NCBI GenBank assembly: GCA_038249055.1 | Contig: JBBRWS010000006.1 | Location: 927 to 64,926 of the forward strand | Reading direction: 5' to 3' | Length of the DNA: 64,000 nt | DNA from: Minisyncoccia bacterium | GTDB taxonomy: Bacteria > Patescibacteriota > Minisyncoccia > Phycocordibacterales > UBA9973 | Shown here: one piece after another, positions 1 through 64,000 of the stretch | How positions within the stretch are numbered: the first letter of the stretch is position 1 | Layout: the number at the start of each line of letters is the position of its first letter | Position numbers and translations under genes: made by a program | Notes under the pieces: model-generated | Told to the model about the DNA's origin: nothing | Seen by the model: only the letters and a program-made list of their open reading frames with translations | Database searches by the model: none

Positions 1-1077
1 AAAATCTGCAAAAGTAATAAGAATTTCATGGAGAGAACCCGTTCTCTCACCTACCACAATAAGACTCAAAAGTAAGTTTGGAAAAAGTTTTGGGTATTTA
101 ATAAGTGATTCTGAAATAGGAACACCACTTTTTATATCCTCTATGGCTTTATTTATAGCTTCAGTATATTCACTATTGTTCATTGATTCTGAGGCAATAA
201 CTAAAGAGTCTATAACTGATAGCCCACTACCTATTAGGTTACCTAGTGTACGAGAAAAGCGAACAAGGGCAATTTTTTTAATTAAATTATTCGCAACTGG
301 TAAATGAGAGGCTATGCTAAAGAAAAGTTTTTTTCCTACTTTTGTAGTTCTAAAATAAGAAAAGAAAAAAATAAGACCAGCAATGACTGCTACGTCGGCT
401 AAATAACTCCAAGTAAGAATATCAGAAACAAATAAAAAGACCTTTGTAATCCAAGGCAATGCTACTCCACTTGATGCAAATGAAGCAGTTAATTTTGGAA
501 GAACAAACATAAGCATTAGTACGACGACTACCGCAGATGCGACTAAAAGTATAATCGGATAAGTAAGTGCTCCTTTTATTTTACTTCGTAGTGCATATTC
601 TTTAGAAAGATATTTTGCAAGTTCAGATAGATTTTGATCTAGTTGCCCTGACACTTCACCTGCTTTTATCATTCCAATAAAAATAGGCGGGAACGAATCT
701 TTATATGCCATAAAAGCAGTAGAGAGAGGTTGTCCATTTTGAACCATTGCTTGGACCCCCTCCAAAATCTTTTTCATGAATTTATTTTTAGTATCTTTAA
801 CTAAAATTTCAAAGGCTTCAATTATAGATAGCCCGGCCTTCACTGTGATAGCAAGATTTCGAACAAAAAACATTATATCTACGGAACTCACACTATCAAA
901 TAATTCTATTGATAAAATACCTTTACCTTTGGAAATGTCATTAATAGATTTTACAGATAAAGGAACAAGATCTCTTTTATTTAAATAATCAATAACCTCG
1001 TTCGGAGAAGAAGCTTCATATTCACCATGTATAATTTTATTATCTGTATTTGATGCTTCGTAAAAATATGTTGCCAT
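1..1077 (-). CDS. pilC: Type IV pilus assembly platform protein PilC (GspF family), C-terminus beyond window start
   Basis: Manual reverse translation from rc-ATG at 1075-1077 reads MATYFYEASNTDNKIIHGEYEAS... and stays open to position 1. Two T2SS-F type repeats and hydrophobic segments. It sits directly downstream of pilB. It is absent from the ORF track because it is incomplete. Confidence 0.75.
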   Translation of the reverse strand, partial: MATYFYEASNTDNKIIHGEYEASSPNEVIDYLNKRDLVPLSVKSINDISKGKGILSIELFDSVSSVDIMFFVRNLAITVKAGLSIIEAFEILVKDTKNKFMKKILEGVQAMVQNGQPLSTAFMAYKDSFPPIFIGMIKAGEVSGQLDQNLSELAKYLSKEYALRSKIKGALTYPIILLVASAVVVVLMLMFVLPKLTASFASSGVALPWITKVFLFVSDILTWSYLADVAVIAGLIFFFSYFRTTKVGKKLFFSIASHLPVANNLIKKIALVRFSRTLGNLIGSGLSVIDSLVIASESMNNSEYTEAINKAIEDIKSGVPISESLIKYPKLFPNLLLSLIVVGERTGSLHEILITFADF

Positions 1078-1176
1078 TTCGCTGTTACAAATTTATTAAT
1101 AATTATTTTATCAAATCGACATTGCTTATTATTTTTATTTTTTTAATAAAGAATTCGGTATAAGGCTCAGTATAAT

Positions 1177-2886
1177 TTATTCATTAACTACTCGCATTAT
1201 TTCTTCTATTGTAGTAACTCCTCTTTCTATTTTATCTAGACCGTCTTTAAACATTGTTATCATACCCTTTGAAATAGCATATTTTCTAAGTTCTGAAACT
1301 TGCACTTCTTTTGCTATCAATTCACGAGCTTCCTCATCTATAGCAAAAACTTCAAATATTCCAATCTGTCCAGTAAATCCTGAATTACCGCAAACTTTAC
1401 AGCCTTTTCCACGATAAATAGTTGTTGGAATATCTACATGTTCAATCCCAGAAAATGCTATCTGTTCTTTTATGTTTTTTATTATTTCTGGCGTTGGTTC
1501 ATATGATTCAATACACGAACTACAAATACGGCGAACTAGACGTTGAGCAATAATTAAATTGACAGTCGAAGAAAGCAGGAATGCTGGCGCTTTCATATCT
1601 ATCAAACGAGGAATGGCAGATGGTGCGTCATTAGTATGCAAAGATGACAAAACCAAGTGACCAGTAAGAGCCGCTTGAATCGCAATCTCTACTGTTTCAT
1701 CATCTCGAATTTCTCCTATCATTATAATATCTGGATTTTGACGAAGCAGAGCACGAAGTCCATTAGCAAAAGTTATCCCTGTTTTTGTATTAACTTGAGT
1801 TTGATTTACTCTTGGAAATTCATATTCAATAGGATCTTCAATGGTAGTAATGTTTACTAAGGGTGTATTTAAAATATGTAGTATTGCATAGAGAGTAGTT
1901 GTTTTTCCATGACCGGTAGGTCCAGTAACAAGAATCATTCCGTGTGGTTTTTTAATTTCATTACTAAGTATTTCACTCGCTTGATCTGAAAAGCCGAGAT
2001 CTTTTAAAGTTAGCGGTCGTGCTGAACTTTTTAGTAATCTCATCTCAACTTTTTCACCGTGAAAAATTGGCATAATATTTACACGAACATCAAGATTGGA
2101 TCCATCTTGCATTTCAAAACGAAAACGCCCATCTTGAGGAATACGATGTTCATCTATTTGAAGATTGCCGAGAATTTTTACCCGAGCTACAAGTATAGGG
2201 GCTATGTCTTCAGGTAGAGTTACTATTTCATTCATTATTCCATCTATACGAAAACGGATTAAGAGTGAATGTTCAAGTGGTTCAAAATGAATATCGGATG
2301 CATTTAAAGTAATAGCCTGCTCAATAATGTTATCTAATATTGCAACAATAGGCACTGCTGCTGCTGTTTTTTTAAGATCTTTTCCGTCTGTAATTAAAAG
2401 AGATTGTTCTATATTTTCAGAAATAATTTGATTAAAACCAGTATTTATTTTCTGTTTATATTGCTTTAAACCATAACGCAAACTAGTATATGTAGTGAGA
2501 TATATATCTACCCAGGCATTAAATTTGGCACGTATATACTCTATTGTGTCATAATCAAGTGGGTCGAGCATTGCTAATTTTACAATCCCCTTTTCTTTAT
2601 CATAATCAAAAAGTACTATACTTTTTGATTTAGCATAGACTTCTGGAATAAGTTCTACAACTGAACGCTCTAGAACTATCTTTTTTAAATTTATTATTGG
2701 AACTCCATAATAAGGAGCTAGAAGTTCTGTTAAATAATCTTCTGTTATTTTTTCATTTCCAATTAAAATATTTGTTATAGTTTGACCACTGCGCTTTGAT
2801 TCTTCTTGAGCTAATTTAAAATCTTCTTCAGAAACTAACCCTGACTCAAGTAAAATAGATTTAAGTTTTTCTTCGCTTATATGCAT
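1177..2886 (-). CDS. pilB: Type IV pilus assembly ATPase PilB (GspE family)
   Basis: 569 aa. Walker A GPTGHGKTTT, an Asp/His box and a C-terminal tetracysteine motif (CSSC...CKVC). The N-terminal domain is GspE_N-like. Confidence 0.9.
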   Translation of the reverse strand: MHISEEKLKSILLESGLVSEEDFKLAQEESKRSGQTITNILIGNEKITEDYLTELLAPYYGVPIINLKKIVLERSVVELIPEVYAKSKSIVLFDYDKEKGIVKLAMLDPLDYDTIEYIRAKFNAWVDIYLTTYTSLRYGLKQYKQKINTGFNQIISENIEQSLLITDGKDLKKTAAAVPIVAILDNIIEQAITLNASDIHFEPLEHSLLIRFRIDGIMNEIVTLPEDIAPILVARVKILGNLQIDEHRIPQDGRFRFEMQDGSNLDVRVNIMPIFHGEKVEMRLLKSSARPLTLKDLGFSDQASEILSNEIKKPHGMILVTGPTGHGKTTTLYAILHILNTPLVNITTIEDPIEYEFPRVNQTQVNTKTGITFANGLRALLRQNPDIIMIGEIRDDETVEIAIQAALTGHLVLSSLHTNDAPSAIPRLIDMKAPAFLLSSTVNLIIAQRLVRRICSSCIESYEPTPEIIKNIKEQIAFSGIEHVDIPTTIYRGKGCKVCGNSGFTGQIGIFEVFAIDEEARELIAKEVQVSELRKYAISKGMITMFKDGLDKIERGVTTIEEIMRVVNE

Positions 2887-2967
2887 GTCATAATTATAAC
2901 ATATTTATATAATAAAAGTTTAAAAAATATACTAATTAAATCAAAATAAACTTTTTTAATAAAAATC

Positions 2968-3172
2968 TGGCCGAACTGAGAGGTCCAACCACGTGTGGCC
3001 CCAGTGATTGTACCTCTAATGAGGAAACCCAAGGTCTTTTTAAAAAATATGATACGATTATTTTTATTTATAATCCATAACAGGGGTACAACCTTGATTG
3101 AGTACAATCACCTACTGGGCCGAAGCCACAGCCCGTGAGGTCAATTTGGTAATTGAAGCTTGGACCTCTATA
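2968..3172. repeat. Composite GC-rich palindromic repeat (two sub-elements) of the GAGGTCCAACC/GGTACAACC family
   Basis: gaggtccaaccacgtgtggccccagtgattgtacctc (2979-3017) and ggggtacaaccttgattgagtacaatcacctactgggccgaagccacagcccgtgaggtc...cttggacctcta (3083-3170). The second part aligns over about 95 bp with the copy at 5400-5490. Confidence 0.8.
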
Positions 3173-3179
3173 AAAACTC

Positions 3180-3953
3180 TTAAAAATAACTTAATATAAT
3201 TTTAGTGAAAAGTAGCCCAAAAAATGTTGCAAATATAAATGCTGGTTCAACAGCTAATATTTTGTTAATTTCTGATTCAATAAAATTTATTTTTGGGAAA
3301 AATTGTTTAAAAATGGTTTCAGATAATCTTTCTGATATAACAGGATAAATTTTCTTAAAAATAGTTTTTAAATAATAAAAAGCAAAGAACAAAATAGCAA
3401 AAATAAACCCTAAGGACAAGGAAACTAATACTCCCATCCATCCAGAAATCAGCATTAGAACTAACATTAACTCAGGACCCTTTTCCAAAAATCCTCCCCG
3501 ATAAAATTTCCAAGTTCTAAATACAAAATACATAAGACCTGAAAAAGTAAATAAAATAAAAATATTAAGCCATACTCTTCCCCAAATATAAAACAAGAAA
3601 TATCCAAGATTATTATTAAAAAGTGGACGAGTCCATTCTAAATAAGAAGGAAATGTAATTTCTACAGGAAGAGGAGAAGTTAATAAAAACTTAGTAACTT
3701 CACTTGCGGTTGACCATACATAGTACTGACCCCAAGAAACAAATAATCCATAAAAAATATTCAAACCGAGAGCGATAAGAATAAGTTTTAAAAATGAAAT
3801 ATTCTTTAGTCCAGTAAATATTTTTGACAGGAATTTATTGTTGGATTTTATCCAAGTAGGTTGAAAATAACGAATAGCTACTATGATTAAAAATAAAATC
3901 CATACACCTAAAACTATCGCGTTTAAATTAGAAAAAATAAAATTTAATATCAT
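3180..3953 (-). CDS. Hypothetical polytopic membrane protein
   Basis: 257 aa ORF with 6 or more hydrophobic segments. No prepilin-peptidase motifs (no CxxC, no DxxxD), so it is not called PilD. Confidence 0.5.
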   Translation of the reverse strand: MILNFIFSNLNAIVLGVWILFLIIVAIRYFQPTWIKSNNKFLSKIFTGLKNISFLKLILIALGLNIFYGLFVSWGQYYVWSTASEVTKFLLTSPLPVEITFPSYLEWTRPLFNNNLGYFLFYIWGRVWLNIFILFTFSGLMYFVFRTWKFYRGGFLEKGPELMLVLMLISGWMGVLVSLSLGFIFAILFFAFYYLKTIFKKIYPVISERLSETIFKQFFPKINFIESEINKILAVEPAFIFATFFGLLFTKIILSYF

Positions 3954-4014
3954 AATGCCCTATTATATACAAAAAACACCTCAGTGTAAAACTGAGGTGT
4001 TTTTAGAGAGAAAA

Positions 4015-4698
4015 TTAGAAATCTACTCCAGCTGCTGTCTTACCCAAAATTAATAAGTTAGTACCAGTTTCATAATAAAGATTACTATTTCCACCGTCAC
4101 TTAAATATTTATTGTCAGTTGAAGTATATGCTGTACTTTCTAGAGTAGCATCAATTTCAAAACCAATAGGACTTTGTGAACATCCATAACGATAAACTAA
4201 GTCTGTATTTGCAACATTAGTGCCTGGGGTTGCAACTGTATTTATAGGGTCAACAGGAACATTTGATATTGGAGAACCTCCAGATATATTTCCAAAATTA
4301 ACAGGAATCCAACCTGTACCATTTGTAAGTCCTGGAGTTGCTGATTGCACTAAAGCTGGAACACTGCCAGTTCCACCGTCTAATGTTGCATCTGTCATAG
4401 CAGTTCCAGATGGAAGAGAGTAAAATATTTTATTTGTTCCTGCCCATGTTCCAGTTGTAGCCTGACATTCAGCATTTGATGCTAAACCTCCTAGGTATAC
4501 AGGTGAGACACTTGTCATATAAAGACCAATAGCTGTTTTTAATGTACTCAAGTCGGAGATACGTTGAGCATCACGCGCCTTTTTTAAAGTTTCTGCTGGA
4601 TTCAAAACAATAACAAGAGCAACGGAAAGAATAGCTAAGATAGCTATAACAATCAAGAGCTCCAACAATGTAAAACCACCCTTTTTATTCTTTTTCAT
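4015..4698 (-). CDS. Type IV pilin/pseudopilin (prepilin with class III signal peptide)
   Basis: The likely start is MKKNKKGG|FTLLELLIVIAILAIL (internal ATG of the track ORF 4015..4743). This is a classic prepilin leader with an N-terminal hydrophobic helix. The C-terminal Cys pair is compatible with a disulfide loop. Confidence 0.8.
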   Translation of the reverse strand: MKKNKKGGFTLLELLIVIAILAILSVALVIVLNPAETLKKARDAQRISDLSTLKTAIGLYMTSVSPVYLGGLASNAECQATTGTWAGTNKIFYSLPSGTAMTDATLDGGTGSVPALVQSATPGLTNGTGWIPVNFGNISGGSPISNVPVDPINTVATPGTNVANTDLVYRYGCSQSPIGFEIDATLESTAYTSTDNKYLSDGGNSNLYYETGTNLLILGKTAAGVDF

Positions 4699-4897
4699 AA
4701 AAAATATATTTATAGAAATAAAATTATTAATAATATATAACACTTCGATATGGTAATTATATCAAAAAACATAAAAACAAACAAACAATTGTGGATAACT
4801 ATATTAAAACATTCAACATTTATAATAAATAGTGACCACTAGATATCTTAAAAAAATTCTTTTTAGTATTTATTAAGTAAAGAAATAAATTTAAAAT

Positions 4898-5281
4898 TTA
4901 TTTAAGATACATTTTTATTTTATTTATAATTTCTTGAATAGATTGATCTATTTTAACTAAATATTCAGTTGCTCCGAGTTCTAATGCTCGAGTCTTATCG
5001 TCTTGTTGTCCAAGATTTGAAATAATTATTATTGGAATTTTTGAATATTTTGAATTTTTTCTAATTTCCTCTAACACCCAAAAACCATCTTTCTTTGGAA
5101 TCATTAAATCAAGAATAACAAGGTCTGGATGTGCTTCTTCAAGGAGTTCTATTGCTTCTTCCCCATTACGGGCAAGAATTGAAAAAATTCCAGCTTTTGC
5201 GAGCTGTAATTGATAAACTTTTGAAATCTGAAAATCATCTTCTACTATTAGTATCCTCTTTTCATCTGTATCCATGTACAC
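4898..5281 (-). CDS. Single-domain response regulator receiver (CheY-like)
   Basis: 127 aa. ILIVEDD...DLVILDLMIP...K gives the acidic pocket, phospho-acceptor Asp and conserved Lys pattern. There is no output domain. Confidence 0.8.
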   Translation of the reverse strand: MYMDTDEKRILIVEDDFQISKVYQLQLAKAGIFSILARNGEEAIELLEEAHPDLVILDLMIPKKDGFWVLEEIRKNSKYSKIPIIIISNLGQQDDKTRALELGATEYLVKIDQSIQEIINKIKMYLK

Positions 5282-5367
5282 ACATATAATAACATTTAAA
5301 ATAAAACTATCAAATTAAATGTTATTTTTATTTATCTATTTTTAAAAAATAATACTAGGTTTTTTGT

Positions 5368-5490
5368 GGGAGTATACCTCCACACTTATATTTTTATAGA
5401 CATCCAACCTTGATTTAGTAAAATCACCTCACGGGCTAGCTGGCTTCGCCCAGTAGGTCATTATGCTTAATAAGAGGTTGTACATCTATA
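5368..5490. repeat. GC-rich palindromic repeat element (same family as 3083-3170)
   Basis: catccaaccttgatttagtaaaatcacctcacgggctagctggcttcgcccagtaggtcatt...aagaggttgtacatcta. The flanks are collinear with the 3083-3170 copy. The central 26-28 bp hairpin is inverted relative to that copy. Confidence 0.8.
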
Positions 5491-5568
5491 AAAATGGTTT
5501 GGGGGTATAGCAAGAAAATATAAAACTTGTTATAATTATTCAGAGATATAAGGGTTTCGTAAATCATT

Positions 5569-7020
5569 ATGAATATTTTAAATTTACTTACAAAAGAAAA
5601 ACACGTAGCAGGGGTTGAAATTAACGACTTGTTTATACGTGTTACTTATTTTCGACCTCGGAAGAGAACTATTTTTAAAAAACATGAAGGTATTACAAAG
5701 CCCCCTAAGAATGAAATAGTATTAATAGAAGAATCTATACCTCCAAATGTTGTTTCAAATGGGATTGTTGTGGATAAAGTAACGCTAGGAAAGATTTTAA
5801 AAAAAATCTGGAACAAAGAGAAACTTAAAAAAAGCTACGCGATTGTTTCAATACCAGAGGATAAAATTTATTCTCATGTTTTTAGCTTCCCTAAAAATGT
5901 TACTGAGCAACAACTAGAGCTAGCCATAAATCTAGCTATTGATTTCCAACTGCCTTTCAAAAAAAATGAAGTTTATACTGGCTGGGAAAATAATAATGTT
6001 TCTAATACTTCAAATGAAATCCTTATTTCTGCAATACCTAAAAATATTGCAGATGATTATATTGAGGTTTTAAATAATGTGGATATTAGTGTTCTAGCAC
6101 TTGAATCACACATTGCAAGTATAGCCCGTTCTATAAAATTAAATGCTGGAGAAACAACTCTTATTACAAAGAAAAATCAGTTTAGCATAACGGTATTCAG
6201 CTTAAAGGATGGCATAAATCAATTTTCAAGGACATTACCACTTGTCTTTGTGAATGATGAAGAAAAATTAATTTCTGAAGTAAATAAAATAAAAATTTCT
6301 CTTGAATCTGAAACAAAAGAATCAATCAAACTACTCTCCCTCATAAACGCAACGGTCAAAGATGAATATTCAATTTACCCAGAAATTTCTGCTGACCCAG
6401 AATCCAAATGGTTTGTATCTCTAGGAGCATTTATTCGAGGAGAAATAGCACAAGGAGAAGATTATCAAATAAGTTTACTTCCTGTTGGTACTGTTAAAGC
6501 TTATGAATATCAAAAATCAAAAACATTCATAACCCTTGTTCGTAATATAATAATAGATATTTCTATATTCTTTTTAATCACTTTTATAATTGCTTATCTT
6601 TTAATTTTTTCTCTTTCTCAAATAATAACTAATACAAGTACTAATATTTCAATTGCCCCAGTTTCTCCTGAGTTAGTAGAAAAAGAATCCTTAATTAAAA
6701 AAATAAATTCTTTAACCTCAATATCTTCTTCATTTTTATCTAGCACAATAAATTGGAGTATTCTAATAGATGAAATTAATTCTCGAACTACAAGTGGAAT
6801 TATAATATCTAATTTTTCAGTTCCTTCAATAAATGAAAATGTTTCCATTATTGGTCTAGCAAAAGATCGTGATACTTTAAATGTATTTAAGAAGTCACTT
6901 CAGGAATCATCTTATGTAACTCAAGTAGAACTACCAATTACAAATTTAGAACAAAAAGCAGATATCCCATTTTCACTTTCATTTCATATTAAAGATCCTA
7001 GTATGTTATATTATAAATAA
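5569..7020 (+). CDS. PilM-like (actin-fold) protein fused to a PilN-like transmembrane/periplasmic tail
   Basis: 483 aa. The N-terminal roughly 330 aa look like a pilus-assembly ATPase-like fold. They are followed by a TM segment (IIIDISIFFLITFIIAYLLIF) and a C-terminal domain of about 120 aa. The gene lies in the pilus locus. Confidence 0.45.
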   Translation: MNILNLLTKEKHVAGVEINDLFIRVTYFRPRKRTIFKKHEGITKPPKNEIVLIEESIPPNVVSNGIVVDKVTLGKILKKIWNKEKLKKSYAIVSIPEDKIYSHVFSFPKNVTEQQLELAINLAIDFQLPFKKNEVYTGWENNNVSNTSNEILISAIPKNIADDYIEVLNNVDISVLALESHIASIARSIKLNAGETTLITKKNQFSITVFSLKDGINQFSRTLPLVFVNDEEKLISEVNKIKISLESETKESIKLLSLINATVKDEYSIYPEISADPESKWFVSLGAFIRGEIAQGEDYQISLLPVGTVKAYEYQKSKTFITLVRNIIIDISIFFLITFIIAYLLIFSLSQIITNTSTNISIAPVSPELVEKESLIKKINSLTSISSSFLSSTINWSILIDEINSRTTSGIIISNFSVPSINENVSIIGLAKDRDTLNVFKKSLQESSYVTQVELPITNLEQKADIPFSLSFHIKDPSMLYYK

Positions 7021-7021
7021 T

Positions 7022-7582
7022 ATGTTCACAATAAAAAATTTATTATTACTTATAGTTCGCAACACAATTATTTCTTTTATATTTGTTGCTCTTTCTTTGG
7101 CTGGAATATTTTTTATTAATAAAAAAATAGAAATTATAACTAATAATATAGTTTTAAATCATAAACTTATATCTGAGCTTAAAAAAAGGACTGAGCTTTT
7201 TTCTACAATTGAAACAGATTCTGAAATAGTTGGAAAAAATGATATTCTTATAAATAATGCTTTTGTTCCTTCAAATAATATTTCAAAATTTACAAATACA
7301 CTTGATGATTTAGCATCTGAAAATCAAATTACACAAATATATAGATTTGAAACACCAGTGTTATCAGGAACTTCTGGTGAATTTTCTACATCCACAATTT
7401 CATATACAAATAATATATCGGCGGATATTTCCGTATTTTCTAAATATTTAAAAGATTTTGAAAAACTTCCATACTTTACAAAAATAGAAGGTTTTAATAT
7501 TGCATCACAAGATAAAAATGGAATAGTTGGTTTATCTAATATTTCAATAAAGGCTACATTATTAACCCAAACAATACAATAA
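7022..7582 (+). CDS. PilO-like bitopic membrane protein (hypothetical)
   Basis: 186 aa. N-terminal TM helix, then a coiled segment. Its position after the PilM/N-like gene is the main support. Confidence 0.3.
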   Translation: MFTIKNLLLLIVRNTIISFIFVALSLAGIFFINKKIEIITNNIVLNHKLISELKKRTELFSTIETDSEIVGKNDILINNAFVPSNNISKFTNTLDDLASENQITQIYRFETPVLSGTSGEFSTSTISYTNNISADISVFSKYLKDFEKLPYFTKIEGFNIASQDKNGIVGLSNISIKATLLTQTIQ

Positions 7583-7584
7583 AA

Positions 7585-8181
7585 ATGGATATTAAAGATA
7601 CACTTCAATTTATAGAATCAAAAAAAATGAAACGAGCTGATTTTGTTTATTTGGGTGTAATTTTATTATTTTTAATAATTACTATATTTTTATTTTTTTT
7701 ATCAACGAGTTTTATTATAAATAATGTAAATAAAATATTCTTACAAAATGAAGATGGTTTAGTTCAATCCCTTGATAAAGATAAATATTTACTTATTGAG
7801 AAAAGGCTGAATTTACCTAAAAATATTCCTGGGGAAAACCCAATAGTGATTCCGGTTACACCAGATATTACAACTCCACAAATAGAGGAAGTTTTAGTAT
7901 TTGATAAAAAATCAGTTATCATAAATATATTAAATAGTACTAAAAAAGCAGGTGCTGCTTCCCTTTTATCTAAAAAATTAGAAAGTGATGGTTTTTCCAA
8001 AGCATCAACTGGAGACAGTACTGAGGTCTATGAAACGACAACAATTTTTATTAAGAATAGTAAAAAAGAATTCCTTACTGATGTACAAAATATTGTAAAA
8101 AAAATATACCCAGCCGTAATAACAGAACTAGCTGGAGAAGATTCAGATTTTGATGTAACTATAATAATCGGTAATAAATAA
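7585..8181 (+). CDS. LytR_C-domain membrane protein
   Basis: 198 aa. N-terminal TM. The C-terminal roughly 90 aa match the LytR C-terminal domain pattern (VLVFD...ILNSTKKAGAASLL...DSDFDVTIIIG). Confidence 0.45.
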   Translation: MDIKDTLQFIESKKMKRADFVYLGVILLFLIITIFLFFLSTSFIINNVNKIFLQNEDGLVQSLDKDKYLLIEKRLNLPKNIPGENPIVIPVTPDITTPQIEEVLVFDKKSVIINILNSTKKAGAASLLSKKLESDGFSKASTGDSTEVYETTTIFIKNSKKEFLTDVQNIVKKIYPAVITELAGEDSDFDVTIIIGNK

Positions 8182-8238
8182 CTATCTCTATTTTCAATAA
8201 ACATCGCTCAAAAACTATTTATCTGTTAGTATAGAATA

Positions 8239-8805
8239 ATGAAAATAACATCCACTAAATTTATAAAAGGAGTCGTTGGAGATGACGATATACTTGCTAA
8301 TAATATTCCCCAAATAGCTTTTATAGGGCGTTCAAATGTAGGCAAATCAAGCCTTATAAATACACTGACTAATAGTAAAGTATCTCGTACGAGTTCATTC
8401 CCTGGTAGAACTCAAGAAATAAATATTTTTCTTATAAATGATGCATTTTACCTTGTAGATCTACCCGGTTATGGTTTTGCTCGTGCCTCAGGACTCGGAC
8501 GTGAAAAAATAGGAGAATTAATTGATTCGTATCTTTTTAATTCAATTTATAATCAAAAGAGAGTAGTTCTTATAATCGACGCCAACGTGGGCATGACAGA
8601 AAGAGATATTACAATGTACCAAGAACTAGTGAACCATGAAAAAGATTTTATTATTGTTGCAAATAAAATAGATAAAATGACGCAAAGTGAATACCATAAA
8701 AAAATGACTGAACTAAAAAAACTGGTAGGAGAAAGTATAGTAATACCATTTTCAACAAAAACACGAAAAGGATTAGATGCTCTTTCTGATACAATCTTTG
8801 AATAA
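8239..8805 (+). CDS. engB: Ribosome biogenesis GTPase EngB/YihA
   Basis: G1 GRSNVGKSS, G3 DLPGYGFA, NKIDK (G4). 188 aa, typical size. Confidence 0.9.
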   Translation: MKITSTKFIKGVVGDDDILANNIPQIAFIGRSNVGKSSLINTLTNSKVSRTSSFPGRTQEINIFLINDAFYLVDLPGYGFARASGLGREKIGELIDSYLFNSIYNQKRVVLIIDANVGMTERDITMYQELVNHEKDFIIVANKIDKMTQSEYHKKMTELKKLVGESIVIPFSTKTRKGLDALSDTIFE

Positions 8806-8808
8806 ATA

Positions 8809-9891
8809 TTATTTTAAATTTCGCTTTATAAAGTATTTAATTTTCTTAAAAATATTTTTTTCTAATTCTTCTCCTTCTAGTAGAATATAATTATAATCTG
8901 ACGGATATCCTACTAGCTCCATAAAGCCTTTGCCTTTAATTTTTTTATTATCTATACTTGCAACTACTTCCATGGGCCCTTCCCAGTAATTAATCTGTCC
9001 AAAAATCATTTCTTGATCTTTTATTAAAGAATTTGTTTCTATTATAATATTTGCCTCTGGTATCTCTATCTTCCAAGAAATAGGATATTTTGCTTTTGTT
9101 TTTTTACTTTTCCAAAATTTATCTAAAGGTATAATGAGAGCTTTTTTATATTGTTTTTGGATTCCTTCATTATCTATTATATCTATTAATATATTTGACT
9201 CTTTTTTTGTATTATATTCCACGCACATTATTTCAGTACCATTTTCTAGTTGAAATGAAAACCAAGTCCATTTATCTTTTTTATAAACAGCATCAGCCCA
9301 TTGATGATCCATCCATGCTTTTCCTTCCACTTCTATCAATTTATCATTAATATTAATATGTCCTTTAACGCTTAAATTTGTAAATGAATAGTAATAGCTA
9401 CCCGATGCTGGAGTTCCTACATAACCATGCCCTCCTTCAAATAATGGTTTTTTCTTTGATTCTAAATAAAGATTTAAATTATTAGTTTTAAGATGAAAAT
9501 TATTTGGAGTTGTTTCTACTATTTCACCATTTAAATCTTCACCAAAAATGTGAATATTTTTATAGTTTACATATAAAAGTTTATCTTTAAAACTGTCATC
9601 TGATATTTGAGAGATATTTTGTATTTCTTTATAACTTTTATTTTCTGTAATATCTGAAATAATAGAATGAGCAAAGTGAATATATTCCGCTTTTTTTATA
9701 TTATCTTCTATCAAGTGTGGCAAAAAATGTGGAATATTTACTTCGCTTAAATTAACCTTAAAAAGACAATCCATAAAAGAATACTCCTTGCCTTGTTTAT
9801 CATATAAATGACCATTAAAATACCACCACTCAACATTAAAATCGTGTGGCCCATTATCTTCTGGTAATTTTATAGGCTTTATTTCTTTCAT
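8809..9891 (-). CDS. AttH/CrtC-like (lipocalin-like) domain protein
   Basis: The motifs EWWYFNGHL and AWMDHQWA match the CrtC/AttH N-terminal domain signature. Confidence 0.5.
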   Translation of the reverse strand: MKEIKPIKLPEDNGPHDFNVEWWYFNGHLYDKQGKEYSFMDCLFKVNLSEVNIPHFLPHLIEDNIKKAEYIHFAHSIISDITENKSYKEIQNISQISDDSFKDKLLYVNYKNIHIFGEDLNGEIVETTPNNFHLKTNNLNLYLESKKKPLFEGGHGYVGTPASGSYYYSFTNLSVKGHININDKLIEVEGKAWMDHQWADAVYKKDKWTWFSFQLENGTEIMCVEYNTKKESNILIDIIDNEGIQKQYKKALIIPLDKFWKSKKTKAKYPISWKIEIPEANIIIETNSLIKDQEMIFGQINYWEGPMEVVASIDNKKIKGKGFMELVGYPSDYNYILLEGEELEKNIFKKIKYFIKRNLK

Positions 9892-9894
9892 AAA

Positions 9895-10293
9895 TTATCT
9901 ATTTATAAAAGTGATAGTTAGTTGTAATATAGTGGCAAACATAACCCAAAGAAGATAAGGAATATTCACAAGTGCTACCCATTTAATGTGGGGATAAATC
10001 ACAATCAACGCCCAAACAAGAGTGACCAAAACAAGTATTATATCTATCGCTGCTAAAATATTACTCTTGAGACCAAACTGAAAATAAGTAAAAGAGAGAT
10101 TAAAAATAAGATTAAGTATAAATGGTATCGCAATAATAAAAGGTAATTGTTTATTAAATACCTTGTAAAAAACAGAACCGAAAGAAATAAAAATAATAAT
10201 ATAAAGAACACTCCAAACGGGACCAAAAATCCATGAAGGTGGTGCCCATGTTGGTTTTATAAGCTGGCTATACCAGGTCGATGAATTATTCAT
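9895..10293 (-). CDS. TspO/MBR family tryptophan-rich membrane protein
   Basis: 132 aa. LIKPTWAPPSWIFGPVWSVLY matches the TspO N-terminal signature. Multi-pass and Trp-rich. Confidence 0.6.
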   Translation of the reverse strand: MNNSSTWYSQLIKPTWAPPSWIFGPVWSVLYIIIFISFGSVFYKVFNKQLPFIIAIPFILNLIFNLSFTYFQFGLKSNILAAIDIILVLVTLVWALIVIYPHIKWVALVNIPYLLWVMFATILQLTITFINR

Positions 10294-10387
10294 AATTTTA
10301 TTATATCATGCAAAATTAAATTATTGCTAAATATTAGAGAGAAGAATACAATTAACTCAAAAGAGGAAACAATTTAAAACAAAAGAA

Positions 10388-10678
10388 ATGAGTGACGGGA
10401 TCATAATTTCTTCAAAAGGTATAAACGGCTCTACTACCTATTTTGGGCTAACAATTAATGGGAATAGACCTCTTCTTAGTAATTTATGTTTACAAAAATT
10501 TTCTGAATCTATAGTCAGATCATATCCTGAATATTCAGAAAAAATTTTTAAATTTTATGAAAGTGGTTTTGCTGGATATTTTCCAAAAGAAATCAATATG
10601 TCCAATCTTGGCCCTAACCCAAAAGCCGAGTTAATTGAGGCTATTTCAGAAAATTTTAGAAAATTAAATAAAATATAA
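10388..10678 (+). CDS. Hypothetical protein
   Basis: 96 aa ORF followed by a clear terminator. No recognisable motif. Confidence 0.35.
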   Translation: MSDGIIISSKGINGSTTYFGLTINGNRPLLSNLCLQKFSESIVRSYPEYSEKIFKFYESGFAGYFPKEINMSNLGPNPKAELIEAISENFRKLNKI

Positions 10679-10680
10679 AC

Positions 10681-10712
10681 AAAAAAAAGATAACGTGAGT
10701 TATCTTTTTTTA
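10681..10712. terminator. Rho-independent terminator (bidirectional)
   Basis: aaaaaaaagataacgtgagttatctttttttat. Palindrome with A-run and T-run on either side. Confidence 0.7.
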
Positions 10713-10739
10713 TATTAATTAAAATTTTATTTCTAAAAA

Positions 10740-11177
10740 TTATTTAAGAAAAATCCATTTCTTTTTTAATTTCTTTGCTTCATTTATTAAAATTTCTTTA
10801 TCAATGTTATACTTTTCCGCGATAACTTTCAATTTTTCAATTTTCTTTGGATTACGCACTTCTCTTAATTCTAATTTTTTATCTATCCTTTTACCTAAAA
10901 TATAATAAAATCTCCATCTGAGTGTATATTTTGGAAACATATAAACAATACCTATTAGAAAATATAATTTATGTATAGGAAATTTTAAATTTTTATGACC
11001 AGACCAACGAGCACGAGTATAAGTATAAACAATATCAGATATCTCACTCCATGTATCAATTACCCCCTTGGCTTCTTTTAATTCATTAAATTCATCTAGA
11101 ATATCTTGTTCATGCCAAGCTAAATCATTTTTAGGCATATCTAAATAAGAATGCCATTTATTAATTAATTTTTCCAT
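10740..11177 (-). CDS. Hypothetical protein
   Basis: 145 aa ORF, basic C-terminus. No motif recognised. Confidence 0.35.
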   Translation of the reverse strand: MEKLINKWHSYLDMPKNDLAWHEQDILDEFNELKEAKGVIDTWSEISDIVYTYTRARWSGHKNLKFPIHKLYFLIGIVYMFPKYTLRWRFYYILGKRIDKKLELREVRNPKKIEKLKVIAEKYNIDKEILINEAKKLKKKWIFLK

Positions 11178-11193
11178 TTTTTGTTAATTTAAT

Positions 11194-12027
11194 TTATAAA
11201 ACTAAAAGGACTAGTCCTAGTATTATTAAAAGAAAAGATATTATTTTAATTGCTAAATGTTTTTCATTGAAAAGCTTATTACCAGAAACAATAGACCACA
11301 ATATAGAAAACGCTCTCTTACCACTCGTGACAACAGAAGCTGGTGCGTATAGATAAGCCTTACTTACAAAAACACCTCCAATTCCCATTAAAATTGATTG
11401 GGCAAAAAATTCTTTTTTAAAAACATATGTAAGTGGATTTTCTTTATATTTCCAAATAGACATTATGAATAAAAAAATAAGTAAGAAAAATGAAGTGATT
11501 ATTTGTTGAGCTTCTACAGAATTATAATAAGTAATACAATATTTATAAATGGTTATAGTGGCGACAGCATTGGTAGCACTAAAAATTACATAACCAATCC
11601 CCTTTTTATTAATACCATGATTAATAAAAAGAAATATAAGGCTTACTACAATCACAAAAATTCCAACTACAGCCCAAATTCCTATCTTATACCCCAATAA
11701 AATATCAACAACAAGTAAAAGAGGGATTGTTATAATCATCAAGAAACCGGAAGTGCTACGGTCGGCTAGAGCAATAGCATTCAAAGATGAATACAATTGT
11801 GCAAATTCTAATATTATCAACACAATTAATATAGGGATTGATGTATAATTAAAAACAAAATTATTATTAATTATTGCTATTATTATAAAAATAACCATAA
11901 GCCAAAAATAATTTAAAAAGCCAAACGTATATATATTTTCCTTTTTATGTAAAATTTCCCACTTACCAAAAGATAAAGAGATTTCATCAAAAAAAGTACC
12001 GAGTGCTGCGAGAGTAATACCAATCAT
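11194..12027 (-). CDS. Polytopic membrane protein (possibly EamA/DMT-like)
   Basis: 277 aa with about 8-9 hydrophobic helices. Confidence 0.35.
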   Translation of the reverse strand: MIGITLAALGTFFDEISLSFGKWEILHKKENIYTFGFLNYFWLMVIFIIIAIINNNFVFNYTSIPILIVLIILEFAQLYSSLNAIALADRSTSGFLMIITIPLLLVVDILLGYKIGIWAVVGIFVIVVSLIFLFINHGINKKGIGYVIFSATNAVATITIYKYCITYYNSVEAQQIITSFFLLIFLFIMSIWKYKENPLTYVFKKEFFAQSILMGIGGVFVSKAYLYAPASVVTSGKRAFSILWSIVSGNKLFNEKHLAIKIISFLLIILGLVLLVL

Positions 12028-12032
12028 AAATT

Positions 12033-12296
12033 TTATTTTTTATATTTAATCCAAACTTTTTTAAAATATGAAACTGAAAGGGTTGAAAGCAAGAAACCAA
12101 TAGTAGGAACTATAGCATTTAAAAATGGTTTTTGTAATGAAGCAAAAAAGAAGAATAAAACAATCACAATGTAAGTAAGAATTGATATAAGACACTTGCG
12201 GAAAATGCTTGTTTCCCAAGCTTTATCAATTTCAACTTTATAATTCCTTTCTTTTATATCTTGTATATCTTTCTTTATCTGTTCTAGTTCATCCAC
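12033..12296 (-). CDS. Small membrane protein
   Basis: 87 aa with two hydrophobic helices. Immediately upstream of 11194..12027 on the same strand. Confidence 0.3.
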   Translation of the reverse strand: MDELEQIKKDIQDIKERNYKVEIDKAWETSIFRKCLISILTYIVIVLFFFFASLQKPFLNAIVPTIGFLLSTLSVSYFKKVWIKYKK

Positions 12297-12377
12297 GTAA
12301 GTATTATATCATCAAATGTACTTTTATTAAATTATGAGAAATTACTAAATCTACTATAAATGTGATAAATTAAGCAT

Positions 12378-13598
12378 ATGAGAGAGAAAATTCAAAATAA
12401 GTTTAATATTTCACCTAAAGCAATTATTCTTTTTACCGTGTTTTTAGACGTGCTTGGGATAGGATTAATTGTTCCAATTCTCCCTTTTTATGTAGAATCT
12501 TTTAATGTTTCTGGAATAGTTGTTACTTTATTATTTGCAGTCTTTGCATTATTTTCATTTTTTAGTTCACCAATATTAGGAATGCTATCAGATAGAATAG
12601 GAAGAAGACCAGTATTATTAGTGAGTCTTGCATCTAGTGCAATAGGTTGGATTATTTTTGCTTTTTCAAATACAATTTTTGGTCTCTTTCTAGGACGAAT
12701 TATAGACGGTTCTGCTGCTGGAAATATTTCTACAGCTCAAAATTACCTTATTGATATAGCAAAAGATAAAAAGGAGCAAACAAAAAACCTTGGATTGATT
12801 GGGGCAGTTTTTGGAGTAGGATTTATTATTGGACCACTAGTAGGAGGAACACTTTCTAGTATTAGCATGAAACTGCCTTTTATAATTGTTGGGATAATGG
12901 CAACAATAAATACCATACTCGCTTATTTCTTTTTACCAGAAACAAATCACAATAGAAATACAAACAAGATTTCTTTAAATCCTTTTTCACCTATAATAAA
13001 AGCATTTAAAAATAAAAAAGTACTCCCTCTCTATTTAGCTTGGTTATTTTTTGGTATTGCTGTTTCCCTCAATCAATCAATATTCGCTTTATATATTGCA
13101 AAAGTTTTTTCTTGGACAGTTATAACTTCAGGGTTACTAATGGCACTTACTGGATTAATAATATCTATTAATCAAGCATTTATGTTAAAAAAAGTTTGGT
13201 TAAAATATTTCAAAGAATCTTTTTTAATGATATGGATGCTTATACCTTTTGCCATCGGATATCTTATAATGGCAATGCCATTTAAATTTTCGTTTATATT
13301 AGGTTTAATTGTTACAGCTTTTGGTCATTCGATTATGAGAGTTGTTATGACAAGCCAAATAATTGGATTCTCTAATAAAAATGAACAAGGTGAAATGATG
13401 GGAATACTTGCATCAATAATGTCTCTATCAATGATATTAGGTCCATTATTAGGCGGCGCAGTATATGAAATACATCCAAACCTTCCATTTATAATAGCAG
13501 GGTTAATTTTAATTATTACTTTTATATTTGTGTATAAAACTTATAAACAGGCAAAACCGATTGATCACTTAGATGTTATTCCAGTAGAGGCACTATAA
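12378..13598 (+). CDS. MFS transporter
   Basis: 406 aa, 12 predicted TMs. MFS motif A is GMLSDRIGRRPVLL between TM2 and TM3. Confidence 0.85.
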   Translation: MREKIQNKFNISPKAIILFTVFLDVLGIGLIVPILPFYVESFNVSGIVVTLLFAVFALFSFFSSPILGMLSDRIGRRPVLLVSLASSAIGWIIFAFSNTIFGLFLGRIIDGSAAGNISTAQNYLIDIAKDKKEQTKNLGLIGAVFGVGFIIGPLVGGTLSSISMKLPFIIVGIMATINTILAYFFLPETNHNRNTNKISLNPFSPIIKAFKNKKVLPLYLAWLFFGIAVSLNQSIFALYIAKVFSWTVITSGLLMALTGLIISINQAFMLKKVWLKYFKESFLMIWMLIPFAIGYLIMAMPFKFSFILGLIVTAFGHSIMRVVMTSQIIGFSNKNEQGEMMGILASIMSLSMILGPLLGGAVYEIHPNLPFIIAGLILIITFIFVYKTYKQAKPIDHLDVIPVEAL

Positions 13599-13603
13599 AA
13601 ATT

Positions 13604-14128
13604 TTACATATTTCTACTATCATAAGCCCAGTGTAGAACTGCTTGGCGTTGAACCCTTCTACAAAGTAAATCTTTCGGTCTACAATTTTTTGTTATTTGA
13701 GCGATGTGTCTTGTAATTGCACGCCACCTTTTAATTTGCCTTTCATCTTCTTTTTCTATTCTCCTCCCCATATAATAACGACAATACCATTGAAACCATC
13801 CTCTTGGGTCATTTTCTTTATTTATCCAGTTATTTTTACGCCAAACAGAAAGAGGTTGAGATGCATTCACTCCAAAATAATTAAGTTTAGGGTTATGGAA
13901 TTCAGGTGAAATTTTAGCTTTAGTAAACCAATCTTTTGGAAATTCTTTTTCGCAATCACTCATATACTTCCCACCAAAAACTCCAAGAGCAAGCATTTGT
14001 CTAGGAGTTAGGTCTGGCCTAAAATCTTTATTAAAATTTTTACCGATAGGTTCTACAAGTTCATATTTATAACCTTTCTGCATTTTGTCATTAACTACAA
14101 CAATTTTTTTTAGAAATTTATTGGCCAT
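13604..14128 (-). CDS. Hypothetical protein (Trp/Arg-rich)
   Basis: 174 aa ORF. No family recognised. Confidence 0.35.
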   Translation of the reverse strand: MANKFLKKIVVVNDKMQKGYKYELVEPIGKNFNKDFRPDLTPRQMLALGVFGGKYMSDCEKEFPKDWFTKAKISPEFHNPKLNYFGVNASQPLSVWRKNNWINKENDPRGWFQWYCRYYMGRRIEKEDERQIKRWRAITRHIAQITKNCRPKDLLCRRVQRQAVLHWAYDSRNM

Positions 14129-14228
14129 AAATTTTTAGCGAAATTAAAATGTTCTTTTGTTAATGGTCTGGCTCCTCGTCCTCCCTCGTCCGAGGACCTT
14201 AATAAAAGAATGTTTTAATGTAGCCTTT

Positions 14229-14531
14229 TTACTTTTGCATTAAATTCATTAGCGGAGCAAGGGCCTCACGGTGCTTCATTATTTCTGCTTTGTATTTACC
14301 CATTACAAGAACTGCCGCATACTGTTCTGCTAAGCCACCTTTTTTCTTTTCTTCAATTTCTTTAGTTATTTTTTCAAAAAGCTCTTTAACTTCCTTATTG
14401 GATTCCAGAGCTTTTAAACTCTCAGCAATTTCTGGATTTTCATCGAGCTGTTTAGCAATTTGTTCTGCTTGGTCAGCAGACATACCTTTCATTTGAAGAG
14501 CTTTTTTTGTTATAAATGATTTAAATCCCAT
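14229..14531 (-). CDS. Hypothetical acidic helical protein
   Basis: 100 aa ORF. Confidence 0.3.
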   Translation of the reverse strand: MGFKSFITKKALQMKGMSADQAEQIAKQLDENPEIAESLKALESNKEVKELFEKITKEIEEKKKGGLAEQYAAVLVMGKYKAEIMKHREALAPLMNLMQK

Positions 14532-14673
14532 TCTGAATCAAATTTTTATATTATTTGTTGTATAAAAATTATAGTTATTATAGTAAATTACGATTATATA
14601 TTTGTCCGTTTATCAATAATTTTAAATAGGACAAGTAAGAAGATTATAGCAAAAAAGTTATTTTTGTGCGAAT

Positions 14674-15681
14674 ATGTATTTACTTATGATAAACAATAAA
14701 GTCATTGTAATACTGGGTCAAACATCCACCGGAAAAAGTGATTTTGCTGTAGAAATCGCTAAAAAAGTAAAAGGACTAAATCAATCTAAAAGATTGATTG
14801 CCCGAACTTCACGAAGTGAAGTTTTAGGAGAAATTATATCTGCTGATTCTAGGCAGGTATATAAAGGTATGGATTTAGGAACTGGTAAAATAACAAAAAA
14901 AGAAATGCGTGGGGTTCCTCACCATTTACTTGATGTTGTATCACCTTCAAAAATTTTCTCAGTAACTGATTTTCAAAAGAAAGCAAATAAAAAAATAAAA
15001 GAAATTACAAAAAAAGGAAAAGTTCCAATAATTTGCGGTGGCACTGGATTTTATATAGATACAGTTATAAATGGAACAATATTCCCAGAAGTTCCCCCTA
15101 ATAAGAAATTACGAGAAGAACTTTCAAAAAAAACAGCACCCCAGCTTTTTGATATTTTAAAAAAAATGGATGTTGCTCGATCGGAAAATATAGACAAAAA
15201 TAATAGTGTCCGCCTTATACGTGCTATAGAAATAGCAATATCATTAGGTAATGTTCCAAGTTTGCAGATATTAGATACCCCAAGTGGCCGTTGGAAGCCT
15301 GAAAATGTTTTGAAAATTGGACTTATTCAACAACCAGAAATTTTAAAAGAAAGAATAAAAAAACGACTACTTTCTCGAATGAAAAAAGGTATGATAAAAG
15401 AAATTAAAAAATTACACAATCAAGGTGTTTCTTGGAAACGTATGAATATGCTCGGTTTAGAATATCGATATGGAGCTCTTTACCTCCAAGATAAAATAAC
15501 CAAAGAAGAAATGATCGAAAAATTAAATACAGAAATATGGCATTTTGCTAAACGACAAAATACTTGGTTTAAAAGAGATAAAAGTATTTTATGGATAGAC
15601 CCAACAAAAAAAATAGATAAAGATGGTGCCTTCGTAGAAATTTTAAATTTTTTATCCAATCATCAGAAAGCTGGAAAATAA
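14674..15681 (+). CDS. miaA: tRNA dimethylallyltransferase MiaA
   Basis: P-loop GQTSTGKS and the substrate motif IISADSRQVYKGMDLGTGK typical of IPP transferases. The start may be the internal ATG at MINNKV. Confidence 0.85.
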   Translation: MYLLMINNKVIVILGQTSTGKSDFAVEIAKKVKGLNQSKRLIARTSRSEVLGEIISADSRQVYKGMDLGTGKITKKEMRGVPHHLLDVVSPSKIFSVTDFQKKANKKIKEITKKGKVPIICGGTGFYIDTVINGTIFPEVPPNKKLREELSKKTAPQLFDILKKMDVARSENIDKNNSVRLIRAIEIAISLGNVPSLQILDTPSGRWKPENVLKIGLIQQPEILKERIKKRLLSRMKKGMIKEIKKLHNQGVSWKRMNMLGLEYRYGALYLQDKITKEEMIEKLNTEIWHFAKRQNTWFKRDKSILWIDPTKKIDKDGAFVEILNFLSNHQKAGK

Positions 15682-15709
15682 GACCATTTTGTAGTATACT
15701 TTCCTCACA

Positions 15710-15780
15710 GGGCGATTAGTTTAGTGGTAGAACAACGGTCTCCAAAACCGTTGGTGGGGGTTCGATTCCTCCATCGCCCG
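15710..15780 (+). tRNA. tRNA-Trp (anticodon CCA)
   Basis: Manual fold. Acceptor gggcgat/atcgccc, D arm tagtttagtggtagaacaa, anticodon arm acggt-cTCCAaa-accgt, T arm gggggttcgattcctcc. CCA is not encoded. Confidence 0.85.
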
Positions 15781-15784
15781 CAAA

Positions 15785-15810
15785 TAAAAAAACAGCGTAA
15801 GCTGTTTTTT
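15785..15810 (+). terminator. Rho-independent terminator after tRNA-Trp
   Basis: aaaaaaacagcgtaagctgtttttt. It is flanked by atcgccc / gggcgat, an inverted copy of the tRNA 3' acceptor strand. Confidence 0.7.
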
Positions 15811-15960
15811 AGGGCGATAGCAAGCAAACTGCTTTGCTTGCGTGGAGGCAGGCCGACATTATGGCCTGCACTTGTCGACGGGAATCGAAAAGCTTTTCGT
15901 TTTTCGGTGTTAACCGAAACGAAAAGGTATACTGTCCTTGTAGAGGAAGATATCCTCCAT
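15811..15960 (+). other. Conserved tRNA-downstream non-coding module, copy 1 (shared with 36383-36520)
   Basis: gggcgatAGCAAGCAAACTGCTTTGCTTGCGTG...TCGAAAAGCTTTTCGTT...CGAAAAGGTATACTG aligns with the tRNA-Ala-downstream region. A partial direct copy of the tRNA-Trp 3' end (tcctccatcg) lies at 15948-15957. Confidence 0.6.
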
Positions 15961-16017
15961 CGTATAATTGTACTCGTGGCCTTCCTCCCATATCTACTTT
16001 TTTCTATTCTTTGCTAT

Positions 16018-16375
16018 AATGACCTTATCCATGTCCAACATACTTCAAATGATATTAATGCTAGCTTCTGCTCTGCTTATAATAATTGCTGATACCATAA
16101 TCAAAAAAGAGAGTCTTTCCCATGGATTTGTAAATTCTCTTTCAACTCCTTTAATGTTTGTAGCTTATATTCTTTATTTTATTCAAATAGTTATAGCTAT
16201 TTATATTTTCAGAAAGGGAGGAGAACTAGCAATCTACACAAATCTATATATTATTTTTTATTCAATTTTAGGAATTTTAACAGGCATCATAATCTTTAGC
16301 GAACATATATCTTTGGTACAATCAGTAGGAATTGTGTTTGCACTAATAGGTGCAGTGTTATTAAATTTAAAATAA
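16018..16375 (+). CDS. Small 4-TM membrane protein (SMR/DMT-like, hypothetical)
   Basis: The track ORF 15968..16375 overlaps the tRNA-downstream module. The likely start is ATG at 16018 or 16030 (MTLSMSNILQ...), just after a TATAAT box at 16014-16019. Four hydrophobic helices. Confidence 0.4.
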
Positions 16376-16379
16376 AATC

Positions 16380-16736
16380 ATGGTAAATAAAATTAAAAAA
16401 GAAACCTATTTAAAATTATTTTATATATTATCAAATATAATATTATTTGTAATATTTCTAATGGATTATATCTCTTATAAAGACACCCAAAACTTACCAT
16501 TTTTTATAATATTTTTTATATTAATTCAAATACCAATAATTAATAAACTAAAATATAAATATTATATTTTACGGGGATTATTAATTATAATATCAACAGT
16601 CTCGATTATTGCATTTTTTAGATTTATAACTTGTTCTGGATTTTTGTGTGGAGCATCAGAAATAGTAATATTGTTTTTTACAATTCCATTAATTATTTAT
16701 TATTTTATAATAATTTTATTATCTCCTAACAAATAA
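16380..16736 (+). CDS. Small membrane protein (hypothetical)
   Basis: 118 aa, three hydrophobic helices. Strong terminator immediately after. Confidence 0.35.
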   Translation: MVNKIKKETYLKLFYILSNIILFVIFLMDYISYKDTQNLPFFIIFFILIQIPIINKLKYKYYILRGLLIIISTVSIIAFFRFITCSGFLCGASEIVILFFTIPLIIYYFIIILLSPNK

Positions 16737-16765
16737 AAAATCCCCATAAGGGGATTTTTTATTTC
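16737..16765. terminator. Rho-independent terminator (bidirectional)
   Basis: aaaaaatccccataaggggatttttta. It overlaps the stop of rpmG on the minus strand. Confidence 0.7.
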
Positions 16766-16914
16766 TTTGATTCTTTAAATACAACTCTCTTTCTTAATTT
16801 TTTATCAAATTTTTTAAGTGCAATCTTCTTTGTTACAAGCTTTTTGTTCTTTGAAGTAAAGTAGGTTGTACCTGTTTCTTTGTTTATAAGTTTTATTAAT
16901 CTATCTTGTGACAT
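16759..16914 (-). CDS. rpmG: 50S ribosomal protein L33
   Basis: Manual reverse translation gives MSQDRLIKLINKETGTTYFTSKNKKLVTKKIALKKFDKKLRKRVVFKESKK (51 aa). It matches the L33 pattern (TGxxYxTxKNKK...KKFDP/K.LR.HV.FKE.K). It is absent from the ORF track because of its size. Confidence 0.8.
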   Translation of the reverse strand: MSQDRLIKLINKETGTTYFTSKNKKLVTKKIALKKFDKKLRKRVVFKESKK

Positions 16915-17031
16915 GTGTATAAGATACTATAAAACAGTTAAAATAGCAACTACCACCTCCTATTTCTAGGGCTTCCGGTCTGACCAAAGTTATATAACTA
17001 CATATACCGAAATATAAGGGTTATTACCATT

Positions 17032-18165
17032 TTAAACTATGACTTTTAGTAATAATGCACTTATTCTAGTCGTTACCTCGTAATTTATAGTATCAGAATT
17101 AAGGGCCATATCTTCAGCTGTAATCTCATTTTTTCCTTGTTTACCTAAAATAACAACTTCATCTTCTGGTAATACATCTTTGATATTAGAGACATCAACT
17201 ACTATCATATTCATTGCTACTCTTCCTAAAATTTTTGCTCTTTTACCTTTTATCAAAACTTCCCCTTTATTTGAAAGTGACCGAGGTAATCCGTCAGCAT
17301 AACCTTGTGGAATTACTGCTATCTTTGTAACTTTTTTTGTAATATAAGTAAGACCATAACCAATAGGATGATTAGCGGGTAGAATTTTTATTTGGGCCAC
17401 ATGGGTCACCCATCTTAATGCTGGCTTCAACACAAGTTTCTTTTTATTTAAATATTTTAAATGCTCGCTTGGCCACATACCATAAAGACCAAGACCTAGA
17501 CGAACAATACTATGTAAACTATTACCCTTTTCATAAACAAGAATTCCAGACGTTGCAGAAATATGAGTATTTATTTTATCAAAACCATTTGATTTAAAAA
17601 TTTCTACAAACTTATGATACATTTCTATTTGTTTTTGGGCATGAGTAAAATTCATAGTATCCTCAATATTAGCAAAATGAGAATAGATACCATCAATTTC
17701 AATGTTTTTCATTTTTTTTACCTCTACTATAAAATTCTCGATTTGGTTAGGCATTATTCCTTCTCTCCCAAGATATGAATCTATCGGAACATGAACTTTG
17801 GTTTTGATTTTTAAATTACCAGAAATAAAATTAATTTTTAAAAGATTTATTAAATCAAAAGCAGAAATTATAGCTTTTGATTTTATTGCTCTTTTTATCC
17901 CATCTTCATTTAAATAACCAAAAATTAAAATTGGTTTTTTAGTAACTTTCCTAACTTTTTCACATTCTTCTATACTATTCACCTGGAAATAATCCACATA
18001 AGAATTAATAGCTTTTACTACACATAAATCACCATGACCGTAAGCATTGGCTTTTATAACCGCCGCCATTTTTATATTTTTATTAAGTAGACCACGAAAC
18101 TGCTTGATATTATGTATCAAGTTTTCTTTTGAAATTTCTATATAAGAAAGTGATTTATTGACCAT
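17032..18165 (-). CDS. alr: Alanine racemase
   Basis: PLP-binding motif AVIKANAYGHG near the N-terminus. 377 aa, two-domain architecture length. Confidence 0.85.
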   Translation of the reverse strand: MVNKSLSYIEISKENLIHNIKQFRGLLNKNIKMAAVIKANAYGHGDLCVVKAINSYVDYFQVNSIEECEKVRKVTKKPILIFGYLNEDGIKRAIKSKAIISAFDLINLLKINFISGNLKIKTKVHVPIDSYLGREGIMPNQIENFIVEVKKMKNIEIDGIYSHFANIEDTMNFTHAQKQIEMYHKFVEIFKSNGFDKINTHISATSGILVYEKGNSLHSIVRLGLGLYGMWPSEHLKYLNKKKLVLKPALRWVTHVAQIKILPANHPIGYGLTYITKKVTKIAVIPQGYADGLPRSLSNKGEVLIKGKRAKILGRVAMNMIVVDVSNIKDVLPEDEVVILGKQGKNEITAEDMALNSDTINYEVTTRISALLLKVIV

Positions 18166-18357
18166 AATTTTTATTCTAGCATTTTAGCCAAATTTTTAAT
18201 ACACACTCTGACACCATAATAAAATGAGGATCATGAGTACATTTCTTGGTCCATATTGGACCTGTACACCTTTCGTATTTTCTAAGATTGGTAAATCATA
18301 TAAAATATACTCAAGGTTTTCAAGTCCTCTCACGCAAGCCGTACCAACGGCTTGCTT

Positions 18358-18414
18358 CCGGCACCATAATTAAAAAACCAGGACTTTGTCCTGGTTTTTT
18401 AATTATGGTGCCGG
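18358..18414. terminator. Extended palindrome/bidirectional terminator embedding the tRNA-Leu 3' end
   Basis: ccggcaccataattaaaaaacc-aggactttgtcct-ggttttttaattatggtgccgg. The arms are perfect 22-bp inverted repeats and the loop is itself palindromic. The right arm is the 3' end of tRNA-Leu. Confidence 0.8.
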
Positions 18415-18490
18415 AGAGAGGACTTGAACCTCCATCCCTTGCGAGACGCGATTTTGAGTCGCGCGCGTATACCAATTCCGCCACTCCGGC
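18406..18490 (-). tRNA. tRNA-Leu (anticodon CAA), CCA encoded
   Basis: The reverse complement reads GCCGGAGTGGCGGAATTGGTATACGCGCGCGACTCAAAATCGCGTCTCGCAAGGGATGGAGGTTCAAGTCCTCTCTCCGGCACCA. Long variable arm, anticodon loop cTCAAaa. Confidence 0.9.
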
Positions 18491-18619
18491 AATTATCTCA
18501 ACTTATCAGACAAGTATACTAAAAATTAATATAAAATCAATTAATTTATCCTTTAAAAATATGATATAATATTTCTGAAAAGTCTAGTCAATTTTTCAAT
18601 TAAAATTAAAATACAAAAA

Positions 18620-19123
18620 ATGAACAAACTTGACCCTAAGTCAATATGGCTGTTTTTCTTTAGTTTTGTTTCCAGAGGAATTATTCCTTTAATTTTTATA
18701 ACTATTTTCTTAATTAATCTATCTGAAATAGAAATGGGAATGGAAATATTTTATTCATTAAAAAAATGGTGGTGGTTTGCAATTGCAGTATATCTTTCAA
18801 TTTGTTATATTTGGGCTAATTTATCATATCGTTTTTACAAGTATGAACTTACCGAACAGGGTTTTCGCAAAGAATCTGGTATTCTATATAAAAGATATGT
18901 AACCATCCCTTATGAAAAAATTCAAAATATTGATATAAATCGTGGAATTATGACTCAAATATTGGGTCTCTCAGATTTAAACATACAAACAGCTGGCTCA
19001 AGTGCTGTTATGGGAAGAGGGGGTTTAATATCAGGTATTGGATCAGAAGGACGATTACCTGGACTATCAAAAGAAACCGCAGAAAAAATTAGAGATGAGT
19101 TAGTTAAACGCTCAAACAAATAA
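18620..19123 (+). CDS. Membrane-anchored bacterial PH-domain protein (YdbS/YdbT-like, DUF304)
   Basis: Two N-terminal TM helices followed by the bPH_2 pattern (YRFYKYELTEQGFRKESGILYKRYVTIPYEKIQNIDINRGIMTQILGLSDL). Confidence 0.55.
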   Translation: MNKLDPKSIWLFFFSFVSRGIIPLIFITIFLINLSEIEMGMEIFYSLKKWWWFAIAVYLSICYIWANLSYRFYKYELTEQGFRKESGILYKRYVTIPYEKIQNIDINRGIMTQILGLSDLNIQTAGSSAVMGRGGLISGIGSEGRLPGLSKETAEKIRDELVKRSNK

Positions 19124-19172
19124 AAAATATAAAAACAACCAGATGATTTAAATCATCTGGTTGTTTTTATAT

Positions 19173-20222
19173 TTATATAGTCTCTGGTTCTTGTTCTAAT
19201 GTTATTCCAAATTTTTCTTCGATAATTTTTATTATTTCATTTTTTGCTTTCATTATATCTTCTTTTGTAGCACTTCCATTATTTACTAGAACAAGTGCGT
19301 TCTTATTATAGATAGAAACCTTCCCAAAAGACTTCCCTTTCAAACCAGCATTCTCTATGAGCCAACCTGCGGGTACTTTTGTAAATTCATTATTTACTGA
19401 GAAAAATTTTGCATCTGGAAATTGTTTTTTTATTTTATCAGCAATTTCATTTGAAACAATTGGATTTTTAAAAAATGAGCCGACATTTGGTATTTCTTTA
19501 GGGTTCGGTAATTTTTCACGGCGTATATTTATTATTGCTTCACGAACTTCTTTTAAAGTTGGATTTTTAATTTTATTAACTTCAAAATATTTAACAACTG
19601 CTGGATAAGAAAGGGCCGGAGAATAATTTTGTAAATTTTTATTTAATCTATAAGCTACAGCTGTAATTATATATTTACCTTTTGCTTTATTTTTGAAAAT
19701 ACTATCTCTATAACCAAATTCACAATCTTTGTTTGGAATAATAGAAAGAGCACCTTTTTTTATATCAAATACCTCAACCCAAAGAAGAGTGTCTTTAATT
19801 TCTGCTCCATAGGCCCCAATATTCTGCACTGGCCCAGCTCCTACAGTCCCAGGTACGGAGGAAAGAGACTCAAAACCAGACAGACCCATATCTACGGTTC
19901 GTTTTACAATATCATCCCAAATTTCACCACCTCCGACTTTTATATCAACGTATTCATCTGTTTCATTAATTATATTGAAACCTTTAATTTCAATTTTAAG
20001 AGCAAGTACGTTTAGTACTCCATCTGAAAAAACAATATTCGAACCTCCACCTAAAATAAAAATGGGGGTAATTTTATAATTTAAATCGTTTTGAACGACA
20101 GCATAAAAAACAGCAAGATCTTCTAGAGAATCAATAATAGTAAAATAGCGAAACTGCCCACCTACTTTTAGTGTTGAGTAATCCTTGATATCCACATTTT
20201 CTTGAATAATCATATCTTGCAA
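19173..20222 (-). CDS. murB: UDP-N-acetylenolpyruvoylglucosamine reductase MurB
   Basis: FAD-binding N-terminal domain (YSTLKVGG...ILGGGSNI) and a MurB C-terminal domain. 349 aa. Confidence 0.85.
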   Translation of the reverse strand: MQDMIIQENVDIKDYSTLKVGGQFRYFTIIDSLEDLAVFYAVVQNDLNYKITPIFILGGGSNIVFSDGVLNVLALKIEIKGFNIINETDEYVDIKVGGGEIWDDIVKRTVDMGLSGFESLSSVPGTVGAGPVQNIGAYGAEIKDTLLWVEVFDIKKGALSIIPNKDCEFGYRDSIFKNKAKGKYIITAVAYRLNKNLQNYSPALSYPAVVKYFEVNKIKNPTLKEVREAIINIRREKLPNPKEIPNVGSFFKNPIVSNEIADKIKKQFPDAKFFSVNNEFTKVPAGWLIENAGLKGKSFGKVSIYNKNALVLVNNGSATKEDIMKAKNEIIKIIEEKFGITLEQEPETI

Positions 20223-20287
20223 TTATATCATATATGATATAAAATATACAACAGAAATTATTAATACTTTTAATATTATATACAAAT

Positions 20288-21802
20288 ATGCAAAAAAAAG
20301 AAACAGAGCAACAAAAAATTGGTTATTTTATAAAAGAATTAAGAGAGCGCCGCAATATGACTCAGGACGCTTTTGCAAAAGAACTTGAAACTTCACAAAG
20401 TGCAGTGGCTCGTATGGAAAAAGGAGAGCAAAATTTCAGTACTGAAATACTTGGAAAAATAAGTGAGGTGCTAAATCATCAAATCGTTTCAATAAACAAT
20501 TCTATTGATTTTCAGATAACTGGTGGTAGAAAATTACATGGAAGTATAAATACAAACTTTTCTAAAAATGGTGCCGTTGGGCTTCTTTGTGCTTCCCTTT
20601 TAAATAAAGGTAAGACTACCCTTCACGGAATCGCACGCATAGAGGAAGTTTACCGAGTAATAGAAATACTTGAAAGTATTGGGGTTTCAGTTAAATGGAC
20701 AGACCATAATTCAGTTTTAATTATACCTCCTGTTAAATTTAATTTAGATAAGATAAATGTAGAATCTGCAGTAAAAACTCGCTCAGTAATAATGCTCATT
20801 GGTCCTCTAATACACCTGCTCCCCTCATTCTCTATTCCTCATGCTTCCGGCTGTAAACTTGGTAAGCGTACTATTAGTGCTCACACTTATGCACTAGAAG
20901 ACCTTGGTGTAAAAATTAAAACATTAAATAATGAATATAAAATAGAAAGCAAAAAATTAAAACCTGCTAATATTATAATGTACGAGGCAGGAGATACAGC
21001 TTGTGAAAATATTCTTATGGCCGTATCAAAAATAAAAGGTACCACAACAATACGTTTTGCTAGTGCAAATTATATGGTTCAAGAAATATGCTTCTTCTTA
21101 GAAAAGTTGGGTGTAAAAATAGAAGGGATAGGAACATCTACACTTGTTGTTCATGGAGTAAAAGATATAAACATGGATATTGAATATTACAACAGTGAAG
21201 ACCCTATTGAGTCTATGATGTTCATTTCTGCAGCAATCGCAACAGATTCTGAACTTAAAATATTGAGATGCCCAATAGACTTTCTCTCTTTAGAAATTGA
21301 AAAATTAAAGAGAATGAATTTAAAATATAAAATCCTTAAAAAATATAAATCATTCAACGAGAGAACAAATTTAGTAGATTTACATATATTCCCTTCTAAA
21401 TTGAAAGCTCTTGAAGATAAAATTCATGCAAATCCCTATCCAGGAATAAATATGGACAATCTTCCCTTCTTTGTGCCTATTGCCATCAAGGCAAAGGGTC
21501 AAACTATGATTCATGACTGGGTATATGAAAACCGTGCTATATACTTTACAGAGTTAAATAGATTAGGTGCTAGTGTTACTTTGGCTGACCCACACAGAGT
21601 TTATATTCAAGGTGGCACTCCTCTTAAATCTGCACAAGTTGTATGTCCTCCAGCACTTCGTCCAGCTATGATAATTCTCATCGGAATGCTCGCAGCTAAT
21701 GGTACATCGATTCTACGTAATGTATATATGATTAAACGTGGATATGAAGAGATAGCAGAGCGATTAAATGGAATAGGTGCTGATATTAAAATCCTAAAAT
21801 AA
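20288..21802 (+). CDS. murA: XRE-family HTH domain fused to UDP-N-acetylglucosamine 1-carboxyvinyltransferase MurA
   Basis: The N-terminal roughly 65 aa (IGYFIKELRERRNMTQDAFAKELETSQSAVARMEKGEQNFSTEILGKISEVL) form a Cro/C1-type HTH. There is no stop and no internal ATG before the MurA core. The core begins ...DFQITGGRKLHGSINTNFSKNGAVGLLCASLL and carries the SGCKLGKR active-site Cys loop. Confidence 0.75.
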   Translation: MQKKETEQQKIGYFIKELRERRNMTQDAFAKELETSQSAVARMEKGEQNFSTEILGKISEVLNHQIVSINNSIDFQITGGRKLHGSINTNFSKNGAVGLLCASLLNKGKTTLHGIARIEEVYRVIEILESIGVSVKWTDHNSVLIIPPVKFNLDKINVESAVKTRSVIMLIGPLIHLLPSFSIPHASGCKLGKRTISAHTYALEDLGVKIKTLNNEYKIESKKLKPANIIMYEAGDTACENILMAVSKIKGTTTIRFASANYMVQEICFFLEKLGVKIEGIGTSTLVVHGVKDINMDIEYYNSEDPIESMMFISAAIATDSELKILRCPIDFLSLEIEKLKRMNLKYKILKKYKSFNERTNLVDLHIFPSKLKALEDKIHANPYPGINMDNLPFFVPIAIKAKGQTMIHDWVYENRAIYFTELNRLGASVTLADPHRVYIQGGTPLKSAQVVCPPALRPAMIILIGMLAANGTSILRNVYMIKRGYEEIAERLNGIGADIKILK

Positions 21803-21805
21803 TAA

Positions 21806-22372
21806 ATGAAAAAATCGGACAAAAAATTAATAATGTTTATAGGTAAAACTCATTCTGGTAAGACTACTTTTGCAAAAGAAATAGAAAAAGAATGTAATAT
21901 TATTATTCTCGAAGCGGATCCTATTGCACTATTTATGAATGAATATTTTCCAAAATTAAGGGAGTGTGATGACAAAAGTCATACAAGCTCTTTTAAAAAT
22001 ATTTCATTAAAATATAAAACATTCTTACTCTTCGTTGAATTTGCAATGTCTCTTAATAAAACTATATTATTATCAAATTCAAATATGTGGTCAAATGGAC
22101 GTAAACTTATTTTTAAATTAGCTAAAAAATTTGATTATAAAATTATTGGTGTCTATTTTGATTTACCAGAAAATTTATTATTTGAAAGAGTTAAAAATTC
22201 TAAAAGAGATGAAGCCGTGCTTAGAGTATCTAAAGATTTTAATGATTTAATTATAAATCAAAGAACTAGAATGGAAATACCAATCTCAAAAGATTTTGAT
22301 AAATTTTTTGTAATAAAATCAGCAGAAGATTTAAAACAAACAAAATCAAATTTGATTAAAATAATAAAATAA
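21806..22372 (+). CDS. P-loop nucleotide/nucleoside kinase-like protein (AAA_33/zeta-toxin-like fold)
   Basis: Walker A is FIGKTHSGKTT at the N-terminus. 188 aa. Confidence 0.5.
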   Translation: MKKSDKKLIMFIGKTHSGKTTFAKEIEKECNIIILEADPIALFMNEYFPKLRECDDKSHTSSFKNISLKYKTFLLFVEFAMSLNKTILLSNSNMWSNGRKLIFKLAKKFDYKIIGVYFDLPENLLFERVKNSKRDEAVLRVSKDFNDLIINQRTRMEIPISKDFDKFFVIKSAEDLKQTKSNLIKIIK

Positions 22373-22403
22373 AAACTGCGAGGTAATCCTCGCAGTTTTT
22401 ATT

Positions 22404-22973
22404 TTAATTTAAATCTATTTTTTCATAAGTTTTTATTAATTTTATCCAAGTTTCGTATATTTCTTTAAGCTTATTTTGAATCTCTGGGAAAGCTGCCAAA
22501 TCTCTATAATCACGCTCTATTTTAGAATATACTTTAAATTCTCTATTGTTTTCTTTGTCATTTTTAGCAATATCAAAATACAAAGATGATGTCATATGAC
22601 TTGCAGAATCTACGCATGCAATAATCTTAGCTTCTAGTGTTTCAGGTATAATATCATTACATCTATGTGCCCTTACACAGTGCAAAACTTTATCTATTTT
22701 ATTATTGGAATAATTTTCTTTCTCAAGAAATTCACGTGCTCTTTGTTCGCTTCTCACTGCATGATCAATATCCGCTGGAACAGGATAATGTCCTATATCA
22801 TGAAGCCATACAGAGAGAAGAACTACTTCCATGTCTGCTTGTGGGTATTTTTTTAATAAATATATTGCCCATTTTTCAACTTCTGGAACATGAGAAAGCA
22901 ATTGATATGGGTCTTTACCAAAATCATTAATTACTTTTATAAACTCATTTTTAGTTTTTTCAATTATTGTCAT
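22404..22973 (-). CDS. HD-domain phosphohydrolase
   Basis: VWLHDIGH (the H...HD motif) and a downstream His/Asp. Confidence 0.6.
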   Translation of the reverse strand: MTIIEKTKNEFIKVINDFGKDPYQLLSHVPEVEKWAIYLLKKYPQADMEVVLLSVWLHDIGHYPVPADIDHAVRSEQRAREFLEKENYSNNKIDKVLHCVRAHRCNDIIPETLEAKIIACVDSASHMTSSLYFDIAKNDKENNREFKVYSKIERDYRDLAAFPEIQNKLKEIYETWIKLIKTYEKIDLN

Positions 22974-22976
22974 AAT

Positions 22977-23546
22977 TTATTTACTTATTAACATAAAAGA
23001 AACTATAAGTAATGGAACTAATGATATAAAAAGCCATTTTGCCAAAGCCCATCTAGATGGCTCGTTTTCTATTCTATACCCAGGATTTACTTTAATAATT
23101 TGTTCTCTTATGTATTTGGTTATATTTAATTCACTGAACGAAAACAAACGCTCCTTACTTGTGTACATTTCTGGTAATACAAATATAATATTTGATTTAC
23201 CGGTTTCATTGTTCTTATATTTTATAGTAAGAATATACCAATTTGAACCGAAAATATTCTGATTAATCCATTCTATATCTTTGTATTCAAGAGTCTTTTC
23301 ACTAATCAATGTTTTCATTAAAATATTATTTTCACCAACTTTTACATATCTTAATTTAGAAAAATTTATTATTACTACAATTGAAGCCCAAAACCAAAAA
23401 GGCATCATAAATAATGATTCTTCATCAATCGGATTACCTACGATAAAAAAATAATAGATTTGAAATAAAAAAACAGCTACTATTATTGGTGTTGCAATGT
23501 ATTGTGAATATGTTGCAAACGATGAACTTTTATATTTTATATCCAT
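22977..23546 (-). CDS. Hypothetical membrane protein
   Basis: 189 aa with N- and C-terminal TM helices. Confidence 0.3.
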   Translation of the reverse strand: MDIKYKSSSFATYSQYIATPIIVAVFLFQIYYFFIVGNPIDEESLFMMPFWFWASIVVIINFSKLRYVKVGENNILMKTLISEKTLEYKDIEWINQNIFGSNWYILTIKYKNNETGKSNIIFVLPEMYTSKERLFSFSELNITKYIREQIIKVNPGYRIENEPSRWALAKWLFISLVPLLIVSFMLISK

Positions 23547-23568
23547 AAAATTATAAATTAATTAAAAG

Positions 23569-24285
23569 TTATTTTATTATTCCATTTAGACTAATAACTA
23601 AAAATTGAAAAATAAAATATACTATAACAACCCAAACCCAAACACTTATACCCTTTTTTGTTTTTTGTCCTTCAGGTAAAACCTCCAATTCTGGATGTTT
23701 ATGTATATACAACTTATAAAATATAATTATCAAAATACTTAAAGTTCCATCAATAATAGCAGCGGCGCCAAATATCCTAAAAAATGCTTCTCCTAAAACT
23801 TGAGTGGCATCATTTACATAAATAACAGCTTGTAGCATAGAAAATAATATAGAGACGAAAATATAATTTGCTTGTATGAGCATATCAATGTACTTTTCTT
23901 TATTTAACGCTTTCATTAATACATTAATATATAGTGCTGTTAAAAACACAGAACCAAAAGTTTGGTATAGATGAACGACAGTATTCCCTGTTACAACATC
24001 CCAGACTCCAAAAATAGAAGTAATGAAACTGGCTACAACAAGAGAAAACACTACGTTAGTTATAAATGGCATTTTTTCAAAAATATTTTGTTTTTCATCA
24101 TCCCATATAAAAAGCAAACTAACCAAAGAATGAATAACCACCATAAAAAGTGTCCATAATACCTTCTCACTAATATCATTAAAATCTCCAGTTAGAACGG
24201 TTACCACGGCCACAAGAGCTGACGCAATCAAACTTCCTATTAAACCATACAGAAAAAACTTTTTGAACTGTGAAAAATTTACCAT
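23569..24285 (-). CDS. Hypothetical polytopic membrane protein
   Basis: 238 aa with about 7 hydrophobic helices. Confidence 0.35.
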   Translation of the reverse strand: MVNFSQFKKFFLYGLIGSLIASALVAVVTVLTGDFNDISEKVLWTLFMVVIHSLVSLLFIWDDEKQNIFEKMPFITNVVFSLVVASFITSIFGVWDVVTGNTVVHLYQTFGSVFLTALYINVLMKALNKEKYIDMLIQANYIFVSILFSMLQAVIYVNDATQVLGEAFFRIFGAAAIIDGTLSILIIIFYKLYIHKHPELEVLPEGQKTKKGISVWVWVVIVYFIFQFLVISLNGIIK

Positions 24286-24415
24286 AATTTTTGATATTTA
24301 GTATGTGATATTTAACAAGATTTATCTTGAAAAACAAATACTGGGTTTAAATAATCTAATAATTAACTACTCACTAATTATACCACTTCAACTACAAAAA
24401 TGATAAAATATAAAG

Positions 24416-24994
24416 GTGATTTCAAAGAAAGAAAAATTAAATAAATTAAACATTTTCTGGCAAAAAAATTGTACTTGCAAATTAAAAGCGACGGCAACAC
24501 AACCGGTTTTTGGAGATGGAAATGCAGAAAGTAAAATAGTATTTATAGGAGAAGCTCCTGGTAAAAAAGAAGATATCGAGGGAAAACCATTTATTGGAGC
24601 TGCGGGTAAATTTTTTAGTGAAATGCTTAGTTCCATAAAAATGAACCGAGAAGATGTATATATTACTAATATAGTTAAATATCGCCCACCAAACAATCGT
24701 GATCCAGATGAAGACGAAAAAATATCTTGTAATAAGTGGCTAATAGAAGAACTCAAAATAATAAACCCCAAATTAATTATATTTTTAGGTAGACATTCAA
24801 TGCTCCGATTTTTCCCCGAGGAAAAAATCGGAGCCATACACGGCAAACTTCTAGTTAAAAACGTTCCGGAACTAGGTGAGCAAAATTTTTTGCCTCTTTA
24901 TCATCCAGCCGCTGCACTTTATAATGGTAATTTAAGAAAAACTCTTATAAAAGATTTTAAGAAAATTCCAAAAATATTAGAAAAAATTAGTTAA
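24416..24994 (+). CDS. Uracil-DNA glycosylase, family 4
   Basis: Motif A is FIGEAPGKKED...GKPFIGAAGKFF, motif B is LYHPAAALYN. The N-terminal Cys cluster is compatible with an Fe-S family 4 UDG. Confidence 0.8.
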   Translation: MISKKEKLNKLNIFWQKNCTCKLKATATQPVFGDGNAESKIVFIGEAPGKKEDIEGKPFIGAAGKFFSEMLSSIKMNREDVYITNIVKYRPPNNRDPDEDEKISCNKWLIEELKIINPKLIIFLGRHSMLRFFPEEKIGAIHGKLLVKNVPELGEQNFLPLYHPAAALYNGNLRKTLIKDFKKIPKILEKIS

Positions 24995-25012
24995 AATAGT
25001 TATAATAAGAAA

Positions 25013-25615
25013 ATGGAAAATGCACAAAAAACAAATATAGAAAAAATATTACCCAAAGATATAATTTTACAATTAGAAAATTTGGGTATTAAAAATATAG
25101 AAATATTAAAAGGAGATATTCTTGATATCGGAGCGGGAGATGGTAATTTGGCTAAATATTTATCTCAAAATATAAATTTAAAAGTAACAGCATTAGATGA
25201 AAATCCACCAGAAAAGCCTGAATTTGAAATTATTAAAGGAGATGCTAAAAATCTACCTTTTGAAAATGAATCATTTGATATGATAATATCCCATGCTTCA
25301 ATACCCAATATTTTTATAAGTTTATATTCTTTTGAGCACCCAGAATTATCAGAAAATGAAATACGAAATGCCGTTAAAAAATCTTTTAATGAAATAATAA
25401 GGGTTTTAAAGAAAAATGGAGAAGTAAGAATTTCCCCTGTTATTATGTCAGATAATTATAATTCACAAAAAATATTGAAAGAAATAATCCTTAGTGAATT
25501 GGAGTCATTAAGAAAAGATGGGTATTCTGTTAATAATGATTTCATTAGAACTGAATTTAATCCTTCAAATAAAGAAAAAACAGATATGTACAGAATTATA
25601 ATACATAAAAAATAA
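25013..25615 (+). CDS. Class I SAM-dependent methyltransferase
   Basis: Motif I ILDIGAGDGNLAKYL, motif post-I ALDEN. Confidence 0.65.
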   Translation: MENAQKTNIEKILPKDIILQLENLGIKNIEILKGDILDIGAGDGNLAKYLSQNINLKVTALDENPPEKPEFEIIKGDAKNLPFENESFDMIISHASIPNIFISLYSFEHPELSENEIRNAVKKSFNEIIRVLKKNGEVRISPVIMSDNYNSQKILKEIILSELESLRKDGYSVNNDFIRTEFNPSNKEKTDMYRIIIHKK

Positions 25616-25638
25616 TTAAATTTATCTAAAAAATAAAA

Positions 25639-26406
25639 TTAGAGTTTTTTTACTTCTATACACATAAACATAGGAATCTCTTTGCGAGCTTTATCTTCAG
25701 CCATTTGGCGAGGGCCAATACCACTTTGTTTGTGAGAAATCCATTCTTCAAGCCTAGTAATAGCAAAACCATTTTTAGAAAGTAATTTCATATAATATTG
25801 AAGTGAACGATGAAATGTTATTGTACTAATTTTCTTTTTGAGATTTTTTTCTCCTGGAGTCATATCAATAGATAATTTAGATTCTGAAAGATATTTATGA
25901 ATTATGCGTGATTGTATTCCGTTTTCAAAAAACCAATCACTTCCCTGAGGAACACGAAAAGCGGGATGATTTAATACCAAAACGATTCGTCCATTATTTT
26001 TAAGAATTCTCTTGCATTCTGCAAATACTTCACTAACATTTTCTATATTTTGAATTGCCAAAACGATAACAATAGTATCAACAGAATTATCTTTAAGGAA
26101 TTGAGATCTATGCGCCGGAGAAATGTAAAATGTTACTTTTTCTTTTGAATTTTTTTTGGCTGTTTCTATAAGCTTTTTAGATAAATCTGATGCAACTACA
26201 TTTGCGCCAGCATGCGCAAAAACGTTTGCAAAATAACCTTGCCCACAAGCAAGGTCTAGAACCTGCTCTCCTTTCCTCAAATCAAGAACTCTTAATAAGT
26301 TCGGTAAAATAACCTTAGCTTGATAACTATCGTCATTTTTTAATAAATCATCATACCAATCGGCTACTTTATTCCAGGAAGTATCTTTATTTTGAGAGTT
26401 TTTCAT
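25639..26406 (-). CDS. Class I SAM-dependent methyltransferase (UbiE/COQ5-like)
   Basis: Motif I VLDLACGQGYF. Acidic residue after beta2 (VASDLS). Confidence 0.7.
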   Translation of the reverse strand: MKNSQNKDTSWNKVADWYDDLLKNDDSYQAKVILPNLLRVLDLRKGEQVLDLACGQGYFANVFAHAGANVVASDLSKKLIETAKKNSKEKVTFYISPAHRSQFLKDNSVDTIVIVLAIQNIENVSEVFAECKRILKNNGRIVLVLNHPAFRVPQGSDWFFENGIQSRIIHKYLSESKLSIDMTPGEKNLKKKISTITFHRSLQYYMKLLSKNGFAITRLEEWISHKQSGIGPRQMAEDKARKEIPMFMCIEVKKL

Positions 26407-26451
26407 AGTTTTGATTATATATTAAATTTTAAAAAATAAGAAGGATATCCT

Positions 26452-26542
26452 ATAGAGGTCCAACCTCTACCTAAATTGAAAATAATTGAAATAAAACTGT
26501 TGATAAATAAAGGTATATTTTAGGTAGAGGTTGGACCTCTAT
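26452..26542. repeat. 24-bp perfect inverted repeats (hairpin-containing) of the GAGGTCCAACCTC family
   Basis: atagaggtccaacctctacctaaa at 26452-26475 and tttaggtagaggttggacctctat at 26519-26542. Each arm is itself a palindrome (tagagg-tccaa-cctcta). Located between divergent/convergent gene ends. Confidence 0.85.
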
Positions 26543-28030
26543 TTATTCGATTATTGTCATATCTTCAGGCCGAATTTCTTTATCTTCATAATCTTCTATT
26601 TTTTCTTTCCTCTTTATCAACAAAAAAGAAGTTATACCTATTCCAATAATTACAATTAGCCCGATAAATGGATAAGTGGATTTGGGTAACTCAAACTCAG
26701 ATCCCGATGCACTAGCTGCCAAATCATTTAAGTTTATTATTTGTGAATCTTTAAACAAGGTATCTTCTTTTTCTTTAATATATGTATCCGAATTATTATT
26801 AATGAAATTTTTTATTGTTGGATTTTTTTGTATTGGTTTCTTTATCTCAATCGGGTATGAAGCAACTATTTCTTTATTAGGATTCATTATAAATACAGAT
26901 TTGATATCCTCCGATATAAATCCGGTTATTCTTGATGAAAATTTTATTTTATTACCCGCCAACAGTGTAGTCCCTACAGGGATAATAAAATAATGAGATT
27001 GAGCTGTAATCACCCAATCAGAAAGAGAAATATCGTAATTTGATTTATTTTCAATTTCGATAAAAGGATCAGTATCATCTCCAACTGAACTTATGTAAAC
27101 TTCTGAAGGAATAACTTTTATAACCATTTTATTTGTCGCATCAGGTTCTTTGCTAAAATAACTATCAAAATAAGAAAGAGATAATAAATATTCTCCAGGG
27201 TATTCATAAACGTATTTAAAAGGACCATCTTCTTTTACTTCAACAACCATGCCATCACCAAAATTCCAAACAAATCTTCCAACAGCATAAATTTCTCCCC
27301 TATTAGTTGTAGTCAACGAACTAAATGAGAAAGGAATTCCAGCTAAAACTATTTTTGGTGATATTATTTTTGTGGTTATTTTTAAAATATCTTGTTTCTC
27401 TTTACTTGTACTAGAACTTGAGGTATTTGAACCAGAATTTGCAGTGGTGGTATTTATATCACCAGTATCTATAGTGTCAGCTGTAGTTTCGTTATTGTCA
27501 CTTAAGCTACTGGCGCTTTGGTTTGTTTTACCAGGAGTAGGAATACCACTTACCCATTCTCCATCTATTTTCGATAAAGAACTCTTGGAAGCCTTACTTC
27601 CTCCTTTTGAAATATCATATGTGACATCATCAATAATTGTTTTATTTGAATCTGAAATTGCAATATAAGTATTATCCCCACTATCAGGTAAAGAAAGTAC
27701 GGAGGCACTAAAAACCATATCAAAAAATTCAAGCCAGTTATAATCAGTTTGACTTTTTGCAATAACTGCATATTTTGATGATTGTAAAATTGTACTTTCT
27801 CCAATCTTTAATGTAATAGGCCCAGAATTTTCGCCATGGAAAAATCTATATTTATTTAAATCAACTGATGTAGTTCCATTGTTGTACACTTCTATCCATT
27901 CATAATCAGAACCGCCTTCTGGAGAATACATAATTTCGGTTATTTCCAGATTGGCATATGCTAAATTTGCCCAAGAAAAAAATATTATAAATACAATAAT
28001 ATAATATTTTAATTTAAGTTTAAAAAGCAT
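26543..28030 (-). CDS. Lamin-tail-domain (LTD) surface protein with signal peptide and C-terminal TM anchor
   Basis: The N-terminus LEITEIMYSPEGGSDYEWIEVYNNGTTSVDLNKYRFF matches the LTD pattern (I.E.MY.....D.EFIELYN....VDLSGW). Ser/Thr-rich linker. C-terminal PFIGLIVIIGIGITSFLLIKRKEK. Confidence 0.6.
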   Translation of the reverse strand: MLFKLKLKYYIIVFIIFFSWANLAYANLEITEIMYSPEGGSDYEWIEVYNNGTTSVDLNKYRFFHGENSGPITLKIGESTILQSSKYAVIAKSQTDYNWLEFFDMVFSASVLSLPDSGDNTYIAISDSNKTIIDDVTYDISKGGSKASKSSLSKIDGEWVSGIPTPGKTNQSASSLSDNNETTADTIDTGDINTTTANSGSNTSSSSTSKEKQDILKITTKIISPKIVLAGIPFSFSSLTTTNRGEIYAVGRFVWNFGDGMVVEVKEDGPFKYVYEYPGEYLLSLSYFDSYFSKEPDATNKMVIKVIPSEVYISSVGDDTDPFIEIENKSNYDISLSDWVITAQSHYFIIPVGTTLLAGNKIKFSSRITGFISEDIKSVFIMNPNKEIVASYPIEIKKPIQKNPTIKNFINNNSDTYIKEKEDTLFKDSQIINLNDLAASASGSEFELPKSTYPFIGLIVIIGIGITSFLLIKRKEKIEDYEDKEIRPEDMTIIE

Positions 28031-28036
28031 AAATGA

Positions 28037-30235
28037 TTATTCCAATACTTTACGAAGAATATCTTCTGGAACTTCTCTTTTAGCTTTTGGCTTTTGCCAA
28101 GAATTATTTTGATCTTCTTGTTTATTTATTAATTGTTCTTCTTTTTTGGGTTCTTCATTTTTTTCTATCTTTAATGATTCAGTTTCTACTTCTTTTTCTT
28201 TTATTATTGGTTTATTTTCTATCACTACATCCTGCTCTTTATTTGCCAATATATCCTCTTTTTTAGAAACACTTACTTCTTTTATTTTTTCAGTATTTAA
28301 AGTTGATTCTGTTTTATTAGCCATAGAAATCCTTGCTAATACGTCTTTTAATGAAGCCTTATTCTCTTCAGATGCTTCTTTAGTAGGTAAAATATTTATA
28401 TTTTTTACATTTGGATTATCATTTCTTTTTAATTCAGAAAGAGACATCGGAGCTTGCTTAGGAACAATATTTTCCTCTATTTTAAATCCTTCTTTAGAAG
28501 ACGGTTCCTTGCCACCTATTGCAATTTTTTCTAATAAACCTCTTAAAAGTGGAGATGGGCCAGTGTGTTTCTTTTTTTCTGCAAACTGTGTGCCATTTAT
28601 ATTACTTGGTTTTTGTGCTAAAGGTTGGACCAATGATTTACCTGAATAATTTTTAAAATTATTTTTCTGAGTAGGTCCCAATTTTACATCTAAAGGTTTA
28701 AATTCTATTCCTAGTGCTGCAAGAGGAGCAGTGGAAACTTTCTCTTCTTGATTTGCAGAACGTGACGCTACGAAACCACTTTCAGGCTTGAGCTCCCCAC
28801 TTTTAATTTTAAACATGCATTCCTTACAATATACAGGTCTACCTTCTTTGGGTTCAAAAGGAACCATGGTAGATTTTTTACAATTGGAACAATCCGCTTT
28901 GTATTTTGCATCACCTTCTCCCACCTGAAGCATACCACTCCATTTTGAAATTTCATTTTCAACTTCTTCTCGTGGACGAGTAAATAATCTACGTGATGAT
29001 TCTATAATTTTTTCCTTAACTCCCTTGGATACATCAATTTTTATTGGAGGAAGAGTTGTAGCAGAAAATGGGCGACTAGTAATACCATCAATCATTAATT
29101 TGAGGTAAATATTATAGTTAGGAAGATTTACTAAATCTTGAGCCATGAATTCAGGTTCAAATTCTTTTTCTAAAAAATCAGCATCGTCTGCTCCAACGCG
29201 GAATATTATCATAGTTCCAACGTTACCAAAAACAGCATCACGAACTTTTGAGCCATCTTTATTTTCAAGCTGAGCTGTATATTGGTGAGCAACTGTAAGA
29301 TTGAGTCTATATTTACGAGCTTCAGAAAGAATATTTGCGAATGAATCTGTTGCAAAATTTTGGAATTCGTCGACATAAAGATAAAAATCTTTTCTATCTT
29401 CTTCTGGAATACGTACGCGTTCCATAGCAGCAAGTTGTATCTTTGTAATAATCATACCTCCCAATAAGGCAGAGTTATCTTCTCCGATACGTCCTTTTGA
29501 CACATTCACAAGGAAAATTTTTCCTTCATTCATTATTTTGAAAATATCAATAGTTGATTTTGGCTGGCCTAAAACATTTCGAATAATAGAAGTTGAAAGA
29601 AATTGCCCAACTTTGTTTTGAATCGGCGCTATAGCTTCATTACGAAATTGGTCACGCCATTGTTCATATTCATGGACCCAAAAAGCCTTAACTACTGGGT
29701 CCTTCAAATTAGCAATTATCATTTGACGATAATCTTTATCAACTAAAAGTCTTGGAATACCCAAAAGAGTAGTTCCTGGAGTATCTAGAAGCGCTAGAAT
29801 TGCATTGTTTAAAATGTATTCCATACGAGAACTCCAAGCATTTGCCCAAATCTTTGTAAAAATACCCATGAGTCCTGATGCAACTAAGTGTTTATATTTT
29901 GGGTCATCAATTTGTAAAACATTAAATCCAATATGAAAATCTGTATCTGCGGGATTAAAATAAATAACGTCCTTTACTCTATTGTCTGGAATAAGATGCA
30001 AAATTTCTTCTACTAGTTCTCCATGTGGGTCTACGACACAAACACCTTCTCCGTTCTGTATATTTTGAACGATTAGATTAGAAAGTAATACAGATTTACC
30101 TGTACCTGACTTTCCTAAAACATACATATGTTGACGACGGTCTTTGCGTCTAATACCAAAAATTTCATTACTACTACGAAAATTCGTCTTAGCAAAATAA
30201 GTGATGTCTCTATTGTGTGGCATTTCATTGTCCAT
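28037..30235 (-). CDS. TraD/TraG/VirD4-like (T4CP-like, FtsK/HerA superfamily) P-loop ATPase with C-terminal zinc ribbon and K/E-rich tail
   Basis: Walker A GKSGTGKS, Walker B FYLYVDEF, conserved DPHGE. Zn ribbon CSNCKK...CKEC. It is a paralogue of 33059..34426. Confidence 0.6.
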   Translation of the reverse strand: MDNEMPHNRDITYFAKTNFRSSNEIFGIRRKDRRQHMYVLGKSGTGKSVLLSNLIVQNIQNGEGVCVVDPHGELVEEILHLIPDNRVKDVIYFNPADTDFHIGFNVLQIDDPKYKHLVASGLMGIFTKIWANAWSSRMEYILNNAILALLDTPGTTLLGIPRLLVDKDYRQMIIANLKDPVVKAFWVHEYEQWRDQFRNEAIAPIQNKVGQFLSTSIIRNVLGQPKSTIDIFKIMNEGKIFLVNVSKGRIGEDNSALLGGMIITKIQLAAMERVRIPEEDRKDFYLYVDEFQNFATDSFANILSEARKYRLNLTVAHQYTAQLENKDGSKVRDAVFGNVGTMIIFRVGADDADFLEKEFEPEFMAQDLVNLPNYNIYLKLMIDGITSRPFSATTLPPIKIDVSKGVKEKIIESSRRLFTRPREEVENEISKWSGMLQVGEGDAKYKADCSNCKKSTMVPFEPKEGRPVYCKECMFKIKSGELKPESGFVASRSANQEEKVSTAPLAALGIEFKPLDVKLGPTQKNNFKNYSGKSLVQPLAQKPSNINGTQFAEKKKHTGPSPLLRGLLEKIAIGGKEPSSKEGFKIEENIVPKQAPMSLSELKRNDNPNVKNINILPTKEASEENKASLKDVLARISMANKTESTLNTEKIKEVSVSKKEDILANKEQDVVIENKPIIKEKEVETESLKIEKNEEPKKEEQLINKQEDQNNSWQKPKAKREVPEDILRKVLE

Positions 30236-30247
30236 ATATTATTTTTA

Positions 30248-30460
30248 TTATAACAACAAACGAGGAGCGCATGCAAATAAATACCAATTTATTTGCATTG
30301 CGTCCGAGAGCAGTTGTTCTATAGTACTCTATATAACAACAAGAAAGGAGCATAAGCAAATTAATTAATATTTATTTGCTTAATGTCCGAATGCCGTTGT
30401 TATATCGTAATCGATATAACAACAAGAAAGGAGACAAGCAAATATTGAATTCTTAAATTT
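30248..30460. repeat. Tandem palindromic repeat array (about 2.5 units of about 82 bp) upstream of the T4CP-like gene
   Basis: Units begin with ataacaacaa(g/a)a(a/c)(g)gag at 30253, 30336 and 30416. Each has an internal hairpin gcaaataaat..atttatttgc. A perfect 12-bp inverted repeat gttgttatatcg-taa-cgatataacaac sits at a unit junction. Confidence 0.75.
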
Positions 30461-30561
30461 AATAATTGACAGACTTATGCATTATGATAGTATTAAAACA
30501 AATATAAAGTTCATCATAAGAGTTTTAAATAGTTCTAGTATTTACTTTAAATCAATACCGT

Positions 30562-31089
30562 ATGAAAAAATGGTTTTTCTTAATGGTGTGTTTAATTATT
30601 TCTTTCACTTTTGTAAAAGAAATAGCAAATTCCTCAAATTCACCACCGCAAAACAAAATGTTAGCAATGGATGAATCTCTTCTGGTAATTATGCCTGGTA
30701 TTGAAAGTGGAGTCCAAAAACTACAGATCCCAATTGCAATCTCGGAGGTATTGTATATCAAAAAGAATTTTTCGTTTTGTGCTGTGTTACAAACCGTAAG
30801 TATGTGCCCCATGGTAAGTAACAATTTAATGAAAAATTACCCAACGAAAAATTTACCTCAGTTAGCTAAGAACCAAATTGAAATGGTATCTGCAAATCCA
30901 ACCATGGAGGGGTTGGTTATCAAAAAAGATTTTACTAATTTTTCTGGAGTTAATTATCTTATTGATGCAAGCAAACGTTGTACAATTTATGCAACATCAC
31001 AATCATTCCAGCTATCAACCGTGGAGGGGTTATGTATCAACGAAAAAGTTAATTCTTTTCCAGTAAATTTTACCGGCTTCATTGCATAG
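30562..31089 (+). CDS. Secreted hypothetical protein (signal peptide)
   Basis: N-terminal MKKWFFLMVCLIISFTFV signal peptide. 175 aa with an internal repeat. Confidence 0.35.
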   Translation: MKKWFFLMVCLIISFTFVKEIANSSNSPPQNKMLAMDESLLVIMPGIESGVQKLQIPIAISEVLYIKKNFSFCAVLQTVSMCPMVSNNLMKNYPTKNLPQLAKNQIEMVSANPTMEGLVIKKDFTNFSGVNYLIDASKRCTIYATSQSFQLSTVEGLCINEKVNSFPVNFTGFIA

Positions 31090-31156
31090 TAAAGATTAAA
31101 GTAAACGTGATTTTATATTTTTAGCCTTGGACAATTGTTCAGGGCTAAATTTTTAT

Positions 31157-31570
31157 CTATTTATTTAAAATTGAGGAGTGAAAAATTTCAGGCTTATATG
31201 GATTACCAAAAATAACTTCCATATCAGGGAAATTTCCATTTTTTATTGTTTGGGTTAAATTTTCATATAGGGGTTTTTGGTCATAACCTAAGAATACAAC
31301 ATCAGGCTTAACCTCTTTTAAAATGTTATATGTACCAATCTTCGGATCACCCAAAAGGACAAGATCTATCCCCTCCACTTCTAAAAGTGTTTTTATCCTT
31401 TCAACTTCATTATGCTGAGGTAGTTTACCTTTTAATTCTTTTACTATTTCATCTCGTGCAACGATAGCTACAAGATGATTCCCTTCTTTTTTCGCCTCAT
31501 CAATAAAGGCCAAATGACCTTCATGTATTCCATCAAAAACACCAAAAATTACTACGGTTTTATTAATCAT
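31157..31570 (-). CDS. Cytidylyltransferase-like nucleotidyltransferase (HxGH motif)
   Basis: VVIFGVFDGIHEGH at the N-terminus, the (T/H)xGH nucleotidyltransferase signature. 137 aa. Confidence 0.6.
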   Translation of the reverse strand: MINKTVVIFGVFDGIHEGHLAFIDEAKKEGNHLVAIVARDEIVKELKGKLPQHNEVERIKTLLEVEGIDLVLLGDPKIGTYNILKEVKPDVVFLGYDQKPLYENLTQTIKNGNFPDMEVIFGNPYKPEIFHSSILNK

Positions 31571-31573
31571 ATT

Positions 31574-31879
31574 TTATTCAATAACCTCCATCATCCATTC
31601 TTTATATGGATGATTTATTCGACGGACATCGACTCCTGCAATAAGGGGAACACTATAGGTATGATTTTCTGAAATAATTTGGTTCAATTCTTCAATTTTT
31701 GATTCAAAAGTAGTGATGAGTAACATTGCTTGATCTACACATTGGAAAGAGCCTTCCCAATTGTAGCAAGATGATATTGGCCAGAAATCCACACGAGCAG
31801 CAATTTTACTAATAACTACTAAGCTACCGAGCTCTTTAGCTTCCTCGATGGTTTTGCATGTTGTGTATATAAATACCAT
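31574..31879 (-). CDS. cutA: Divalent-cation tolerance protein CutA
   Basis: 101 aa. The pattern IYTTCKTIEEAKELGSLVVISKIAARVDFWPISSCYNWEGSF...HPYKEWMMEVIE matches CutA1. Confidence 0.65.
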   Translation of the reverse strand: MVFIYTTCKTIEEAKELGSLVVISKIAARVDFWPISSCYNWEGSFQCVDQAMLLITTFESKIEELNQIISENHTYSVPLIAGVDVRRINHPYKEWMMEVIE

Positions 31880-31977
31880 AAAATATATAAATAATTAAAC
31901 AGAATATTAATATAATCTGGGTAAAATTATCTACAATTTTAATTGTAGCATCACAAAAAGATTTGTAAACAAAAAAA

Positions 31978-32010
31978 TAAAGGTAATCGCAATGCAATTA
32001 CCTTTATTAT
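31978..32010. terminator. Rho-independent terminator (bidirectional)
   Basis: aaaaataaaggtaatcgcaatgcaattacctttatt. Confidence 0.7.
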
Positions 32011-32014
32011 AATT

Positions 32015-32875
32015 CTAATCAAAAAACTTTTTTAAATGATGACTCCTATATGGACTCCGCATTAACTTAATCGTTTTCTCTTTGATTTGTCTGACACGTT
32101 CAGGAACTAAATTTAATTTTTCTGAAATTTCACCGATAGTCATCTTGCGACAGTTTATACCATAAAACATTCTGATAACATCAGCTTCTCTTGCTGGAAG
32201 AGTATTTAATACTCTTTCTATTTCAAAAGAAAGTGATTCAAGCATTAAAGTTTTATCTGGACTAGGTGATTCACCATCTACAAGAATATCTAGAAAGCCA
32301 TAATCCTCTTCACCATTAAAAGAAGAGTCAAATGATATCTGCCGACTTTGAGCGCGAAGACTTTCTGATATTTCAACGGGCGTTAAATCAAAGAAATCCG
32401 CAATTTCATCAACCGAGGGATTGCGTTCGTTGTCTTGTTCAAATTTAGAAGAAAATTTATTGATTTTATTCAACAAACTTTTCCGATTTAAAGGTAAACG
32501 AATAACTCTAGATTGATCGTTTATTGCAGAAAGTATTGATTGACGAATCCACCAAACTGCATAAGAGATAAACCTAAAACCTCTGGTCTCATCAAACCTC
32601 TCTGCTGCTTTAATCAATCCCAAGTTCCCTTCATTAATAAGGTCAGACAAACTTAACCCTTGGTCCTTGTACTGTTTTGCAACAGAAATAACGAAGCGTA
32701 GGTTTGCCCTTACCAGTTTATCTACTGCATCACGATCGCCTTTTTTAATTCGTTGAGCTAACTCAACTTCTTCCTCAACAGTAACTAGCCCCTCCTTTGA
32801 AACTTCTTGAAGATATTTTTCCAAAGAAATACTTTCCCTGTTTGTAAAAGATTGAATAATTCTTAATTGTCTCAT
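32015..32875 (-). CDS. RNA polymerase sigma-70 family factor (RpoD-like, regions 1.2-4)
   Basis: Region 2 is ANLRFVISVAKQYKDQGLSLSDLINEGNLGLIKAAERFDETRGFRFISYAVWWIRQ. Region 4 HTH is KMTIGEISEKLNLVPERVRQIKEKT. Confidence 0.85.
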   Translation of the reverse strand: MRQLRIIQSFTNRESISLEKYLQEVSKEGLVTVEEEVELAQRIKKGDRDAVDKLVRANLRFVISVAKQYKDQGLSLSDLINEGNLGLIKAAERFDETRGFRFISYAVWWIRQSILSAINDQSRVIRLPLNRKSLLNKINKFSSKFEQDNERNPSVDEIADFFDLTPVEISESLRAQSRQISFDSSFNGEEDYGFLDILVDGESPSPDKTLMLESLSFEIERVLNTLPAREADVIRMFYGINCRKMTIGEISEKLNLVPERVRQIKEKTIKLMRSPYRSHHLKKFFD

Positions 32876-33058
32876 ATTAACCCGCCCCCTGCGCAGGATT
32901 TTAAATAAAATTATTTAAAATTATTATAACACAATTTAAGTAGAATACAAGACAAATATAATTTTGTTTTAAAAAATATTACTTATTTTTTTAACTTTAT
33001 TAAATAAACAGCCTAATTTTATTATCTGTTATTAATAATTAAATTTTACAATAGTAGA

Positions 33059-34426
33059 TTATTCTTCTGCAATTAATCTATGGGCCTCGTTTGCTGAAAT
33101 AGCATATTTTGCGCGTGAAGCTTCTATCACTTCTTTACGATAAGATTGATGGGTGGGAGGGAGAACTCTTAGTGTCTCTGCAGAAAATGGATCATAACTC
33201 TCTCCATCTATTGTCATTTTAATATAAAATTCTCCTACTCCAAGATTTATCATATCTTTAACATCAAAAACTGGAGCAAATTCTGGTTTAAGTTTTGTGG
33301 CATCATCACCTCCAACTCGGAATGAAACAATAGTACCTATATTGCCGAGTACGGCCTGTTGCACCTTTGGTAAAAGCTGACTAATATATTGATGAGCTAC
33401 TATTAGATTTATCCCATACTTACGAGCTTCAGATAAAATATTTTCAAATGTATCTGTAATAATATTATGGAATTCGTCTATATATAAATAAAAATCATGT
33501 CGATCCTGTGGTCCAAGTTTTGCTCTTTCCATCCCCGCTTGTTTTATTTTAGTCAAAAAAATAGCTCCAAAAAAAGAAGAATTTTCTTCACCAATTTTTC
33601 CCTTTGAAAGATTAATTAAAATAATTTTCTGATTATTCATTAATTGTTCCAAATCTATTTTATTTTCTTTTTGTCCAAAAATATTACGAAGCATTGGGTC
33701 TGATAAAAATTGTCCCAATTTATTTACAAGAGGAATAATAGTATCTGTATCAAATTTTTCAGACCAGTCAGCGAATTCAATGGCCCAGAATCTTTTTACC
33801 ATTTCATCTTGTATATACTCAGTGACTTTTTGACGATAATTACGATCAGTAAGCATTAAAATCATCCCTCTCATATTAGCTTCCGGATAATCGAGTAAAG
33901 CTAAAATCGTAAAACGAAAAACATGCTCGAGACGTGGAGACCAATTTGCACCAAATTGCTTACGTAACACTTCTATCAAACCTTGAGTTAGTTGGTGTTT
34001 AAAAGTTGGATCAATATTTGCAAGAGGGTTAAAAGATGCTGGAAATTCTACGTCACCTGGATCAATAATACAAACATCATCTATTCTATCTTTTGGAATA
34101 AAATTTAAAATATCTTCTATTAGTTCACCGTGTGGATCAATTACACAAATACCTTGACCATATGCAATATCTTGGCGAATCATTAATTCTTGAATTTTTG
34201 ATTTACCAACACCAGACTTACCAATAATATACATATGTCTCCTACGATCTATACGCTTTATGCCAAAGACGAATTTTTTTTCTTCCAATGCTGCCACATA
34301 ATTGGTACGTCCAATAAACACAACTTCACTTGGGTCTGACTTTCCTAAAGTTGCCAAATCTGGAGGTGGTGGAGCATATTTAATTATTTGAATTTTATTT
34401 GGTTTACTGAAAGACATTGTATTCAA
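33059..34426 (-). CDS. TraD/TraG/VirD4-like (T4CP-like) P-loop ATPase, paralogue 2
   Basis: Walker A GKSGVGKS, DPHGE, Walker B FYLYIDEF. 455 aa. Collinear with the N-terminal two-thirds of 28037..30235. Confidence 0.6.
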   Translation of the reverse strand: MNTMSFSKPNKIQIIKYAPPPPDLATLGKSDPSEVVFIGRTNYVAALEEKKFVFGIKRIDRRRHMYIIGKSGVGKSKIQELMIRQDIAYGQGICVIDPHGELIEDILNFIPKDRIDDVCIIDPGDVEFPASFNPLANIDPTFKHQLTQGLIEVLRKQFGANWSPRLEHVFRFTILALLDYPEANMRGMILMLTDRNYRQKVTEYIQDEMVKRFWAIEFADWSEKFDTDTIIPLVNKLGQFLSDPMLRNIFGQKENKIDLEQLMNNQKIILINLSKGKIGEENSSFFGAIFLTKIKQAGMERAKLGPQDRHDFYLYIDEFHNIITDTFENILSEARKYGINLIVAHQYISQLLPKVQQAVLGNIGTIVSFRVGGDDATKLKPEFAPVFDVKDMINLGVGEFYIKMTIDGESYDPFSAETLRVLPPTHQSYRKEVIEASRAKYAISANEAHRLIAEE

Positions 34427-34571
34427 ATTGTATCAAATTAAAATAAAATAGTATAATATATCCGTATATGTGCCTTGCATTAGAAAATGATATTGCCTCA
34501 AAACAATATATTTAGATAAATTATCAAAATTAATAAAAATGGTAAAAATATAATCCCATTTTAAATACCGA

Positions 34572-36083
34572 ATGAACGGAAAAATAAAACAAGGGCTAAC
34601 CAAAAATTCTATATCTAATGACTCATCTTTGATTAAGAATTCTAAAATAATTGATACTGAATTCAAAGATAATAATACTCGAAATAATGAAGATGAATTA
34701 TTAAAAAAAGAAGAAATATTACTGGAAGAAGGTGAAGAATTATTAGAAAAAGAAGAAACACTATTAGAGGAAAGTAAAAATATTATAAAAAAAGAAGAAA
34801 CGTTATTAGAGGAAAGTGAAAAATTATTAAAAGAAGGAAAAGATTATATAAAAAAACTTGGTCCAGGGATAATTACCGGAGCTGCCGATGACGACCCATC
34901 TGGAATTGCTACTTACTCACAAACAGGTGCTCAATATGGAACTGGATTATTATGGCTTGCAGCTTGGACATTCCCATTAATGGCAATGATCCAAGAAATG
35001 TGTGCTCGTATATCATTAGTTACAGGACGAGGTCTTGCTGCTAATATTAAACATGCTTATTCAAAAAAAGTTTTATATCTCTGTACAGCATTACTTTTTA
35101 TAGCTAATACCTTAAATATCGGTGCAGATCTTGGAGCAATGGCTAAAGCAGTTCAATTAATATCTCCATCTATGTCTTTCGCGTTCTTAGTTATTTTTAT
35201 AGGAATTGCTGGTTTACTCATGGAAATATTTATTCCATATAAGAAATACGCTAAATATCTAAAATGGTTAGTAATAACATTGTTCTCGTATGTAATAACT
35301 GGATTACTTATTAATATGGATTGGTCTATGTTATTAAAAGATGGAATTATTCCTCATATTACATTTTCTAAAACACAGATTCTTCTCATCACAGGTATAC
35401 TAGGAACAACAATTTCTCCTTATCTTTTCTTTTGGCAAACATCTCAAGAAGTTGAAGAACAAATAGCTGAAGGTAAAACAACCGCTCATTCACGAAGAGG
35501 AACTAATGCTGCTGAAATAAAATCAATGAGAATAGATATATGGTCAGGAATGTTTCTTTCAAATATGGTAATGTTTTTTATTATCGCAGTATGTGCAAAT
35601 ACCCTTTTTGTAAATGGAATTACAGATATAGCAACCGCAAGCGATGCAGCAGCTGCACTTAAACCATTTGCAGGACCATTTGCATCAATACTCTTTACTA
35701 TTGGAATAATTGGAACTGGATTATTGGCTATTCCAGTTTTAGCTGGTTCCACTTCTTATGCAATATCCGAAAGTTTAGGATGGAAAGAAGGTTTATATCG
35801 TAAATTAAATGAGGCTCGAGCTTTTTATGGAGTAATAATTGTATCTATTTTTATCGGTATAATTATAAACTTTCTAGGAATAAACCCAATCAAAGCTCTT
35901 ATATATTCTGCCATTGCAAATGGTATAGTAGCCCCTGTTATAATTGTATGTATAGTTCATATTAGTTCAAGCCATAAAATTATGGGGCATTTTAAAAATT
36001 CTAAATTTGTAAATATAGTTGGATGGGCGTTATCTGCTCTTATGGGGATTACTGCAGTCGCCGCAATATATTCCCTCTTTTAG
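34572..36083 (+). CDS. NRAMP-family divalent metal transporter with N-terminal low-complexity E/K/L repeat
   Basis: The core is GPGIITGAADDDPSGIATYSQTGAQYG (NRAMP TM1 signature) with 11 TMs. The N-terminal roughly 90 aa carry repeated EETLLEES(K/E) motifs. Confidence 0.7.
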   Translation: MNGKIKQGLTKNSISNDSSLIKNSKIIDTEFKDNNTRNNEDELLKKEEILLEEGEELLEKEETLLEESKNIIKKEETLLEESEKLLKEGKDYIKKLGPGIITGAADDDPSGIATYSQTGAQYGTGLLWLAAWTFPLMAMIQEMCARISLVTGRGLAANIKHAYSKKVLYLCTALLFIANTLNIGADLGAMAKAVQLISPSMSFAFLVIFIGIAGLLMEIFIPYKKYAKYLKWLVITLFSYVITGLLINMDWSMLLKDGIIPHITFSKTQILLITGILGTTISPYLFFWQTSQEVEEQIAEGKTTAHSRRGTNAAEIKSMRIDIWSGMFLSNMVMFFIIAVCANTLFVNGITDIATASDAAAALKPFAGPFASILFTIGIIGTGLLAIPVLAGSTSYAISESLGWKEGLYRKLNEARAFYGVIIVSIFIGIIINFLGINPIKALIYSAIANGIVAPVIIVCIVHISSSHKIMGHFKNSKFVNIVGWALSALMGITAVAAIYSLF

Positions 36084-36269
36084 TTAAACAAGTAAAAAAT
36101 ATGAGCATCCATACATTTATAATATTGAATATATGGGCGCTTATATTAACTTGCAAAAAATATAAAATACGGTAAGATAGGAGTATCTTAATTATTAATT
36201 TAATAATTATTGGGTTTAGTTAGATATTTAATTCTTAATTGGTCATTCTTAATTATTAATTATATTATT

Positions 36270-36342
36270 GGGCCTTTAGCTCATCTGGTAGAGCGCCTCA
36301 TTTGCAATGAGGAGGTAAGCGGTCCGAGTCCGCTAAGGTCCA
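36270..36342 (+). tRNA. tRNA-Ala (anticodon TGC) with G3:U70
   Basis: GGGCCTTTAGCTCATCTGGTAGAGCGCCTCATTTGCAATGAGGAGGTAAGCGGTCCGAGTCCGCTAAGGTCCA. Anticodon arm cctca-tTTGCAa-tgagg. Acceptor G3-T70 wobble (the Ala identity element). CC follows and the final A is not encoded. Confidence 0.85.
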
Positions 36343-36349
36343 CCCGTTG

Positions 36350-36382
36350 AAAAAAGAGACATGCGAAAGCATGCCTTTTTTC
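36350..36382 (+). terminator. Rho-independent terminator after tRNA-Ala
   Basis: aaaaaagagacatgcgaaagcatgcctttttt. It is flanked by cgctaaggtccacc / ggtggaccttagcg, a 14-nt inverted copy of the tRNA 3' end. Confidence 0.75.
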
Positions 36383-36520
36383 TTAGGTGGACCTTAGCGA
36401 GCAAACTACTTTGCTCGCGTGCGGCGATTAGTAAATCGAACCGTGAGGAACTCGGAAAGCTTTTCGTTATAAATTTTAATTTAATAATTTAAATTTATCG
36501 AAAAGGTGTACTGAAGCAGT
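36383..36520 (+). other. Conserved tRNA-downstream non-coding module, copy 2
   Basis: ggaccttAGCGAGCAAACTACTTTGCTCGCGTG...TCGAA...GGAAAGCTTTTCGTT...CGAAAAGGTGTACTG. The motif order is the same as at 15811-15942. Confidence 0.6.
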
Positions 36521-36732
36521 AGGCTTCGAGAAATGTAATCATGGTCCGCCTATCGTGATACACAATATTTAGATGCAAAGCATACTATATAAAAAGTTTT
36601 AGTCGCGGGTGAGAAGCGCGAATAAGTACATTCGCCTACTGGGTACTCGCGGTCCGCTACTTGTAGGCTTCGAGAAATGTACTCATGGTCCGCCTTTCGT
36701 GATACACAATATTTAGATGCAAAGCATATCAC
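36521..36732. repeat. Two 65-bp direct repeats
   Basis: aggcttcgagaaatgta(a/c)tcatggtccgcct(a/t)tcgtgatacacaatatttagatgcaaagcata occurs at 36521-36585 and 36666-36730. The track ORF 36550..36732 is a translation artefact of this repeat. A partial copy of the tRNA-Ala T-arm (gcggtccgcta) lies at 36651-36661. Confidence 0.85.
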
Positions 36733-36791
36733 ACAATAAAAACAGCCATCTTAAAAAGACAGCTGTTAATTTAAACTTAGGATAAAAAAAA

Positions 36792-37094
36792 TTATAATTC
36801 TCTTATCCAAAATTCTTTAATTTTTTCACGAACCTTACTTATAGTAAGATTAAGTTTCTTTTCTTTTATAGCGACGCGGGGGTCCCATACCACTTTGTTA
36901 TTTAAAACAATATGATAATGGCTACAATTGCAATGTATTGCAATCGGAGTGATACCATCTTCATCCCATAAAAAATCATTAAGGGCGCATTTCCCTACTC
37001 TGTCTGCATTAAGAATTCTGACCCACTGACGTCTCGTTTTTTTAACGTCAGTATTTACTTTTCTTACCACTGGTAAATCCATTAAATCTAACAT
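36792..37094 (-). CDS. Hypothetical protein (His/Cys cluster HCNCSHYH)
   Basis: 100 aa ORF. No family recognised. Confidence 0.3.
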   Translation of the reverse strand: MLDLMDLPVVRKVNTDVKKTRRQWVRILNADRVGKCALNDFLWDEDGITPIAIHCNCSHYHIVLNNKVVWDPRVAIKEKKLNLTISKVREKIKEFWIREL

Positions 37095-37170
37095 AGTTTT
37101 TCCCTCCTGTTATTTTAAATTAAAAAATTTTATTTATTTTTTTAAAAAGAACAATTAAAAACATAAAGAA

Positions 37171-37205
37171 CTAAAAACCAGCTTTCTTTTGAAAGCTGGT
37201 TTTTA
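37171..37205. terminator. Rho-independent terminator (bidirectional)
   Basis: aaaaaccagctttcttttgaaagctggtttttag. Confidence 0.7.
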
Positions 37206-37636
37206 GTAATAAATAAAATTGGAGAGTATTATTAACAAAAATCAACCTTCAAATTGAAAGTAAAGAAATAGAAACTTCCCCAGAAGCTTTTATTTAAATT
37301 TTGATTTTTGTTAATATCTAACATATTTATATAATTACATTTTTATATTTTTAAGTCAATAAACAAATATGACTATGCCAAGAAAAAATAAACTTATTGA
37401 CTCGAGCGCTTTAATATGTTAAGGTATTCAAGAATTATTAATTTAAATTTGTACATATGCCATTTACACATGAGTGGGTCGTTGTGGAAGCACCCAAAAA
37501 AGAAGACGTTTTAAATAATGAAGAACAACACGTATTTTTACCTGGTGTCCCCATGAATTAAAATTATCCACTACAATTAAAAAACCCTTCAATCGAAAGT
37601 TTGAAGGGTTTTTCTTTTTTTACTATATATAATTTA

Positions 37637-38149
37637 TTATTCAACTGTTAGAGTTCCCTTCATCCCCATCTGACGATGCTGACCAACAGAACAATAATAT
37701 TCAAAGGTTCCTGTTTTACTAGCAACAAAAGAAATAGTCTCTTCTTGTCCGGCATTTAAAATTTTTGTTCTTACATCATATCCCTCTACAACTAAATCAT
37801 GAGTACCCTCAACATTTTTAAATAAAATATTAACAGTATCTCCTTCTTTAACTTTAAATACATTTGGAGTAAAAGAAAAATTACCACCACTTATTGTAAT
37901 AGAAGCCACTTTAGATACAGAATTTACTGGATTAGTTTTATTTTTTATTAAATTTCCAGTGTTCGCCATATCTTCAGGAGATTGAGTTTCATTTTCCCCT
38001 ATTATACCTCTTGTCTCTCCTAGGTTTGAATCATCTACTATTATTGGTTCATTTATTTTTACTTCATCGACTTTTGAATTTTTACTCAATAAAACACCTG
38101 CAACAATAATTAAAATAACAACACCCCCAATAATTAACGTTTTTTTCAT
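37637..38149 (-). CDS. Membrane-anchored cupredoxin (type 1 copper protein, plastocyanin/azurin-like)
   Basis: N-terminal TM. C-terminal copper ligands HDLVV...YYCSVGQHRQMGMKG (His, Cys-x2-His-x2-Met). Confidence 0.7.
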   Translation of the reverse strand: MKKTLIIGGVVILIIVAGVLLSKNSKVDEVKINEPIIVDDSNLGETRGIIGENETQSPEDMANTGNLIKNKTNPVNSVSKVASITISGGNFSFTPNVFKVKEGDTVNILFKNVEGTHDLVVEGYDVRTKILNAGQEETISFVASKTGTFEYYCSVGQHRQMGMKGTLTVE

Positions 38150-38359
38150 TTGATTTTATTATGCAGAAGGTTGTCGAGTAATCTTAGTTAGCAACAATTC
38201 ATCTGCTTAAATTATTAATAATATTTTTATAAAGCACGTTCAAACATAAAAACAATGGAGACAGTAAGCCTATTATTTATATCATTTTTCAAAATTAAAT
38301 GTCAATCACTAAAAATAATTTCTAGTATTATATGTTAAAAACTGTTAAAATATAAACAC

Positions 38360-38797
38360 ATGTCTAATCCACAACCAAACGAGAATATACCTGTTAAAAA
38401 AATCCATATACTTATGATTGATGACGACCCAGAAATGAGACGTCTTTTTGGTGGGTGGCTAACGATTCTAGGATATGAAATTATTTATGCTTCTGATGGC
38501 AACGAGGGTCGTGAGACAGCTCGACGTCTTCAACCAGATTTAATCCTAATGGATGAAAGAATGCCTGTTATGGATGGCATCGAATCCGCAACAAGAATGA
38601 AATCAGAAGATCCAACAAAAAATATTCCAATAATACTTTTTACTAATGAAGATTTTTCTTTAGAAGCTGAAAAAATGGTAAAAGATATAGGTATAGATGC
38701 TTATGTTCATAAATCATCTGATTTTAGTGTTATTAAAAAAATTATTAAAGATATTTTAGAGAAAAAAGGAATATCTGTTACCCCTCCAAATAAATAA
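38360..38797 (+). CDS. Single-domain response regulator receiver (CheY-like)
   Basis: IHILMIDDDPEMR...DLILMDERMPVMDG...K. No output domain. Confidence 0.8.
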   Translation: MSNPQPNENIPVKKIHILMIDDDPEMRRLFGGWLTILGYEIIYASDGNEGRETARRLQPDLILMDERMPVMDGIESATRMKSEDPTKNIPIILFTNEDFSLEAEKMVKDIGIDAYVHKSSDFSVIKKIIKDILEKKGISVTPPNK

Positions 38798-38809
38798 AAC
38801 TATTAATAA

Positions 38810-38862
38810 TAAAAAATAGAGGTTGTACGTCTATGGAAGACGTCCAACCTCTATTTTTTTAT
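38810..38862. terminator. Bidirectional terminator formed by a GAGGTTG(G/T)AC-family palindromic element
   Basis: aaaaaatagaggttgtacgtcta-tggaa-gacgtccaacctctattttttt, between convergent genes. Confidence 0.8.
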
Positions 38863-38872
38863 TATTTTATAT

Positions 38873-39850
38873 TTATTCCCATTCAAATTTTCTTCCAAAA
38901 TGTCCCCACGTGCAAGTATCAGAAAATTTAACAACATCCAATTTCAAGTGATTATGTATCCCCTTTGGAGTTAAATCGTAATCAGTTATTTCTACTTCTT
39001 TTCCATCTATTACAGCCACAGCCATTACTGGCTCACTCTTACCTATTGCATAAGCAAGCTTTGTATATACTTCTTTCGCATTATGCTTCTTTAGTAAGTC
39101 CACAGCTATTTTACGAGCCATATAAGCACCAGAGCGATCTACTTTTGTATAATCCTTACCAGAGAAAGAACCTCCTCCAATTGTAATCTCTGGTCCATAG
39201 TTATCTACTATCAATTTTCTTCCAGAAAGTCCTGTGTCTGCATCAAATCCACCTTGATTCCATTCTCCCGCAGGATTTATAAGATATTCTTCTGATTCAA
39301 TAATATTTTTTACAAGTTCTAAAAGTTTATCGTTTTTAGTATTTTGAAAACTAGCTACGACTGTAGTAACGACACCATTATCTACTGTCACTTGAGTCTT
39401 TCCATCATAAGGATATACTTCAAATATTTTCTGACATAAATTTCGGGCAAGATTATATTCGAGAGGTAAATATGTATCAGTCTCACTTGTAGCATAACCT
39501 TTCATTATTCCTTGGTCTCCCGCTCCACCCGTATCAACTCCTTGTGCTATTTCTGGACTTTGTAAAACTATATTCGACAAAATTTTAAAATCTTTACCTA
39601 CTATTTTTTTTATAATAGCTTCTATGTCTGGATTTGATTTTGAAGTAACTTCTCCATTGATGGCTACCAGATTATGCCCACCCATTACTTCTATAGCACA
39701 ACGACTATTCTTATCTCCTTCTAAATATGCATCTAAAATACTATCCGCAATAAAATCACATATTTTATCTGGGTGCATTGGACTCACAAACTCTGCAGTT
39801 TTTTTACTCATGCTTGATTTATAAGGAAGAATGACTATATAAATCGGCAT
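38873..39850 (-). CDS. metK: S-adenosylmethionine synthetase (short form)
   Basis: Near the N-terminus: FVSPMHPDKICDFIADSILDAYL (the GHPDK motif). Also GGGAFSGKD. The likely start is the internal ATG (MSKKTAEF..., about 39811). Total length is about 312-325 aa. Confidence 0.8.
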   Translation of the reverse strand: MPIYIVILPYKSSMSKKTAEFVSPMHPDKICDFIADSILDAYLEGDKNSRCAIEVMGGHNLVAINGEVTSKSNPDIEAIIKKIVGKDFKILSNIVLQSPEIAQGVDTGGAGDQGIMKGYATSETDTYLPLEYNLARNLCQKIFEVYPYDGKTQVTVDNGVVTTVVASFQNTKNDKLLELVKNIIESEEYLINPAGEWNQGGFDADTGLSGRKLIVDNYGPEITIGGGSFSGKDYTKVDRSGAYMARKIAVDLLKKHNAKEVYTKLAYAIGKSEPVMAVAVIDGKEVEITDYDLTPKGIHNHLKLDVVKFSDTCTWGHFGRKFEWE

Positions 39851-40165
39851 CCTGTTAAATAAGATTTAACAGGGTTGATTAAAATATAATACGCTTCGCT
39901 CCTTTATTTTAATTAAAAAATTCCTCATAATGAGGAAAGATATAGATGACTAGTCTTATCTTTCCATAATAATACACTTGCATTATTTGGCTGGATTTAG
40001 CACCTTGCTTTCGCGGGTTGCTGATGGGTCATTGAGCCAGTTGCTCTCGCCATACTCTTGATAACTAACTATTTAGTTGTAATTTTATTATAGCATAATT
40101 TTATAAACAAAAATATTTCCATAAAAAAAATAACGAGGATATATCCTCGTTATTTTTTTATAATA

Positions 40166-40396
40166 TTAATTTTTCCATTTAACTTGAAATTCAAGTTCTT
40201 CTTCTTTTTTCCCTTTTTCATGTTCAATGTTTATAATCGCATCTTTGGGAACAGTTATTTTTCCACCTGCTACTTGAATAGAAAAACTTTTACCTGATTC
40301 TAGAGAGTCAGCTAAACGACGTAATTTTTTAATAAATTCTTTTTTAGAATAAACTTTTTCTATATCTCTTGTTTTAAATTTTTTTATCATATACAT
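40166..40396 (-). CDS. Amphi-Trp domain-like small protein
   Basis: 76 aa. The C-terminus is ...HEKGKKEEELEFQVKWKN, and SFSIQVAGGKITVPKDAIINIEHE resembles the amphi-Trp family layout. Confidence 0.4.
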   Translation of the reverse strand: MYMIKKFKTRDIEKVYSKKEFIKKLRRLADSLESGKSFSIQVAGGKITVPKDAIINIEHEKGKKEEELEFQVKWKN

Positions 40397-40426
40397 ATAT
40401 TACCATAAAATATTGGTAATTAATTT

Positions 40427-41503
40427 TTATAATATTTTATAGAATACCTTAATTATTAAATATAAAATATAATCAAACCATTTCATCTTATAAGTTTTTG
40501 TATCAAAAATCACAACATCTTTTGCCCATTTTTTTATAATTTCTGAAATTTTATGAATGGCAATAGGTTCATTAAAAAAAATACCAACTTCTGAGTTTAA
40601 TTCAAATGATAAATAGTCCAGATTATTAGAACCTACAATTGCCTCCTTGCTATCTATTACCATTATTTTTGCATGATTCATTTGAGGTTCTAGATAAAAA
40701 TTTATACCAAGTTTTGATAACTTATGCATATAAAAATGATTTACTCTATCAATAAAATAACTATCTGTATTTCTAGGCACCAAAATATCAACAGATACTC
40801 CTCTTAAGCTTGCCTGATGCAACGCTCCTATTAGCCAACGTTTTGGCATTAAATATGGAGTTACTATAGTGATACTTACTTTTGCATGAGACAAATGTTT
40901 TTTGTAAATCTTTTTTAAATTATATTTATTTTTAATTGGAGAATGCTCTACAAGCCAATCATGTAAAGTGTCTTTGAAAATTTTACTTTTATTATGAATA
41001 AGGATTAATGAGTCCTTTCCTCCACACTCAGCATAAACTTTAGCAAAAGATTTTACTATAAAAAAGACAAGCTGTCCCTTTACCTGAACCATCAAATCAT
41101 CCCAAAGAGATGCACTTTGGTGAAAATTTACTCCTCCAATAAATGCAATTTTTTCATCAACAATTAAAATTTTACGATGAGTTCTATGTAAAAAATAACT
41201 TTGAAAAATTAATTCTACCCCTGCTTCTTTGAGTCCAAAAATAACTTTATTACTTAAGCTATAACTTCCAAAGAAATCCAAAATAACTTTAACCCGGATT
41301 CCATTTTTAGCTTTTTCTTTCATTAATTCCAAGAAATTAAAGTCCACCATGTCATCCTGAAAAATATACATTTCAAGGTATATTGATTTCTTAGCAGAAA
41401 ACATTATGTCATACATTGCCTGCCAAGATTTCTGTGAATTCGCAAAAAATTTATAAGGCATAAAGATATTATACACTAAATATTTATTATTAACGGGCAT
41501 CAA
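40427..41503 (-). CDS. Phospholipase D family protein (cardiolipin synthase-like), two HKD motifs
   Basis: HKD1 is HRKILIVDEKIAFIGGVN, HKD2 is HAKIMVIDSKEAIVGSNNLD. Confidence 0.75.
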   Translation of the reverse strand: MMPVNNKYLVYNIFMPYKFFANSQKSWQAMYDIMFSAKKSIYLEMYIFQDDMVDFNFLELMKEKAKNGIRVKVILDFFGSYSLSNKVIFGLKEAGVELIFQSYFLHRTHRKILIVDEKIAFIGGVNFHQSASLWDDLMVQVKGQLVFFIVKSFAKVYAECGGKDSLILIHNKSKIFKDTLHDWLVEHSPIKNKYNLKKIYKKHLSHAKVSITIVTPYLMPKRWLIGALHQASLRGVSVDILVPRNTDSYFIDRVNHFYMHKLSKLGINFYLEPQMNHAKIMVIDSKEAIVGSNNLDYLSFELNSEVGIFFNEPIAIHKISEIIKKWAKDVVIFDTKTYKMKWFDYILYLIIKVFYKIL

Positions 41504-41587
41504 TGTTGAATAAATTTATTATTGACAAACATTAAATATTAATGAATAATCAGAGAAAATAGAAACTTAAAAAGGAAGGAGAGCTAG

Positions 41588-42283
41588 GTGAACAAACCTA
41601 AAATTGCACAGCCAGAGAAAGAAAAATTCGTACTTACACAAGACGATTTCTTGTTTCTCGAAAGAATGTTACTCAATATGGGGTACCGGGAAGAAACTAC
41701 AACTTACTCAAAAAGACTTTTTGAACGTCTCAATCTCATACCTCCAAGAGTAATCACGGGGAGAGAAGCGACTTATATTTATAAAAGTCGAGAAGTTGGC
41801 AACAACTACACAGTTATCATTCATACCACTTATTTGAAAGCATCAAAAAAATGGAGAGATACGAGTACTGACGTTGGATGGTGTCTGATTGTTGAAGGTG
41901 ATCAAGCAAAATATTTTGCAAAGCCATTTTCAAGAACAAAAGGATTCATACTTAAGTTTTTACGTTACGCTTGGGTTACTAAATGGAAAGTAGACCATCG
42001 TCCGCTATGCCCACAGTGCCAAGACTTTATGCACATTGTAAAAAAAGTAGAACCTCGAGGGTATTACTGGGCTTGTCGCAACAATGTACGGCACGACGAA
42101 AATAAGCCAGTTTTCTCACCTTGGGATTTTGGTCTCCCCTTTAAGGCTTCCAAGTTTGTAAGCATTCGGAGGGACTATACAAAAAGGTACAATGACAAAA
42201 ACAAAAAAGAAGGAAAAGTTCCTACTCCTGCTCGTAAAATAAGAAAGCCTTGGGAAATAAAAAAACCTGGAAATCTTAATTAG
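41588..42283 (+). CDS. Hypothetical protein with CxxC...CxxxxxH zinc-finger-like region and basic C-terminus
   Basis: 231 aa. CPQCQDF...YYWACRNNVRHDE. Confidence 0.35.
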   Translation: MNKPKIAQPEKEKFVLTQDDFLFLERMLLNMGYREETTTYSKRLFERLNLIPPRVITGREATYIYKSREVGNNYTVIIHTTYLKASKKWRDTSTDVGWCLIVEGDQAKYFAKPFSRTKGFILKFLRYAWVTKWKVDHRPLCPQCQDFMHIVKKVEPRGYYWACRNNVRHDENKPVFSPWDFGLPFKASKFVSIRRDYTKRYNDKNKKEGKVPTPARKIRKPWEIKKPGNLN

Positions 42284-42295
42284 CGAAATTACAAA

Positions 42296-42331
42296 ATGCG
42301 TGTCGTCACTAGTGACGACACGCGTTTTATT
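42296..42331. terminator. Rho-independent terminator (bidirectional)
   Basis: acgcgtgtcgtcactagtgacgacacgcgttttatt. Perfect 13-bp arms. Confidence 0.8.
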
Positions 42332-42361
42332 GTTTATGGATTCTTGCTATTCTATGATAAT

Positions 42362-43153
42362 TTAATATCTCCTAAAACTTCCTTGCGTGCGCAATACTGG
42401 CTTATAATATGAACTAAATGATTGTCTATTATTATTTTGAATTGAATTTGCTATATTTTTATTCGCATATATATTAGCAACATGTTCATCGACTGTTATA
42501 TTTATTGTCTGACAAGCATATGATAATTTCCCTATTGCAAACTGAACTTCATTTTCATTTAATTTTTCTTGATTGTATTTTTTAATGCATTCAATCAACT
42601 TATTGAGATAAACCACGTTTTCAATTGGTTCTGTTTTTATTTCAGCTTCCCCTGTGAATACAACAATATTATAAAAATTATCTTTAGCAAAAGGCATCAA
42701 ATCTTTCAGCGCCATCAAGTGCCCATAATTTTGATGAATAGGATTTTGAAATTTATATTTAATTGCCCCTGGCATTGATTGTGTCCATGTTGATTGATTT
42801 TTACTACCAAAAATCCACCCTTTTAAATCTTTACTTTCTAAAACAAAAATTCCAAATTTAGAAACAATTATATGATCAATTTGAGTTGACCCATTATTTT
42901 TAGAATTTATAATAATATTATTAAATATAAAATAATCAGTATAACTTAATTCAGCAGCAAGCAGATCTGCAACTTTTTGTTCTCCAGAATTTAAACCTTC
43001 CATATAGCATTTACATGCATGTTTATTTTTATTATTATATCTAATTTTTTGTAATTCGTATGGGAAACTTCTATCTTTAAACAGCCATTTAAAAAACTTT
43101 ATAATCAAATATATAATTATTACATCTAATATCAAATAAAATAATATATCCAT
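42362..43153 (-). CDS. NERD (nuclease-related domain) protein with N-terminal TM
   Basis: N-terminal hydrophobic helix. The NERD core is QIDHIIVSKFGIFVLESKDLKGWIFGSKNQSTW. Confidence 0.55.
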   Translation of the reverse strand: MDILFYLILDVIIIYLIIKFFKWLFKDRSFPYELQKIRYNNKNKHACKCYMEGLNSGEQKVADLLAAELSYTDYFIFNNIIINSKNNGSTQIDHIIVSKFGIFVLESKDLKGWIFGSKNQSTWTQSMPGAIKYKFQNPIHQNYGHLMALKDLMPFAKDNFYNIVVFTGEAEIKTEPIENVVYLNKLIECIKKYNQEKLNENEVQFAIGKLSYACQTINITVDEHVANIYANKNIANSIQNNNRQSFSSYYKPVLRTQGSFRRY

Positions 43154-43270
43154 AATTTAATATTTTTTCATTTGATTATTTATACTGTGTTTCATAATAA
43201 ATATTATAACATAAGTTTATCTCTTGTAGATATAGGCTTCACCTTTATCTACATACAATATTATTAATTT

Positions 43271-43507
43271 TCAAAAATTTAATAATCCTACTTCTTTTTT
43301 GCTAATTCTTTTTTCACAATTTAAACAAAAAAGTTGTTGCGATTCACAACTATCGTCGCCATAAAAATCTTCCCATTGTTTTGTATTTAACTCCAAAGAA
43401 TAATAATGCTTTTCTGTTTGAACAATGCCTACCTTCTCATTAGTATGTTTACAATTTTTGCAAGTATATTTTCTATTTTTCATATTTAATAAATATTGAG
43501 TTTTCAT
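43271..43507 (-). CDS. Small C4 zinc-ribbon protein
   Basis: 78 aa. CKNCKH...CLNCEKR. It overlaps the upstream gene end by 35 nt, which suggests translational coupling. Confidence 0.4.
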   Translation of the reverse strand: MKTQYLLNMKNRKYTCKNCKHTNEKVGIVQTEKHYYSLELNTKQWEDFYGDDSCESQQLFCLNCEKRISKKEVGLLNF

Positions 43508-43961
43508 AATTAGAAATACCTTTATATTTTTTTATTAAAAACAAACATTCTTCATAAGCATCTGCTTTTCCACCGATAAATTCATTTAACCCATATTCTT
43601 CAATTTTTTCACTTTTATACACATCCTCTTTCCATTTATTTCTATAATTAAAAGCTAATTTTTTTATGTGTTTTTCTAATGAATTATTAGTAATTTTTTG
43701 TATAAATCCTTGAGCCATTAATTTAAGAGTTTCTTTTTTTAAATTCTGCAAATTTTCCCAAAGTTCAAAAGTTTGGTATATTTCGTCACCATTAATCATT
43801 TTCCATTCGTCTGGTTCAATTTCTATAAAATCATCGTCTTCTGGTGTGTATTCTTTGCATACAACTAAAAATGGGAAATAAAAATTGGGATGTCTATATA
43901 AATATTTTAAAATTTGTATTGCTAGATCTCTTGATATTTTCATATAAAAAAATAAAATCAT
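43473..43961 (-). CDS. Hypothetical protein
   Basis: 162 aa ORF between the DpnI-like and Zn-ribbon genes. No family recognised. Confidence 0.4.
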   Translation of the reverse strand: MILFFYMKISRDLAIQILKYLYRHPNFYFPFLVVCKEYTPEDDDFIEIEPDEWKMINGDEIYQTFELWENLQNLKKETLKLMAQGFIQKITNNSLEKHIKKLAFNYRNKWKEDVYKSEKIEEYGLNEFIGGKADAYEECLFLIKKYKGISNYENSIFIKYEK

Positions 43962-44008
43962 TAACTTAATAATGATCTGATCATTGATCGAATTTGAATT
44001 AAAGTCAA

Positions 44009-44776
44009 CTACTTCAATTTATATTTACCTGCATCAATAAAATCAAGGTAATTTTTATCTCTTAAAAATTGTAATTGCTGACGAATTTTATCTTTAATGT
44101 GTTTATTTTCTGGATGAATGTTTTTTAATTCAGACTCAAACTTGTATATATCCGCTAATGTAAACTCTTTTTTATTTAAAGAATCAATACAATTCATAAT
44201 GTCTAAAATCCAACCCTTTGCATCTACTTTTTTAATTTTCTTTAAAAAAACTGTTTTTTGCCATTTTTCTAAAACCTCTTTTTTAGAAATCTCTTTACCA
44301 TTTTCAACATAAAAAACCTGTCCTGCTTTTGGTATTTTTGAAAAAATTATATTTGAACCAACCCAACCAGCTCTTCGAGCAGTTTTTTTTAATGGCTTCC
44401 TCTTTTCAATAATTTCTGGAATAAAAAAATGCTTAGGGATGATAAAAAAATCATTTACAAACAATGTTTCTAAATATCCCATAAAAAAGAAATTGGGTTT
44501 ATTTTTAGAACTTATTCTTTCAATCATTTTAGAATAAGCCCCAGCAGGTATAGTTTTTCTAATTTTTCCTTTTTTAGATTTCAATTCAAAATCTTCAATA
44601 CATTTTTTACAATAAAAATCAGCAACTGGCTTATTATTTTCGTATTCTTCAATATTAGTATTTCCACAATTTGGACAATATATTTGTTTTAAAACCCAAT
44701 TTTCACTTATAACTCTTATTTTTTGGGTTTCACTTAAATATCCAATCCCTAGTTTTTTATCTAAAGTTAAATTCAT
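44009..44776 (-). CDS. DpnI-like (Dam-replacing family) methyl-directed restriction endonuclease
   Basis: N-terminal YCPNCGN...PVADFYCKKCIEDFELKSKKGK and NPNFFF, RKPLKKTARRAGW, IRQQLQFLRDK. These strongly resemble DpnI-family proteins as I remember them (recalled, not searched). Confidence 0.6.
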   Translation of the reverse strand: MNLTLDKKLGIGYLSETQKIRVISENWVLKQIYCPNCGNTNIEEYENNKPVADFYCKKCIEDFELKSKKGKIRKTIPAGAYSKMIERISSKNKPNFFFMGYLETLFVNDFFIIPKHFFIPEIIEKRKPLKKTARRAGWVGSNIIFSKIPKAGQVFYVENGKEISKKEVLEKWQKTVFLKKIKKVDAKGWILDIMNCIDSLNKKEFTLADIYKFESELKNIHPENKHIKDKIRQQLQFLRDKNYLDFIDAGKYKLK

Positions 44777-44889
44777 ATATTTTTAAATAATTGTTCAAAC
44801 ATATAATAATCCAATTATACTATTTTTGCTCCATATTCTCAATAATATTTACAACTTTCAAAATATACCAAAAATGCTATTATACACAT

Positions 44890-45489
44890 ATGCTCTATAC
44901 ACAAAAAATTCAACATGCGATTCGGTTCGCTCTTAAAACTCACGAGGGATATCAAAAACAAAAGCGAAAAGGTAAAGATGTCCCCTATATTGTGCATCCT
45001 TTAACAGCCTCAATTATACTTGCATCTGCGGGAGCATCTGAGGATATAGTCATTGCTGGATTACTACATGACACTATTGAAGATAGTATTGAAGAAAAGA
45101 AGGTTACAAAAGAATTGATTGTGAGTAGATTTGGAGAAAATGTTTACAATTTAGTTTTAAGTGTAACTGAACAAGATAAATCTTTGTCATGGGAAGAAAG
45201 AAAAACTGAAGCAATGGAACATATCAAAACTTTTTCAAATGATTCCGTACTATTAAAATCTGCAGATATAATTGCAAACACTTCTGAAATTATTGATGAT
45301 TACAGCAAAAAAGGAGAAGAAGTATTTGAAAGATTTGGAGCCACAAGAGAAAGATTTTTAGAAATGAACATAAAAATAATAGAAACTATTATAAAAAAGT
45401 GGCCAGAAAATCCCCTAGCCGATAGCCTAAAAGATGTATTGGAAAAAATAAAAATAATTGCAAACAATAAAATAATAAATAATTTGTAA
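44890..45489 (+). CDS. Stand-alone (p)ppGpp hydrolase-type HD domain protein (small alarmone hydrolase-like)
   Basis: HEGYQKQKRKGKDVPYIVHPLTASIIL....IVIAGLLHDTIEDS matches the RelA/SpoT HD hydrolase motif. The start is placed at the internal ATG (MLYTQK). The track ORF 5' extension looks spurious. Confidence 0.65.
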   Translation: MLYTQKIQHAIRFALKTHEGYQKQKRKGKDVPYIVHPLTASIILASAGASEDIVIAGLLHDTIEDSIEEKKVTKELIVSRFGENVYNLVLSVTEQDKSLSWEERKTEAMEHIKTFSNDSVLLKSADIIANTSEIIDDYSKKGEEVFERFGATRERFLEMNIKIIETIIKKWPENPLADSLKDVLEKIKIIANNKIINNL

Positions 45490-45513
45490 TATAATTTTAT
45501 TGTTTGTACTGAT

Positions 45514-45548
45514 TCTAAAAAACAACAAATTTATTTGTTGTTTTTTAG
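45514..45548. terminator. Rho-independent terminator (bidirectional)
   Basis: ctaaaaaacaacaaatttatttgttgttttttag. Confidence 0.75.
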
Positions 45549-46043
45549 AATCCTTCCCCGTTTCGTCATTTATGACTCATCAGACAAAATGCACATTTTG
45601 TTACGGGAGCTACAAAAAAGAAAAAATTCTTTTTTGTAGCGTCTCAAATTAATAAATTATATATAATATTTATTAATATAATTAATTTTAGAATTACAAC
45701 CCGCAAAACCCTAGTAGTGTAATCGTACCGTTATCTAGGTTATGCTCATCAATGTATATCGGCTTGAAATGCGCTCGCCGCTTTCATCCACCTCGTGGAT
45801 TACTCATAAAATAGAAATTCTTTCTTAGAAAGAATCACGTATTTCAATATACTCTGCCCAAGTTATTATTGAACCATTATACTCAACTAAATCAGTATCA
45901 GGTCTTAGAATAACTTCAGCTTCTTTTAAATTTTCCATTTAAAAAAAATTGTTTTTTGACGCTGAAAGAATATACTTCTTTCAAGGTTTAAATTGTATCT
46001 GTAAAGATCAACTCATGTATAGTATACCACAAAAATTACTTAT

Positions 46044-46176
46044 TGACAAATGGTCATATAAATATAAAATTCTATTTACCATATTTTGTGCGAGATAGCG
46101 CACAAAATATGTTTTTATAAAATAATATAAAAAAGTATTTAATCATAAAAAACACCGTTAGGTGTTTTTTATGATT
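46044..46176 (+). ncRNA. Candidate small RNA unit: promoter (TTGACA-N16-TAAAAT), a 12-bp-stem 5' hairpin and a Rho-independent terminator
   Basis: ttgaca at 46044-46049 and a -10-like taaaat about 16 nt later. Perfect palindrome atattttgtgcg-agatag-cgcacaaaatat at 46081-46110. Terminator aaaaaacaccgttaggtgtttttt at 46149-46176. No ORF. Confidence 0.35.
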
Positions 46177-46207
46177 TTATTTAAATCGTGAATTTTTTTA
46201 ATAAATA

Positions 46208-47188
46208 TTATTCTTTCTCACAAAAATATATCGGACCATCTTCTAGCCCAAAATAATCTATTTTACTTTTATCTAAGGTAGAAATAAACATATCGGCTTT
46301 AACTTTAAACCCAGCCCCTCTTAATTTATCTGGAAAATCATTTCCGTATAATCTCACATGGTCAAATTGCCAAAAAGCTTTAGTCCTTTCCTCAGGGGAA
46401 ATTATAGAAAAATCTTCATAAGTCTGGGCTCGACTAGTATCAATAGGAACATCTATAATTGCAAAGCCTCCCTTTTTTAATACTCTATAAAGTTCTGACA
46501 TCGCATTTTTATCATTTTCAACGTGTTCTAAAACATGCGAACAGAAAATAATATCAAACGATGAGTCTGAGAATGAAAGATGTGTTATGTCTTCTACTCT
46601 CATTGCGTTATTTTTGTCTATATCAACACTTAAATAATCAATATTCTTATACGATTTAAACAGCTTTGTAATTAATGGTTCTGGTGCAAAATGTAGAACT
46701 TTAATTTGCTTATTTGTTGGAATTACTTTTTTAAGATATAAAAAGAATGATCTATGCCTGGGTTGAGAAAGACAATTTGGACAAGTTGAATTTACATATA
46801 TATGACCATACCCACAATCAAAATCAACAAATTTTTCCCCATACCATCCACATACATTACACTTTACTTTGTATAATTTTGGGAATAAAAAATGCATTAG
46901 AGACAACCAAAAGATATATATTTTTTTAAATAAATTTAAATGATATCTAAAAAAGAAACTTAGAGTTAACCCAAGTACCAAAATAAAAACTTGGACAATT
47001 GGTGGTAAGGCACAGTTTCCATAAAATACTACAATTGTCCCCTTACCTAACGCCCAATTTAAATAGCTTATCTCTATTAAAGAATGAATAATGAGAGCAA
47101 AAAAAAGACCTAAAAATAAATAAGATATCGCATATAATAATAATTTTGTTTTTCTTTTACTATTTTTAATTCTCTTGATTATATCCAT
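46208..47188 (-). CDS. Membrane-anchored class I SAM-dependent methyltransferase with zinc-ribbon
   Basis: N-terminal TMs, then CNVCGW...CPNC. Methyltransferase motifs VLHFAPEP...DIIFCSHVLEHV...LKKGGFAII. Confidence 0.6.
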   Translation of the reverse strand: MDIIKRIKNSKRKTKLLLYAISYLFLGLFFALIIHSLIEISYLNWALGKGTIVVFYGNCALPPIVQVFILVLGLTLSFFFRYHLNLFKKIYIFWLSLMHFLFPKLYKVKCNVCGWYGEKFVDFDCGYGHIYVNSTCPNCLSQPRHRSFFLYLKKVIPTNKQIKVLHFAPEPLITKLFKSYKNIDYLSVDIDKNNAMRVEDITHLSFSDSSFDIIFCSHVLEHVENDKNAMSELYRVLKKGGFAIIDVPIDTSRAQTYEDFSIISPEERTKAFWQFDHVRLYGNDFPDKLRGAGFKVKADMFISTLDKSKIDYFGLEDGPIYFCEKE

Positions 47189-47393
47189 GGTAATTTTATT
47201 ATAACAAGAAATTATTCTTTAGCATAAATCTTAGTTTCAGAATCTATGTAGAATTGTTATAATAACACCATATGGATCCCGTAAGAGATGTGCTCGTTAG
47301 AATTTTCGGGATAGTTTAAAATATTACATGGTTTACATTATTAAATAAAAATAATAAGATACGTCCCACCTTTGGGGGACTATCTCAAACGGG

Positions 47394-49943
47394 ATGGATA
47401 ATAAAATTGAGATATTGGAACTTAAAGGTCTTTCTGAATTGGAAGCGGATATTGTTTTAAAAAAGGATGGATTTAATGAATTACCTACTCAAAAAAAGAA
47501 GGGTGGTTTTTCTATTTTAATTAAAATACTTTCCGAGCCAATGCTTCTTTTACTCGTTTCGGCTGCAACAATTTATTTGTTTCTAGGTGAAATAAAAGAT
47601 GCATTATTACTTGTCTTTTCTGTGTTTATCGTTATAGGTATTACTTTTTACCAAGAAAGAAAAACAGAAAGAACTTTAGAGGCACTCCGAGAGTTATCTA
47701 GTCCCAGAGCTCTAGTTATCCGCGATGGTGTACATAAAAAAATTGCAGGGCGTAATGTTGTTGTGGGTGACATAGTAATAATACACGAGGGAGATAGAGT
47801 GCCTGCTGATGCAGTAGTCCTCTCTTGTGAAAATCTATCTATAGATGAATCTCTTTTAACTGGAGAATCAATGCCCGTAAGAAAAATAGAATGGGATAAA
47901 AAAATGGAAACAACCAGACCAGGAGGAGATGATTTACCGTTTATCTATTCTGGATCACTCGTAACTAGTGGACGTGGTGTTGCTCAAATAACTTCTACTG
48001 GTTTAAATACTGAGATTGGTCAAATTGGAAAAAGTTTGGAAAGTATTAAAGACGAAGATACTTTACTACACAAAGAGACAACTAAAATAGTTCGAGTTGT
48101 CGCTATTGTTGGAGTTATTCTCTGTGCTCTGGTTGTTGCATATTATTTCTTTGTTGAAGGAAGTATTGTAAATGGACTTTTAGCTGGATTAACTTTAAGT
48201 ATGGCTATTATTCCTGAAGAATTTCCTATTGTTCTTATTATCTTTTTAACTCTGGGTGCTTGGAGAATTTCTAAGAGAAATGTGCTTACACGAAGAGCTG
48301 CTGCTATAGAAACACTCGGAGCTGCCACTGTACTCTGTACAGACAAAACCGGAACTCTAACATTAAATAAAATGGAGTTGAGTGGGCTTTATGTAGACAA
48401 AACATTTTGTGAAATAAATAATTCTACAAAAAGTGAGCTACCTGAACAATTTAAAACTCTACTTGAATATGGGGTTCTGTCTAGTCAAAAAGATCTTTTT
48501 GACCCTATTGAAAAAGAATTAAATAGAGTTGGGACTCTGTTTCTTACAAATATAAAAAATAGAGATATTAATTGGTCTCTAGTAAAGGAATATCCACTAT
48601 CTAAACAACTACTTGCGATGTCTCATGCTTGGCAGTTAAAAGATAGTAAAGAAATTCTTCTCTCTTCAAAAGGAGCACCAGAAGCTATTTTAAAACTATG
48701 CCATATTGAGAACGACCAAAAAGCTGAAATATTATTGAGAGTAAAAGAAATGTCAGAAAAAGGATTGCGTGTCCTTGGAGTTGCTCGTGGAGTAGCAACA
48801 CTTGATAGTCTCCCTGAAAATCAGAGCGATTTAAATTTTGAATTTGTAGGATTACTTGGATTTATTGACCCAGCCCGCGAGACAGTTCCCCTCGCAGTTA
48901 AAGAAGTTTATGAGGCTGGAATGAGAGTGATAATGATTACTGGAGACTACCCAGGAACAGCTCAATTTATAGCAAAACAAATTGGTATTAAAAATACAGA
49001 TGAATATCTGACTGGAGAAGATTTAGAAAAAATTGACCCTCTTGATTTAAAAGAAAAAATAAAAACGGTAAATATTTTTGCGAGAGTTTTTCCTGAACAA
49101 AAATTATTAATTATAAATGCCTTAAAAGCTAATAATGAAATAGTGGCAATGACTGGGGATGGAGTAAATGATGCACCAGCACTAAAAACGGCGCACATAG
49201 GTGTGGCGATGGGCCAAAGAGGTACAGATGTAGCGCGTGAAGCATCATCACTTGTTTTACTTGATGATGATTTTTCTTCAATAGTTACTGCTGTTCGACT
49301 AGGAAGAAGAATTTATGACAACATAAAAAGAGCGATGGGATATTTGATAGCTGTCCATGTTCCTATTGCAGGAATGTCTTTACTGCCACTTATTTTCAAT
49401 CTACCAATAGTACTATTCCCTGCTCATATTGCATTCATGGAATTTATAATAGACCCAGCTTGTTCAACAGTCTTTGAAGCTGAAGATGAAGATGCGGATA
49501 TTATGAAAAGAAAACCTAGAAATCTGCACCAATCTATGTTTAATTATAAAACTGTAATGGTTAGCTTACTTCAAGGATTTGGTATTTTACTCGTAACATT
49601 TGCTATATATTACTTTGTTATTAAAAATGGAAGAAGCGAACTTGAAGCCCGCTCTTTTGCTTTTTCATCACTAGTATTATCTAACTTATTACTTATTGCT
49701 ATTAATCTATCTTGGAAACATAGTATTATTAAAATAATTACTTCTGGTAATAAAATATTGTATGCTGTATTTATTGGTACAATACTAAGTCTTATGGCTG
49801 TAATATATATTCCTTTTATGGCTGACCTATTTCATATGGCACCACTTTACTTGAATGACTTTGTGCTAATAATTTCAGCAGTTTGTATAAGTTTAATGTG
49901 GTTTGAGGTATTAAAATTTTTTAATATTAAATTATTACGATAA
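47394..49943 (+). CDS. P2-type cation-transporting P-type ATPase (Ca2+/Mg2+-like)
   Basis: DKTGTLT phosphorylation motif, TGES actuator motif (LTGESMPV), PEEFP in M4, GDGVNDAPAL hinge. 849 aa with 10 TMs. Confidence 0.9.
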   Translation: MDNKIEILELKGLSELEADIVLKKDGFNELPTQKKKGGFSILIKILSEPMLLLLVSAATIYLFLGEIKDALLLVFSVFIVIGITFYQERKTERTLEALRELSSPRALVIRDGVHKKIAGRNVVVGDIVIIHEGDRVPADAVVLSCENLSIDESLLTGESMPVRKIEWDKKMETTRPGGDDLPFIYSGSLVTSGRGVAQITSTGLNTEIGQIGKSLESIKDEDTLLHKETTKIVRVVAIVGVILCALVVAYYFFVEGSIVNGLLAGLTLSMAIIPEEFPIVLIIFLTLGAWRISKRNVLTRRAAAIETLGAATVLCTDKTGTLTLNKMELSGLYVDKTFCEINNSTKSELPEQFKTLLEYGVLSSQKDLFDPIEKELNRVGTLFLTNIKNRDINWSLVKEYPLSKQLLAMSHAWQLKDSKEILLSSKGAPEAILKLCHIENDQKAEILLRVKEMSEKGLRVLGVARGVATLDSLPENQSDLNFEFVGLLGFIDPARETVPLAVKEVYEAGMRVIMITGDYPGTAQFIAKQIGIKNTDEYLTGEDLEKIDPLDLKEKIKTVNIFARVFPEQKLLIINALKANNEIVAMTGDGVNDAPALKTAHIGVAMGQRGTDVAREASSLVLLDDDFSSIVTAVRLGRRIYDNIKRAMGYLIAVHVPIAGMSLLPLIFNLPIVLFPAHIAFMEFIIDPACSTVFEAEDEDADIMKRKPRNLHQSMFNYKTVMVSLLQGFGILLVTFAIYYFVIKNGRSELEARSFAFSSLVLSNLLLIAINLSWKHSIIKIITSGNKILYAVFIGTILSLMAVIYIPFMADLFHMAPLYLNDFVLIISAVCISLMWFEVLKFFNIKLLR

Positions 49944-49982
49944 TAATATTGTCTTTTATCATTAAAAACATATAATAAAACT

Positions 49983-50918
49983 ATGAATGAAAAATATATA
50001 CAACCAGTAGAGAAAAAACCCAGTATTTTAGATAGTATTGAAAATCAAATAGCTCTAGCAAATAAACTTACAAATGTTTATGAAAATAGACCAGATATTG
50101 ATTCTTTTAAAGGTGCTATGGCTGGAACAAAATTTGAAAATGATTACTCCGAAGAAACAATTGAAAAAAATAAACTCTATGTAGAACAAACTAGGGCTAA
50201 GATAGATGAATCAAATAGTAATTTTGGTAAAGAAAGACTTGAACATCTCGAGGGTGGATTCCAACTTTCTGAAATACTTCAAGCAATGATTGTTGACCGT
50301 CTAAACAAACATTGGTTTAAAGATTGTCAGGCTATCATGACATCTGACTATGATGACCTCGCTTGCGGAATCGATGCGGTAATAAAACATGACAAAGGAG
50401 GATATCTCGGTATTGCTCTTGATTTTACTGTCACTAATCAAGATAAAAAAATATACGAGAAACTTCAAAAAGGTTGGGCGCAAAATACAGAAGAAGGTAA
50501 AATACCAACTGTTAAATATTTTGAAGATCCTGATACAAAAGAAAAAGGAAGATTGCTCGTTCCTAAGTTTATTATTGGTGGGACTAAAAAAGACGTAGAA
50601 GAACTTGCAAATGCATATCTCACAAACAATACTGAAGTACTTGAGAACCATCCATTTAAATATATGATGCTACTCCAAATCGAGGAACAGTTACAAACTG
50701 TACTTGACTACTATGAAGCAAATAGTGATGACCCTAAAATCCAATTTGCAAAAAAACAATATGAGAAAATTCAGACTATCTTAAGAAATATGAAAAATGA
50801 AATTCAGTCTGATAAAAAAATGCACGAAAATACAGACTTACATGAATACACAAAATCAAGCGTCGCACTTGATATGATGAGAAGATTTAGAATAATGAGA
50901 GAGAAGAATTCAAAGTAG
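49983..50918 (+). CDS. Hypothetical soluble protein
   Basis: 311 aa ORF with a terminator after it. No family recognised. Confidence 0.4.
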   Translation: MNEKYIQPVEKKPSILDSIENQIALANKLTNVYENRPDIDSFKGAMAGTKFENDYSEETIEKNKLYVEQTRAKIDESNSNFGKERLEHLEGGFQLSEILQAMIVDRLNKHWFKDCQAIMTSDYDDLACGIDAVIKHDKGGYLGIALDFTVTNQDKKIYEKLQKGWAQNTEEGKIPTVKYFEDPDTKEKGRLLVPKFIIGGTKKDVEELANAYLTNNTEVLENHPFKYMMLLQIEEQLQTVLDYYEANSDDPKIQFAKKQYEKIQTILRNMKNEIQSDKKMHENTDLHEYTKSSVALDMMRRFRIMREKNSK

Positions 50919-50928
50919 TAAATTTAAT

Positions 50929-50962
50929 ATAAAAAACCTCCGCATCAAGGAGGTTTTTTATA
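50929..50962. terminator. Rho-independent terminator
   Basis: aaaaaacctccgcatcaaggaggtttttta. Confidence 0.8.
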
Positions 50963-51066
50963 TAATATCTGCCAAAATACACATTAATTTAAACAAATGA
51001 TATAATGTGCATATTATAAAAAGTCGTTAAAAATTTAATTTTATTAGAAAAAATCTAATTAATTCT

Positions 51067-52113
51067 ATGGATGAAAACAAGAGAGAAAGAAAGGTCATAA
51101 AAATATCAAAGAAAAAGTTTAAAACTTTTATTTGGATCATTATTTTGATTATTATACTCTGGGCAGTTAAATCAGTTGTATTTAATTCATTCGGAGTTGG
51201 AAGAATGACAGGTTCAAGTATAACACCTAGTGATGGCATAAGTGAAGATTATTATAACCCATCATCTCAAAATATGATGCCACCTGATTATTATGACCGA
51301 GGATACCAAAAACCATCTATTTCTGATACTAGAGAATTTTTAAAGACTAGTTATTCTGCATCAATAAAGACAAGGAACGTGAAGGATGTTATGCAAGATG
51401 TAACTAATATTGTTAAAGGAGCAGATGGTAGAATCGATAATTCTTATAGTTCCGAAAAAAGTGGACGTATTAGTTTTGTCGTAGCTAAAAGCAAATTTGA
51501 AGAATTTAAAAATCAAATAGAAAGTATAACTCACAAAAAACTTTATACAGAAACTATCTCATCTCAAAATCTACTCAGTCAAAAACAAGGGATAGAAGAG
51601 CAAACTGGAAATATAGTAAATACATTAACTAATTTACAAGATCAAAAGACAAGTCTAGAGACAAAACATATCCAAACAGTCACTGCTATAAACAAAGAAC
51701 TTACTAGAATTAAAGCTGAACTAGTAGCGGTTAGAGCAGTTATTGCCACAACTACAGAACCTTTAGTTTTAGATTCTTTTGTTAGCCAAGAAAATTCTTT
51801 AGTTAAACAAGAAAATACTCAAAAACAAAAATTGGTGATAGAAAATAATAGCTATATAGCTCAAAGCCAAAGTCTTGAAAATTCTATCAATGATGCTAAC
51901 AACGGCCTAATAAATGTAAATAATCAAGACAGCCAATTTACAGATACTATTGAAACTGTAAATGGAAGTGTTAGTGTTGATTGGATTAGCTTATGGGAAA
52001 TGGCAGATATATTCTCCCCTATTTCTCCATTTATTATCATAATAATCCTAGTAATAATAATTATTATGTATCTTAAACGTAGAGGAAGTATTCCACGAGT
52101 TGAATTCCAGTAA
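51067..52113 (+). CDS. Bitopic coiled-coil membrane protein (hypothetical)
   Basis: Basic N-terminus plus TM (FIWIIILIIILWAV), a long coiled-coil-like middle, and a C-terminal TM (FSPISPFIIIIILVIIIIMYL). Confidence 0.4.
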   Translation: MDENKRERKVIKISKKKFKTFIWIIILIIILWAVKSVVFNSFGVGRMTGSSITPSDGISEDYYNPSSQNMMPPDYYDRGYQKPSISDTREFLKTSYSASIKTRNVKDVMQDVTNIVKGADGRIDNSYSSEKSGRISFVVAKSKFEEFKNQIESITHKKLYTETISSQNLLSQKQGIEEQTGNIVNTLTNLQDQKTSLETKHIQTVTAINKELTRIKAELVAVRAVIATTTEPLVLDSFVSQENSLVKQENTQKQKLVIENNSYIAQSQSLENSINDANNGLINVNNQDSQFTDTIETVNGSVSVDWISLWEMADIFSPISPFIIIIILVIIIIMYLKRRGSIPRVEFQ

Positions 52114-52128
52114 AATTAAATAATTAAA

Positions 52129-52174
52129 ATAGAGGTTGGACGTCTACGATAGACGTCCAACCTCTATTTTTTTA
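52129..52174. terminator. Bidirectional terminator formed by a GAGGTTGGAC-family palindromic element
   Basis: atagaggttggacgtcta-cga-tagacgtccaacctctattttttt, between convergent genes. Confidence 0.8.
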
Positions 52175-52183
52175 ATTTAATAT

Positions 52184-53008
52184 TTATTTTTTTACAGAAG
52201 ACAAAGATACAATAAATTTAGTTCCTTTATCTTTACCTTCACTCTCCACTCTAATAGAACCACCCATTTTTTCTACGAGTTCTTTACATATTGAGATTCC
52301 AAATCCTGTACCTTTTTCTTTATTTGTTCCATCAGTACTAACTCCAGCATTTTCAAAAAGTTTTTTTATTTGATCATTGGTCATTCCAACTCCATTATCA
52401 TTAATAGATACTTCAACTTTATCATTAATTTTTTCAGCAGAAACAGAGACTTCCCCGCCTTCTTTGGTAAATTTAAGTGAATTAGAACAAAGATTTCTAA
52501 TTACAGTTTGTAGCATATTTGAATCTGCAAATATTTCCATATCATTTGGAACTTCATTTGTAAGTTTTATATTTTTTTGGTTAGCAATACTTTGCAAAGG
52601 TGAAATTGCATTATTCACTTGATCAGATAATTTTATTTCTAAAACTTCTATTTTCATACCATCCTGCTGAAGTCGACTCCAGATTAATAAATCTTCGAGT
52701 AATTTAAGGGTGGCTTCATTATCTTTTGAAAGTGACTCCAACATAATAGCTAATTCTGCTTTATTGATTGAGCCGTACTTTATATCTTCAAGTAAAAATT
52801 TGGTTACAACCGCCGCGTTCCCTATTGGATTAATTAAATCATGAGCTATTATACGAAACAATTTTGTCATATTTTCCGACTTATTTTTTAAAGCTTCATT
52901 TTCAGCTTCTAATTGTTCTACCTTAAGAGCCAAAGACCATTCCTGTTCAATAGGCATTACATTGGGCTTTTCTTCCTTTTTATTTAAATTTTCCATAATT
53001 ATATCCAA
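52184..53008 (-). CDS. Soluble sensor histidine kinase (HisKA + HATPase_c), no TM
   Basis: H box RIIAHDLINPIGN. N, G1 and G2 boxes are present (NLCSNSLKFT, NDNGVGM, GTGFGISICKELV). Confidence 0.8.
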   Translation of the reverse strand: MDIIMENLNKKEEKPNVMPIEQEWSLALKVEQLEAENEALKNKSENMTKLFRIIAHDLINPIGNAAVVTKFLLEDIKYGSINKAELAIMLESLSKDNEATLKLLEDLLIWSRLQQDGMKIEVLEIKLSDQVNNAISPLQSIANQKNIKLTNEVPNDMEIFADSNMLQTVIRNLCSNSLKFTKEGGEVSVSAEKINDKVEVSINDNGVGMTNDQIKKLFENAGVSTDGTNKEKGTGFGISICKELVEKMGGSIRVESEGKDKGTKFIVSLSSVKK

Positions 53009-53096
53009 AATTATACTCTGAACTATCTAGAGTGTCAAAATTAAAATAAACATACTGAACCTTTTGATTCATATTTAATATGTTATAATGCACAAA

Positions 53097-53219
53097 TGAA
53101 TCCCGTTAGAAGCCGCGGTCGCAGCAGATAATAGGAAATTTATAATCATTTATTTAAATTAATTTAGTGGTTCGTTGACTCATTAATATATAATGACCGC
53201 GACCTGCTTCTAACGGGAT
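53097..53219 (+). promoter_or_regulatory. Long-range inverted repeat in the 5' leader that pairs across the RBS/start codon of the TMEM175-like gene
   Basis: atcccgttagaagccgcggtcgcagcag at 53097-53124 versus gaccgcgacctgcttctaacgggatg at 53194-53219. The ATG lies at 53218. About 70 nt of AT-rich loop in between. Confidence 0.5.
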
Positions 53220-53868
53220 GAAACAATCAAGATTAGATCAATTATCAGACGGCATATTTGCTATTGTTATGACAATTTTAGTTTTCGAGATACGAGTACC
53301 AGAATTTAGTGGCATTATAAATGAGCAAACTCTTATTAATTCATTAGTTGCTTTATCTCCACTTCTAATAAGCTATCTTCTAAGCTTTTCTTTACTTTTT
53401 ACTTACTGGAGATCACACCACATAATAGCTTCAGTTCTAGCAAAAAATATTGACATTCAATTCACTAACTTAAGTGGAATTTTCTTGTTCCTAGTGGCTC
53501 TTGTACCATTCTCTTCTCATTTCCTAGGAAAATATTTATATTTGAGAACTTCAGTTATATTTTTTGCAATCAATATAATACTAATAGGTCTTTCCCTTTA
53601 TTTCATGAGACAATATGCAATAAAATCAGAAACAATTGAAAATACTCCATTTACCAAAAGAGAGAATGAACATGCCAATATGCATATATTATTTCCTGTT
53701 ATTTCGGCTATAATAGCTATCGCTGTGGCATTTTATAGTACTAAAATTGCAATCCTATTATTTACTGTAGCAATTTTATTTAACCTTTCTAAAAACGGAA
53801 CAAAATATATGTTTTACTTTATTGATATGTTTATAACAAAAGTTCCAGATACTGAGCTTATAAAATAA
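53218..53868 (+). CDS. TMEM175/DUF1211-family putative potassium channel
   Basis: N-terminal RLDQLSDGIFAIVMTILVFEIRVP matches the RxxxFSDGVFAIAxTLLVL signature. 6 TMs. Confidence 0.6.
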   Translation: MKQSRLDQLSDGIFAIVMTILVFEIRVPEFSGIINEQTLINSLVALSPLLISYLLSFSLLFTYWRSHHIIASVLAKNIDIQFTNLSGIFLFLVALVPFSSHFLGKYLYLRTSVIFFAINIILIGLSLYFMRQYAIKSETIENTPFTKRENEHANMHILFPVISAIIAIAVAFYSTKIAILLFTVAILFNLSKNGTKYMFYFIDMFITKVPDTELIK

Positions 53869-53885
53869 AATAAAAATTTATAATT

Positions 53886-53922
53886 AAAAAAAATGAGCAT
53901 TTCAGGATGCTCATTTTTTTTA
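53886..53922. terminator. Rho-independent terminator (bidirectional)
   Basis: aaaaaaatgagcatttcaggatgctcatttttttt. Confidence 0.8.
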
Positions 53923-54927
53923 TTATTTTCTTTCTCTTGCGAGCTTTATTATATGCTCTATAAATTCTGGCATGGTAGAACCAACCGCACTAAGTGCTTT
54001 AGGCATTAGAGATTCACTGGTGAGACCAGGCAAAGTATTTACTTCAAGAGCATAGATACCTCTATTTGGATGAATAATAAAATCACTTCTAGAATAATGA
54101 CTAAGGTCAAGACCGGAATGTATCAGTGCGGCTAAACGTTCAAGTTCTTTTTTTTCTTCTTCTGTAAAATTTCCAGGGCAAATTTCTTGAGATTGTCCAT
54201 TGTATTTTATATCATTATCAAAAAAAGTACTCGTCTTTGGAATACGTATTTCAATAGGAGGAAGAGTATAAACTTTTTTATTTCTAAAATTATCTATCAC
54301 TCCCACTGTTGCCTCTTTTCCATTTATAAATTCTTCAACTAGTACACTCACCTTTTCATTCACACCAACTTTAAAGGCATCAACCAAAGATTGAAAAGTT
54401 TTACAAACGAAAACACCCATAGATGAACCTCCCGTTAGAGGCTTTACAATCCAAGGCGGAGAAAACCTTCCCCAAACTTCCCGAGCCTTTTGTGTAGCAT
54501 ATTTATCTCGAGGTCCATCAAAATCTTCCTGATATGCAGAGAAAAGAATATGTCTAGGAGTTTTAATTCCAAGCTTTTCAAATTCTTGTTTAGCTAACAA
54601 TTTATTATATCCAAGAGCGGAAGCAAAAGGACCTGAACCCGTATAAGGTATTCCCCACTGTTCAAGTTCTTGTTGAACCTTTCCATCTTCACCATAATCT
54701 CCATGAAGTGCATTTACAATAACATCAACTTTGTTAACAATTTTATCTAAATTTGTTGGAATACCATTGATATGCCAAACACCGCCTCGGTCAATAAAAA
54801 TATCAACGGGAGTATATCTATTATTCATTTTATCACCTCTTAAATGAGAAAGGACTTGAGCTCCGCTAGCTAATGAAACATCATGCTCCCCACTTATTCC
54901 TCCACGAATAACTCCAACTTTAATCAT
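53923..54927 (-). CDS. ddl: D-alanine--D-alanine ligase
   Basis: The start is placed at MIKVGVIRGGISGEHDVSLASG, the canonical Ddl N-terminus. The track's longer ORF (to 55041) runs through the palindromic element and was rejected. ATP-grasp motifs are present downstream. Confidence 0.85.
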   Translation of the reverse strand: MIKVGVIRGGISGEHDVSLASGAQVLSHLRGDKMNNRYTPVDIFIDRGGVWHINGIPTNLDKIVNKVDVIVNALHGDYGEDGKVQQELEQWGIPYTGSGPFASALGYNKLLAKQEFEKLGIKTPRHILFSAYQEDFDGPRDKYATQKAREVWGRFSPPWIVKPLTGGSSMGVFVCKTFQSLVDAFKVGVNEKVSVLVEEFINGKEATVGVIDNFRNKKVYTLPPIEIRIPKTSTFFDNDIKYNGQSQEICPGNFTEEEKKELERLAALIHSGLDLSHYSRSDFIIHPNRGIYALEVNTLPGLTSESLMPKALSAVGSTMPEFIEHIIKLARERK

Positions 54928-55027
54928 GAGTTTATTATAACAAATAAAATTGTAATATGTAAAAAAAATTAAGTTTTCAAATATCAAACATCTGAAAAAA
55001 ATAAAAATGAGGCTTAAAATAGTATCT

Positions 55028-55120
55028 TGGTAGAGGTCCAACCTCTACCAAAAAAATACCCATATAAATAAGGATATAATAAATTAAAAAACTCAAAAAG
55101 GTAGAGGTCCAACCTCTACC
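55028..55120. repeat. Two identical 21-bp palindromes ggtagaggtccaacctctacc about 71 bp apart
   Basis: At 55029-55049 and 55100-55120, between the ddl start and the uvrC stop. Same sequence family as 26452-26542. Confidence 0.85.
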
Positions 55121-55124
55121 TAAA

Positions 55125-56507
55125 TTAGGTGAGGAAATTTTTATTTCTCTTTAGTTTATGAAAGGCAATAGCAAACCTATGAGATTCAGTATTTATTAAA
55201 AGAATTTCTTTTTTATATTTCTTAATAATTAACTCATCCCCCATTATTGCTTTCGCTTTGTGTTTATCGTCTTTAACAACCGACACAACTGGAATTTTAA
55301 ATTGATATCGATTTAAAACTGATTTAGCTATATTAATTTGAGCTACCCCTCCATCCATAACTATTAAATTTGGAAGTCCCCACTCTGTATGACGCAAGCG
55401 GCGCGATAAAACTTCTTCGAGTGCACCAGTATCATTTGATTTAGTTTGAGTTCTAATTATAAACTTTTTATATTCACTTTTATTTAATTCACCATTTTCA
55501 ATTACGGTCATAACTCCAACCATATTAGAACCAGATAAATGTGCTATATCGTAAGCTTCAATTCTGAAGAGAGCCTTAGAGGTACAACATCCGGAGCCAG
55601 CTTGATGTTGGACCTCTCGGCGAGGAGATCCCTGCCCGACTACGTCATTCGGGCGGGCGAAGACCTTTTGAAAAGGATTTTCATGCATAATATCATCTTT
55701 AATTAAAGCAACATCATTTATATGCTCAAGTGCAAAAATTCTTTTCTTTATTTCATCAGCCTTTTCAAATTCTTTCTTTTTTGCAAAAGACATCATCTCT
55801 TTTTTAAAATTTGAAATAATTATCTTCTTTTTTCCTTCAAAAAATAATTTGAGATTTCTTATATTTTTCTTATATCCAAGCAACATATCAGAAAAATCTT
55901 TTTCGAAATAGCCCGCCCGAGCTTCAGGGGTACAACCTCCGAAGCCATTTGAGGTTGGACCTCTACGGCTCGGGCATTCAATTAAAGGAACAAGACCTAG
56001 CTGTCTATAAAATTCTTTGTTATTTTTTTTACTTGATTGTTCATCAATAAAAGGGAAAATTCTTCTTACAATTTTCATTGCATCTCTCAATTGCATTCCG
56101 TTTGGAAAGGGACCATAAACCACATCATAATTTTCTTTATTCAAATTTCTACCTCGAAGAACCAAAACCTTTGGCAATAAATCTTTAGTAATACAAACAT
56201 AGTTAAAACTTTTATTATCTTTTTCTTTAGTATTATATTTAGGTAAATATTTCTTAATTAAATTTGCTTCTAATATCAGTGCCTCCAAGACACTGTCTGT
56301 TTCTTTCCATTTAATAGAAGTTGCTTGAGTTACCATATCGAGCAATAATGGTCCCCGAGTTGCTATTAGATCATTCCCAAAATAACTCTTTACTCTATCA
56401 GAGAGATTTGTCGCTTTACCTATATAAAGTATATCTTTCCCTTTATAAAAGAAATATACACCTGGTTTTTTGGGTAATTTTATTTTTTTAAATTGTTGAC
56501 TATTCAC
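55125..56507 (-). CDS. uvrC: Excinuclease ABC subunit C (short form lacking the C-terminal HhH region), carrying two in-frame palindromic-element insertions
   Basis: GIY-YIG N-terminus (LPKKPGVYFFYKGKDILYIGKATNLSDRVKSYF). UVR domain (FEKADEIKKRIFALEH). RIEAYDIAHLSGSNMVGVMTV...EYKKFII (the RIEcfDiSH block). C-terminal endonuclease domain LIVMDGGVAQ. 460 aa. Confidence 0.85.
   Translation of the reverse strand: MNSQQFKKIKLPKKPGVYFFYKGKDILYIGKATNLSDRVKSYFGNDLIATRGPLLLDMVTQATSIKWKETDSVLEALILEANLIKKYLPKYNTKEKDNKSFNYVCITKDLLPKVLVLRGRNLNKENYDVVYGPFPNGMQLRDAMKIVRRIFPFIDEQSSKKNNKEFYRQLGLVPLIECPSRRGPTSNGFGGCTPEARAGYFEKDFSDMLLGYKKNIRNLKLFFEGKKKIIISNFKKEMMSFAKKKEFEKADEIKKRIFALEHINDVALIKDDIMHENPFQKVFARPNDVVGQGSPRREVQHQAGSGCCTSKALFRIEAYDIAHLSGSNMVGVMTVIENGELNKSEYKKFIIRTQTKSNDTGALEEVLSRRLRHTEWGLPNLIVMDGGVAQINIAKSVLNRYQFKIPVVSVVKDDKHKAKAIMGDELIIKKYKKEILLINTESHRFAIAFHKLKRNKNFLT
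55576..55665. mobile_element. GC-rich nested palindromic element inserted in frame in uvrC (copy 1)
   Basis: ttagaggtacaacatccggagccagcttgatgttggacctctcggcgaggagatccctgcccgactacgtcattcgggcgggcgaag. It encodes the odd G/P/R/Q/C-rich peptide VVGQGSPRREVQHQAGSGCCTSKALF between the UVR domain and the RIEAYD block. Confidence 0.75.
55911..55978. mobile_element. GC-rich nested palindromic element inserted in frame in uvrC (copy 2)
   Basis: gcccgcccgagc-ttcag-gggtacaacctccgaagccatttgaggttggacctc-tacg-gctcgggc. It encodes ECPSRRGPTSNGFGGCTPEARAG. Confidence 0.75.
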
Positions 56508-56560
56508 GTTAATTATATTATATTAAATCTTAAATTCGCACAAATTAAAAACTAAAAAAA

Positions 56561-56869
56561 ATGAGTAGGAAAAAGAAGAAAGAAGTCGAAGAAATTCTAA
56601 AAGTGGGAAAAATCTACAAACTCGTCAAAGTATGGGTAAAAAAAGGTTGTAAATCAGGTGTTCCTGTAGGTGTAAAAAACTTAAAACTAGCAGAGATTCC
56701 ATCAGTTGGAAGACCTTTGTCAGGAAAATATGATTCAGAACACTTTGCAAGCGGAGATCCAAAAGAGGTAAAGTTTGTTGCCAGCACATTGATTGTTGGA
56801 GTCAGAGACCTTCCGTTAATTGGATTAAGAATTGAAACGACAACATCGGTTTACATGTTGCTTTACTAA
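56561..56869 (+). CDS. Hypothetical small basic protein
   Basis: 102 aa ORF. No family recognised. Confidence 0.3.
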   Translation: MSRKKKKEVEEILKVGKIYKLVKVWVKKGCKSGVPVGVKNLKLAEIPSVGRPLSGKYDSEHFASGDPKEVKFVASTLIVGVRDLPLIGLRIETTTSVYMLLY

Positions 56870-56937
56870 AAGCAATCAAAAAAAACTGAATTAAATCTCA
56901 AACGAAAAGACGCAAAAAATATTTATTTTGCGTCTTT

Positions 56938-59529
56938 TTATTTTTTTCTTAAAACTTTTTTCAAATATTTTCCTGTGTGACTTGCCGGAGTATTTGCAAC
57001 TTCCTCAGGGGTTCCGCGTGCTACAATATTTCCTCCTCCATTTCCTCCTTCTGGGCCTATATCTATTATATAATCACAATTTTTTATTATATCCATATTG
57101 TGTTCAATCAAAACAACACTATTCCCTTTGTTTACAAGTTTATTCAAAACATCTAAAAGTTTTGAAACATCATCATAATGAAGTCCAACAGTTGGCTCAT
57201 CTAGTAGATAGATAGTCTTCTCCAGATGAGGACGATAAAGCTCTGAAGAAATTTTTACACGCTGTGCTTCCCCACCAGAAAGAGTTGTTGCTGATTGACC
57301 AAGCTTAACATAACCAAGTCCAACGTCCATTAAAGTTCTTACTCTATCATAAACATTTGGAATATCCTCAAAAAAAATCAAACTCTCTTCTACTGTCATT
57401 TGTAAAATATCATGAATATTTTTCTTCTTATATTTTATAGTTAGTGTCTCTTTATCAAATCTTTTCCCGTTACAAACATCACAAGTAACATAAACAGTTG
57501 GTAAGAAATGCATTTCGACTGCTATTTCACCATTACCCTCACATGCTTCACAACGACCTCCTTTTACATTAAAAGAAAATCTATTTGATTTCCAACCACG
57601 AAGTCGCGCCTCATCTGTACTTGCAAAAATATCTCTAATAAAAGTAAATGAACCTGTATAGGTAGAAATATTAGAACGAGGAGTTCTACCTATTGGAGAT
57701 TGGTCTATAAGAATAGCACGAGATAAATATTCAGTTCCAGTAAAAGAAGCGCAATTAAATATTGTTGCCGTTCTAAATTTTCTTTCATAACGAGCTTGAA
57801 GATTCTTGTGTAAAATTTCGTACATAAGAGAACTTTTACCAGAGCCAGAAACCCCAGTAATAACTACCATCTTCCCGAGAGGCACTTCTACATTCATATT
57901 TTTAATATTAAAAACTTTTCCTCCAACTATTTTGAGCGAACCTTTTTCACTTGTTCTTCTTTTTTCTGGAATTTCTATTCTTAATTCATTTCGTAAATAT
58001 GCCAAGGTTCTAGATTTAGATGGATTAGTAGGAGCATCTAATAATTTTTCTAAATAATCTGAAACAATAACTTCTCCACCATGAACCCCTGCTTTGGGTC
58101 CAATATCTATAATATAATCAGATGCATAAATAGTATCCTCGTCATGCTCAACTATTATAATAGTATTTCCAATATCACGAAGATCCTCTAATGTTTTAAT
58201 TAGACGGTCATTATCACGCTGATGAAGTCCGATAGTAGGTTCATCTAAAACATAAAGTGCACCAACCAATCTAGAACCGAGCTGACTTGCAAGTCTTATT
58301 CTTTGAGCTTCTCCCCCCGAGAGAGTATTGGCTTTTCTATCTAGGGATAAATAATTTAATCCTACATTCAATAAAAATTGAAGTCTTGCTTCTATCTCTT
58401 TCACTATTACTTTTGAAATTTCTTTTTCCGTTTCATTTAGAGTAAGTTCAATAAAAAAATCTGATACTTGGTTAATAGATAGATGAGTAAGATCCACAAT
58501 ATTTAAGCGTGTTTTAGTCTGACCCAAAAAAACATTTAAGGCTTCTGGTCTAAGTCGAGCACCCTTACAATCATCACATACTTCAGTACCACCAAAATAC
58601 TTGGTTCCTAATCCATTACAGGTAGGACATGCTCCATATGGGGAATTAAAAGAAAAAAGTCTTGGCTCTACTTCCGGAAAGGAAAAACCATCTCTTGGAC
58701 ATGAAAATTTGGAAGACATTAAAAATTCTTCATCAGCTATTTTTATAATAACAAGACCATCTGATTCAAGAAGTGCCCTTTCCACAGACTCGGCAAGTCT
58801 CATACGAGAATCACTTGGATTATCTTTAAATTCATGAATTTGAAAAGAATCAACGATTACTTCTATGTCATGTTTTTTAGTTTTTGAAATATCGATTCTC
58901 TCTCTTAATTTCTTAATTTCACCATCCATTCTCACCTCAGTAAATCCTTTATTTAATAAATCATAAAGTAATTGATAATATTCACCTTTTCTTCCACGCA
59001 CAACAGGAGATAAAATAGATACTGGAGTTTCATCCCATTCAACTCCTAAAACTTTTTTCTGATTGGAGCTTTTTTTAAATATTTTTATTTTATCAAGTGC
59101 AAAATTAAGAATTTCTTCATTTGAAAGTTTTTTAATTTCATCACCACATTCTGGACAATGAGGCTTCCCTACACGAGCATATAATACTCGAAGATAATCA
59201 TATATCTCTGTGATAGTAGCAACTGTAGAACGAGGGTTATTGGAACGTGATTTTTGATCAATAGAAATAGCTGGTGAAAGCCCTGAAATCTCATCAACAT
59301 CAGGCTTTGGCATTTGATTTAGGAACTGACGAGCATAAGCAGAAAGAGATTCAACATAACGACGCTGACCTTCAGCGAAGATAGTATCAAAAGCAAGAGA
59401 AGATTTACCGGAGCCAGACATACCAGTAATAACCACCATTTTGTTGCGTGGCATCTCCACACTAATATTTTTTAAATTATGAGTGCGCGCTCCCTTTATT
59501 ATTATTTTTCCTTCTTCATTTTTCTTCAT
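56938..59529 (-). CDS. uvrA: Excinuclease ABC subunit A
   Basis: Two ABC ATPase modules ([23 protein letters not shown]), LSGGEAQR signatures twice, zinc-finger Cys clusters. 863 aa. Confidence 0.95.
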
Positions 59530-59678
59530 AATCGTATTTATAACACCATAAGCCCCACATTTGTCCTGTGTGGGGGTATATCAATATTTAACTACTGTTA
59601 TACTAACACGAATAGTCTTATTTGACAATAAATAGCAAATAAGCTAATATAAAAACAAATAAATTATGTTCTCAATAA

Positions 59679-59755
59679 CGTGATATAGCTCAGTTGGTAG
59701 AGCACTAAGCCTAAAAAACTCAGAGGTCGGGAGTTCAAGTCTCTCTATCACGACG
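59679..59755 (+). tRNA. tRNA-like gene with canonical acceptor, D and T arms but a 9-nt anticodon loop (CCUAAAAAA) and an A-C mismatch in the anticodon stem
   Basis: cgtgata-ta-gctc-agttggta-gagc-a-ctaag-cctaaaaaa-ctcag-aggtc-gggag-ttcaagt-ctctc-tatcacg-a. The architecture parallels tRNA-Lys/Thr. Terminator at 59797-59829. Confidence 0.5.
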
Positions 59756-59796
59756 TACTTTTCTACTCAATGAAGATGGATCTAAATCATCTTCCG

Positions 59797-59829
59797 GGGA
59801 CCGTTTGCTATTTAGCGACGGTCCTTTTT
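59797..59829 (+). terminator. Rho-independent terminator
   Basis: ggaccgtttgctatttagcgacggtccttttttatt. Confidence 0.75.
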
Positions 59830-60653
59830 TATTTCCTATTAATCTCAAATTCTGGCATACCTATTACATAAGGACCGACTTGATATTGTGAAAAATATAT
59901 TTTTATTTTATTATCTGTGAAAGTAAATATACCAAAGTTTTCATCTATTGGTTCTGTCCCAATTTTTATCATAGAAATAATATTATCTACATACTCTTTT
60001 AATGCTTCGGGCGAAGAATCTTTTTTATCTTCTTCACTAATAGTTGCAAATTCTTTTTTTAGATATTCTCGAGACTCTATTGAAAGTTTATCTAAATATT
60101 CTGGATTATTTGCAAAAAGTTCTTTCAGTTGAATATTTTTTTTATTCTTAATATCGTAATTAAACGAAGTTAAATTTTCATATCCATGAGCACCTCCATT
60201 AAATCCACCATATTTTAGAATAAAACTAATATAATTGGAATTACTCTGAACTATAGTAAAATCTGAAAAAAATGAAAATTTGTCATCTTCATTTATTGGA
60301 AGTTTTGTAATAGTATCTCCTTCTACTCGTGTATCAAAACGAGCAGTCCAATTATCTTTGCTTATAATTCTATGATCTTCCATCTGTAACTTAACAAAGT
60401 TCTCAATATTTAAATTAAAATCATTATCAGCCCCATTAAAATAAGGATATTTTACATCAAATTTTACATAGGAATCAACGATATTCAAAACTTTTGTTTC
60501 AAAAGAGCCAGCTACAATGAGTTCTTCTTTTTGTTGGGTTAATTTATTATCATCTATTTTTATTTCTTCATTTATTCCTCTTTTTTGATAGATAAAAAAC
60601 CCCGATACTAAAACTGTAATAATCAATAAAACAGCGATTAAAAATTTTTTCAT
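59829..60653 (-). CDS. Membrane-anchored DUF3298/DUF4163-like (RsiV/PdaC-like) domain protein
   Basis: N-terminal TM. YGGFNGGAHGYEN matches the GGAHG hallmark of DUF3298. Confidence 0.45.
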   Translation of the reverse strand: MKKFLIAVLLIITVLVSGFFIYQKRGINEEIKIDDNKLTQQKEELIVAGSFETKVLNIVDSYVKFDVKYPYFNGADNDFNLNIENFVKLQMEDHRIISKDNWTARFDTRVEGDTITKLPINEDDKFSFFSDFTIVQSNSNYISFILKYGGFNGGAHGYENLTSFNYDIKNKKNIQLKELFANNPEYLDKLSIESREYLKKEFATISEEDKKDSSPEALKEYVDNIISMIKIGTEPIDENFGIFTFTDNKIKIYFSQYQVGPYVIGMPEFEINRK

Positions 60654-60691
60654 TATTTTTTTTGTTAATTAATAAAGATATATTGTGACTT

Positions 60692-62902
60692 TTATTTTTT
60701 ATCTTTTGGTAGAAGTTTATTATTTAATGCTATAATTTCATCTCTTAGTATAGCTGCCGTTTCGAAATCCAATTCCTTTACTGCTTTATTCATTTCTTTC
60801 TCTTTAAGATTAATTATTTTTTCGTATATAATTTTATTTCTATCTTGATCTGAAAGTAATAAATTTTTAATTGATTCTCTCTCCCCCTTTCCTTTATTGC
60901 TCTTATTTTTTAGAAATGCTTTTTTAAATAATTCCACATCCAAATCAAGTTCTACTCCTACAGCTTTTTCGTGTTTATTTTCTAATTCTTCTGTTATATC
61001 TTTTATCTTTTTTATAATTGTTTTGGGGGTAATATTATGTTTTTTATTGTAAGCTATTTGTATATTGCGACGACGAGTTGTTTCCTTAATAGCATTTTCA
61101 AGTGCATCGGTCATAATATCTGCATATAAAATAACACGACCTTCTACATTACGAGCTGCACGTCCTATAGTTTGTATTAAAGACGTCTCAGAACGCAAGA
61201 ATCCCGCCTTGTCAGCATCTAAAATACCTATTAGGGCTAACTCGGGTAAATCTAATCCTTCACGTAGCAAGTTTACTCCTACGAGTATATCCATATCCCC
61301 CTTTCTAAATGCAGTCAAAATCTGAATTCTTTCAATTGTTTTAATTTCGCTGTGCAAATATTCAGCTTTCATTCCCTTTTCTTTTAAATAAATAGACAAA
61401 TCTTCAGCCATTTTTTTTGTTAAAGTTGTAGCAATAACTCTAAATCCTTTCTTTATTGTTTTTTCAGCTTCTATAATAAAGTCTTGAATTTGACCAGGGT
61501 AATCTTTCAGAGGTCCAACTTCCTCCGACGTACAACCTCTGGGGCCACATGAGGTTGGACGTCTTAAGACCTCTGAAATATTTGAGGACCTCGCAATAAG
61601 CTTCTCATTTGTGGAAGCGGAGACTGGTTTTACAATTATCTCTGGATCAATCAAACCAGTAGGTCTAATTATTTGTTCTACTATTTGGTCGCTTGCTGAC
61701 TTTTCCTTTTCACTGGGAGTTGCCGAAACGTATATTACCTGTCCCGTGCGTTCTTCAAATTCATTAATCTTTAGTGGACGATTATCTCGAGCTGATGGAA
61801 GTCTAAAACCAAACTCTATCAGAGTATTTTTTCGAGATGCATCTCCCGCATACATTCCACCTATTTGTGGAAGTGTAACGTGTGATTCGTCTATAATTGT
61901 TAAAAATTCATTTCTAAAATATGAGAGCAATGTTTCAGGAGCTTCTCCTTCTTTCTTACCAGACATCTGCCTGGAATAATTTTCTATTCCATTACAATAA
62001 CCAATTTCTTTAATCATAGCCAAATCGTAACTTGTTCTTCTTTTTATTCTTTCTGCTTCAAGTGGTTTTCCTTCCTTTTCAAATTTTTTAAGTTGAGAAT
62101 CGAGTTCAAGTTTAATATTTTTTATTGCAATCTTTAATTGATCTTTGTTTGTAATAAAGTGCTTTGCAGGAAAAAGAAAAATATTTTTTTCCTCTTTTAT
62201 TATATGAGATGAAATTGGATCTACTTTTGCAATCCTTGAAATAACTCCTCTCTCAAATTCTATTTGATAAACAAAAGTTTCAGATATTGGCATAATCTCA
62301 ACTTTCTGTCCTATTGACCTAAAATTCCCTGGATTAATATCTGCATTAGTTCGTTCAAAATGAATTATAACTAATTTCTTCATTAGTTCGATACGTTCCA
62401 TTTTCATTCCAACTTCTAGCTTTAAATTAACTTTCTCATAATCCTCAGGGCTACCCAATCCATAAATACAAGATACGGAAGCCACAATAATAACATCTGG
62501 ACGAGTAAGGAGCGATTGTGTAGTTGCATGTCTAAGGCGGTCAATTTCTTTGTTTATTTGAGCATCTTTTTCAATATAAGTATCTGAAGCAGGCATATAT
62601 GCCTCTGGTTGATAGTAGTCATAATAGGATACAAAATAATGAACTGCTGCATCAGGAAAAAACTCTCGGAACTCTTGAGCGAGCTGTGCAGCAAGCGTTT
62701 TATTGTGGGCTATTACTAGAGTCGGTTTATTCCATTCTGCAATTACGTTTGCAACTGTAAAGGTTTTACCAGTACCGGTTGCCCCAAGAAGTGTTTGTTT
62801 TTGCATTCCTTCCTTTAATCCTTTTAACAACTCCGAAATTGCTTTTGGTTGATCACCATCTGGTTTATAGTCACTTTTTAATTTAAAAACTTTATCTTTC
62901 AT
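60692..62902 (-). CDS. uvrB: Excinuclease ABC subunit B carrying an in-frame palindromic-element insertion
   Basis: Helicase motif I GATGTGKT. DEAD-like DESH (IIDESHVT). Motif VI QTIGRAARN. C-terminal UVR domain FETAAILRDEIIAL. 736 aa. Confidence 0.95.
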   Translation of the reverse strand: MKDKVFKLKSDYKPDGDQPKAISELLKGLKEGMQKQTLLGATGTGKTFTVANVIAEWNKPTLVIAHNKTLAAQLAQEFREFFPDAAVHYFVSYYDYYQPEAYMPASDTYIEKDAQINKEIDRLRHATTQSLLTRPDVIIVASVSCIYGLGSPEDYEKVNLKLEVGMKMERIELMKKLVIIHFERTNADINPGNFRSIGQKVEIMPISETFVYQIEFERGVISRIAKVDPISSHIIKEEKNIFLFPAKHFITNKDQLKIAIKNIKLELDSQLKKFEKEGKPLEAERIKRRTSYDLAMIKEIGYCNGIENYSRQMSGKKEGEAPETLLSYFRNEFLTIIDESHVTLPQIGGMYAGDASRKNTLIEFGFRLPSARDNRPLKINEFEERTGQVIYVSATPSEKEKSASDQIVEQIIRPTGLIDPEIIVKPVSASTNEKLIARSSNISEVLRRPTSCGPRGCTSEEVGPLKDYPGQIQDFIIEAEKTIKKGFRVIATTLTKKMAEDLSIYLKEKGMKAEYLHSEIKTIERIQILTAFRKGDMDILVGVNLLREGLDLPELALIGILDADKAGFLRSETSLIQTIGRAARNVEGRVILYADIMTDALENAIKETTRRRNIQIAYNKKHNITPKTIIKKIKDITEELENKHEKAVGVELDLDVELFKKAFLKNKSNKGKGERESIKNLLLSDQDRNKIIYEKIINLKEKEMNKAVKELDFETAAILRDEIIALNNKLLPKDKK
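61510..61594. mobile_element. GC-rich palindromic element inserted in frame in uvrB
   Basis: agaggtccaacttcctccgacgtacaacctctggggccacatgaggttggacgtcttaagacctctgaaatatttgaggacctcgc. It encodes ...RRPTSCGPRGCTSEEVGPLKDYPGQ... Confidence 0.75.
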
Positions 62903-63138
62903 TTATATAATAAGATTACTCTATTTTTAGAAATAAAAAAAGCGTATCCGAGGATACGCTAAAATTGAAAAGCTGACCTGTTAATACATAAATGTTGTAC
63001 ACCCATAAAGGCATTAAAAAAAACTTAGGGATTTATACCTAAATCTCATCAAGTCCTTCTACTTTTTCCAATTAAGGTAGGAGTAGATTTTGTACTAGAT
63101 CAATTTCGTATATAATATTACTCTTCTAAAATAGAAAA

Positions 63139-64000
63139 TCAAGAAAGATAATTTTTTAAAAATTCTTCTTTAAAATCAAAAAAATTATCCTCAAGTATGG
63201 ATTTACGCATATCTGAAACAAGCTTATTTATAAAATAAATATTATGTATTGAAGCGAGTGTAGCCCCCAACATTTCTTTTGCTCGAAAAAGATGAGACAT
63301 ATAACTTCTTGTATAATTTATACATGTATAACATTCACAACCGGAATCAATTATATTAAAATCTTTAACAAATTTTGCATTAAGAATATTTATTTTTCCA
63401 TTCTTAGTAAATAAAGTTCCATTGCGAGCAATACGGGTAGGACCAACGCAATCAAAAAGGTCTACTCCATTTTCTACTCCCATAAACAAGTCTTCTGGTT
63501 CCCCTATGCCAAGCAAATGACGTGGTTTTTCTTCTGGAAGAATTTCATTCACCCATTTTACTGCTGTAGACATGTCTTCTTTTGCAAAAGAACCACCAAT
63601 TCCAAAACCATCAAAATCCATACTACCAATAACTTCTGCTGATTTTTTACGAAGTATTTCTGAACGTCCCCCTTGAACAATGCCAAAGAGAGCTTGAGGA
63701 AAAGAAGGGGTCCGAAATCCTAGAGGTACAACCTCCGAAGCCAGTTGAGGTTGGACCTCCAGAATTGCGGGTGTAGTATCTTTTATTAATTCCCTCTTTT
63801 TATGTTCTATTAAACTTCTCTTTGCCCAAGCATGTGTACGAGAAAGTGCTTCTTCTTGATAGCGATTATTTTCTGTTGGAGACGTACATTCATCAAAAGC
63901 AAAAATAATATCGGCTCCGAGATTATGTTGAATTTCTATTGATTTTTCTGGAGTAATATAATGAAGTGAACCATCTATGTGTGAGCGAAAAGAAACACCA
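63139..64000 (-). CDS. tgt: Queuine tRNA-ribosyltransferase (N-terminus beyond window end) carrying an in-frame palindromic-element insertion
   Basis: Manual reverse translation is open to position 64000. It reads ...FRSHIDGSLHYITPEKSIEIQHNLGADIIFAFDECTSPTENNRYQEEALSRTHAWAKRSLIEHKK[RELIKDTTPAILEVQPQLASEVVPLGFRTPSFPQ]ALFGIVQGG...MDFDGFGIGG...CECYTC..H zinc site. The track shows only the 3' ATG-initiated part (63139..63621). Confidence 0.9.
   Translation of the reverse strand, partial: GVSFRSHIDGSLHYITPEKSIEIQHNLGADIIFAFDECTSPTENNRYQEEALSRTHAWAKRSLIEHKKRELIKDTTPAILEVQPQLASEVVPLGFRTPSFPQALFGIVQGGRSEILRKKSAEVIGSMDFDGFGIGGSFAKEDMSTAVKWVNEILPEEKPRHLLGIGEPEDLFMGVENGVDLFDCVGPTRIARNGTLFTKNGKINILNAKFVKDFNIIDSGCECYTCINYTRSYMSHLFRAKEMLGATLASIHNIYFINKLVSDMRKSILEDNFFDFKEEFLKNYLS
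63706..63772. mobile_element. GC-rich palindromic element inserted in frame in tgt
   Basis: aggggtccgaaatcctagaggtacaacctccgaagccagttgaggttggacctccagaattgcgggtg. The core is identical in arrangement to the uvrC copies. Confidence 0.75.

Follow-up and report, generated by a model that had tools for sequence, protein, structure and literature searches.

A probable copy of a dispersed GC-rich hairpin repeat lies in frame in uvrB of a Paceibacteria genome

The uvrB gene in a window of 64,000 nucleotides of Patescibacteria DNA carries a segment which very probably belongs to a dispersed family of selfish repeats that are GC-rich and form hairpins (family A), found in a narrow Paceibacteria/Nomurabacteria clade and similar to the Rickettsia palindromic elements (RPEs). 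The insertion point is the junction of the two RecA-like helicase domains of UvrB, and the family-A copy lies within or beside an older insert of a second family, B. The maintained feature is the nucleic-acid hairpin, with a 14-bp stem that contains one A·G mismatch and a loop of 11-12 nt with GCCA. The peptide is a passenger, and its amino-acid sequence is not itself under selection.

The uvrB coding sequence was located at 60692-62902 on the minus strand, encodes 736 amino acids in an intact reading frame and matched solved UvrB with E = 1.7e-223. The peptide quoted in the original prediction, RRPTSCGPRGCTSEEVGP, was found within it. Residues 6-428 and 469-640 aligned with solved UvrB structures at 60-70% identity with a clean break between the two blocks. 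Both flanks aligned gap-free, and the helicase motifs on the two sides of the insert are intact, as had been claimed. Since chain residue 428 abuts both aligned blocks, residues 429-468 (120 nt, about 61499-61618) have no counterpart, and these 40 residues were observed in no solved UvrB. In the closest syntenic relatives, L003 and L005, the site is empty and GCTAG is joined directly to AAAGGATTAC, whereas it is filled in the window and in the related locus L001. Measured against the two empty sites, the whole in-frame insert comprises 105 nt at 61508-61612 on the minus strand, with boundaries certain to within about 3 nt. The span first proposed for it, 61510-61594, falls inside the real insert but was too short. 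The UvrB length of 736 amino acids was confirmed; the typical length of 660-670 given with it was wrong for this clade, in which the baseline is 697-706 amino acids, and part of the extra length comes from a longer C-terminal linker, which is not an element.

Conservation of the segment in UvrB of unrelated bacteria had been named as the finding that would refute the insertion, and an alignment of UvrB orthologues as a check. The segment was absent from all solved UvrBs, and 36 of the 119 close orthologues compared were insert-free. At least six unrelated insert types were observed at this same position among the 119, and close relatives whose UvrB proteins are about 90% identical in amino acids differed in the presence or absence of inserts. 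Judged from these alignments, inserts recur at this hot spot of UvrB, and in other lineages many unrelated ones are found there.

The uvrB hairpin is two-tiered. The core hairpin (61527-61563) consists of a left arm GACGTACAACCTC (61527-61539), a loop TGGGGCCACAT (61540-61550) and a right arm GAGGTTGGACGTC (61551-61563). The arms are 92% complementary and contain the single conserved A·G mismatch. An outer stem is formed by TTTCAGAGGTC at 61505-61515 pairing with GACCTCTGAAA at 61568-61578. Predicted folding energies for the insert region were -43.4 kcal/mol (z = -3.5) for RNA and -25.8 kcal/mol (z = -4.6) for DNA; among 200 shuffled sequences there was none that folded equally well. Compared to its L001 orthologue, the window insert is longer by 27 nt, or 9 codons. 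Alignment placed the difference in 17 nt at 61513-61529 and in a perfect 10-nt palindrome, GTCTTAAGAC, at 61561-61570, both missing from L001; with these additions a simple hairpin becomes the two-tier one. The remaining part of the insert, 61579-61612 (minus strand), is a family-B remnant, of which the 5' part TTCCACAAATGAGAAGCTT...GAGGTCCTC recurs in a complete family-B insert that L047 carries at this uvrB position. On this sequence evidence the uvrB insert is a composite of a family-B remnant and a family-A hairpin.

Family A has the consensus TTAGAGGTACAACCTC-CGAAGCCAGCTA-GAGGTTGGACCTCTAA, and its core of 38-44 nt recurs in uvrC, in tgt and, in identical form, in intergenic DNA, which bears out the claim that one palindromic family is present in frame in uvrB and elsewhere. 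The half-site GAGGTTGGACGTC, with up to two mismatches, was found 18 times in the window against 0.17 expected. Five loop-type copies were counted in the window and 83 distinct copies over all DNA examined, 26 of them intragenic. Further targets had been predicted nearby, and were found in frame in uvrC (twice) and tgt; in relatives, copies also lie in frame in trmD, ligA and a nifS-like gene. uvrC (55125-56507, minus strand) encodes 460 amino acids compared to 413 in insert-free relatives. Its first insert (55926-55964, peptide SRRGPTSNGFGGCTPEA) lies inside an outer stem GCCCGAGC...GCTCGGGC, and its second (55578-55616, peptide PRREVQHQAGSGCCTSKA) is adjoined by a separate GC-rich hairpin at 55634-55654. 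The tgt gene runs from 63139 to beyond 64000 and has its copy at 63722-63759, with the peptide ILEVQPQLASEVVPLGF. uvrA (56938-59529, minus strand, 863 amino acids) is insert-free here, in agreement with the statement that two of the three neighbouring NER genes, namely uvrB and uvrC, carry inserts; in L001 uvrA has a family-B insert and encodes 900 amino acids.

Outside these genes, a family-A copy in reverse orientation was located at 2979-3016, upstream of a pilB-like ATPase gene and probably intergenic. A long form of about 90 nt was found at 3083-3170 on the plus strand, with a second copy in inverted orientation at 5397-5488 on the minus strand. Its termini and apical loop are those of the short form, and two side hairpins give it a predicted cloverleaf-like four-way fold. 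In L104, one half of the trmD copy has the short form and the other half the long form, an instance of nesting. A search of the whole window against Rfam 15 at gathering scores gave no match on any element, the long form included, and returned only tRNAs and a SAM riboswitch; nothing was found when 2900-5600, with both long forms, was searched at a permissive E <= 1. A loop-less relative, AGAGGTTGGACGTCTA/TAGACGTCCAACCTCT, flanked by runs of A and T, lies between convergent genes at 52126-52170 and is terminator-like on both strands; a twin was observed at 38815-38855. A small palindrome, GGTAGAGGTTGGACCTCTACC, followed by a T-run (55099-55121, minus strand), stands directly after the uvrC stop codon and is likewise terminator-like. 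Sites resembling this palindrome were seen at 55025-55053, 26453-26469 and 26525-26541.

The distribution of family A is narrow. An exact-pattern scan of about 186,000 species genomes gave 41 matches, of which 25 were non-palindromic chance matches. The 16 truly palindromic ones were all confined to five low-GC Paceibacteria genome bins. A metagenome scan yielded 54 loci with family A, and a scan of the viral contigs of IMG/VR gave 0 matches. Across the family, 94.7% of cells were paired and 7 of 15 pairs showed double changes, a result reached in none of 500 shuffles. A compensated change, CCTC/GAGG to CATC/GATG, was observed between the uvrC copies of the window and L001. An attC-like reading, suggested by the fit of the arm GTTGGAC to GTTRRRY, was dropped, as there is one box pair only and the element is far too short. 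Copy-specific extension of the stem averaged 5.4 bp compared to 0.4 in controls. This extension was considered as an inverted duplication of host flank; the empty and filled trmD sites showed that much of it belongs to the family consensus (TTTTAGAGG...CCTCTAAAA), and only a weak version of the idea was kept. A clear target-site duplication was not seen among the copies examined; the uvrB site is composite. At trmD a short palindromic target duplication is possible, where host AAATT, itself palindromic, stands on both sides.

Conservation across genome bins was observed for the loop motif YGRRGCCA (GCCA) and for the A·G mismatch, and could instead reflect a host function. The elements might thus be selected cis-acting signals in repair genes, such as an attenuator or pause, an RNase site, an mRNA stabiliser or the site of a loop-binding regulator, with the coding insert as the price. 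The covarying stem and the copies in three neighbouring repair-related genes fit such a role. So do the loop-less relatives, which at 52126-52170 and at 55099-55121 after uvrC occupy the expected spots of intrinsic terminators; the intergenic relatives have the GC-rich hairpin and U-run of such terminators. The uvrB copy, however, has no U-tract after it on the coding strand, GAAAGATTACCC being what follows the hairpin. The variable presence of the insert in relatives with such similar UvrB proteins also argues against a selected signal, as do the functionally unrelated hosts (tgt, trmD, ligA and the nifS-like gene) and the fact that the same sites are taken by unrelated repeat families; reuse of one site by different insert types was found at the TrmD and tgt sites too. 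A further point against a signal is that in genes both orientations occur, 19 opposite and 7 same. The first set of copies had suggested a bias (7 of 8), which relaxed to 19:7, and because this ratio rests on non-independent copies no orientation bias is claimed. Taken together, a host signal is improbable, and a selfish repeat is the preferred reading.

Each of the 23 intragenic copies tested is in frame and free of stop codons, while about one third would be in frame if unconstrained; a 24th candidate lies between two tandem genes. Length differences among orthologues were overall multiples of three. An element that was excised from the transcript, or that ribosomes skipped as in the 'byp' elements of Magnusiomyces and in phage T4 gene 60, would not need to keep the frame, so these observations make it very unlikely that the insert is absent from the mature protein, despite the strong, compact hairpin in an AT-rich coding context and despite the bypassed mitochondrial elements being GC-rich mobile palindromes as well. 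As the coding frame is maintained across the insert, its transcription and translation together with uvrB are almost certain, and would add some 35-40 residues predicted to be disordered. Its survival can be explained by a total added length that is a multiple of three, by the lack of stop codons and by the permissive surface loop in which it is predicted to lie.

The insert had been proposed for mapping on the UvrB structure, and in an AlphaFold model of moderate quality (mean pLDDT 69, shallow alignment) residues 430-466 formed an inter-domain coil with a pLDDT of about 30, between a strand at 421-425 and a helix at 471-484. The model thus places the insert in a structurally permissive region between two well-aligned domains. 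It could be imagined that the segment is an adaptive, lineage-specific UvrB loop, for instance a Cys-x4-Cys or partner-binding loop, in which the palindromic DNA is incidental. The inter-domain position is fixed, something is present there in many orthologues, and the window peptide includes CGPRGC. The inserts at the site are, however, mutually unrelated, and a third of the orthologues have none. The low pLDDT and the identical DNA core in intergenic DNA also speak against a selected peptide, and between orthologous copies in tgt and in uvrC the reading frame of the same DNA differs, LEVQPQLASEVVPLG versus LEVQPQAGFGGCTSK. We consider an adaptive loop hardly credible. An artefact of assembly or binning, in the form of a repeat-induced chimera, can practically be dismissed: the assembly is metagenome-derived and the element is repeated, but the frame is preserved, synteny is perfect on both sides of the uvrB locus in relatives, and an orthologous filled allele was independently recovered from several samples and archives (L001, L002 and, on 11 contigs, P0002).

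How the selfish repeat moves can be outlined conditionally. Copies may spread and be homogenised by a DNA-level process acting on the extruded hairpin or on a single-stranded form, for which template switching, gene conversion between copies or a trans-acting nuclease recognising the loop would be candidate routes. The preferred targets would be existing hairpins and A/T-rich palindromic sequences, and such a preference would account for the nesting and for the fact that the same protein loops are used again and again. No transposase, RAYT, HUH nuclease or integrase was found among the approximately 58 ORFs of the window (Pfam) or in the genes listed for the related loci, nor any insertion sequence with matching ends in the window or these loci; for this reason the copying mechanism is one that we infer. 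A dense cluster of elements in L072 was considered as a transposase site and rejected, since it flanks pilus and response-regulator genes that are syntenic with 1177-5500 of the window. A bolder proposal, tentative and on balance unlikely, is that families A (with its cloverleaf long form), B and the other types would form an undescribed hairpin-repeat system of the CPR. In it an enzyme would recognise the apical loop YGRRGCCA and the A·G mismatch, copies would insert into or convert existing hairpins, and permissive loops of essential proteins (UvrB, UvrC, Tgt, TrmD, LigA) would serve as reusable landing pads. If true, protein-length variation in Patescibacteria would have a general driver in this system, with loops remodelled repeatedly, and the mechanism of mobilisation would be new.

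In-frame selfish DNA in essential genes is familiar mainly from Rickettsia, as a textbook oddity. The same phenomenon is very probably now seen in an unrelated phylum with reduced genomes (CPR/Patescibacteria), where it appears to be rampant, and where the same surface loops, in UvrB, UvrC, Tgt, TrmD and LigA, are occupied by several repeat families. Differences in length and apparent insertions in CPR proteins should not be taken for functional domains, and alignments, gene calls and phylogenomic analyses of these lineages can be led astray by such repeats. To our knowledge, the mover of RPEs is still an open question after 25 years. The conserved loop, the mismatch and the nesting provide a concrete handle for finding the mover of elements of this kind. 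In the literature on CPR, Patescibacteria or Parcubacteria no description of such repeats was found.

Among known systems, the REP/BIME elements carry GTAG/CGTC tags and are mobilised by RAYT transposases (PMC3733652). Family A shares with them imperfect palindromes of 20-40 nt in many copies, terminator-like intergenic members and an asymmetry whose conservation points to recognition in hairpin form. REPs are, however, extragenic by definition, whereas 26 of the 83 family-A copies are intragenic. The GTAG/CGTC foot is absent from family A, in which the consensus foot is TTAGAGGTAC and a GACGT variant occurs within the stem only, and the conserved loop sequence is untypical of REPs. Among the ORFs of the window and the Pfam lists of the related loci there was no RAYT gene. 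Bacterial MITEs, including ERIC, BOX, Correia and others, can fuse in frame with genes (reviewed in PMC10969869). Like them, family A is a small non-autonomous repeat with possible in-frame fusions and possible terminator activity. Neither a parent insertion sequence in the window or related loci nor a clear target-site duplication was found. The element is one hairpin throughout, whereas MITEs have terminal inverted repeats around a body; since the whole family-A element is an inverted repeat, it has terminal inverted repeats only in a trivial sense.

GC clusters and mobile palindromes are also known from AT-rich mitochondrial genomes, as the var1 GC clusters of yeast and the 'byp' elements of Magnusiomyces. 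These are likewise GC-rich hairpins in an AT-rich genome, with coding insertions that are polymorphic between close relatives. Their host is organellar, however, and the byp elements disrupt the reading frame and are skipped in translation, while family A always keeps the frame. The very small dispersed repeats of cyanobacteria and the coding palindromic repeats of Methanocaldococcus jannaschii are similarly short, nested in each other and located inside genes, with different sequences and hosts.

The closest likeness is to the RPEs, described in the summary given by PMC10969869 (Ogata et al. 2000, 2002) as dispersed palindromes found intergenically and in frame in housekeeping genes. Family A is equally a dispersed hairpin repeat, intergenic and in frame inside unrelated housekeeping genes with the ORF kept, and is absent from orthologues. 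In both cases the insert is predicted at the protein surface, the genome is small and AT-rich, and no transposase is known. RPEs belong to Alphaproteobacteria and family A to Patescibacteria/CPR, and the family-A core of 38-44 nt (about 90 nt in the long form) is much shorter than the 100-150 bp or so of RPEs. RPE families encode conserved peptides, whereas family A encodes none, its frame differing from one orthologue to another. Family A differs as well in its conserved apical loop and mismatch, and in that several families make use of the same sites. As its host is a member of the Paceibacteria, family A may be regarded as an analogue of the RPEs and not as a member, likened to them by features and not by sequence.

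The uvrB gene of the window occupies positions 60692-62902 of the minus strand and encodes a protein of 736 aa. In the uvrB reading frame the bases flagged at 61510-61594 encode RRPTSCGPRGCTSEEVGP, the peptide quoted in the original prediction. The best matches of the window protein among all solved structures (phmmer) were UvrB, with E = 1e-223 to 1e-192. The alignment was in two parts, residues 6-428 corresponding to chain residues 5-428 and residues 469-640 to chain residues 428-599. Because it splits at chain residue 428, no solved UvrB has an equivalent of the 40 residues 429-468 (window about 61499-61618). In an AlphaFold model (51-sequence alignment, mean pLDDT 69) residues 430-466 were predicted as coil with a pLDDT of about 30, and the insert was placed after strand 421-425 and before helix 471-484, which is the first helix past the inter-domain junction. 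The modelled loop agrees with the clean alignment break. The insert is a local G+C island, with 47% across 61500-61599 and 40-nt windows of at least 57.5% at 61506-61575, compared to 30% for the window. A two-tier hairpin is formed by TTTCAGAGGTC (61505-61515) with GACCTCTGAAA (61568-61578) as outer stem, GACGTACAACCTC (61527-61539) with GAGGTTGGACGTC (61551-61563) as inner stem and the loop TGGGGCCACAT. Fold energies were -43.4 kcal/mol as RNA (z = -3.5) and -25.8 kcal/mol as DNA (z = -4.6).

By annotation the closest UvrB proteins belong to Candidatus Paceibacterota, Pacebacteria or Nomurabacteria, all of the candidate phyla radiation (CPR). The comparison covered four syntenic relatives that share about 90% amino-acid identity in UvrB and about 83-84% nucleotide identity in uvrB. 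At the related loci L003 and L005 the uvrB site is uninterrupted, GTTTCAGCTAG being directly followed by AAAGGATTACCCGGG. At locus L001 the gene is 105 nt larger and holds a simple hairpin at the site, and the window gene holds the L001-type hairpin with 10 nt (GTCTTAAGAC) and 17 nt (GTCGGAGGAAGTTGGAC) added on the flanks of the inner stem. The 5' part of the window insert (TTCCACAAATGAGAAGCTT...GAGGTCCTC) is common to locus L047, where a second repeat, family B, occupies the same site (...AGGTCCTCGGAYGAGG....GAGGRGCCAGACCATTCGAAAAA, peptide LFxRSSDEGGRGARPSxK). Given this common part, the window insert is composite: the hairpin of the dispersed family A comes after a family-B remnant (about 61579-61612). 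The neighbouring genes differ likewise. uvrC is 460 aa with two inserts in the window, 486 aa with three in L001 and 413 aa with none in L003 and L005. uvrA carries a family-B insert in L001 and none in the window, L003 or L005, so that two of the three nucleotide excision repair genes in the window have inserts, as had been claimed. The tgt site holds family A in the window and L001, family B in L003 and a single half-site in L005. Further insert sites were seen in relatives, namely a third uvrC site (L001 16532-17992) and uvrA (L001 13320-16022), and the tgt site of L003 (8613-9950) holds a family differing from that of the window; each genome therefore differs in its occupied set. In L001, family B lies in frame in uvrA, in uvrC and in tgt; it is likewise in frame in tgt of L003 and uvrB of L047, and many orthologues of UvrB and TrmD carry it as well (peptide SSDEGGRGARPS). 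A perfect copy (GGTCCTCGGACGAGGGAGGACGAGGAGCCAGACC) lies between two ORFs at 14165-14198 (-).

The 13-mer half-site of family A occurs 18 times in the window, compared to 0.17 expected. Together with the empty sites in L003 and L005, this supports the predicted in-frame insertion of a palindromic repeat family in uvrB. Loop-type copies are in frame in uvrC (55578-55616 and 55926-55964) and tgt (63722-63759), and one lies upstream of a pilB-like gene (2979-3016). Terminator-like hairpins are formed by loop-less relatives of the half-site, which lie at 38815-38855, 52126-52170, 55025-55053 and, immediately after the uvrC stop codon, 55099-55121. Two long forms (about 90 nt; 3083-3170 (+) and 5397-5488 (-)) share the termini and the apical loop (CGAAGCCA...) of the short form and have two extra side hairpins each. 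The side-hairpin stems vary by copy yet are complementary (GATTC/GAATC, CAATC/GATTG, GAATG/CATTC, GATTT/AAATC), so that the long form has a cloverleaf-like, four-way fold. The two long forms are inverted around genes for an unknown 257-aa protein, a pilin-like protein and a response regulator, and in the syntenic locus L072 the matching intergenic positions are occupied by several copies. No Rfam match was obtained for the short, loop-less or long elements. A SAM riboswitch (39953-40067 (-), 51.5 bits) was detected by Rfam upstream of metK (38873-39850); though ordinary in itself, it confirms that the RNA scan works in this genome.

Alignment of 31 copies gave the consensus TTAGAGGTACAACCTC-CGAAGCCAGCTA-GAGGTTGGACCTCTAA. 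GCCA in the loop was invariant, and at one stem position an A faced a G in every copy but one, the search pattern having fixed the invariant central columns and not the covarying ones. In the 15-pair stem 94.7% of cells were paired, with double-sided changes in 7 of the 15 pairs (31 cells); none of 500 shuffles and no slid control came near this pairing. The encoded peptide is not conserved. Between the window and L001, the orthologous tgt copies are separated by a 1-nt indel in the loop (peptides LEVQPQLASEVVPLG and LEVQPQAGFGGCTSK), and the first arm of the orthologous uvrC copies is read in differing frames. The constraint is thus on the nucleic acid and the total frame, not on the amino acids. 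The variant ACATC/GATGT is present in 4 of 7 distinct L001 copies, and such sharing within one genome suggests homogenisation or genome-specific bursts.

The uvrB segment was shown to be an insertion, repeated, in frame and with a maintained hairpin. As to how family A moves, which we infer, copying could proceed through a folded-back single strand, by template switching or gene conversion; alternatively, the element could insert into short palindromic A/T targets. Stems often run past the consensus into copy-specific sequence (mean 5.4 bp, 0.4 in controls), although part of this extension is family consensus. The left flank AATC in uvrB is complementary to the host codons GATT of the conserved KDY, and host AAATT flanks the trmD element on both sides. 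These observations fit both routes without discriminating between them. No transposase-like gene was found among the window ORFs and the related loci searched. Translation was examined in copies that have, on one strand, an open frame of 80 codons or more to either side. Reading continued in one frame without a stop in 23 of 24 copies, the 24th lying between two tandem genes. Splicing or bypass of the element would lift any constraint on frame and stop codons, and this pattern would then be wildly improbable.

One genome from each of 185,579 species was scanned for the exact pattern, with 41 matches. Palindromic stems with AGAG...CTCT feet were present in 16, all in five low-GC Paceibacteria genome bins, and the other 25 were single, non-palindromic chance matches in unrelated high-GC genomes. 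A stricter pattern matched 54 metagenome loci and no viral contig. Of 83 distinct family-A copies in all DNA examined, 26 are inside genes; the hosts that Pfam identified are uvrB, uvrC, tgt, trmD (locus L031), NAD-dependent ligA (loci L042, L053 and L081) and a nifS/iscS-like class-V aminotransferase (locus L008). Among 119 close UvrB orthologues 36 had no insert at this site (linker of at most 9 residues), as expected of an insertion, and 83 had 10-52 extra residues of at least six distinguishable kinds: family B-like (29), NRLSL...AHTYD type (11), family A (6), PLLxKEG type (6), two further types (4 each) and unclassified (24). One TrmD loop behaves likewise: it is either empty or occupied, by family A, by family B or by a NYELRIKNKKSK type. 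This site reuse is in part explained by selection for permissive loops. The composite and nested copies suggest that, in addition, an insert already present draws in another: family A lies within family B in uvrB, a short form within a long form at locus L076, and a copy at locus L104 is half short form and half long form.

Several other features of the window were observed. A gene called as tRNA-Phe with anticodon AAA (59679-59754 (+); ARAGORN, Rfam 56 bits) has, by reading, two mismatches in the anticodon stem; its equivalent is at the same place in L001 and absent in L003 and L005, and an accessory or degenerate tRNA-like gene is a possible reading. In uvrC a separate in-frame GC-rich hairpin, GCCCGA-CTACGTCAT-TCGGGC (55634-55654), adjoins one family-A copy and the other copy is wrapped in GCCCGAGC...GCTCGGGC; these may represent a third small palindromic family. 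The segments 15812-15888 and 36385-36455, which are GC-rich and lie just after tRNA-Trp and tRNA-Ala respectively, have the common motif AGCRAGCAAACTRCTTTGCTYGCGTG, for which Rfam gave no match at gathering scores. Intergenic repeats were a 77-nt direct repeat (36519-36595 and 36663-36739, 144 nt apart with 91% identity) and a tandem repeat with units of 83 nt (30249-30414, 73% identical), each of which has a palindrome within it. A 21-nt periodic repeat of at least 5 units (34681-34841) in the 5' part of an Nramp-family transporter gene (34572-36083) encodes a Glu/Leu/Lys-rich heptad-like stretch. The mechanical ddl ORF (53923-55041 (-)) starts at a TTG inside the palindrome 55031-55051; alignment with relatives places the true start at the ATG near 54935 (335 aa), and a near-consensus promoter is at 54963-54934. 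Possible remnants of mobile or defence modules are two VirD4/TraG-like type IV coupling-protein genes (28037-30235 and 33059-34426 (-)) and, elsewhere, genes of DpnI-like (44009-44776), NERD (42362-43153) and PLD-nuclease-like (40427-41503) type.

Full-text literature searches gave no description of such elements in CPR bacteria. Identity with REP/RAYT fails, family A being not extragenic, without a GTAG head and with no RAYT seen. Identity with classical MITEs also fails, as no parent insertion sequence was found in the window or the related loci and no clear target duplication was seen. Rickettsia palindromic elements (RPEs; Ogata et al., summarised in PMC10969869) are repeated palindromes found in frame in unrelated metabolic genes and compatible with the protein fold. 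Family A behaves as they do, as repeated in-frame palindromes in unrelated genes. However, family A does not belong to the RPE family, since its phylum is another one, its core is much shorter, and its peptide, unlike that of RPEs, is not conserved. The conserved apical loop and mismatch, the cloverleaf long form, the nesting and the reuse of the same protein loops by several families deserve attention in what is, by our verdict, a selfish coding palindrome of an already known kind.

Follow-up and report, generated by a model that had tools for sequence, protein, structure and literature searches.

The tgt gene (queuine tRNA-ribosyltransferase) that runs past the end of the analysed stretch of 64,000 nucleotides, hereafter the window, carries in frame a palindromic doublet belonging to a repeat family dispersed over the same window. 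The whole explanation that we favour, with a probability of roughly 0.7, is that a family of REP-type doublets, spread in the manner of RAYT-associated repeats, has left in tgt a copy that is tolerated as an in-frame passenger. The genomes of the candidate phyla radiation belong to the smallest and are considered to contain little mobile DNA. The present results show that protein-coding palindromic repeats, known so far in Rickettsia and a small number of REP-rich bacteria, also occur in this radiation.

The insert in tgt

The following features of the tgt region are used below.
63139..64000, minus strand: tgt (queuine tRNA-ribosyltransferase), C-terminal 286 codons and stop codon, continuing past the window end.
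63700..63789, minus strand: codons in place of the short native Tgt linker (LIKDTTPAILEVQPQLASEVVPLGFRTPSF), net gain about 25-27 codons.
63722..63759, minus strand: REP doublet (REPIN-like core) in tgt, with arms GAGGTACAACCTC and GAGGTTGGACCTC and loop CGAAGCCAGTT (plus strand).

The earlier note had read Tgt as continuous through a GC-rich element, and we found the same on both points. Translation of the minus strand over 63139-63999 gave a single open frame (...THAWAKRSLIEHKKRELIKDTTPAILEVQPQLASEVVPLGFRTPSFPQALFGIVQGG...), and the GC content was 0.53 at 63710-63769 compared with 0.30 for the window as a whole. The product matched the Pfam TGT family (E = 2e-94) and a Tgt in PDB (E = 7e-65), with D156, Q203, G230, D280 and the zinc ligands aligned, and a 71.5-kb NCBI contig encodes an identical full-length protein of 429 aa (P0001). 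The palindrome itself spans 38 nt (63722-63759; plus strand AGAGGTACAACCTC-CGAAGCCAGTT-GAGGTTGGACCTC) and is built of two arms of 13 nt, with a single A.G mismatch, around a loop of 11 nt; on the minus strand it reads EVQPQLASEVVPL. When weaker outer pairs are included, the hairpin reaches approximately 63706-63772. The folding energy predicted for the 90-nt insert region was -34 kcal/mol.

In the alignment with the Tgt of Z. mobilis, query residues 64-102 stood opposite chain residues 186-198, leaving about 26 residues extra, and the distance from WAKRS to LFGIVQGG was 41 residues in the Tgt of the window versus 12-14 in the clade orthologues with an empty site. The addition of about 25 aa claimed in the earlier note thus agrees with the 26-27 or so obtained by comparison with the solved Tgt and the clade orthologues. 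Moreover, the alignment of Tgt orthologues that had been suggested there was run, and the length differed from that of the close orthologues exactly at the insert site. The insert does lie between the WAKRS and ALFGIVQGG blocks, as had been stated, but these blocks are not strictly adjacent in ordinary Tgt, where 11-14 residues separate them.

The tgt doublet occupies a loop of the TIM barrel, the one that connects helix alpha4 (WAKRS...) to strand beta5 (ALFGIVQGG). In the AlphaFold2 model of P0001, the residues of the insert (219-245) were coil with pLDDT < 50. We infer that the insert is translated, as what is predicted to be a disordered surface peptide of 25-27 residues, and the barrel topology suggests that both the active-site face and the named dimer contacts are distant from it. 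In this view the peptide is a passenger; the conserved feature is the nucleic-acid pairing between the arms.

A repeat family dispersed over the window

The suggestion that the element belongs to a dispersed palindromic family was borne out by a count of its arm. With up to 2 mismatches allowed, the window has 20 occurrences of GAGGTTGGACCTC, where 0.28 were expected and the shuffles gave at most 2. The basic unit is TAGAGGT-NNN-ACCTCTA, a 7-bp stem with a 3-nt loop, and it appeared as singles, as terminator-like intergenic pairs and as four in-frame doublets (two in uvrC and one each in uvrB and tgt). The elements of tgt, uvrB and uvrC had been assigned to one family, and indeed the same doublet was present at 55578-55617, 55926-55963 and 61526-61563, which also makes the tgt copy the fourth in-frame one in 9 kb, as counted before. 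Seven sites in the window were intergenic versus four in-frame genic copies, and all four of the latter fell in the tgt-uvrB-uvrA-uvrC cluster. The density of units was about 1 per 3 kb, and they were clustered. Exact-type units numbered 13 in the window and 3 in the closest relative, with almost none across 79 other Tgt loci. GTAG was found in all four single units (GGTAGAGGT...), the doublets had only NTAG, and the hairpins beside RAYT-like genes had ATAG.

The intergenic members, to which no strand is assigned, are listed here.
55031..55118: two single REP units, GGTAGAGGTCCAACCTCTACC, at 55031-55047 and 55102-55118, in the ddl-uvrC spacer.
26453..26541: two single REP units, 26453-26469 and 26525-26541, inverted relative to each other, within an intergenic spacer.
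38817..38853: REP pair with the other arm order (GAGGTTGTACGTC...GACGTCCAACCTC), intergenic.
52126..52170: REP pair forming a 20-bp hairpin, intergenic between convergent genes, terminator-like on both strands.
2979..3018: REP doublet, a diverged copy, intergenic, with a compensated inner stem CAC/GTG.
3082..3170: long form of the element, with termini and apical loop (CGAAGCCACA) unchanged and about 27 more stem pairs.
5395..5491: long form, oppositely oriented, with apical loop TAGCTGGCTTCG.

The extragenic copies scored as terminator-like. The single unit at 55102-55118 directly follows the uvrC stop codon and has a terminator-like look, and the pair at 38817..38853 has an A-run and a T-run at its sides and convergent genes as neighbours. 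In the relative L081, the orthologues of the units of the ddl-uvrC spacer had compensated stems (CAGACGT/ACGTCTG). Copies related to the long form at 3082..3170 were present in L106, L123 and L125. When the whole window was searched with Rfam, only four tRNAs and a SAM riboswitch were found, with no match at the elements and no intron. A separate 28-bp palindrome at 18357-18415 includes an inverted copy of a tRNA 3' end.

The uvrB and uvrC copies and their absence from a close relative

Three further in-frame inserts carry the doublet.
61513..61617, minus strand: in-frame insert of 105 nt in uvrB, containing the REP doublet 61526-61563.
55908..55982, minus strand: first in-frame insert in uvrC, with the REP doublet 55926-55963; it reads ...RRGPTSNGFGGCTPE...
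55569..55688, minus strand: second in-frame insert in uvrC, with the REP doublet 55578-55617, a compensated CATC/GATG variant.

The 105-nt insert of uvrB was missing in the syntenic relative L081, the UvrB of which is 94% identical, and the uvrC of L081 was without both inserts; at the insert site of its Tgt there was one single unit only. When UvrB was aligned with a solved chain, query residues 428-469 fell opposite chain position 428, at the junction of two aligned stretches. The second uvrC insert sits right before the RNase H-like endonuclease domain. At the right flank of the uvrB insert, the host sequence AAAGATT occurs in the empty allele as well, and only filled alleles have an inverted copy of it. 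The presence of the uvrB and uvrC copies in the window and their absence from L081 is a recent gain or loss of copies, which by itself implies no mechanism.

One Tgt loop filled many times

Across approximately 80 species, the same loop of Tgt occurred in an empty state and with at least 14 unrelated hairpin inserts. Single-linkage clustering of the inserts, after shared flanking codons had been trimmed, yielded 14 clusters, a number that is a lower bound because the largest cluster was still merged through composite inserts. All the unrelated inserts fold into long hairpins, and their AT-rich outer stems resemble host sequence. We looked for frame breaks at the insert among the 87 Tgt loci recovered (L001-L080) and found none. 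In addition, the family of the window was present at the same Tgt site in independent assemblies (L106, L118, P0002, P0016, P0018, P0049 and others). In this clade, many unrelated hairpins have repeatedly come to occupy the alpha4-beta5 loop of Tgt. The empty state together with the at least 14 unrelated inserts provides a natural series for following the entry of hairpins into genes, their tolerance and their possible growth in place.

Copies in metagenomes, pairing and flanks

In metagenomes we found 59 further doublets on 51 contigs of 29-38% GC, about one third of them within long ORFs and about two thirds outside; a search of viral contigs for the doublet pattern gave no match. Eleven copies were in housekeeping genes, at inter-domain or loop positions, the hosts including PolA, MnmA, LeuRS, TsaD, TruB and a class-V aminotransferase, where the copies lay between domains or split Pfam matches. 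Every genic copy was a multiple of three in length and stop-free in the frame used, only open frames being used, and copies with in-frame stops were confined to positions outside long ORFs. Depending on orientation and frame, one and the same DNA encoded different peptides (EVQP..EVVPL, EVQP..GFGGCTS, EVQPPKPVEVGPL, GTTSEASQ.LD). These results show that copies are mostly intergenic, often at terminator-like positions, and that survival within a gene needs all three of a length that is a multiple of three, a stop-free frame that coincides with the frame read, and a permissive loop or inter-domain linker.

The doublets had arms of 13 nt and a loop of 11-12 nt, and 90% of cells were paired. Compensatory changes on both sides were seen in 7 of the 17 stem pairs and amounted to 72 cells, compared with 29.7 in shuffles (0 of 500 shuffles reached the observed value), counts that include inheritance within sub-families and several columns fixed by the search pattern. 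Beyond the core, the copies had inverted-repeat flanks of their own, with a mean of 2.4 extra pairs versus 0.6 for mismatched flanks and at least 4 extra pairs in 15 of 54 copies. The flanks were inverted and not direct repeats, and no direct target-site duplications were seen at the copies. Such copy-specific inverted flanks, including the inverted host copy in uvrB, are not predicted by a simple cut-and-paste model.

A possible link to a transposase

Relatives encode Y1_Tnp proteins (Pfam Y1_Tnp 37.9 bits, cut-off 23) with a recognisable HUH motif and a YxxxNP-like one. Their sole NCBIfam match was REP_Tyr_transpos, at 29-44 bits and below the curated cut-off of 80; some are labelled RayT by JGI, and 3651 homologues were found. 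These RAYT-like genes, one of which lies at 3334..4005 of L030, have a hairpin on each side. In L030 and L140 the flanking hairpin is CAGATAGAGGTT(T)AACCTCTATCTG, with the stem TAGAGGT/ACCTCTA as in the units of the window, and other hairpins flank the RAYT-like genes of L007, of L030 (second gene) and of the loci examined in L135-L139, L141, L142 and L144. A tblastn search with E. coli RayT and the L007 protein found no such gene in the 64-kb window or L081, nor in the 51 contigs that carry the element; thus, the link to a transposase rests on relatives that carry a similar, not identical, hairpin.

Under the reading that we prefer, two copies of a short REP-type unit (TAGAGGT-NNN-ACCTCTA) would make up the element as a REPIN-like hairpin, and the family would be a lineage-specific repeat of a Nomurabacteria/Paceibacteria genome of the candidate phyla radiation. 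A RAYT-type HUH/Y1 transposase that takes the single-stranded hairpin as its substrate could spread the units, as the analogy with E. coli REPs suggests, and the doublet would be tolerated in the alpha4-beta5 loop of Tgt.

Alternative explanations

The inverted flanks could also be accounted for without a transposase, if hairpins originated and lengthened where they stand, through template switching (fold-back copying) during replication. A seed palindrome would then be extended by inverted duplication of its neighbours, and the shared cores would stem from gene conversion or convergent seeds. Besides the copy-specific complementary flanks and the host-derived AAAGATT of uvrB, this is favoured by the lack of direct target-site duplications among the copies seen, by the unrelated Tgt inserts, all of them long hairpins with host-like AT-rich outer stems, and by the palindrome with the inverted tRNA 3' end copy at 18357-18415. 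However, such growth cannot place one 41-nt core, its asymmetric mismatch and its loop (CGAAGCCAG) both conserved, at the at least 59 unrelated loci where it was observed, and the clade does have RAYT-like genes with matching flanking hairpins. We consider it unlikely as the sole origin of the elements; more plausibly, growth in place follows insertion and supplements transposition instead of substituting for it. In a related and equally doubtful version, the Tgt loop and the linkers of UvrB and UvrC could be 'palindrome nurseries', where hairpins land repeatedly and then grow by inverted copying of host neighbours. If this were true, templated fold-back would be a process distinct from REP/RAYT transposition and a steady source of new protein segments in minimal genomes.

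The clustering of all four genic window copies in tgt-uvrB-uvrA-uvrC could instead reflect a function, either of an mRNA hairpin (in processing, decay or translation rate) or of a signal for DNA uptake or recombination enriched in genome-maintenance genes, comparable to the uptake sequences of Neisseria. The conserved pairing and the terminator-like positions of extragenic copies speak for it, as does an unexplained surplus of intragenic REPs that has been noted in genes for repair and replication (PMC3733652). However, the uvrB and uvrC copies are missing in close relatives, the metagenome hosts also include LeuRS, TsaD, IscS-like, TruB and MnmA genes, and a clustered density of about 1 unit per 3 kb is far under that of uptake sequences. 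Moreover, the occupation of the Tgt site by at least 14 unrelated sequences argues for tolerance and not for a specific function, which makes a functional role of the in-frame copies improbable. The DNA-uptake reading in particular is unlikely given the low density, the fact that the copies are insertions and not codon-embedded motifs, and the filling of the Tgt site by unrelated sequences. A GC-rich palindrome in an AT-rich genome, with the strong hairpin predicted for the 90-nt insert region, is formally like mobile GC clusters, and the segment might be cut from the mRNA or skipped by ribosomes, as with the 'byp' elements of yeast mitochondria and T4 gene 60. Yet removal or bypass would not require the multiple-of-three lengths and the stop-free use of open frames seen in every genic copy, with in-frame stops only in copies outside long ORFs. 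An intron, intein or bypass element was accordingly rejected, the genic copies all being in frame and stop-free and no Rfam intron being present in the window, and we regard an untranslated segment as very improbable. Since the assembly is of metagenome type and repeats can mis-join contigs, an assembly or binning artefact that placed a repeat in tgt was also considered. Against this, tgt is colinear on both sides of the insert with its frame kept, the identical full-length protein is known from the 71.5-kb NCBI contig, and the independent assemblies named above have the same family at the same site, so that we give an artefact hardly any credence.

Comparison with known systems

Bacterial MITEs (Correia/NEMIS, RUP, Nezha, ERIC) are likewise small non-autonomous hairpin repeats that are sometimes co-transcribed or genic. 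However, they are characterised by IS-derived terminal inverted repeats and direct target-site duplications, whereas the element described here is wholly hairpin. We rejected a MITE because no direct target duplications were found; the flanks were inverted and not direct repeats, and no related IS was seen.

The REP and REPIN sequences of E. coli and Pseudomonas (REPtrons) share more with the present family. Both are short imperfect palindromes in many copies, mostly extragenic and often just 3' of genes, in which inverted pairs of units form a larger hairpin with a conserved asymmetric mismatch, and here copies were in addition gained or lost between close genomes. The TAG-containing stem base (GTAG in the four single units of the window), single-copy Y1 transposase genes with flanking hairpins (here in relatives), and a family sequence that changes from one lineage to the next but is homogenised inside a genome are further common traits. 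At the same time, the host here is a bacterium of the candidate phyla radiation with 30% GC, the unit of the window is very short (7-bp stem, 3-nt loop), the transposases of the clade are only distant relatives of the curated RAYTs, and many copies are genic and in frame and have copy-specific palindromic flanks. In the literature available to us, we found nothing relevant on REP/RAYT or on in-frame palindromes in Patescibacteria.

Di Nocera et al. 2013 (PMC3733652) described GTAG and CGTC REP singles and dimers within ORFs, encoding 20-30 residues, enriched in the genes for UvrABC, PolA, RecBCD and tRNA pseudouridine synthase (TruB), and proposed flexible linkers as their sites. Different REPs at about the same site were noted there only for recB of Xanthomonas, and both the phylum studied here and tgt lie outside the coverage of that survey. 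The Rickettsia palindromic elements RPE-1 to RPE-10 (Ogata et al. 2002; Claverie and Ogata 2003; cited in PMC3733652) are palindromes carried in frame by housekeeping genes of a bacterium that depends on a host and has a small, AT-rich genome. Surface and linker sites tolerate them, and uvrB and tRNA pseudouridine synthase are among the genes concerned. The copies analysed here were similarly inserted in frame at permissive sites of functional housekeeping genes. However, their core is about 41 nt versus about 100-150 nt in RPEs, and the CGTC-type RPEs have no known transposase, while this clade does have RAYT-like genes. The family is unlikely to belong to RPE-1 to RPE-10, given the different phylum and the much shorter core.

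Conserved proteins vary oddly in length in these lineages (404-474 aa in Tgt); the repeats account for much of this, and annotators and structure predictors should treat such inserted segments with caution. The insertion event in tgt is of a kind already known from the Rickettsia palindromic elements and intragenic REPs. What is new is the occurrence of coding palindromic repeats in a lineage of the candidate phyla radiation, where the repeats are tied, through relatives, to RAYT-like transposase genes with flanking hairpins, and the repeated use of one loop of Tgt.

The tgt gene and its palindrome

63139 to beyond 64000, minus strand: tgt, a single open frame matching Pfam TGT and solved Tgt structures
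63722-63759: palindrome in tgt, reading AGAGGTACAACCTC-CGAAGCCAGTT-GAGGTTGGACCTC on the plus strand

The translation of Tgt is uninterrupted (...THAWAKRSLIEHKKRELIKDTTPAILEVQPQLASEVVPLGFRTPSFPQALFGIVQGG...) and matched Pfam TGT with E = 2e-94 and solved Tgt structures with E = 7e-65, with D156, Q203, G230, D280 and the zinc ligands aligned. In the palindrome, an 11-nt loop separates two arms of 13 nt, which pair with a single A.G mismatch, and a weaker outer pairing extends to about 63706-63772; the local GC content is 0.53 in comparison to 0.30 in the whole window. The earlier note had proposed an in-frame palindromic element between the WAKRS and ALFGIVQGG blocks, and its peptide and coordinates were correct. 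The expected length difference was also observed, the window Tgt having about 26 residues more than the Z. mobilis Tgt (query 64-102 opposite chain residues 186-198). The two blocks, however, are not adjacent, as had been stated, but normally 11-14 residues apart. The frame is open through the element, as claimed, and no broken frame occurred in the 87 Tgt loci recovered (L001-L080). The finding in tgt is real and the earlier reading is supported.

In the AlphaFold2 model of the identical full-length protein (P0001; pTM 0.81), a helix (188-218) is followed by a coil (219-245) and a strand (246-251), with pLDDT below 50 at 223-238; the insert comprises residues 214-243. Positioned before the N-terminal end of the strand bearing the substrate-binding Gln, it would by TIM-barrel topology lie on the face opposite to the catalytic, tRNA-binding one. 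The bacterial Tgt dimer interface comprises a loop-helix motif (residues 47-62), helices alpha2a-c and helices alphaC-alphaF, with which Phe92, Trp326, Tyr330 and His333 are named (PMC5395182); region 186-198 is absent from the interface elements named there. A second clade-specific segment, P0001 residues 97-134 in the N-terminal part past the window end, also had pLDDT below 50; its sequence, in contrast to that of the REP site, is conserved among the 60 homologues aligned.

A lineage-specific repeat family

With up to 2 mismatches, GAGGTTGGACCTC occurred 20 times in the window, compared to 0.28 expected from shuffles. The tgt palindrome is a member of a repeat family and not a chance structure. 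The REP units (TAGAGGT-NNN-ACCTCTA) take four forms, the doublet combining the arms of two units in one hairpin.

Forms of the repeat in the window
26453, 26525, 55031, 55102: single units, GGTAGAGGT(CCA/TGG)ACCTCTACC
38817-38853, 52126-52170: inverted pairs between convergent genes, resembling bidirectional terminators
3082-3170, 5395-5491: long form, ends and apical loop unchanged
2979-3018: 38-nt doublet, intergenic copy
uvrC (twice), uvrB, tgt: 38-nt doublet, four in-frame copies

The presence of the same family in uvrB and uvrC had likewise been noted earlier and was borne out. The pattern GA[GC]GTNNNAC[CG]TC matched 13 times in the window and 3 times in the closest relative, no more than 1-2 times in 5 of the 79 other Tgt loci and never in the remainder; the window's REP family is lineage-specific.

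Among 52 distinct copies, 90% of cells were paired, and both-side changes were found in 7 of 17 pairs. The stem varies, for example, from CCTC/GAGG through CATC/GATG to CACC/GGTG, and from GAGGT/ACCTC through GACGT/ACGTC to GAAGT/ACTTC. Both-side change cells numbered 72, compared to 29.7 in shuffles (0 of 500 reached the observed value), in counts where several columns are fixed by the search pattern and which kinship among copies inflates. What these copies conserve is the pairing. Of the orthologous single units in the ddl-uvrC spacer, the window has two with the stem TAGAGGT/ACCTCTA and the nearest syntenic relative (L081) two with CAGACGT/ACGTCTG, and this matching points to homogenisation of units within each genome.

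Other features of the window
59679-59754, plus strand: tRNA-Phe with anticodon AAA (ARAGORN), unusual for bacteria; its anticodon region, CTAAGCCTAAAAAACTCAG, is A-rich with a possibly enlarged loop
39953-40067, minus strand: SAM riboswitch (Rfam RF00162, 51.5 bits) upstream of gene 38873-39850
30249-30414: local repeat, 2 x 83 nt, each internally palindromic, apparently non-coding region
30737-31059: local repeat, 3 x 44 nt, apparently non-coding region
36519-36739: local repeat, 2 x 77 nt near tRNA-Ala, apparently non-coding region
34681-34841: tandem repeat of 21-nt period within ORF 34572-36083, encoding a Glu/Leu/Lys-rich heptad-like repeat

Coding copies, gain or loss, and flanks

A degenerate doublet pattern, with the core [T/C]AGAGGTACAACCTC-CGAAGCCAGnn(n)-GAGGTTGGACCTCT[A/G], revealed 59 copies in 51 metagenome contigs of 29-38% GC, about one third of them within long ORFs. 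Eleven genic copies were in LeuRS (2 contigs), TsaD (3), DNA polymerase I (2), a class-V aminotransferase, TruB, MnmA and UvrC, and UvrB and Tgt hosts were recognised by flanking peptide context. Three more ORF-spanning copies, at the 5' ends of aldolase-like and IF-2-like ORFs, are probably non-coding. Loops with a stop codon in the otherwise open frame (e.g., GCCAGCTAGAGG) belonged to copies outside ORFs. Genic copies are read only in open frames, of which one gives EVQP... whichever the orientation and a second one GTTSEAS...; the peptide is thus dictated by the DNA and shows no conservation of its own. The LeuRS ORF of contig L095 (spanning 5105-5135) has a NUDIX domain inserted after the editing domain, plus a REP doublet.

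Synteny between L081 (GCA_964663815.1) and the window covers tgt, uvrB, a PdaC-like gene, uvrA, uvrC and ddl. The L081 UvrB is 94% identical yet lacks exactly 105 nt (window 61513-61617), and both UvrC inserts are missing. The UvrB insert falls exactly between two query stretches alignable to solved UvrB chains (query 428-469 opposite chain position 428), and those of UvrC between the GIY-YIG and RNase H-like domains. The in-frame uvrB and uvrC copies are a recent gain or loss between the two genomes. Another UvrC ORF (L125, spanning 3614-3645) contains three different hairpin-element peptides, FFSGPRTRKDEGPD, LEVQHQDGFGCCTS and QEYKNFSRFTPEGSYTDKN, the families of the latter two being also present in Tgt of other genomes.

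Outside the core, the flanks tend to be mutually complementary with a sequence unique to each copy, adding on average 2.4 pairs in comparison to 0.6 for mismatched flanks (at least 4 in 15 of 54 copies). The empty uvrB allele also contains the right flank, AAAGATT, as host sequence; the inverted copy of this flank, AATCTTT, occurs in filled alleles only. Direct target duplications are absent. With one clean allele pair available, these observations suggest that the elements either entered palindromes already in place or, once inserted, grew by template switching. A perfect palindrome (28-bp stem) lies at 18357-18415, and its right arm is formed by the 3' end of tRNA-Leu(CAA) (18406-18490, minus strand); an inverted copy of the tRNA end is thus found across a terminator-like hairpin, in the same pattern as the doublets' inverted host flanks.

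The Tgt loop as a recurrent insertion site

The nearest Tgt proteins are from Nomurabacteria/Paceibacteria of the candidate phyla radiation. The WAKRS-LFGIVQGG spacing was at most 21 residues in 37 of 84 Tgt loci (mode 14) and above 30 in 43, ranging from 16 to 86 among the 120 closest proteins. The long loops contain many unrelated peptides: 44 inserts formed at least 14 DNA clusters after trimming of shared flanks, every insert folding as a long hairpin, AT-rich outer parts included. Composite inserts exist, such as two families side by side in L106. The window's family is found in both orientations, that in L118 being opposite to the window and L106, and L081 has only one single unit at the site, sharing its right junction with L118. 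Given the many inserts and both orientations, the Tgt loop is a recurrent insertion site; the opposite orientations may reflect separate insertions or in-place flipping of the hairpin.

RAYT-like transposase genes

The E. coli RayT query (tblastn) matched one ORF, in L007, which has a Pfam Y1_Tnp match and the hairpin AATTGCTAGGCAAGACCTAGCAATT on both flanks. L030 has two RAYT-like genes, the first flanked by CCCCAGATAGAGGTTAAACCTCTATCTGGGG and ...AGATAGAGGTTTAACCTCTATCTG..., an arrangement repeated in L140, and the second (9243-9981) located directly upstream of tgt and flanked by TGCGCAAGGTTTAACCTTGCGCA hairpins. The 7-bp stem TAGAGGT/ACCTCTA is common to the L030 and L140 hairpins and the window's units. 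Six more RAYT-like loci carry CAGATAGCGCCTTAGGCGCTATCTG, and some share a conserved gene neighbourhood, BipA / sigma-factor-like / RAYT-like / DUF8128 / YceG. This neighbourhood, with a sigma-70-like gene, was seen in several Nomurabacteria (L136, L141, L142-L145), and its conservation suggests a single-copy, vertically inherited transposase gene. At E of 1e-10 or better, the RAYT-like proteins have 3651 homologues, which belong for the most part to this clade and some of which JGI names RayT; their only NCBIfam match, REP_Tyr_transpos, scored under the curated cut-off. tblastn detected no RAYT-like gene in the 64-kb window or the element-bearing contigs, so the transposase link of the window's own genome is inferred from these relatives.

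Comparison with known elements

The tgt element is best classed as a REPIN-like REP doublet from a putatively RAYT-associated family, in frame in a tolerant surface loop. It represents a known phenomenon in a phylum where it was previously undescribed; nothing on REP/RAYT or coding palindromes in Patescibacteria was found in the literature library searched. Two aspects deserve further attention: the palindromic flanks and the repeated occupation of a single Tgt loop. GTAG- and CGTC-tagged REPs and their dimers were described by Di Nocera et al. 2013 (PMC3733652), who also recall in-frame Rickettsia palindromic elements and cite evidence that the E. coli RAYT binds single-stranded REP DNA and cuts it at GTAG. 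Particularly in the genes for UvrABC, PolA, RecBCD and tRNA pseudouridine synthase, they report intragenic REPs that encode 20-30 residues, and the case in the window is close to these, host genes included.
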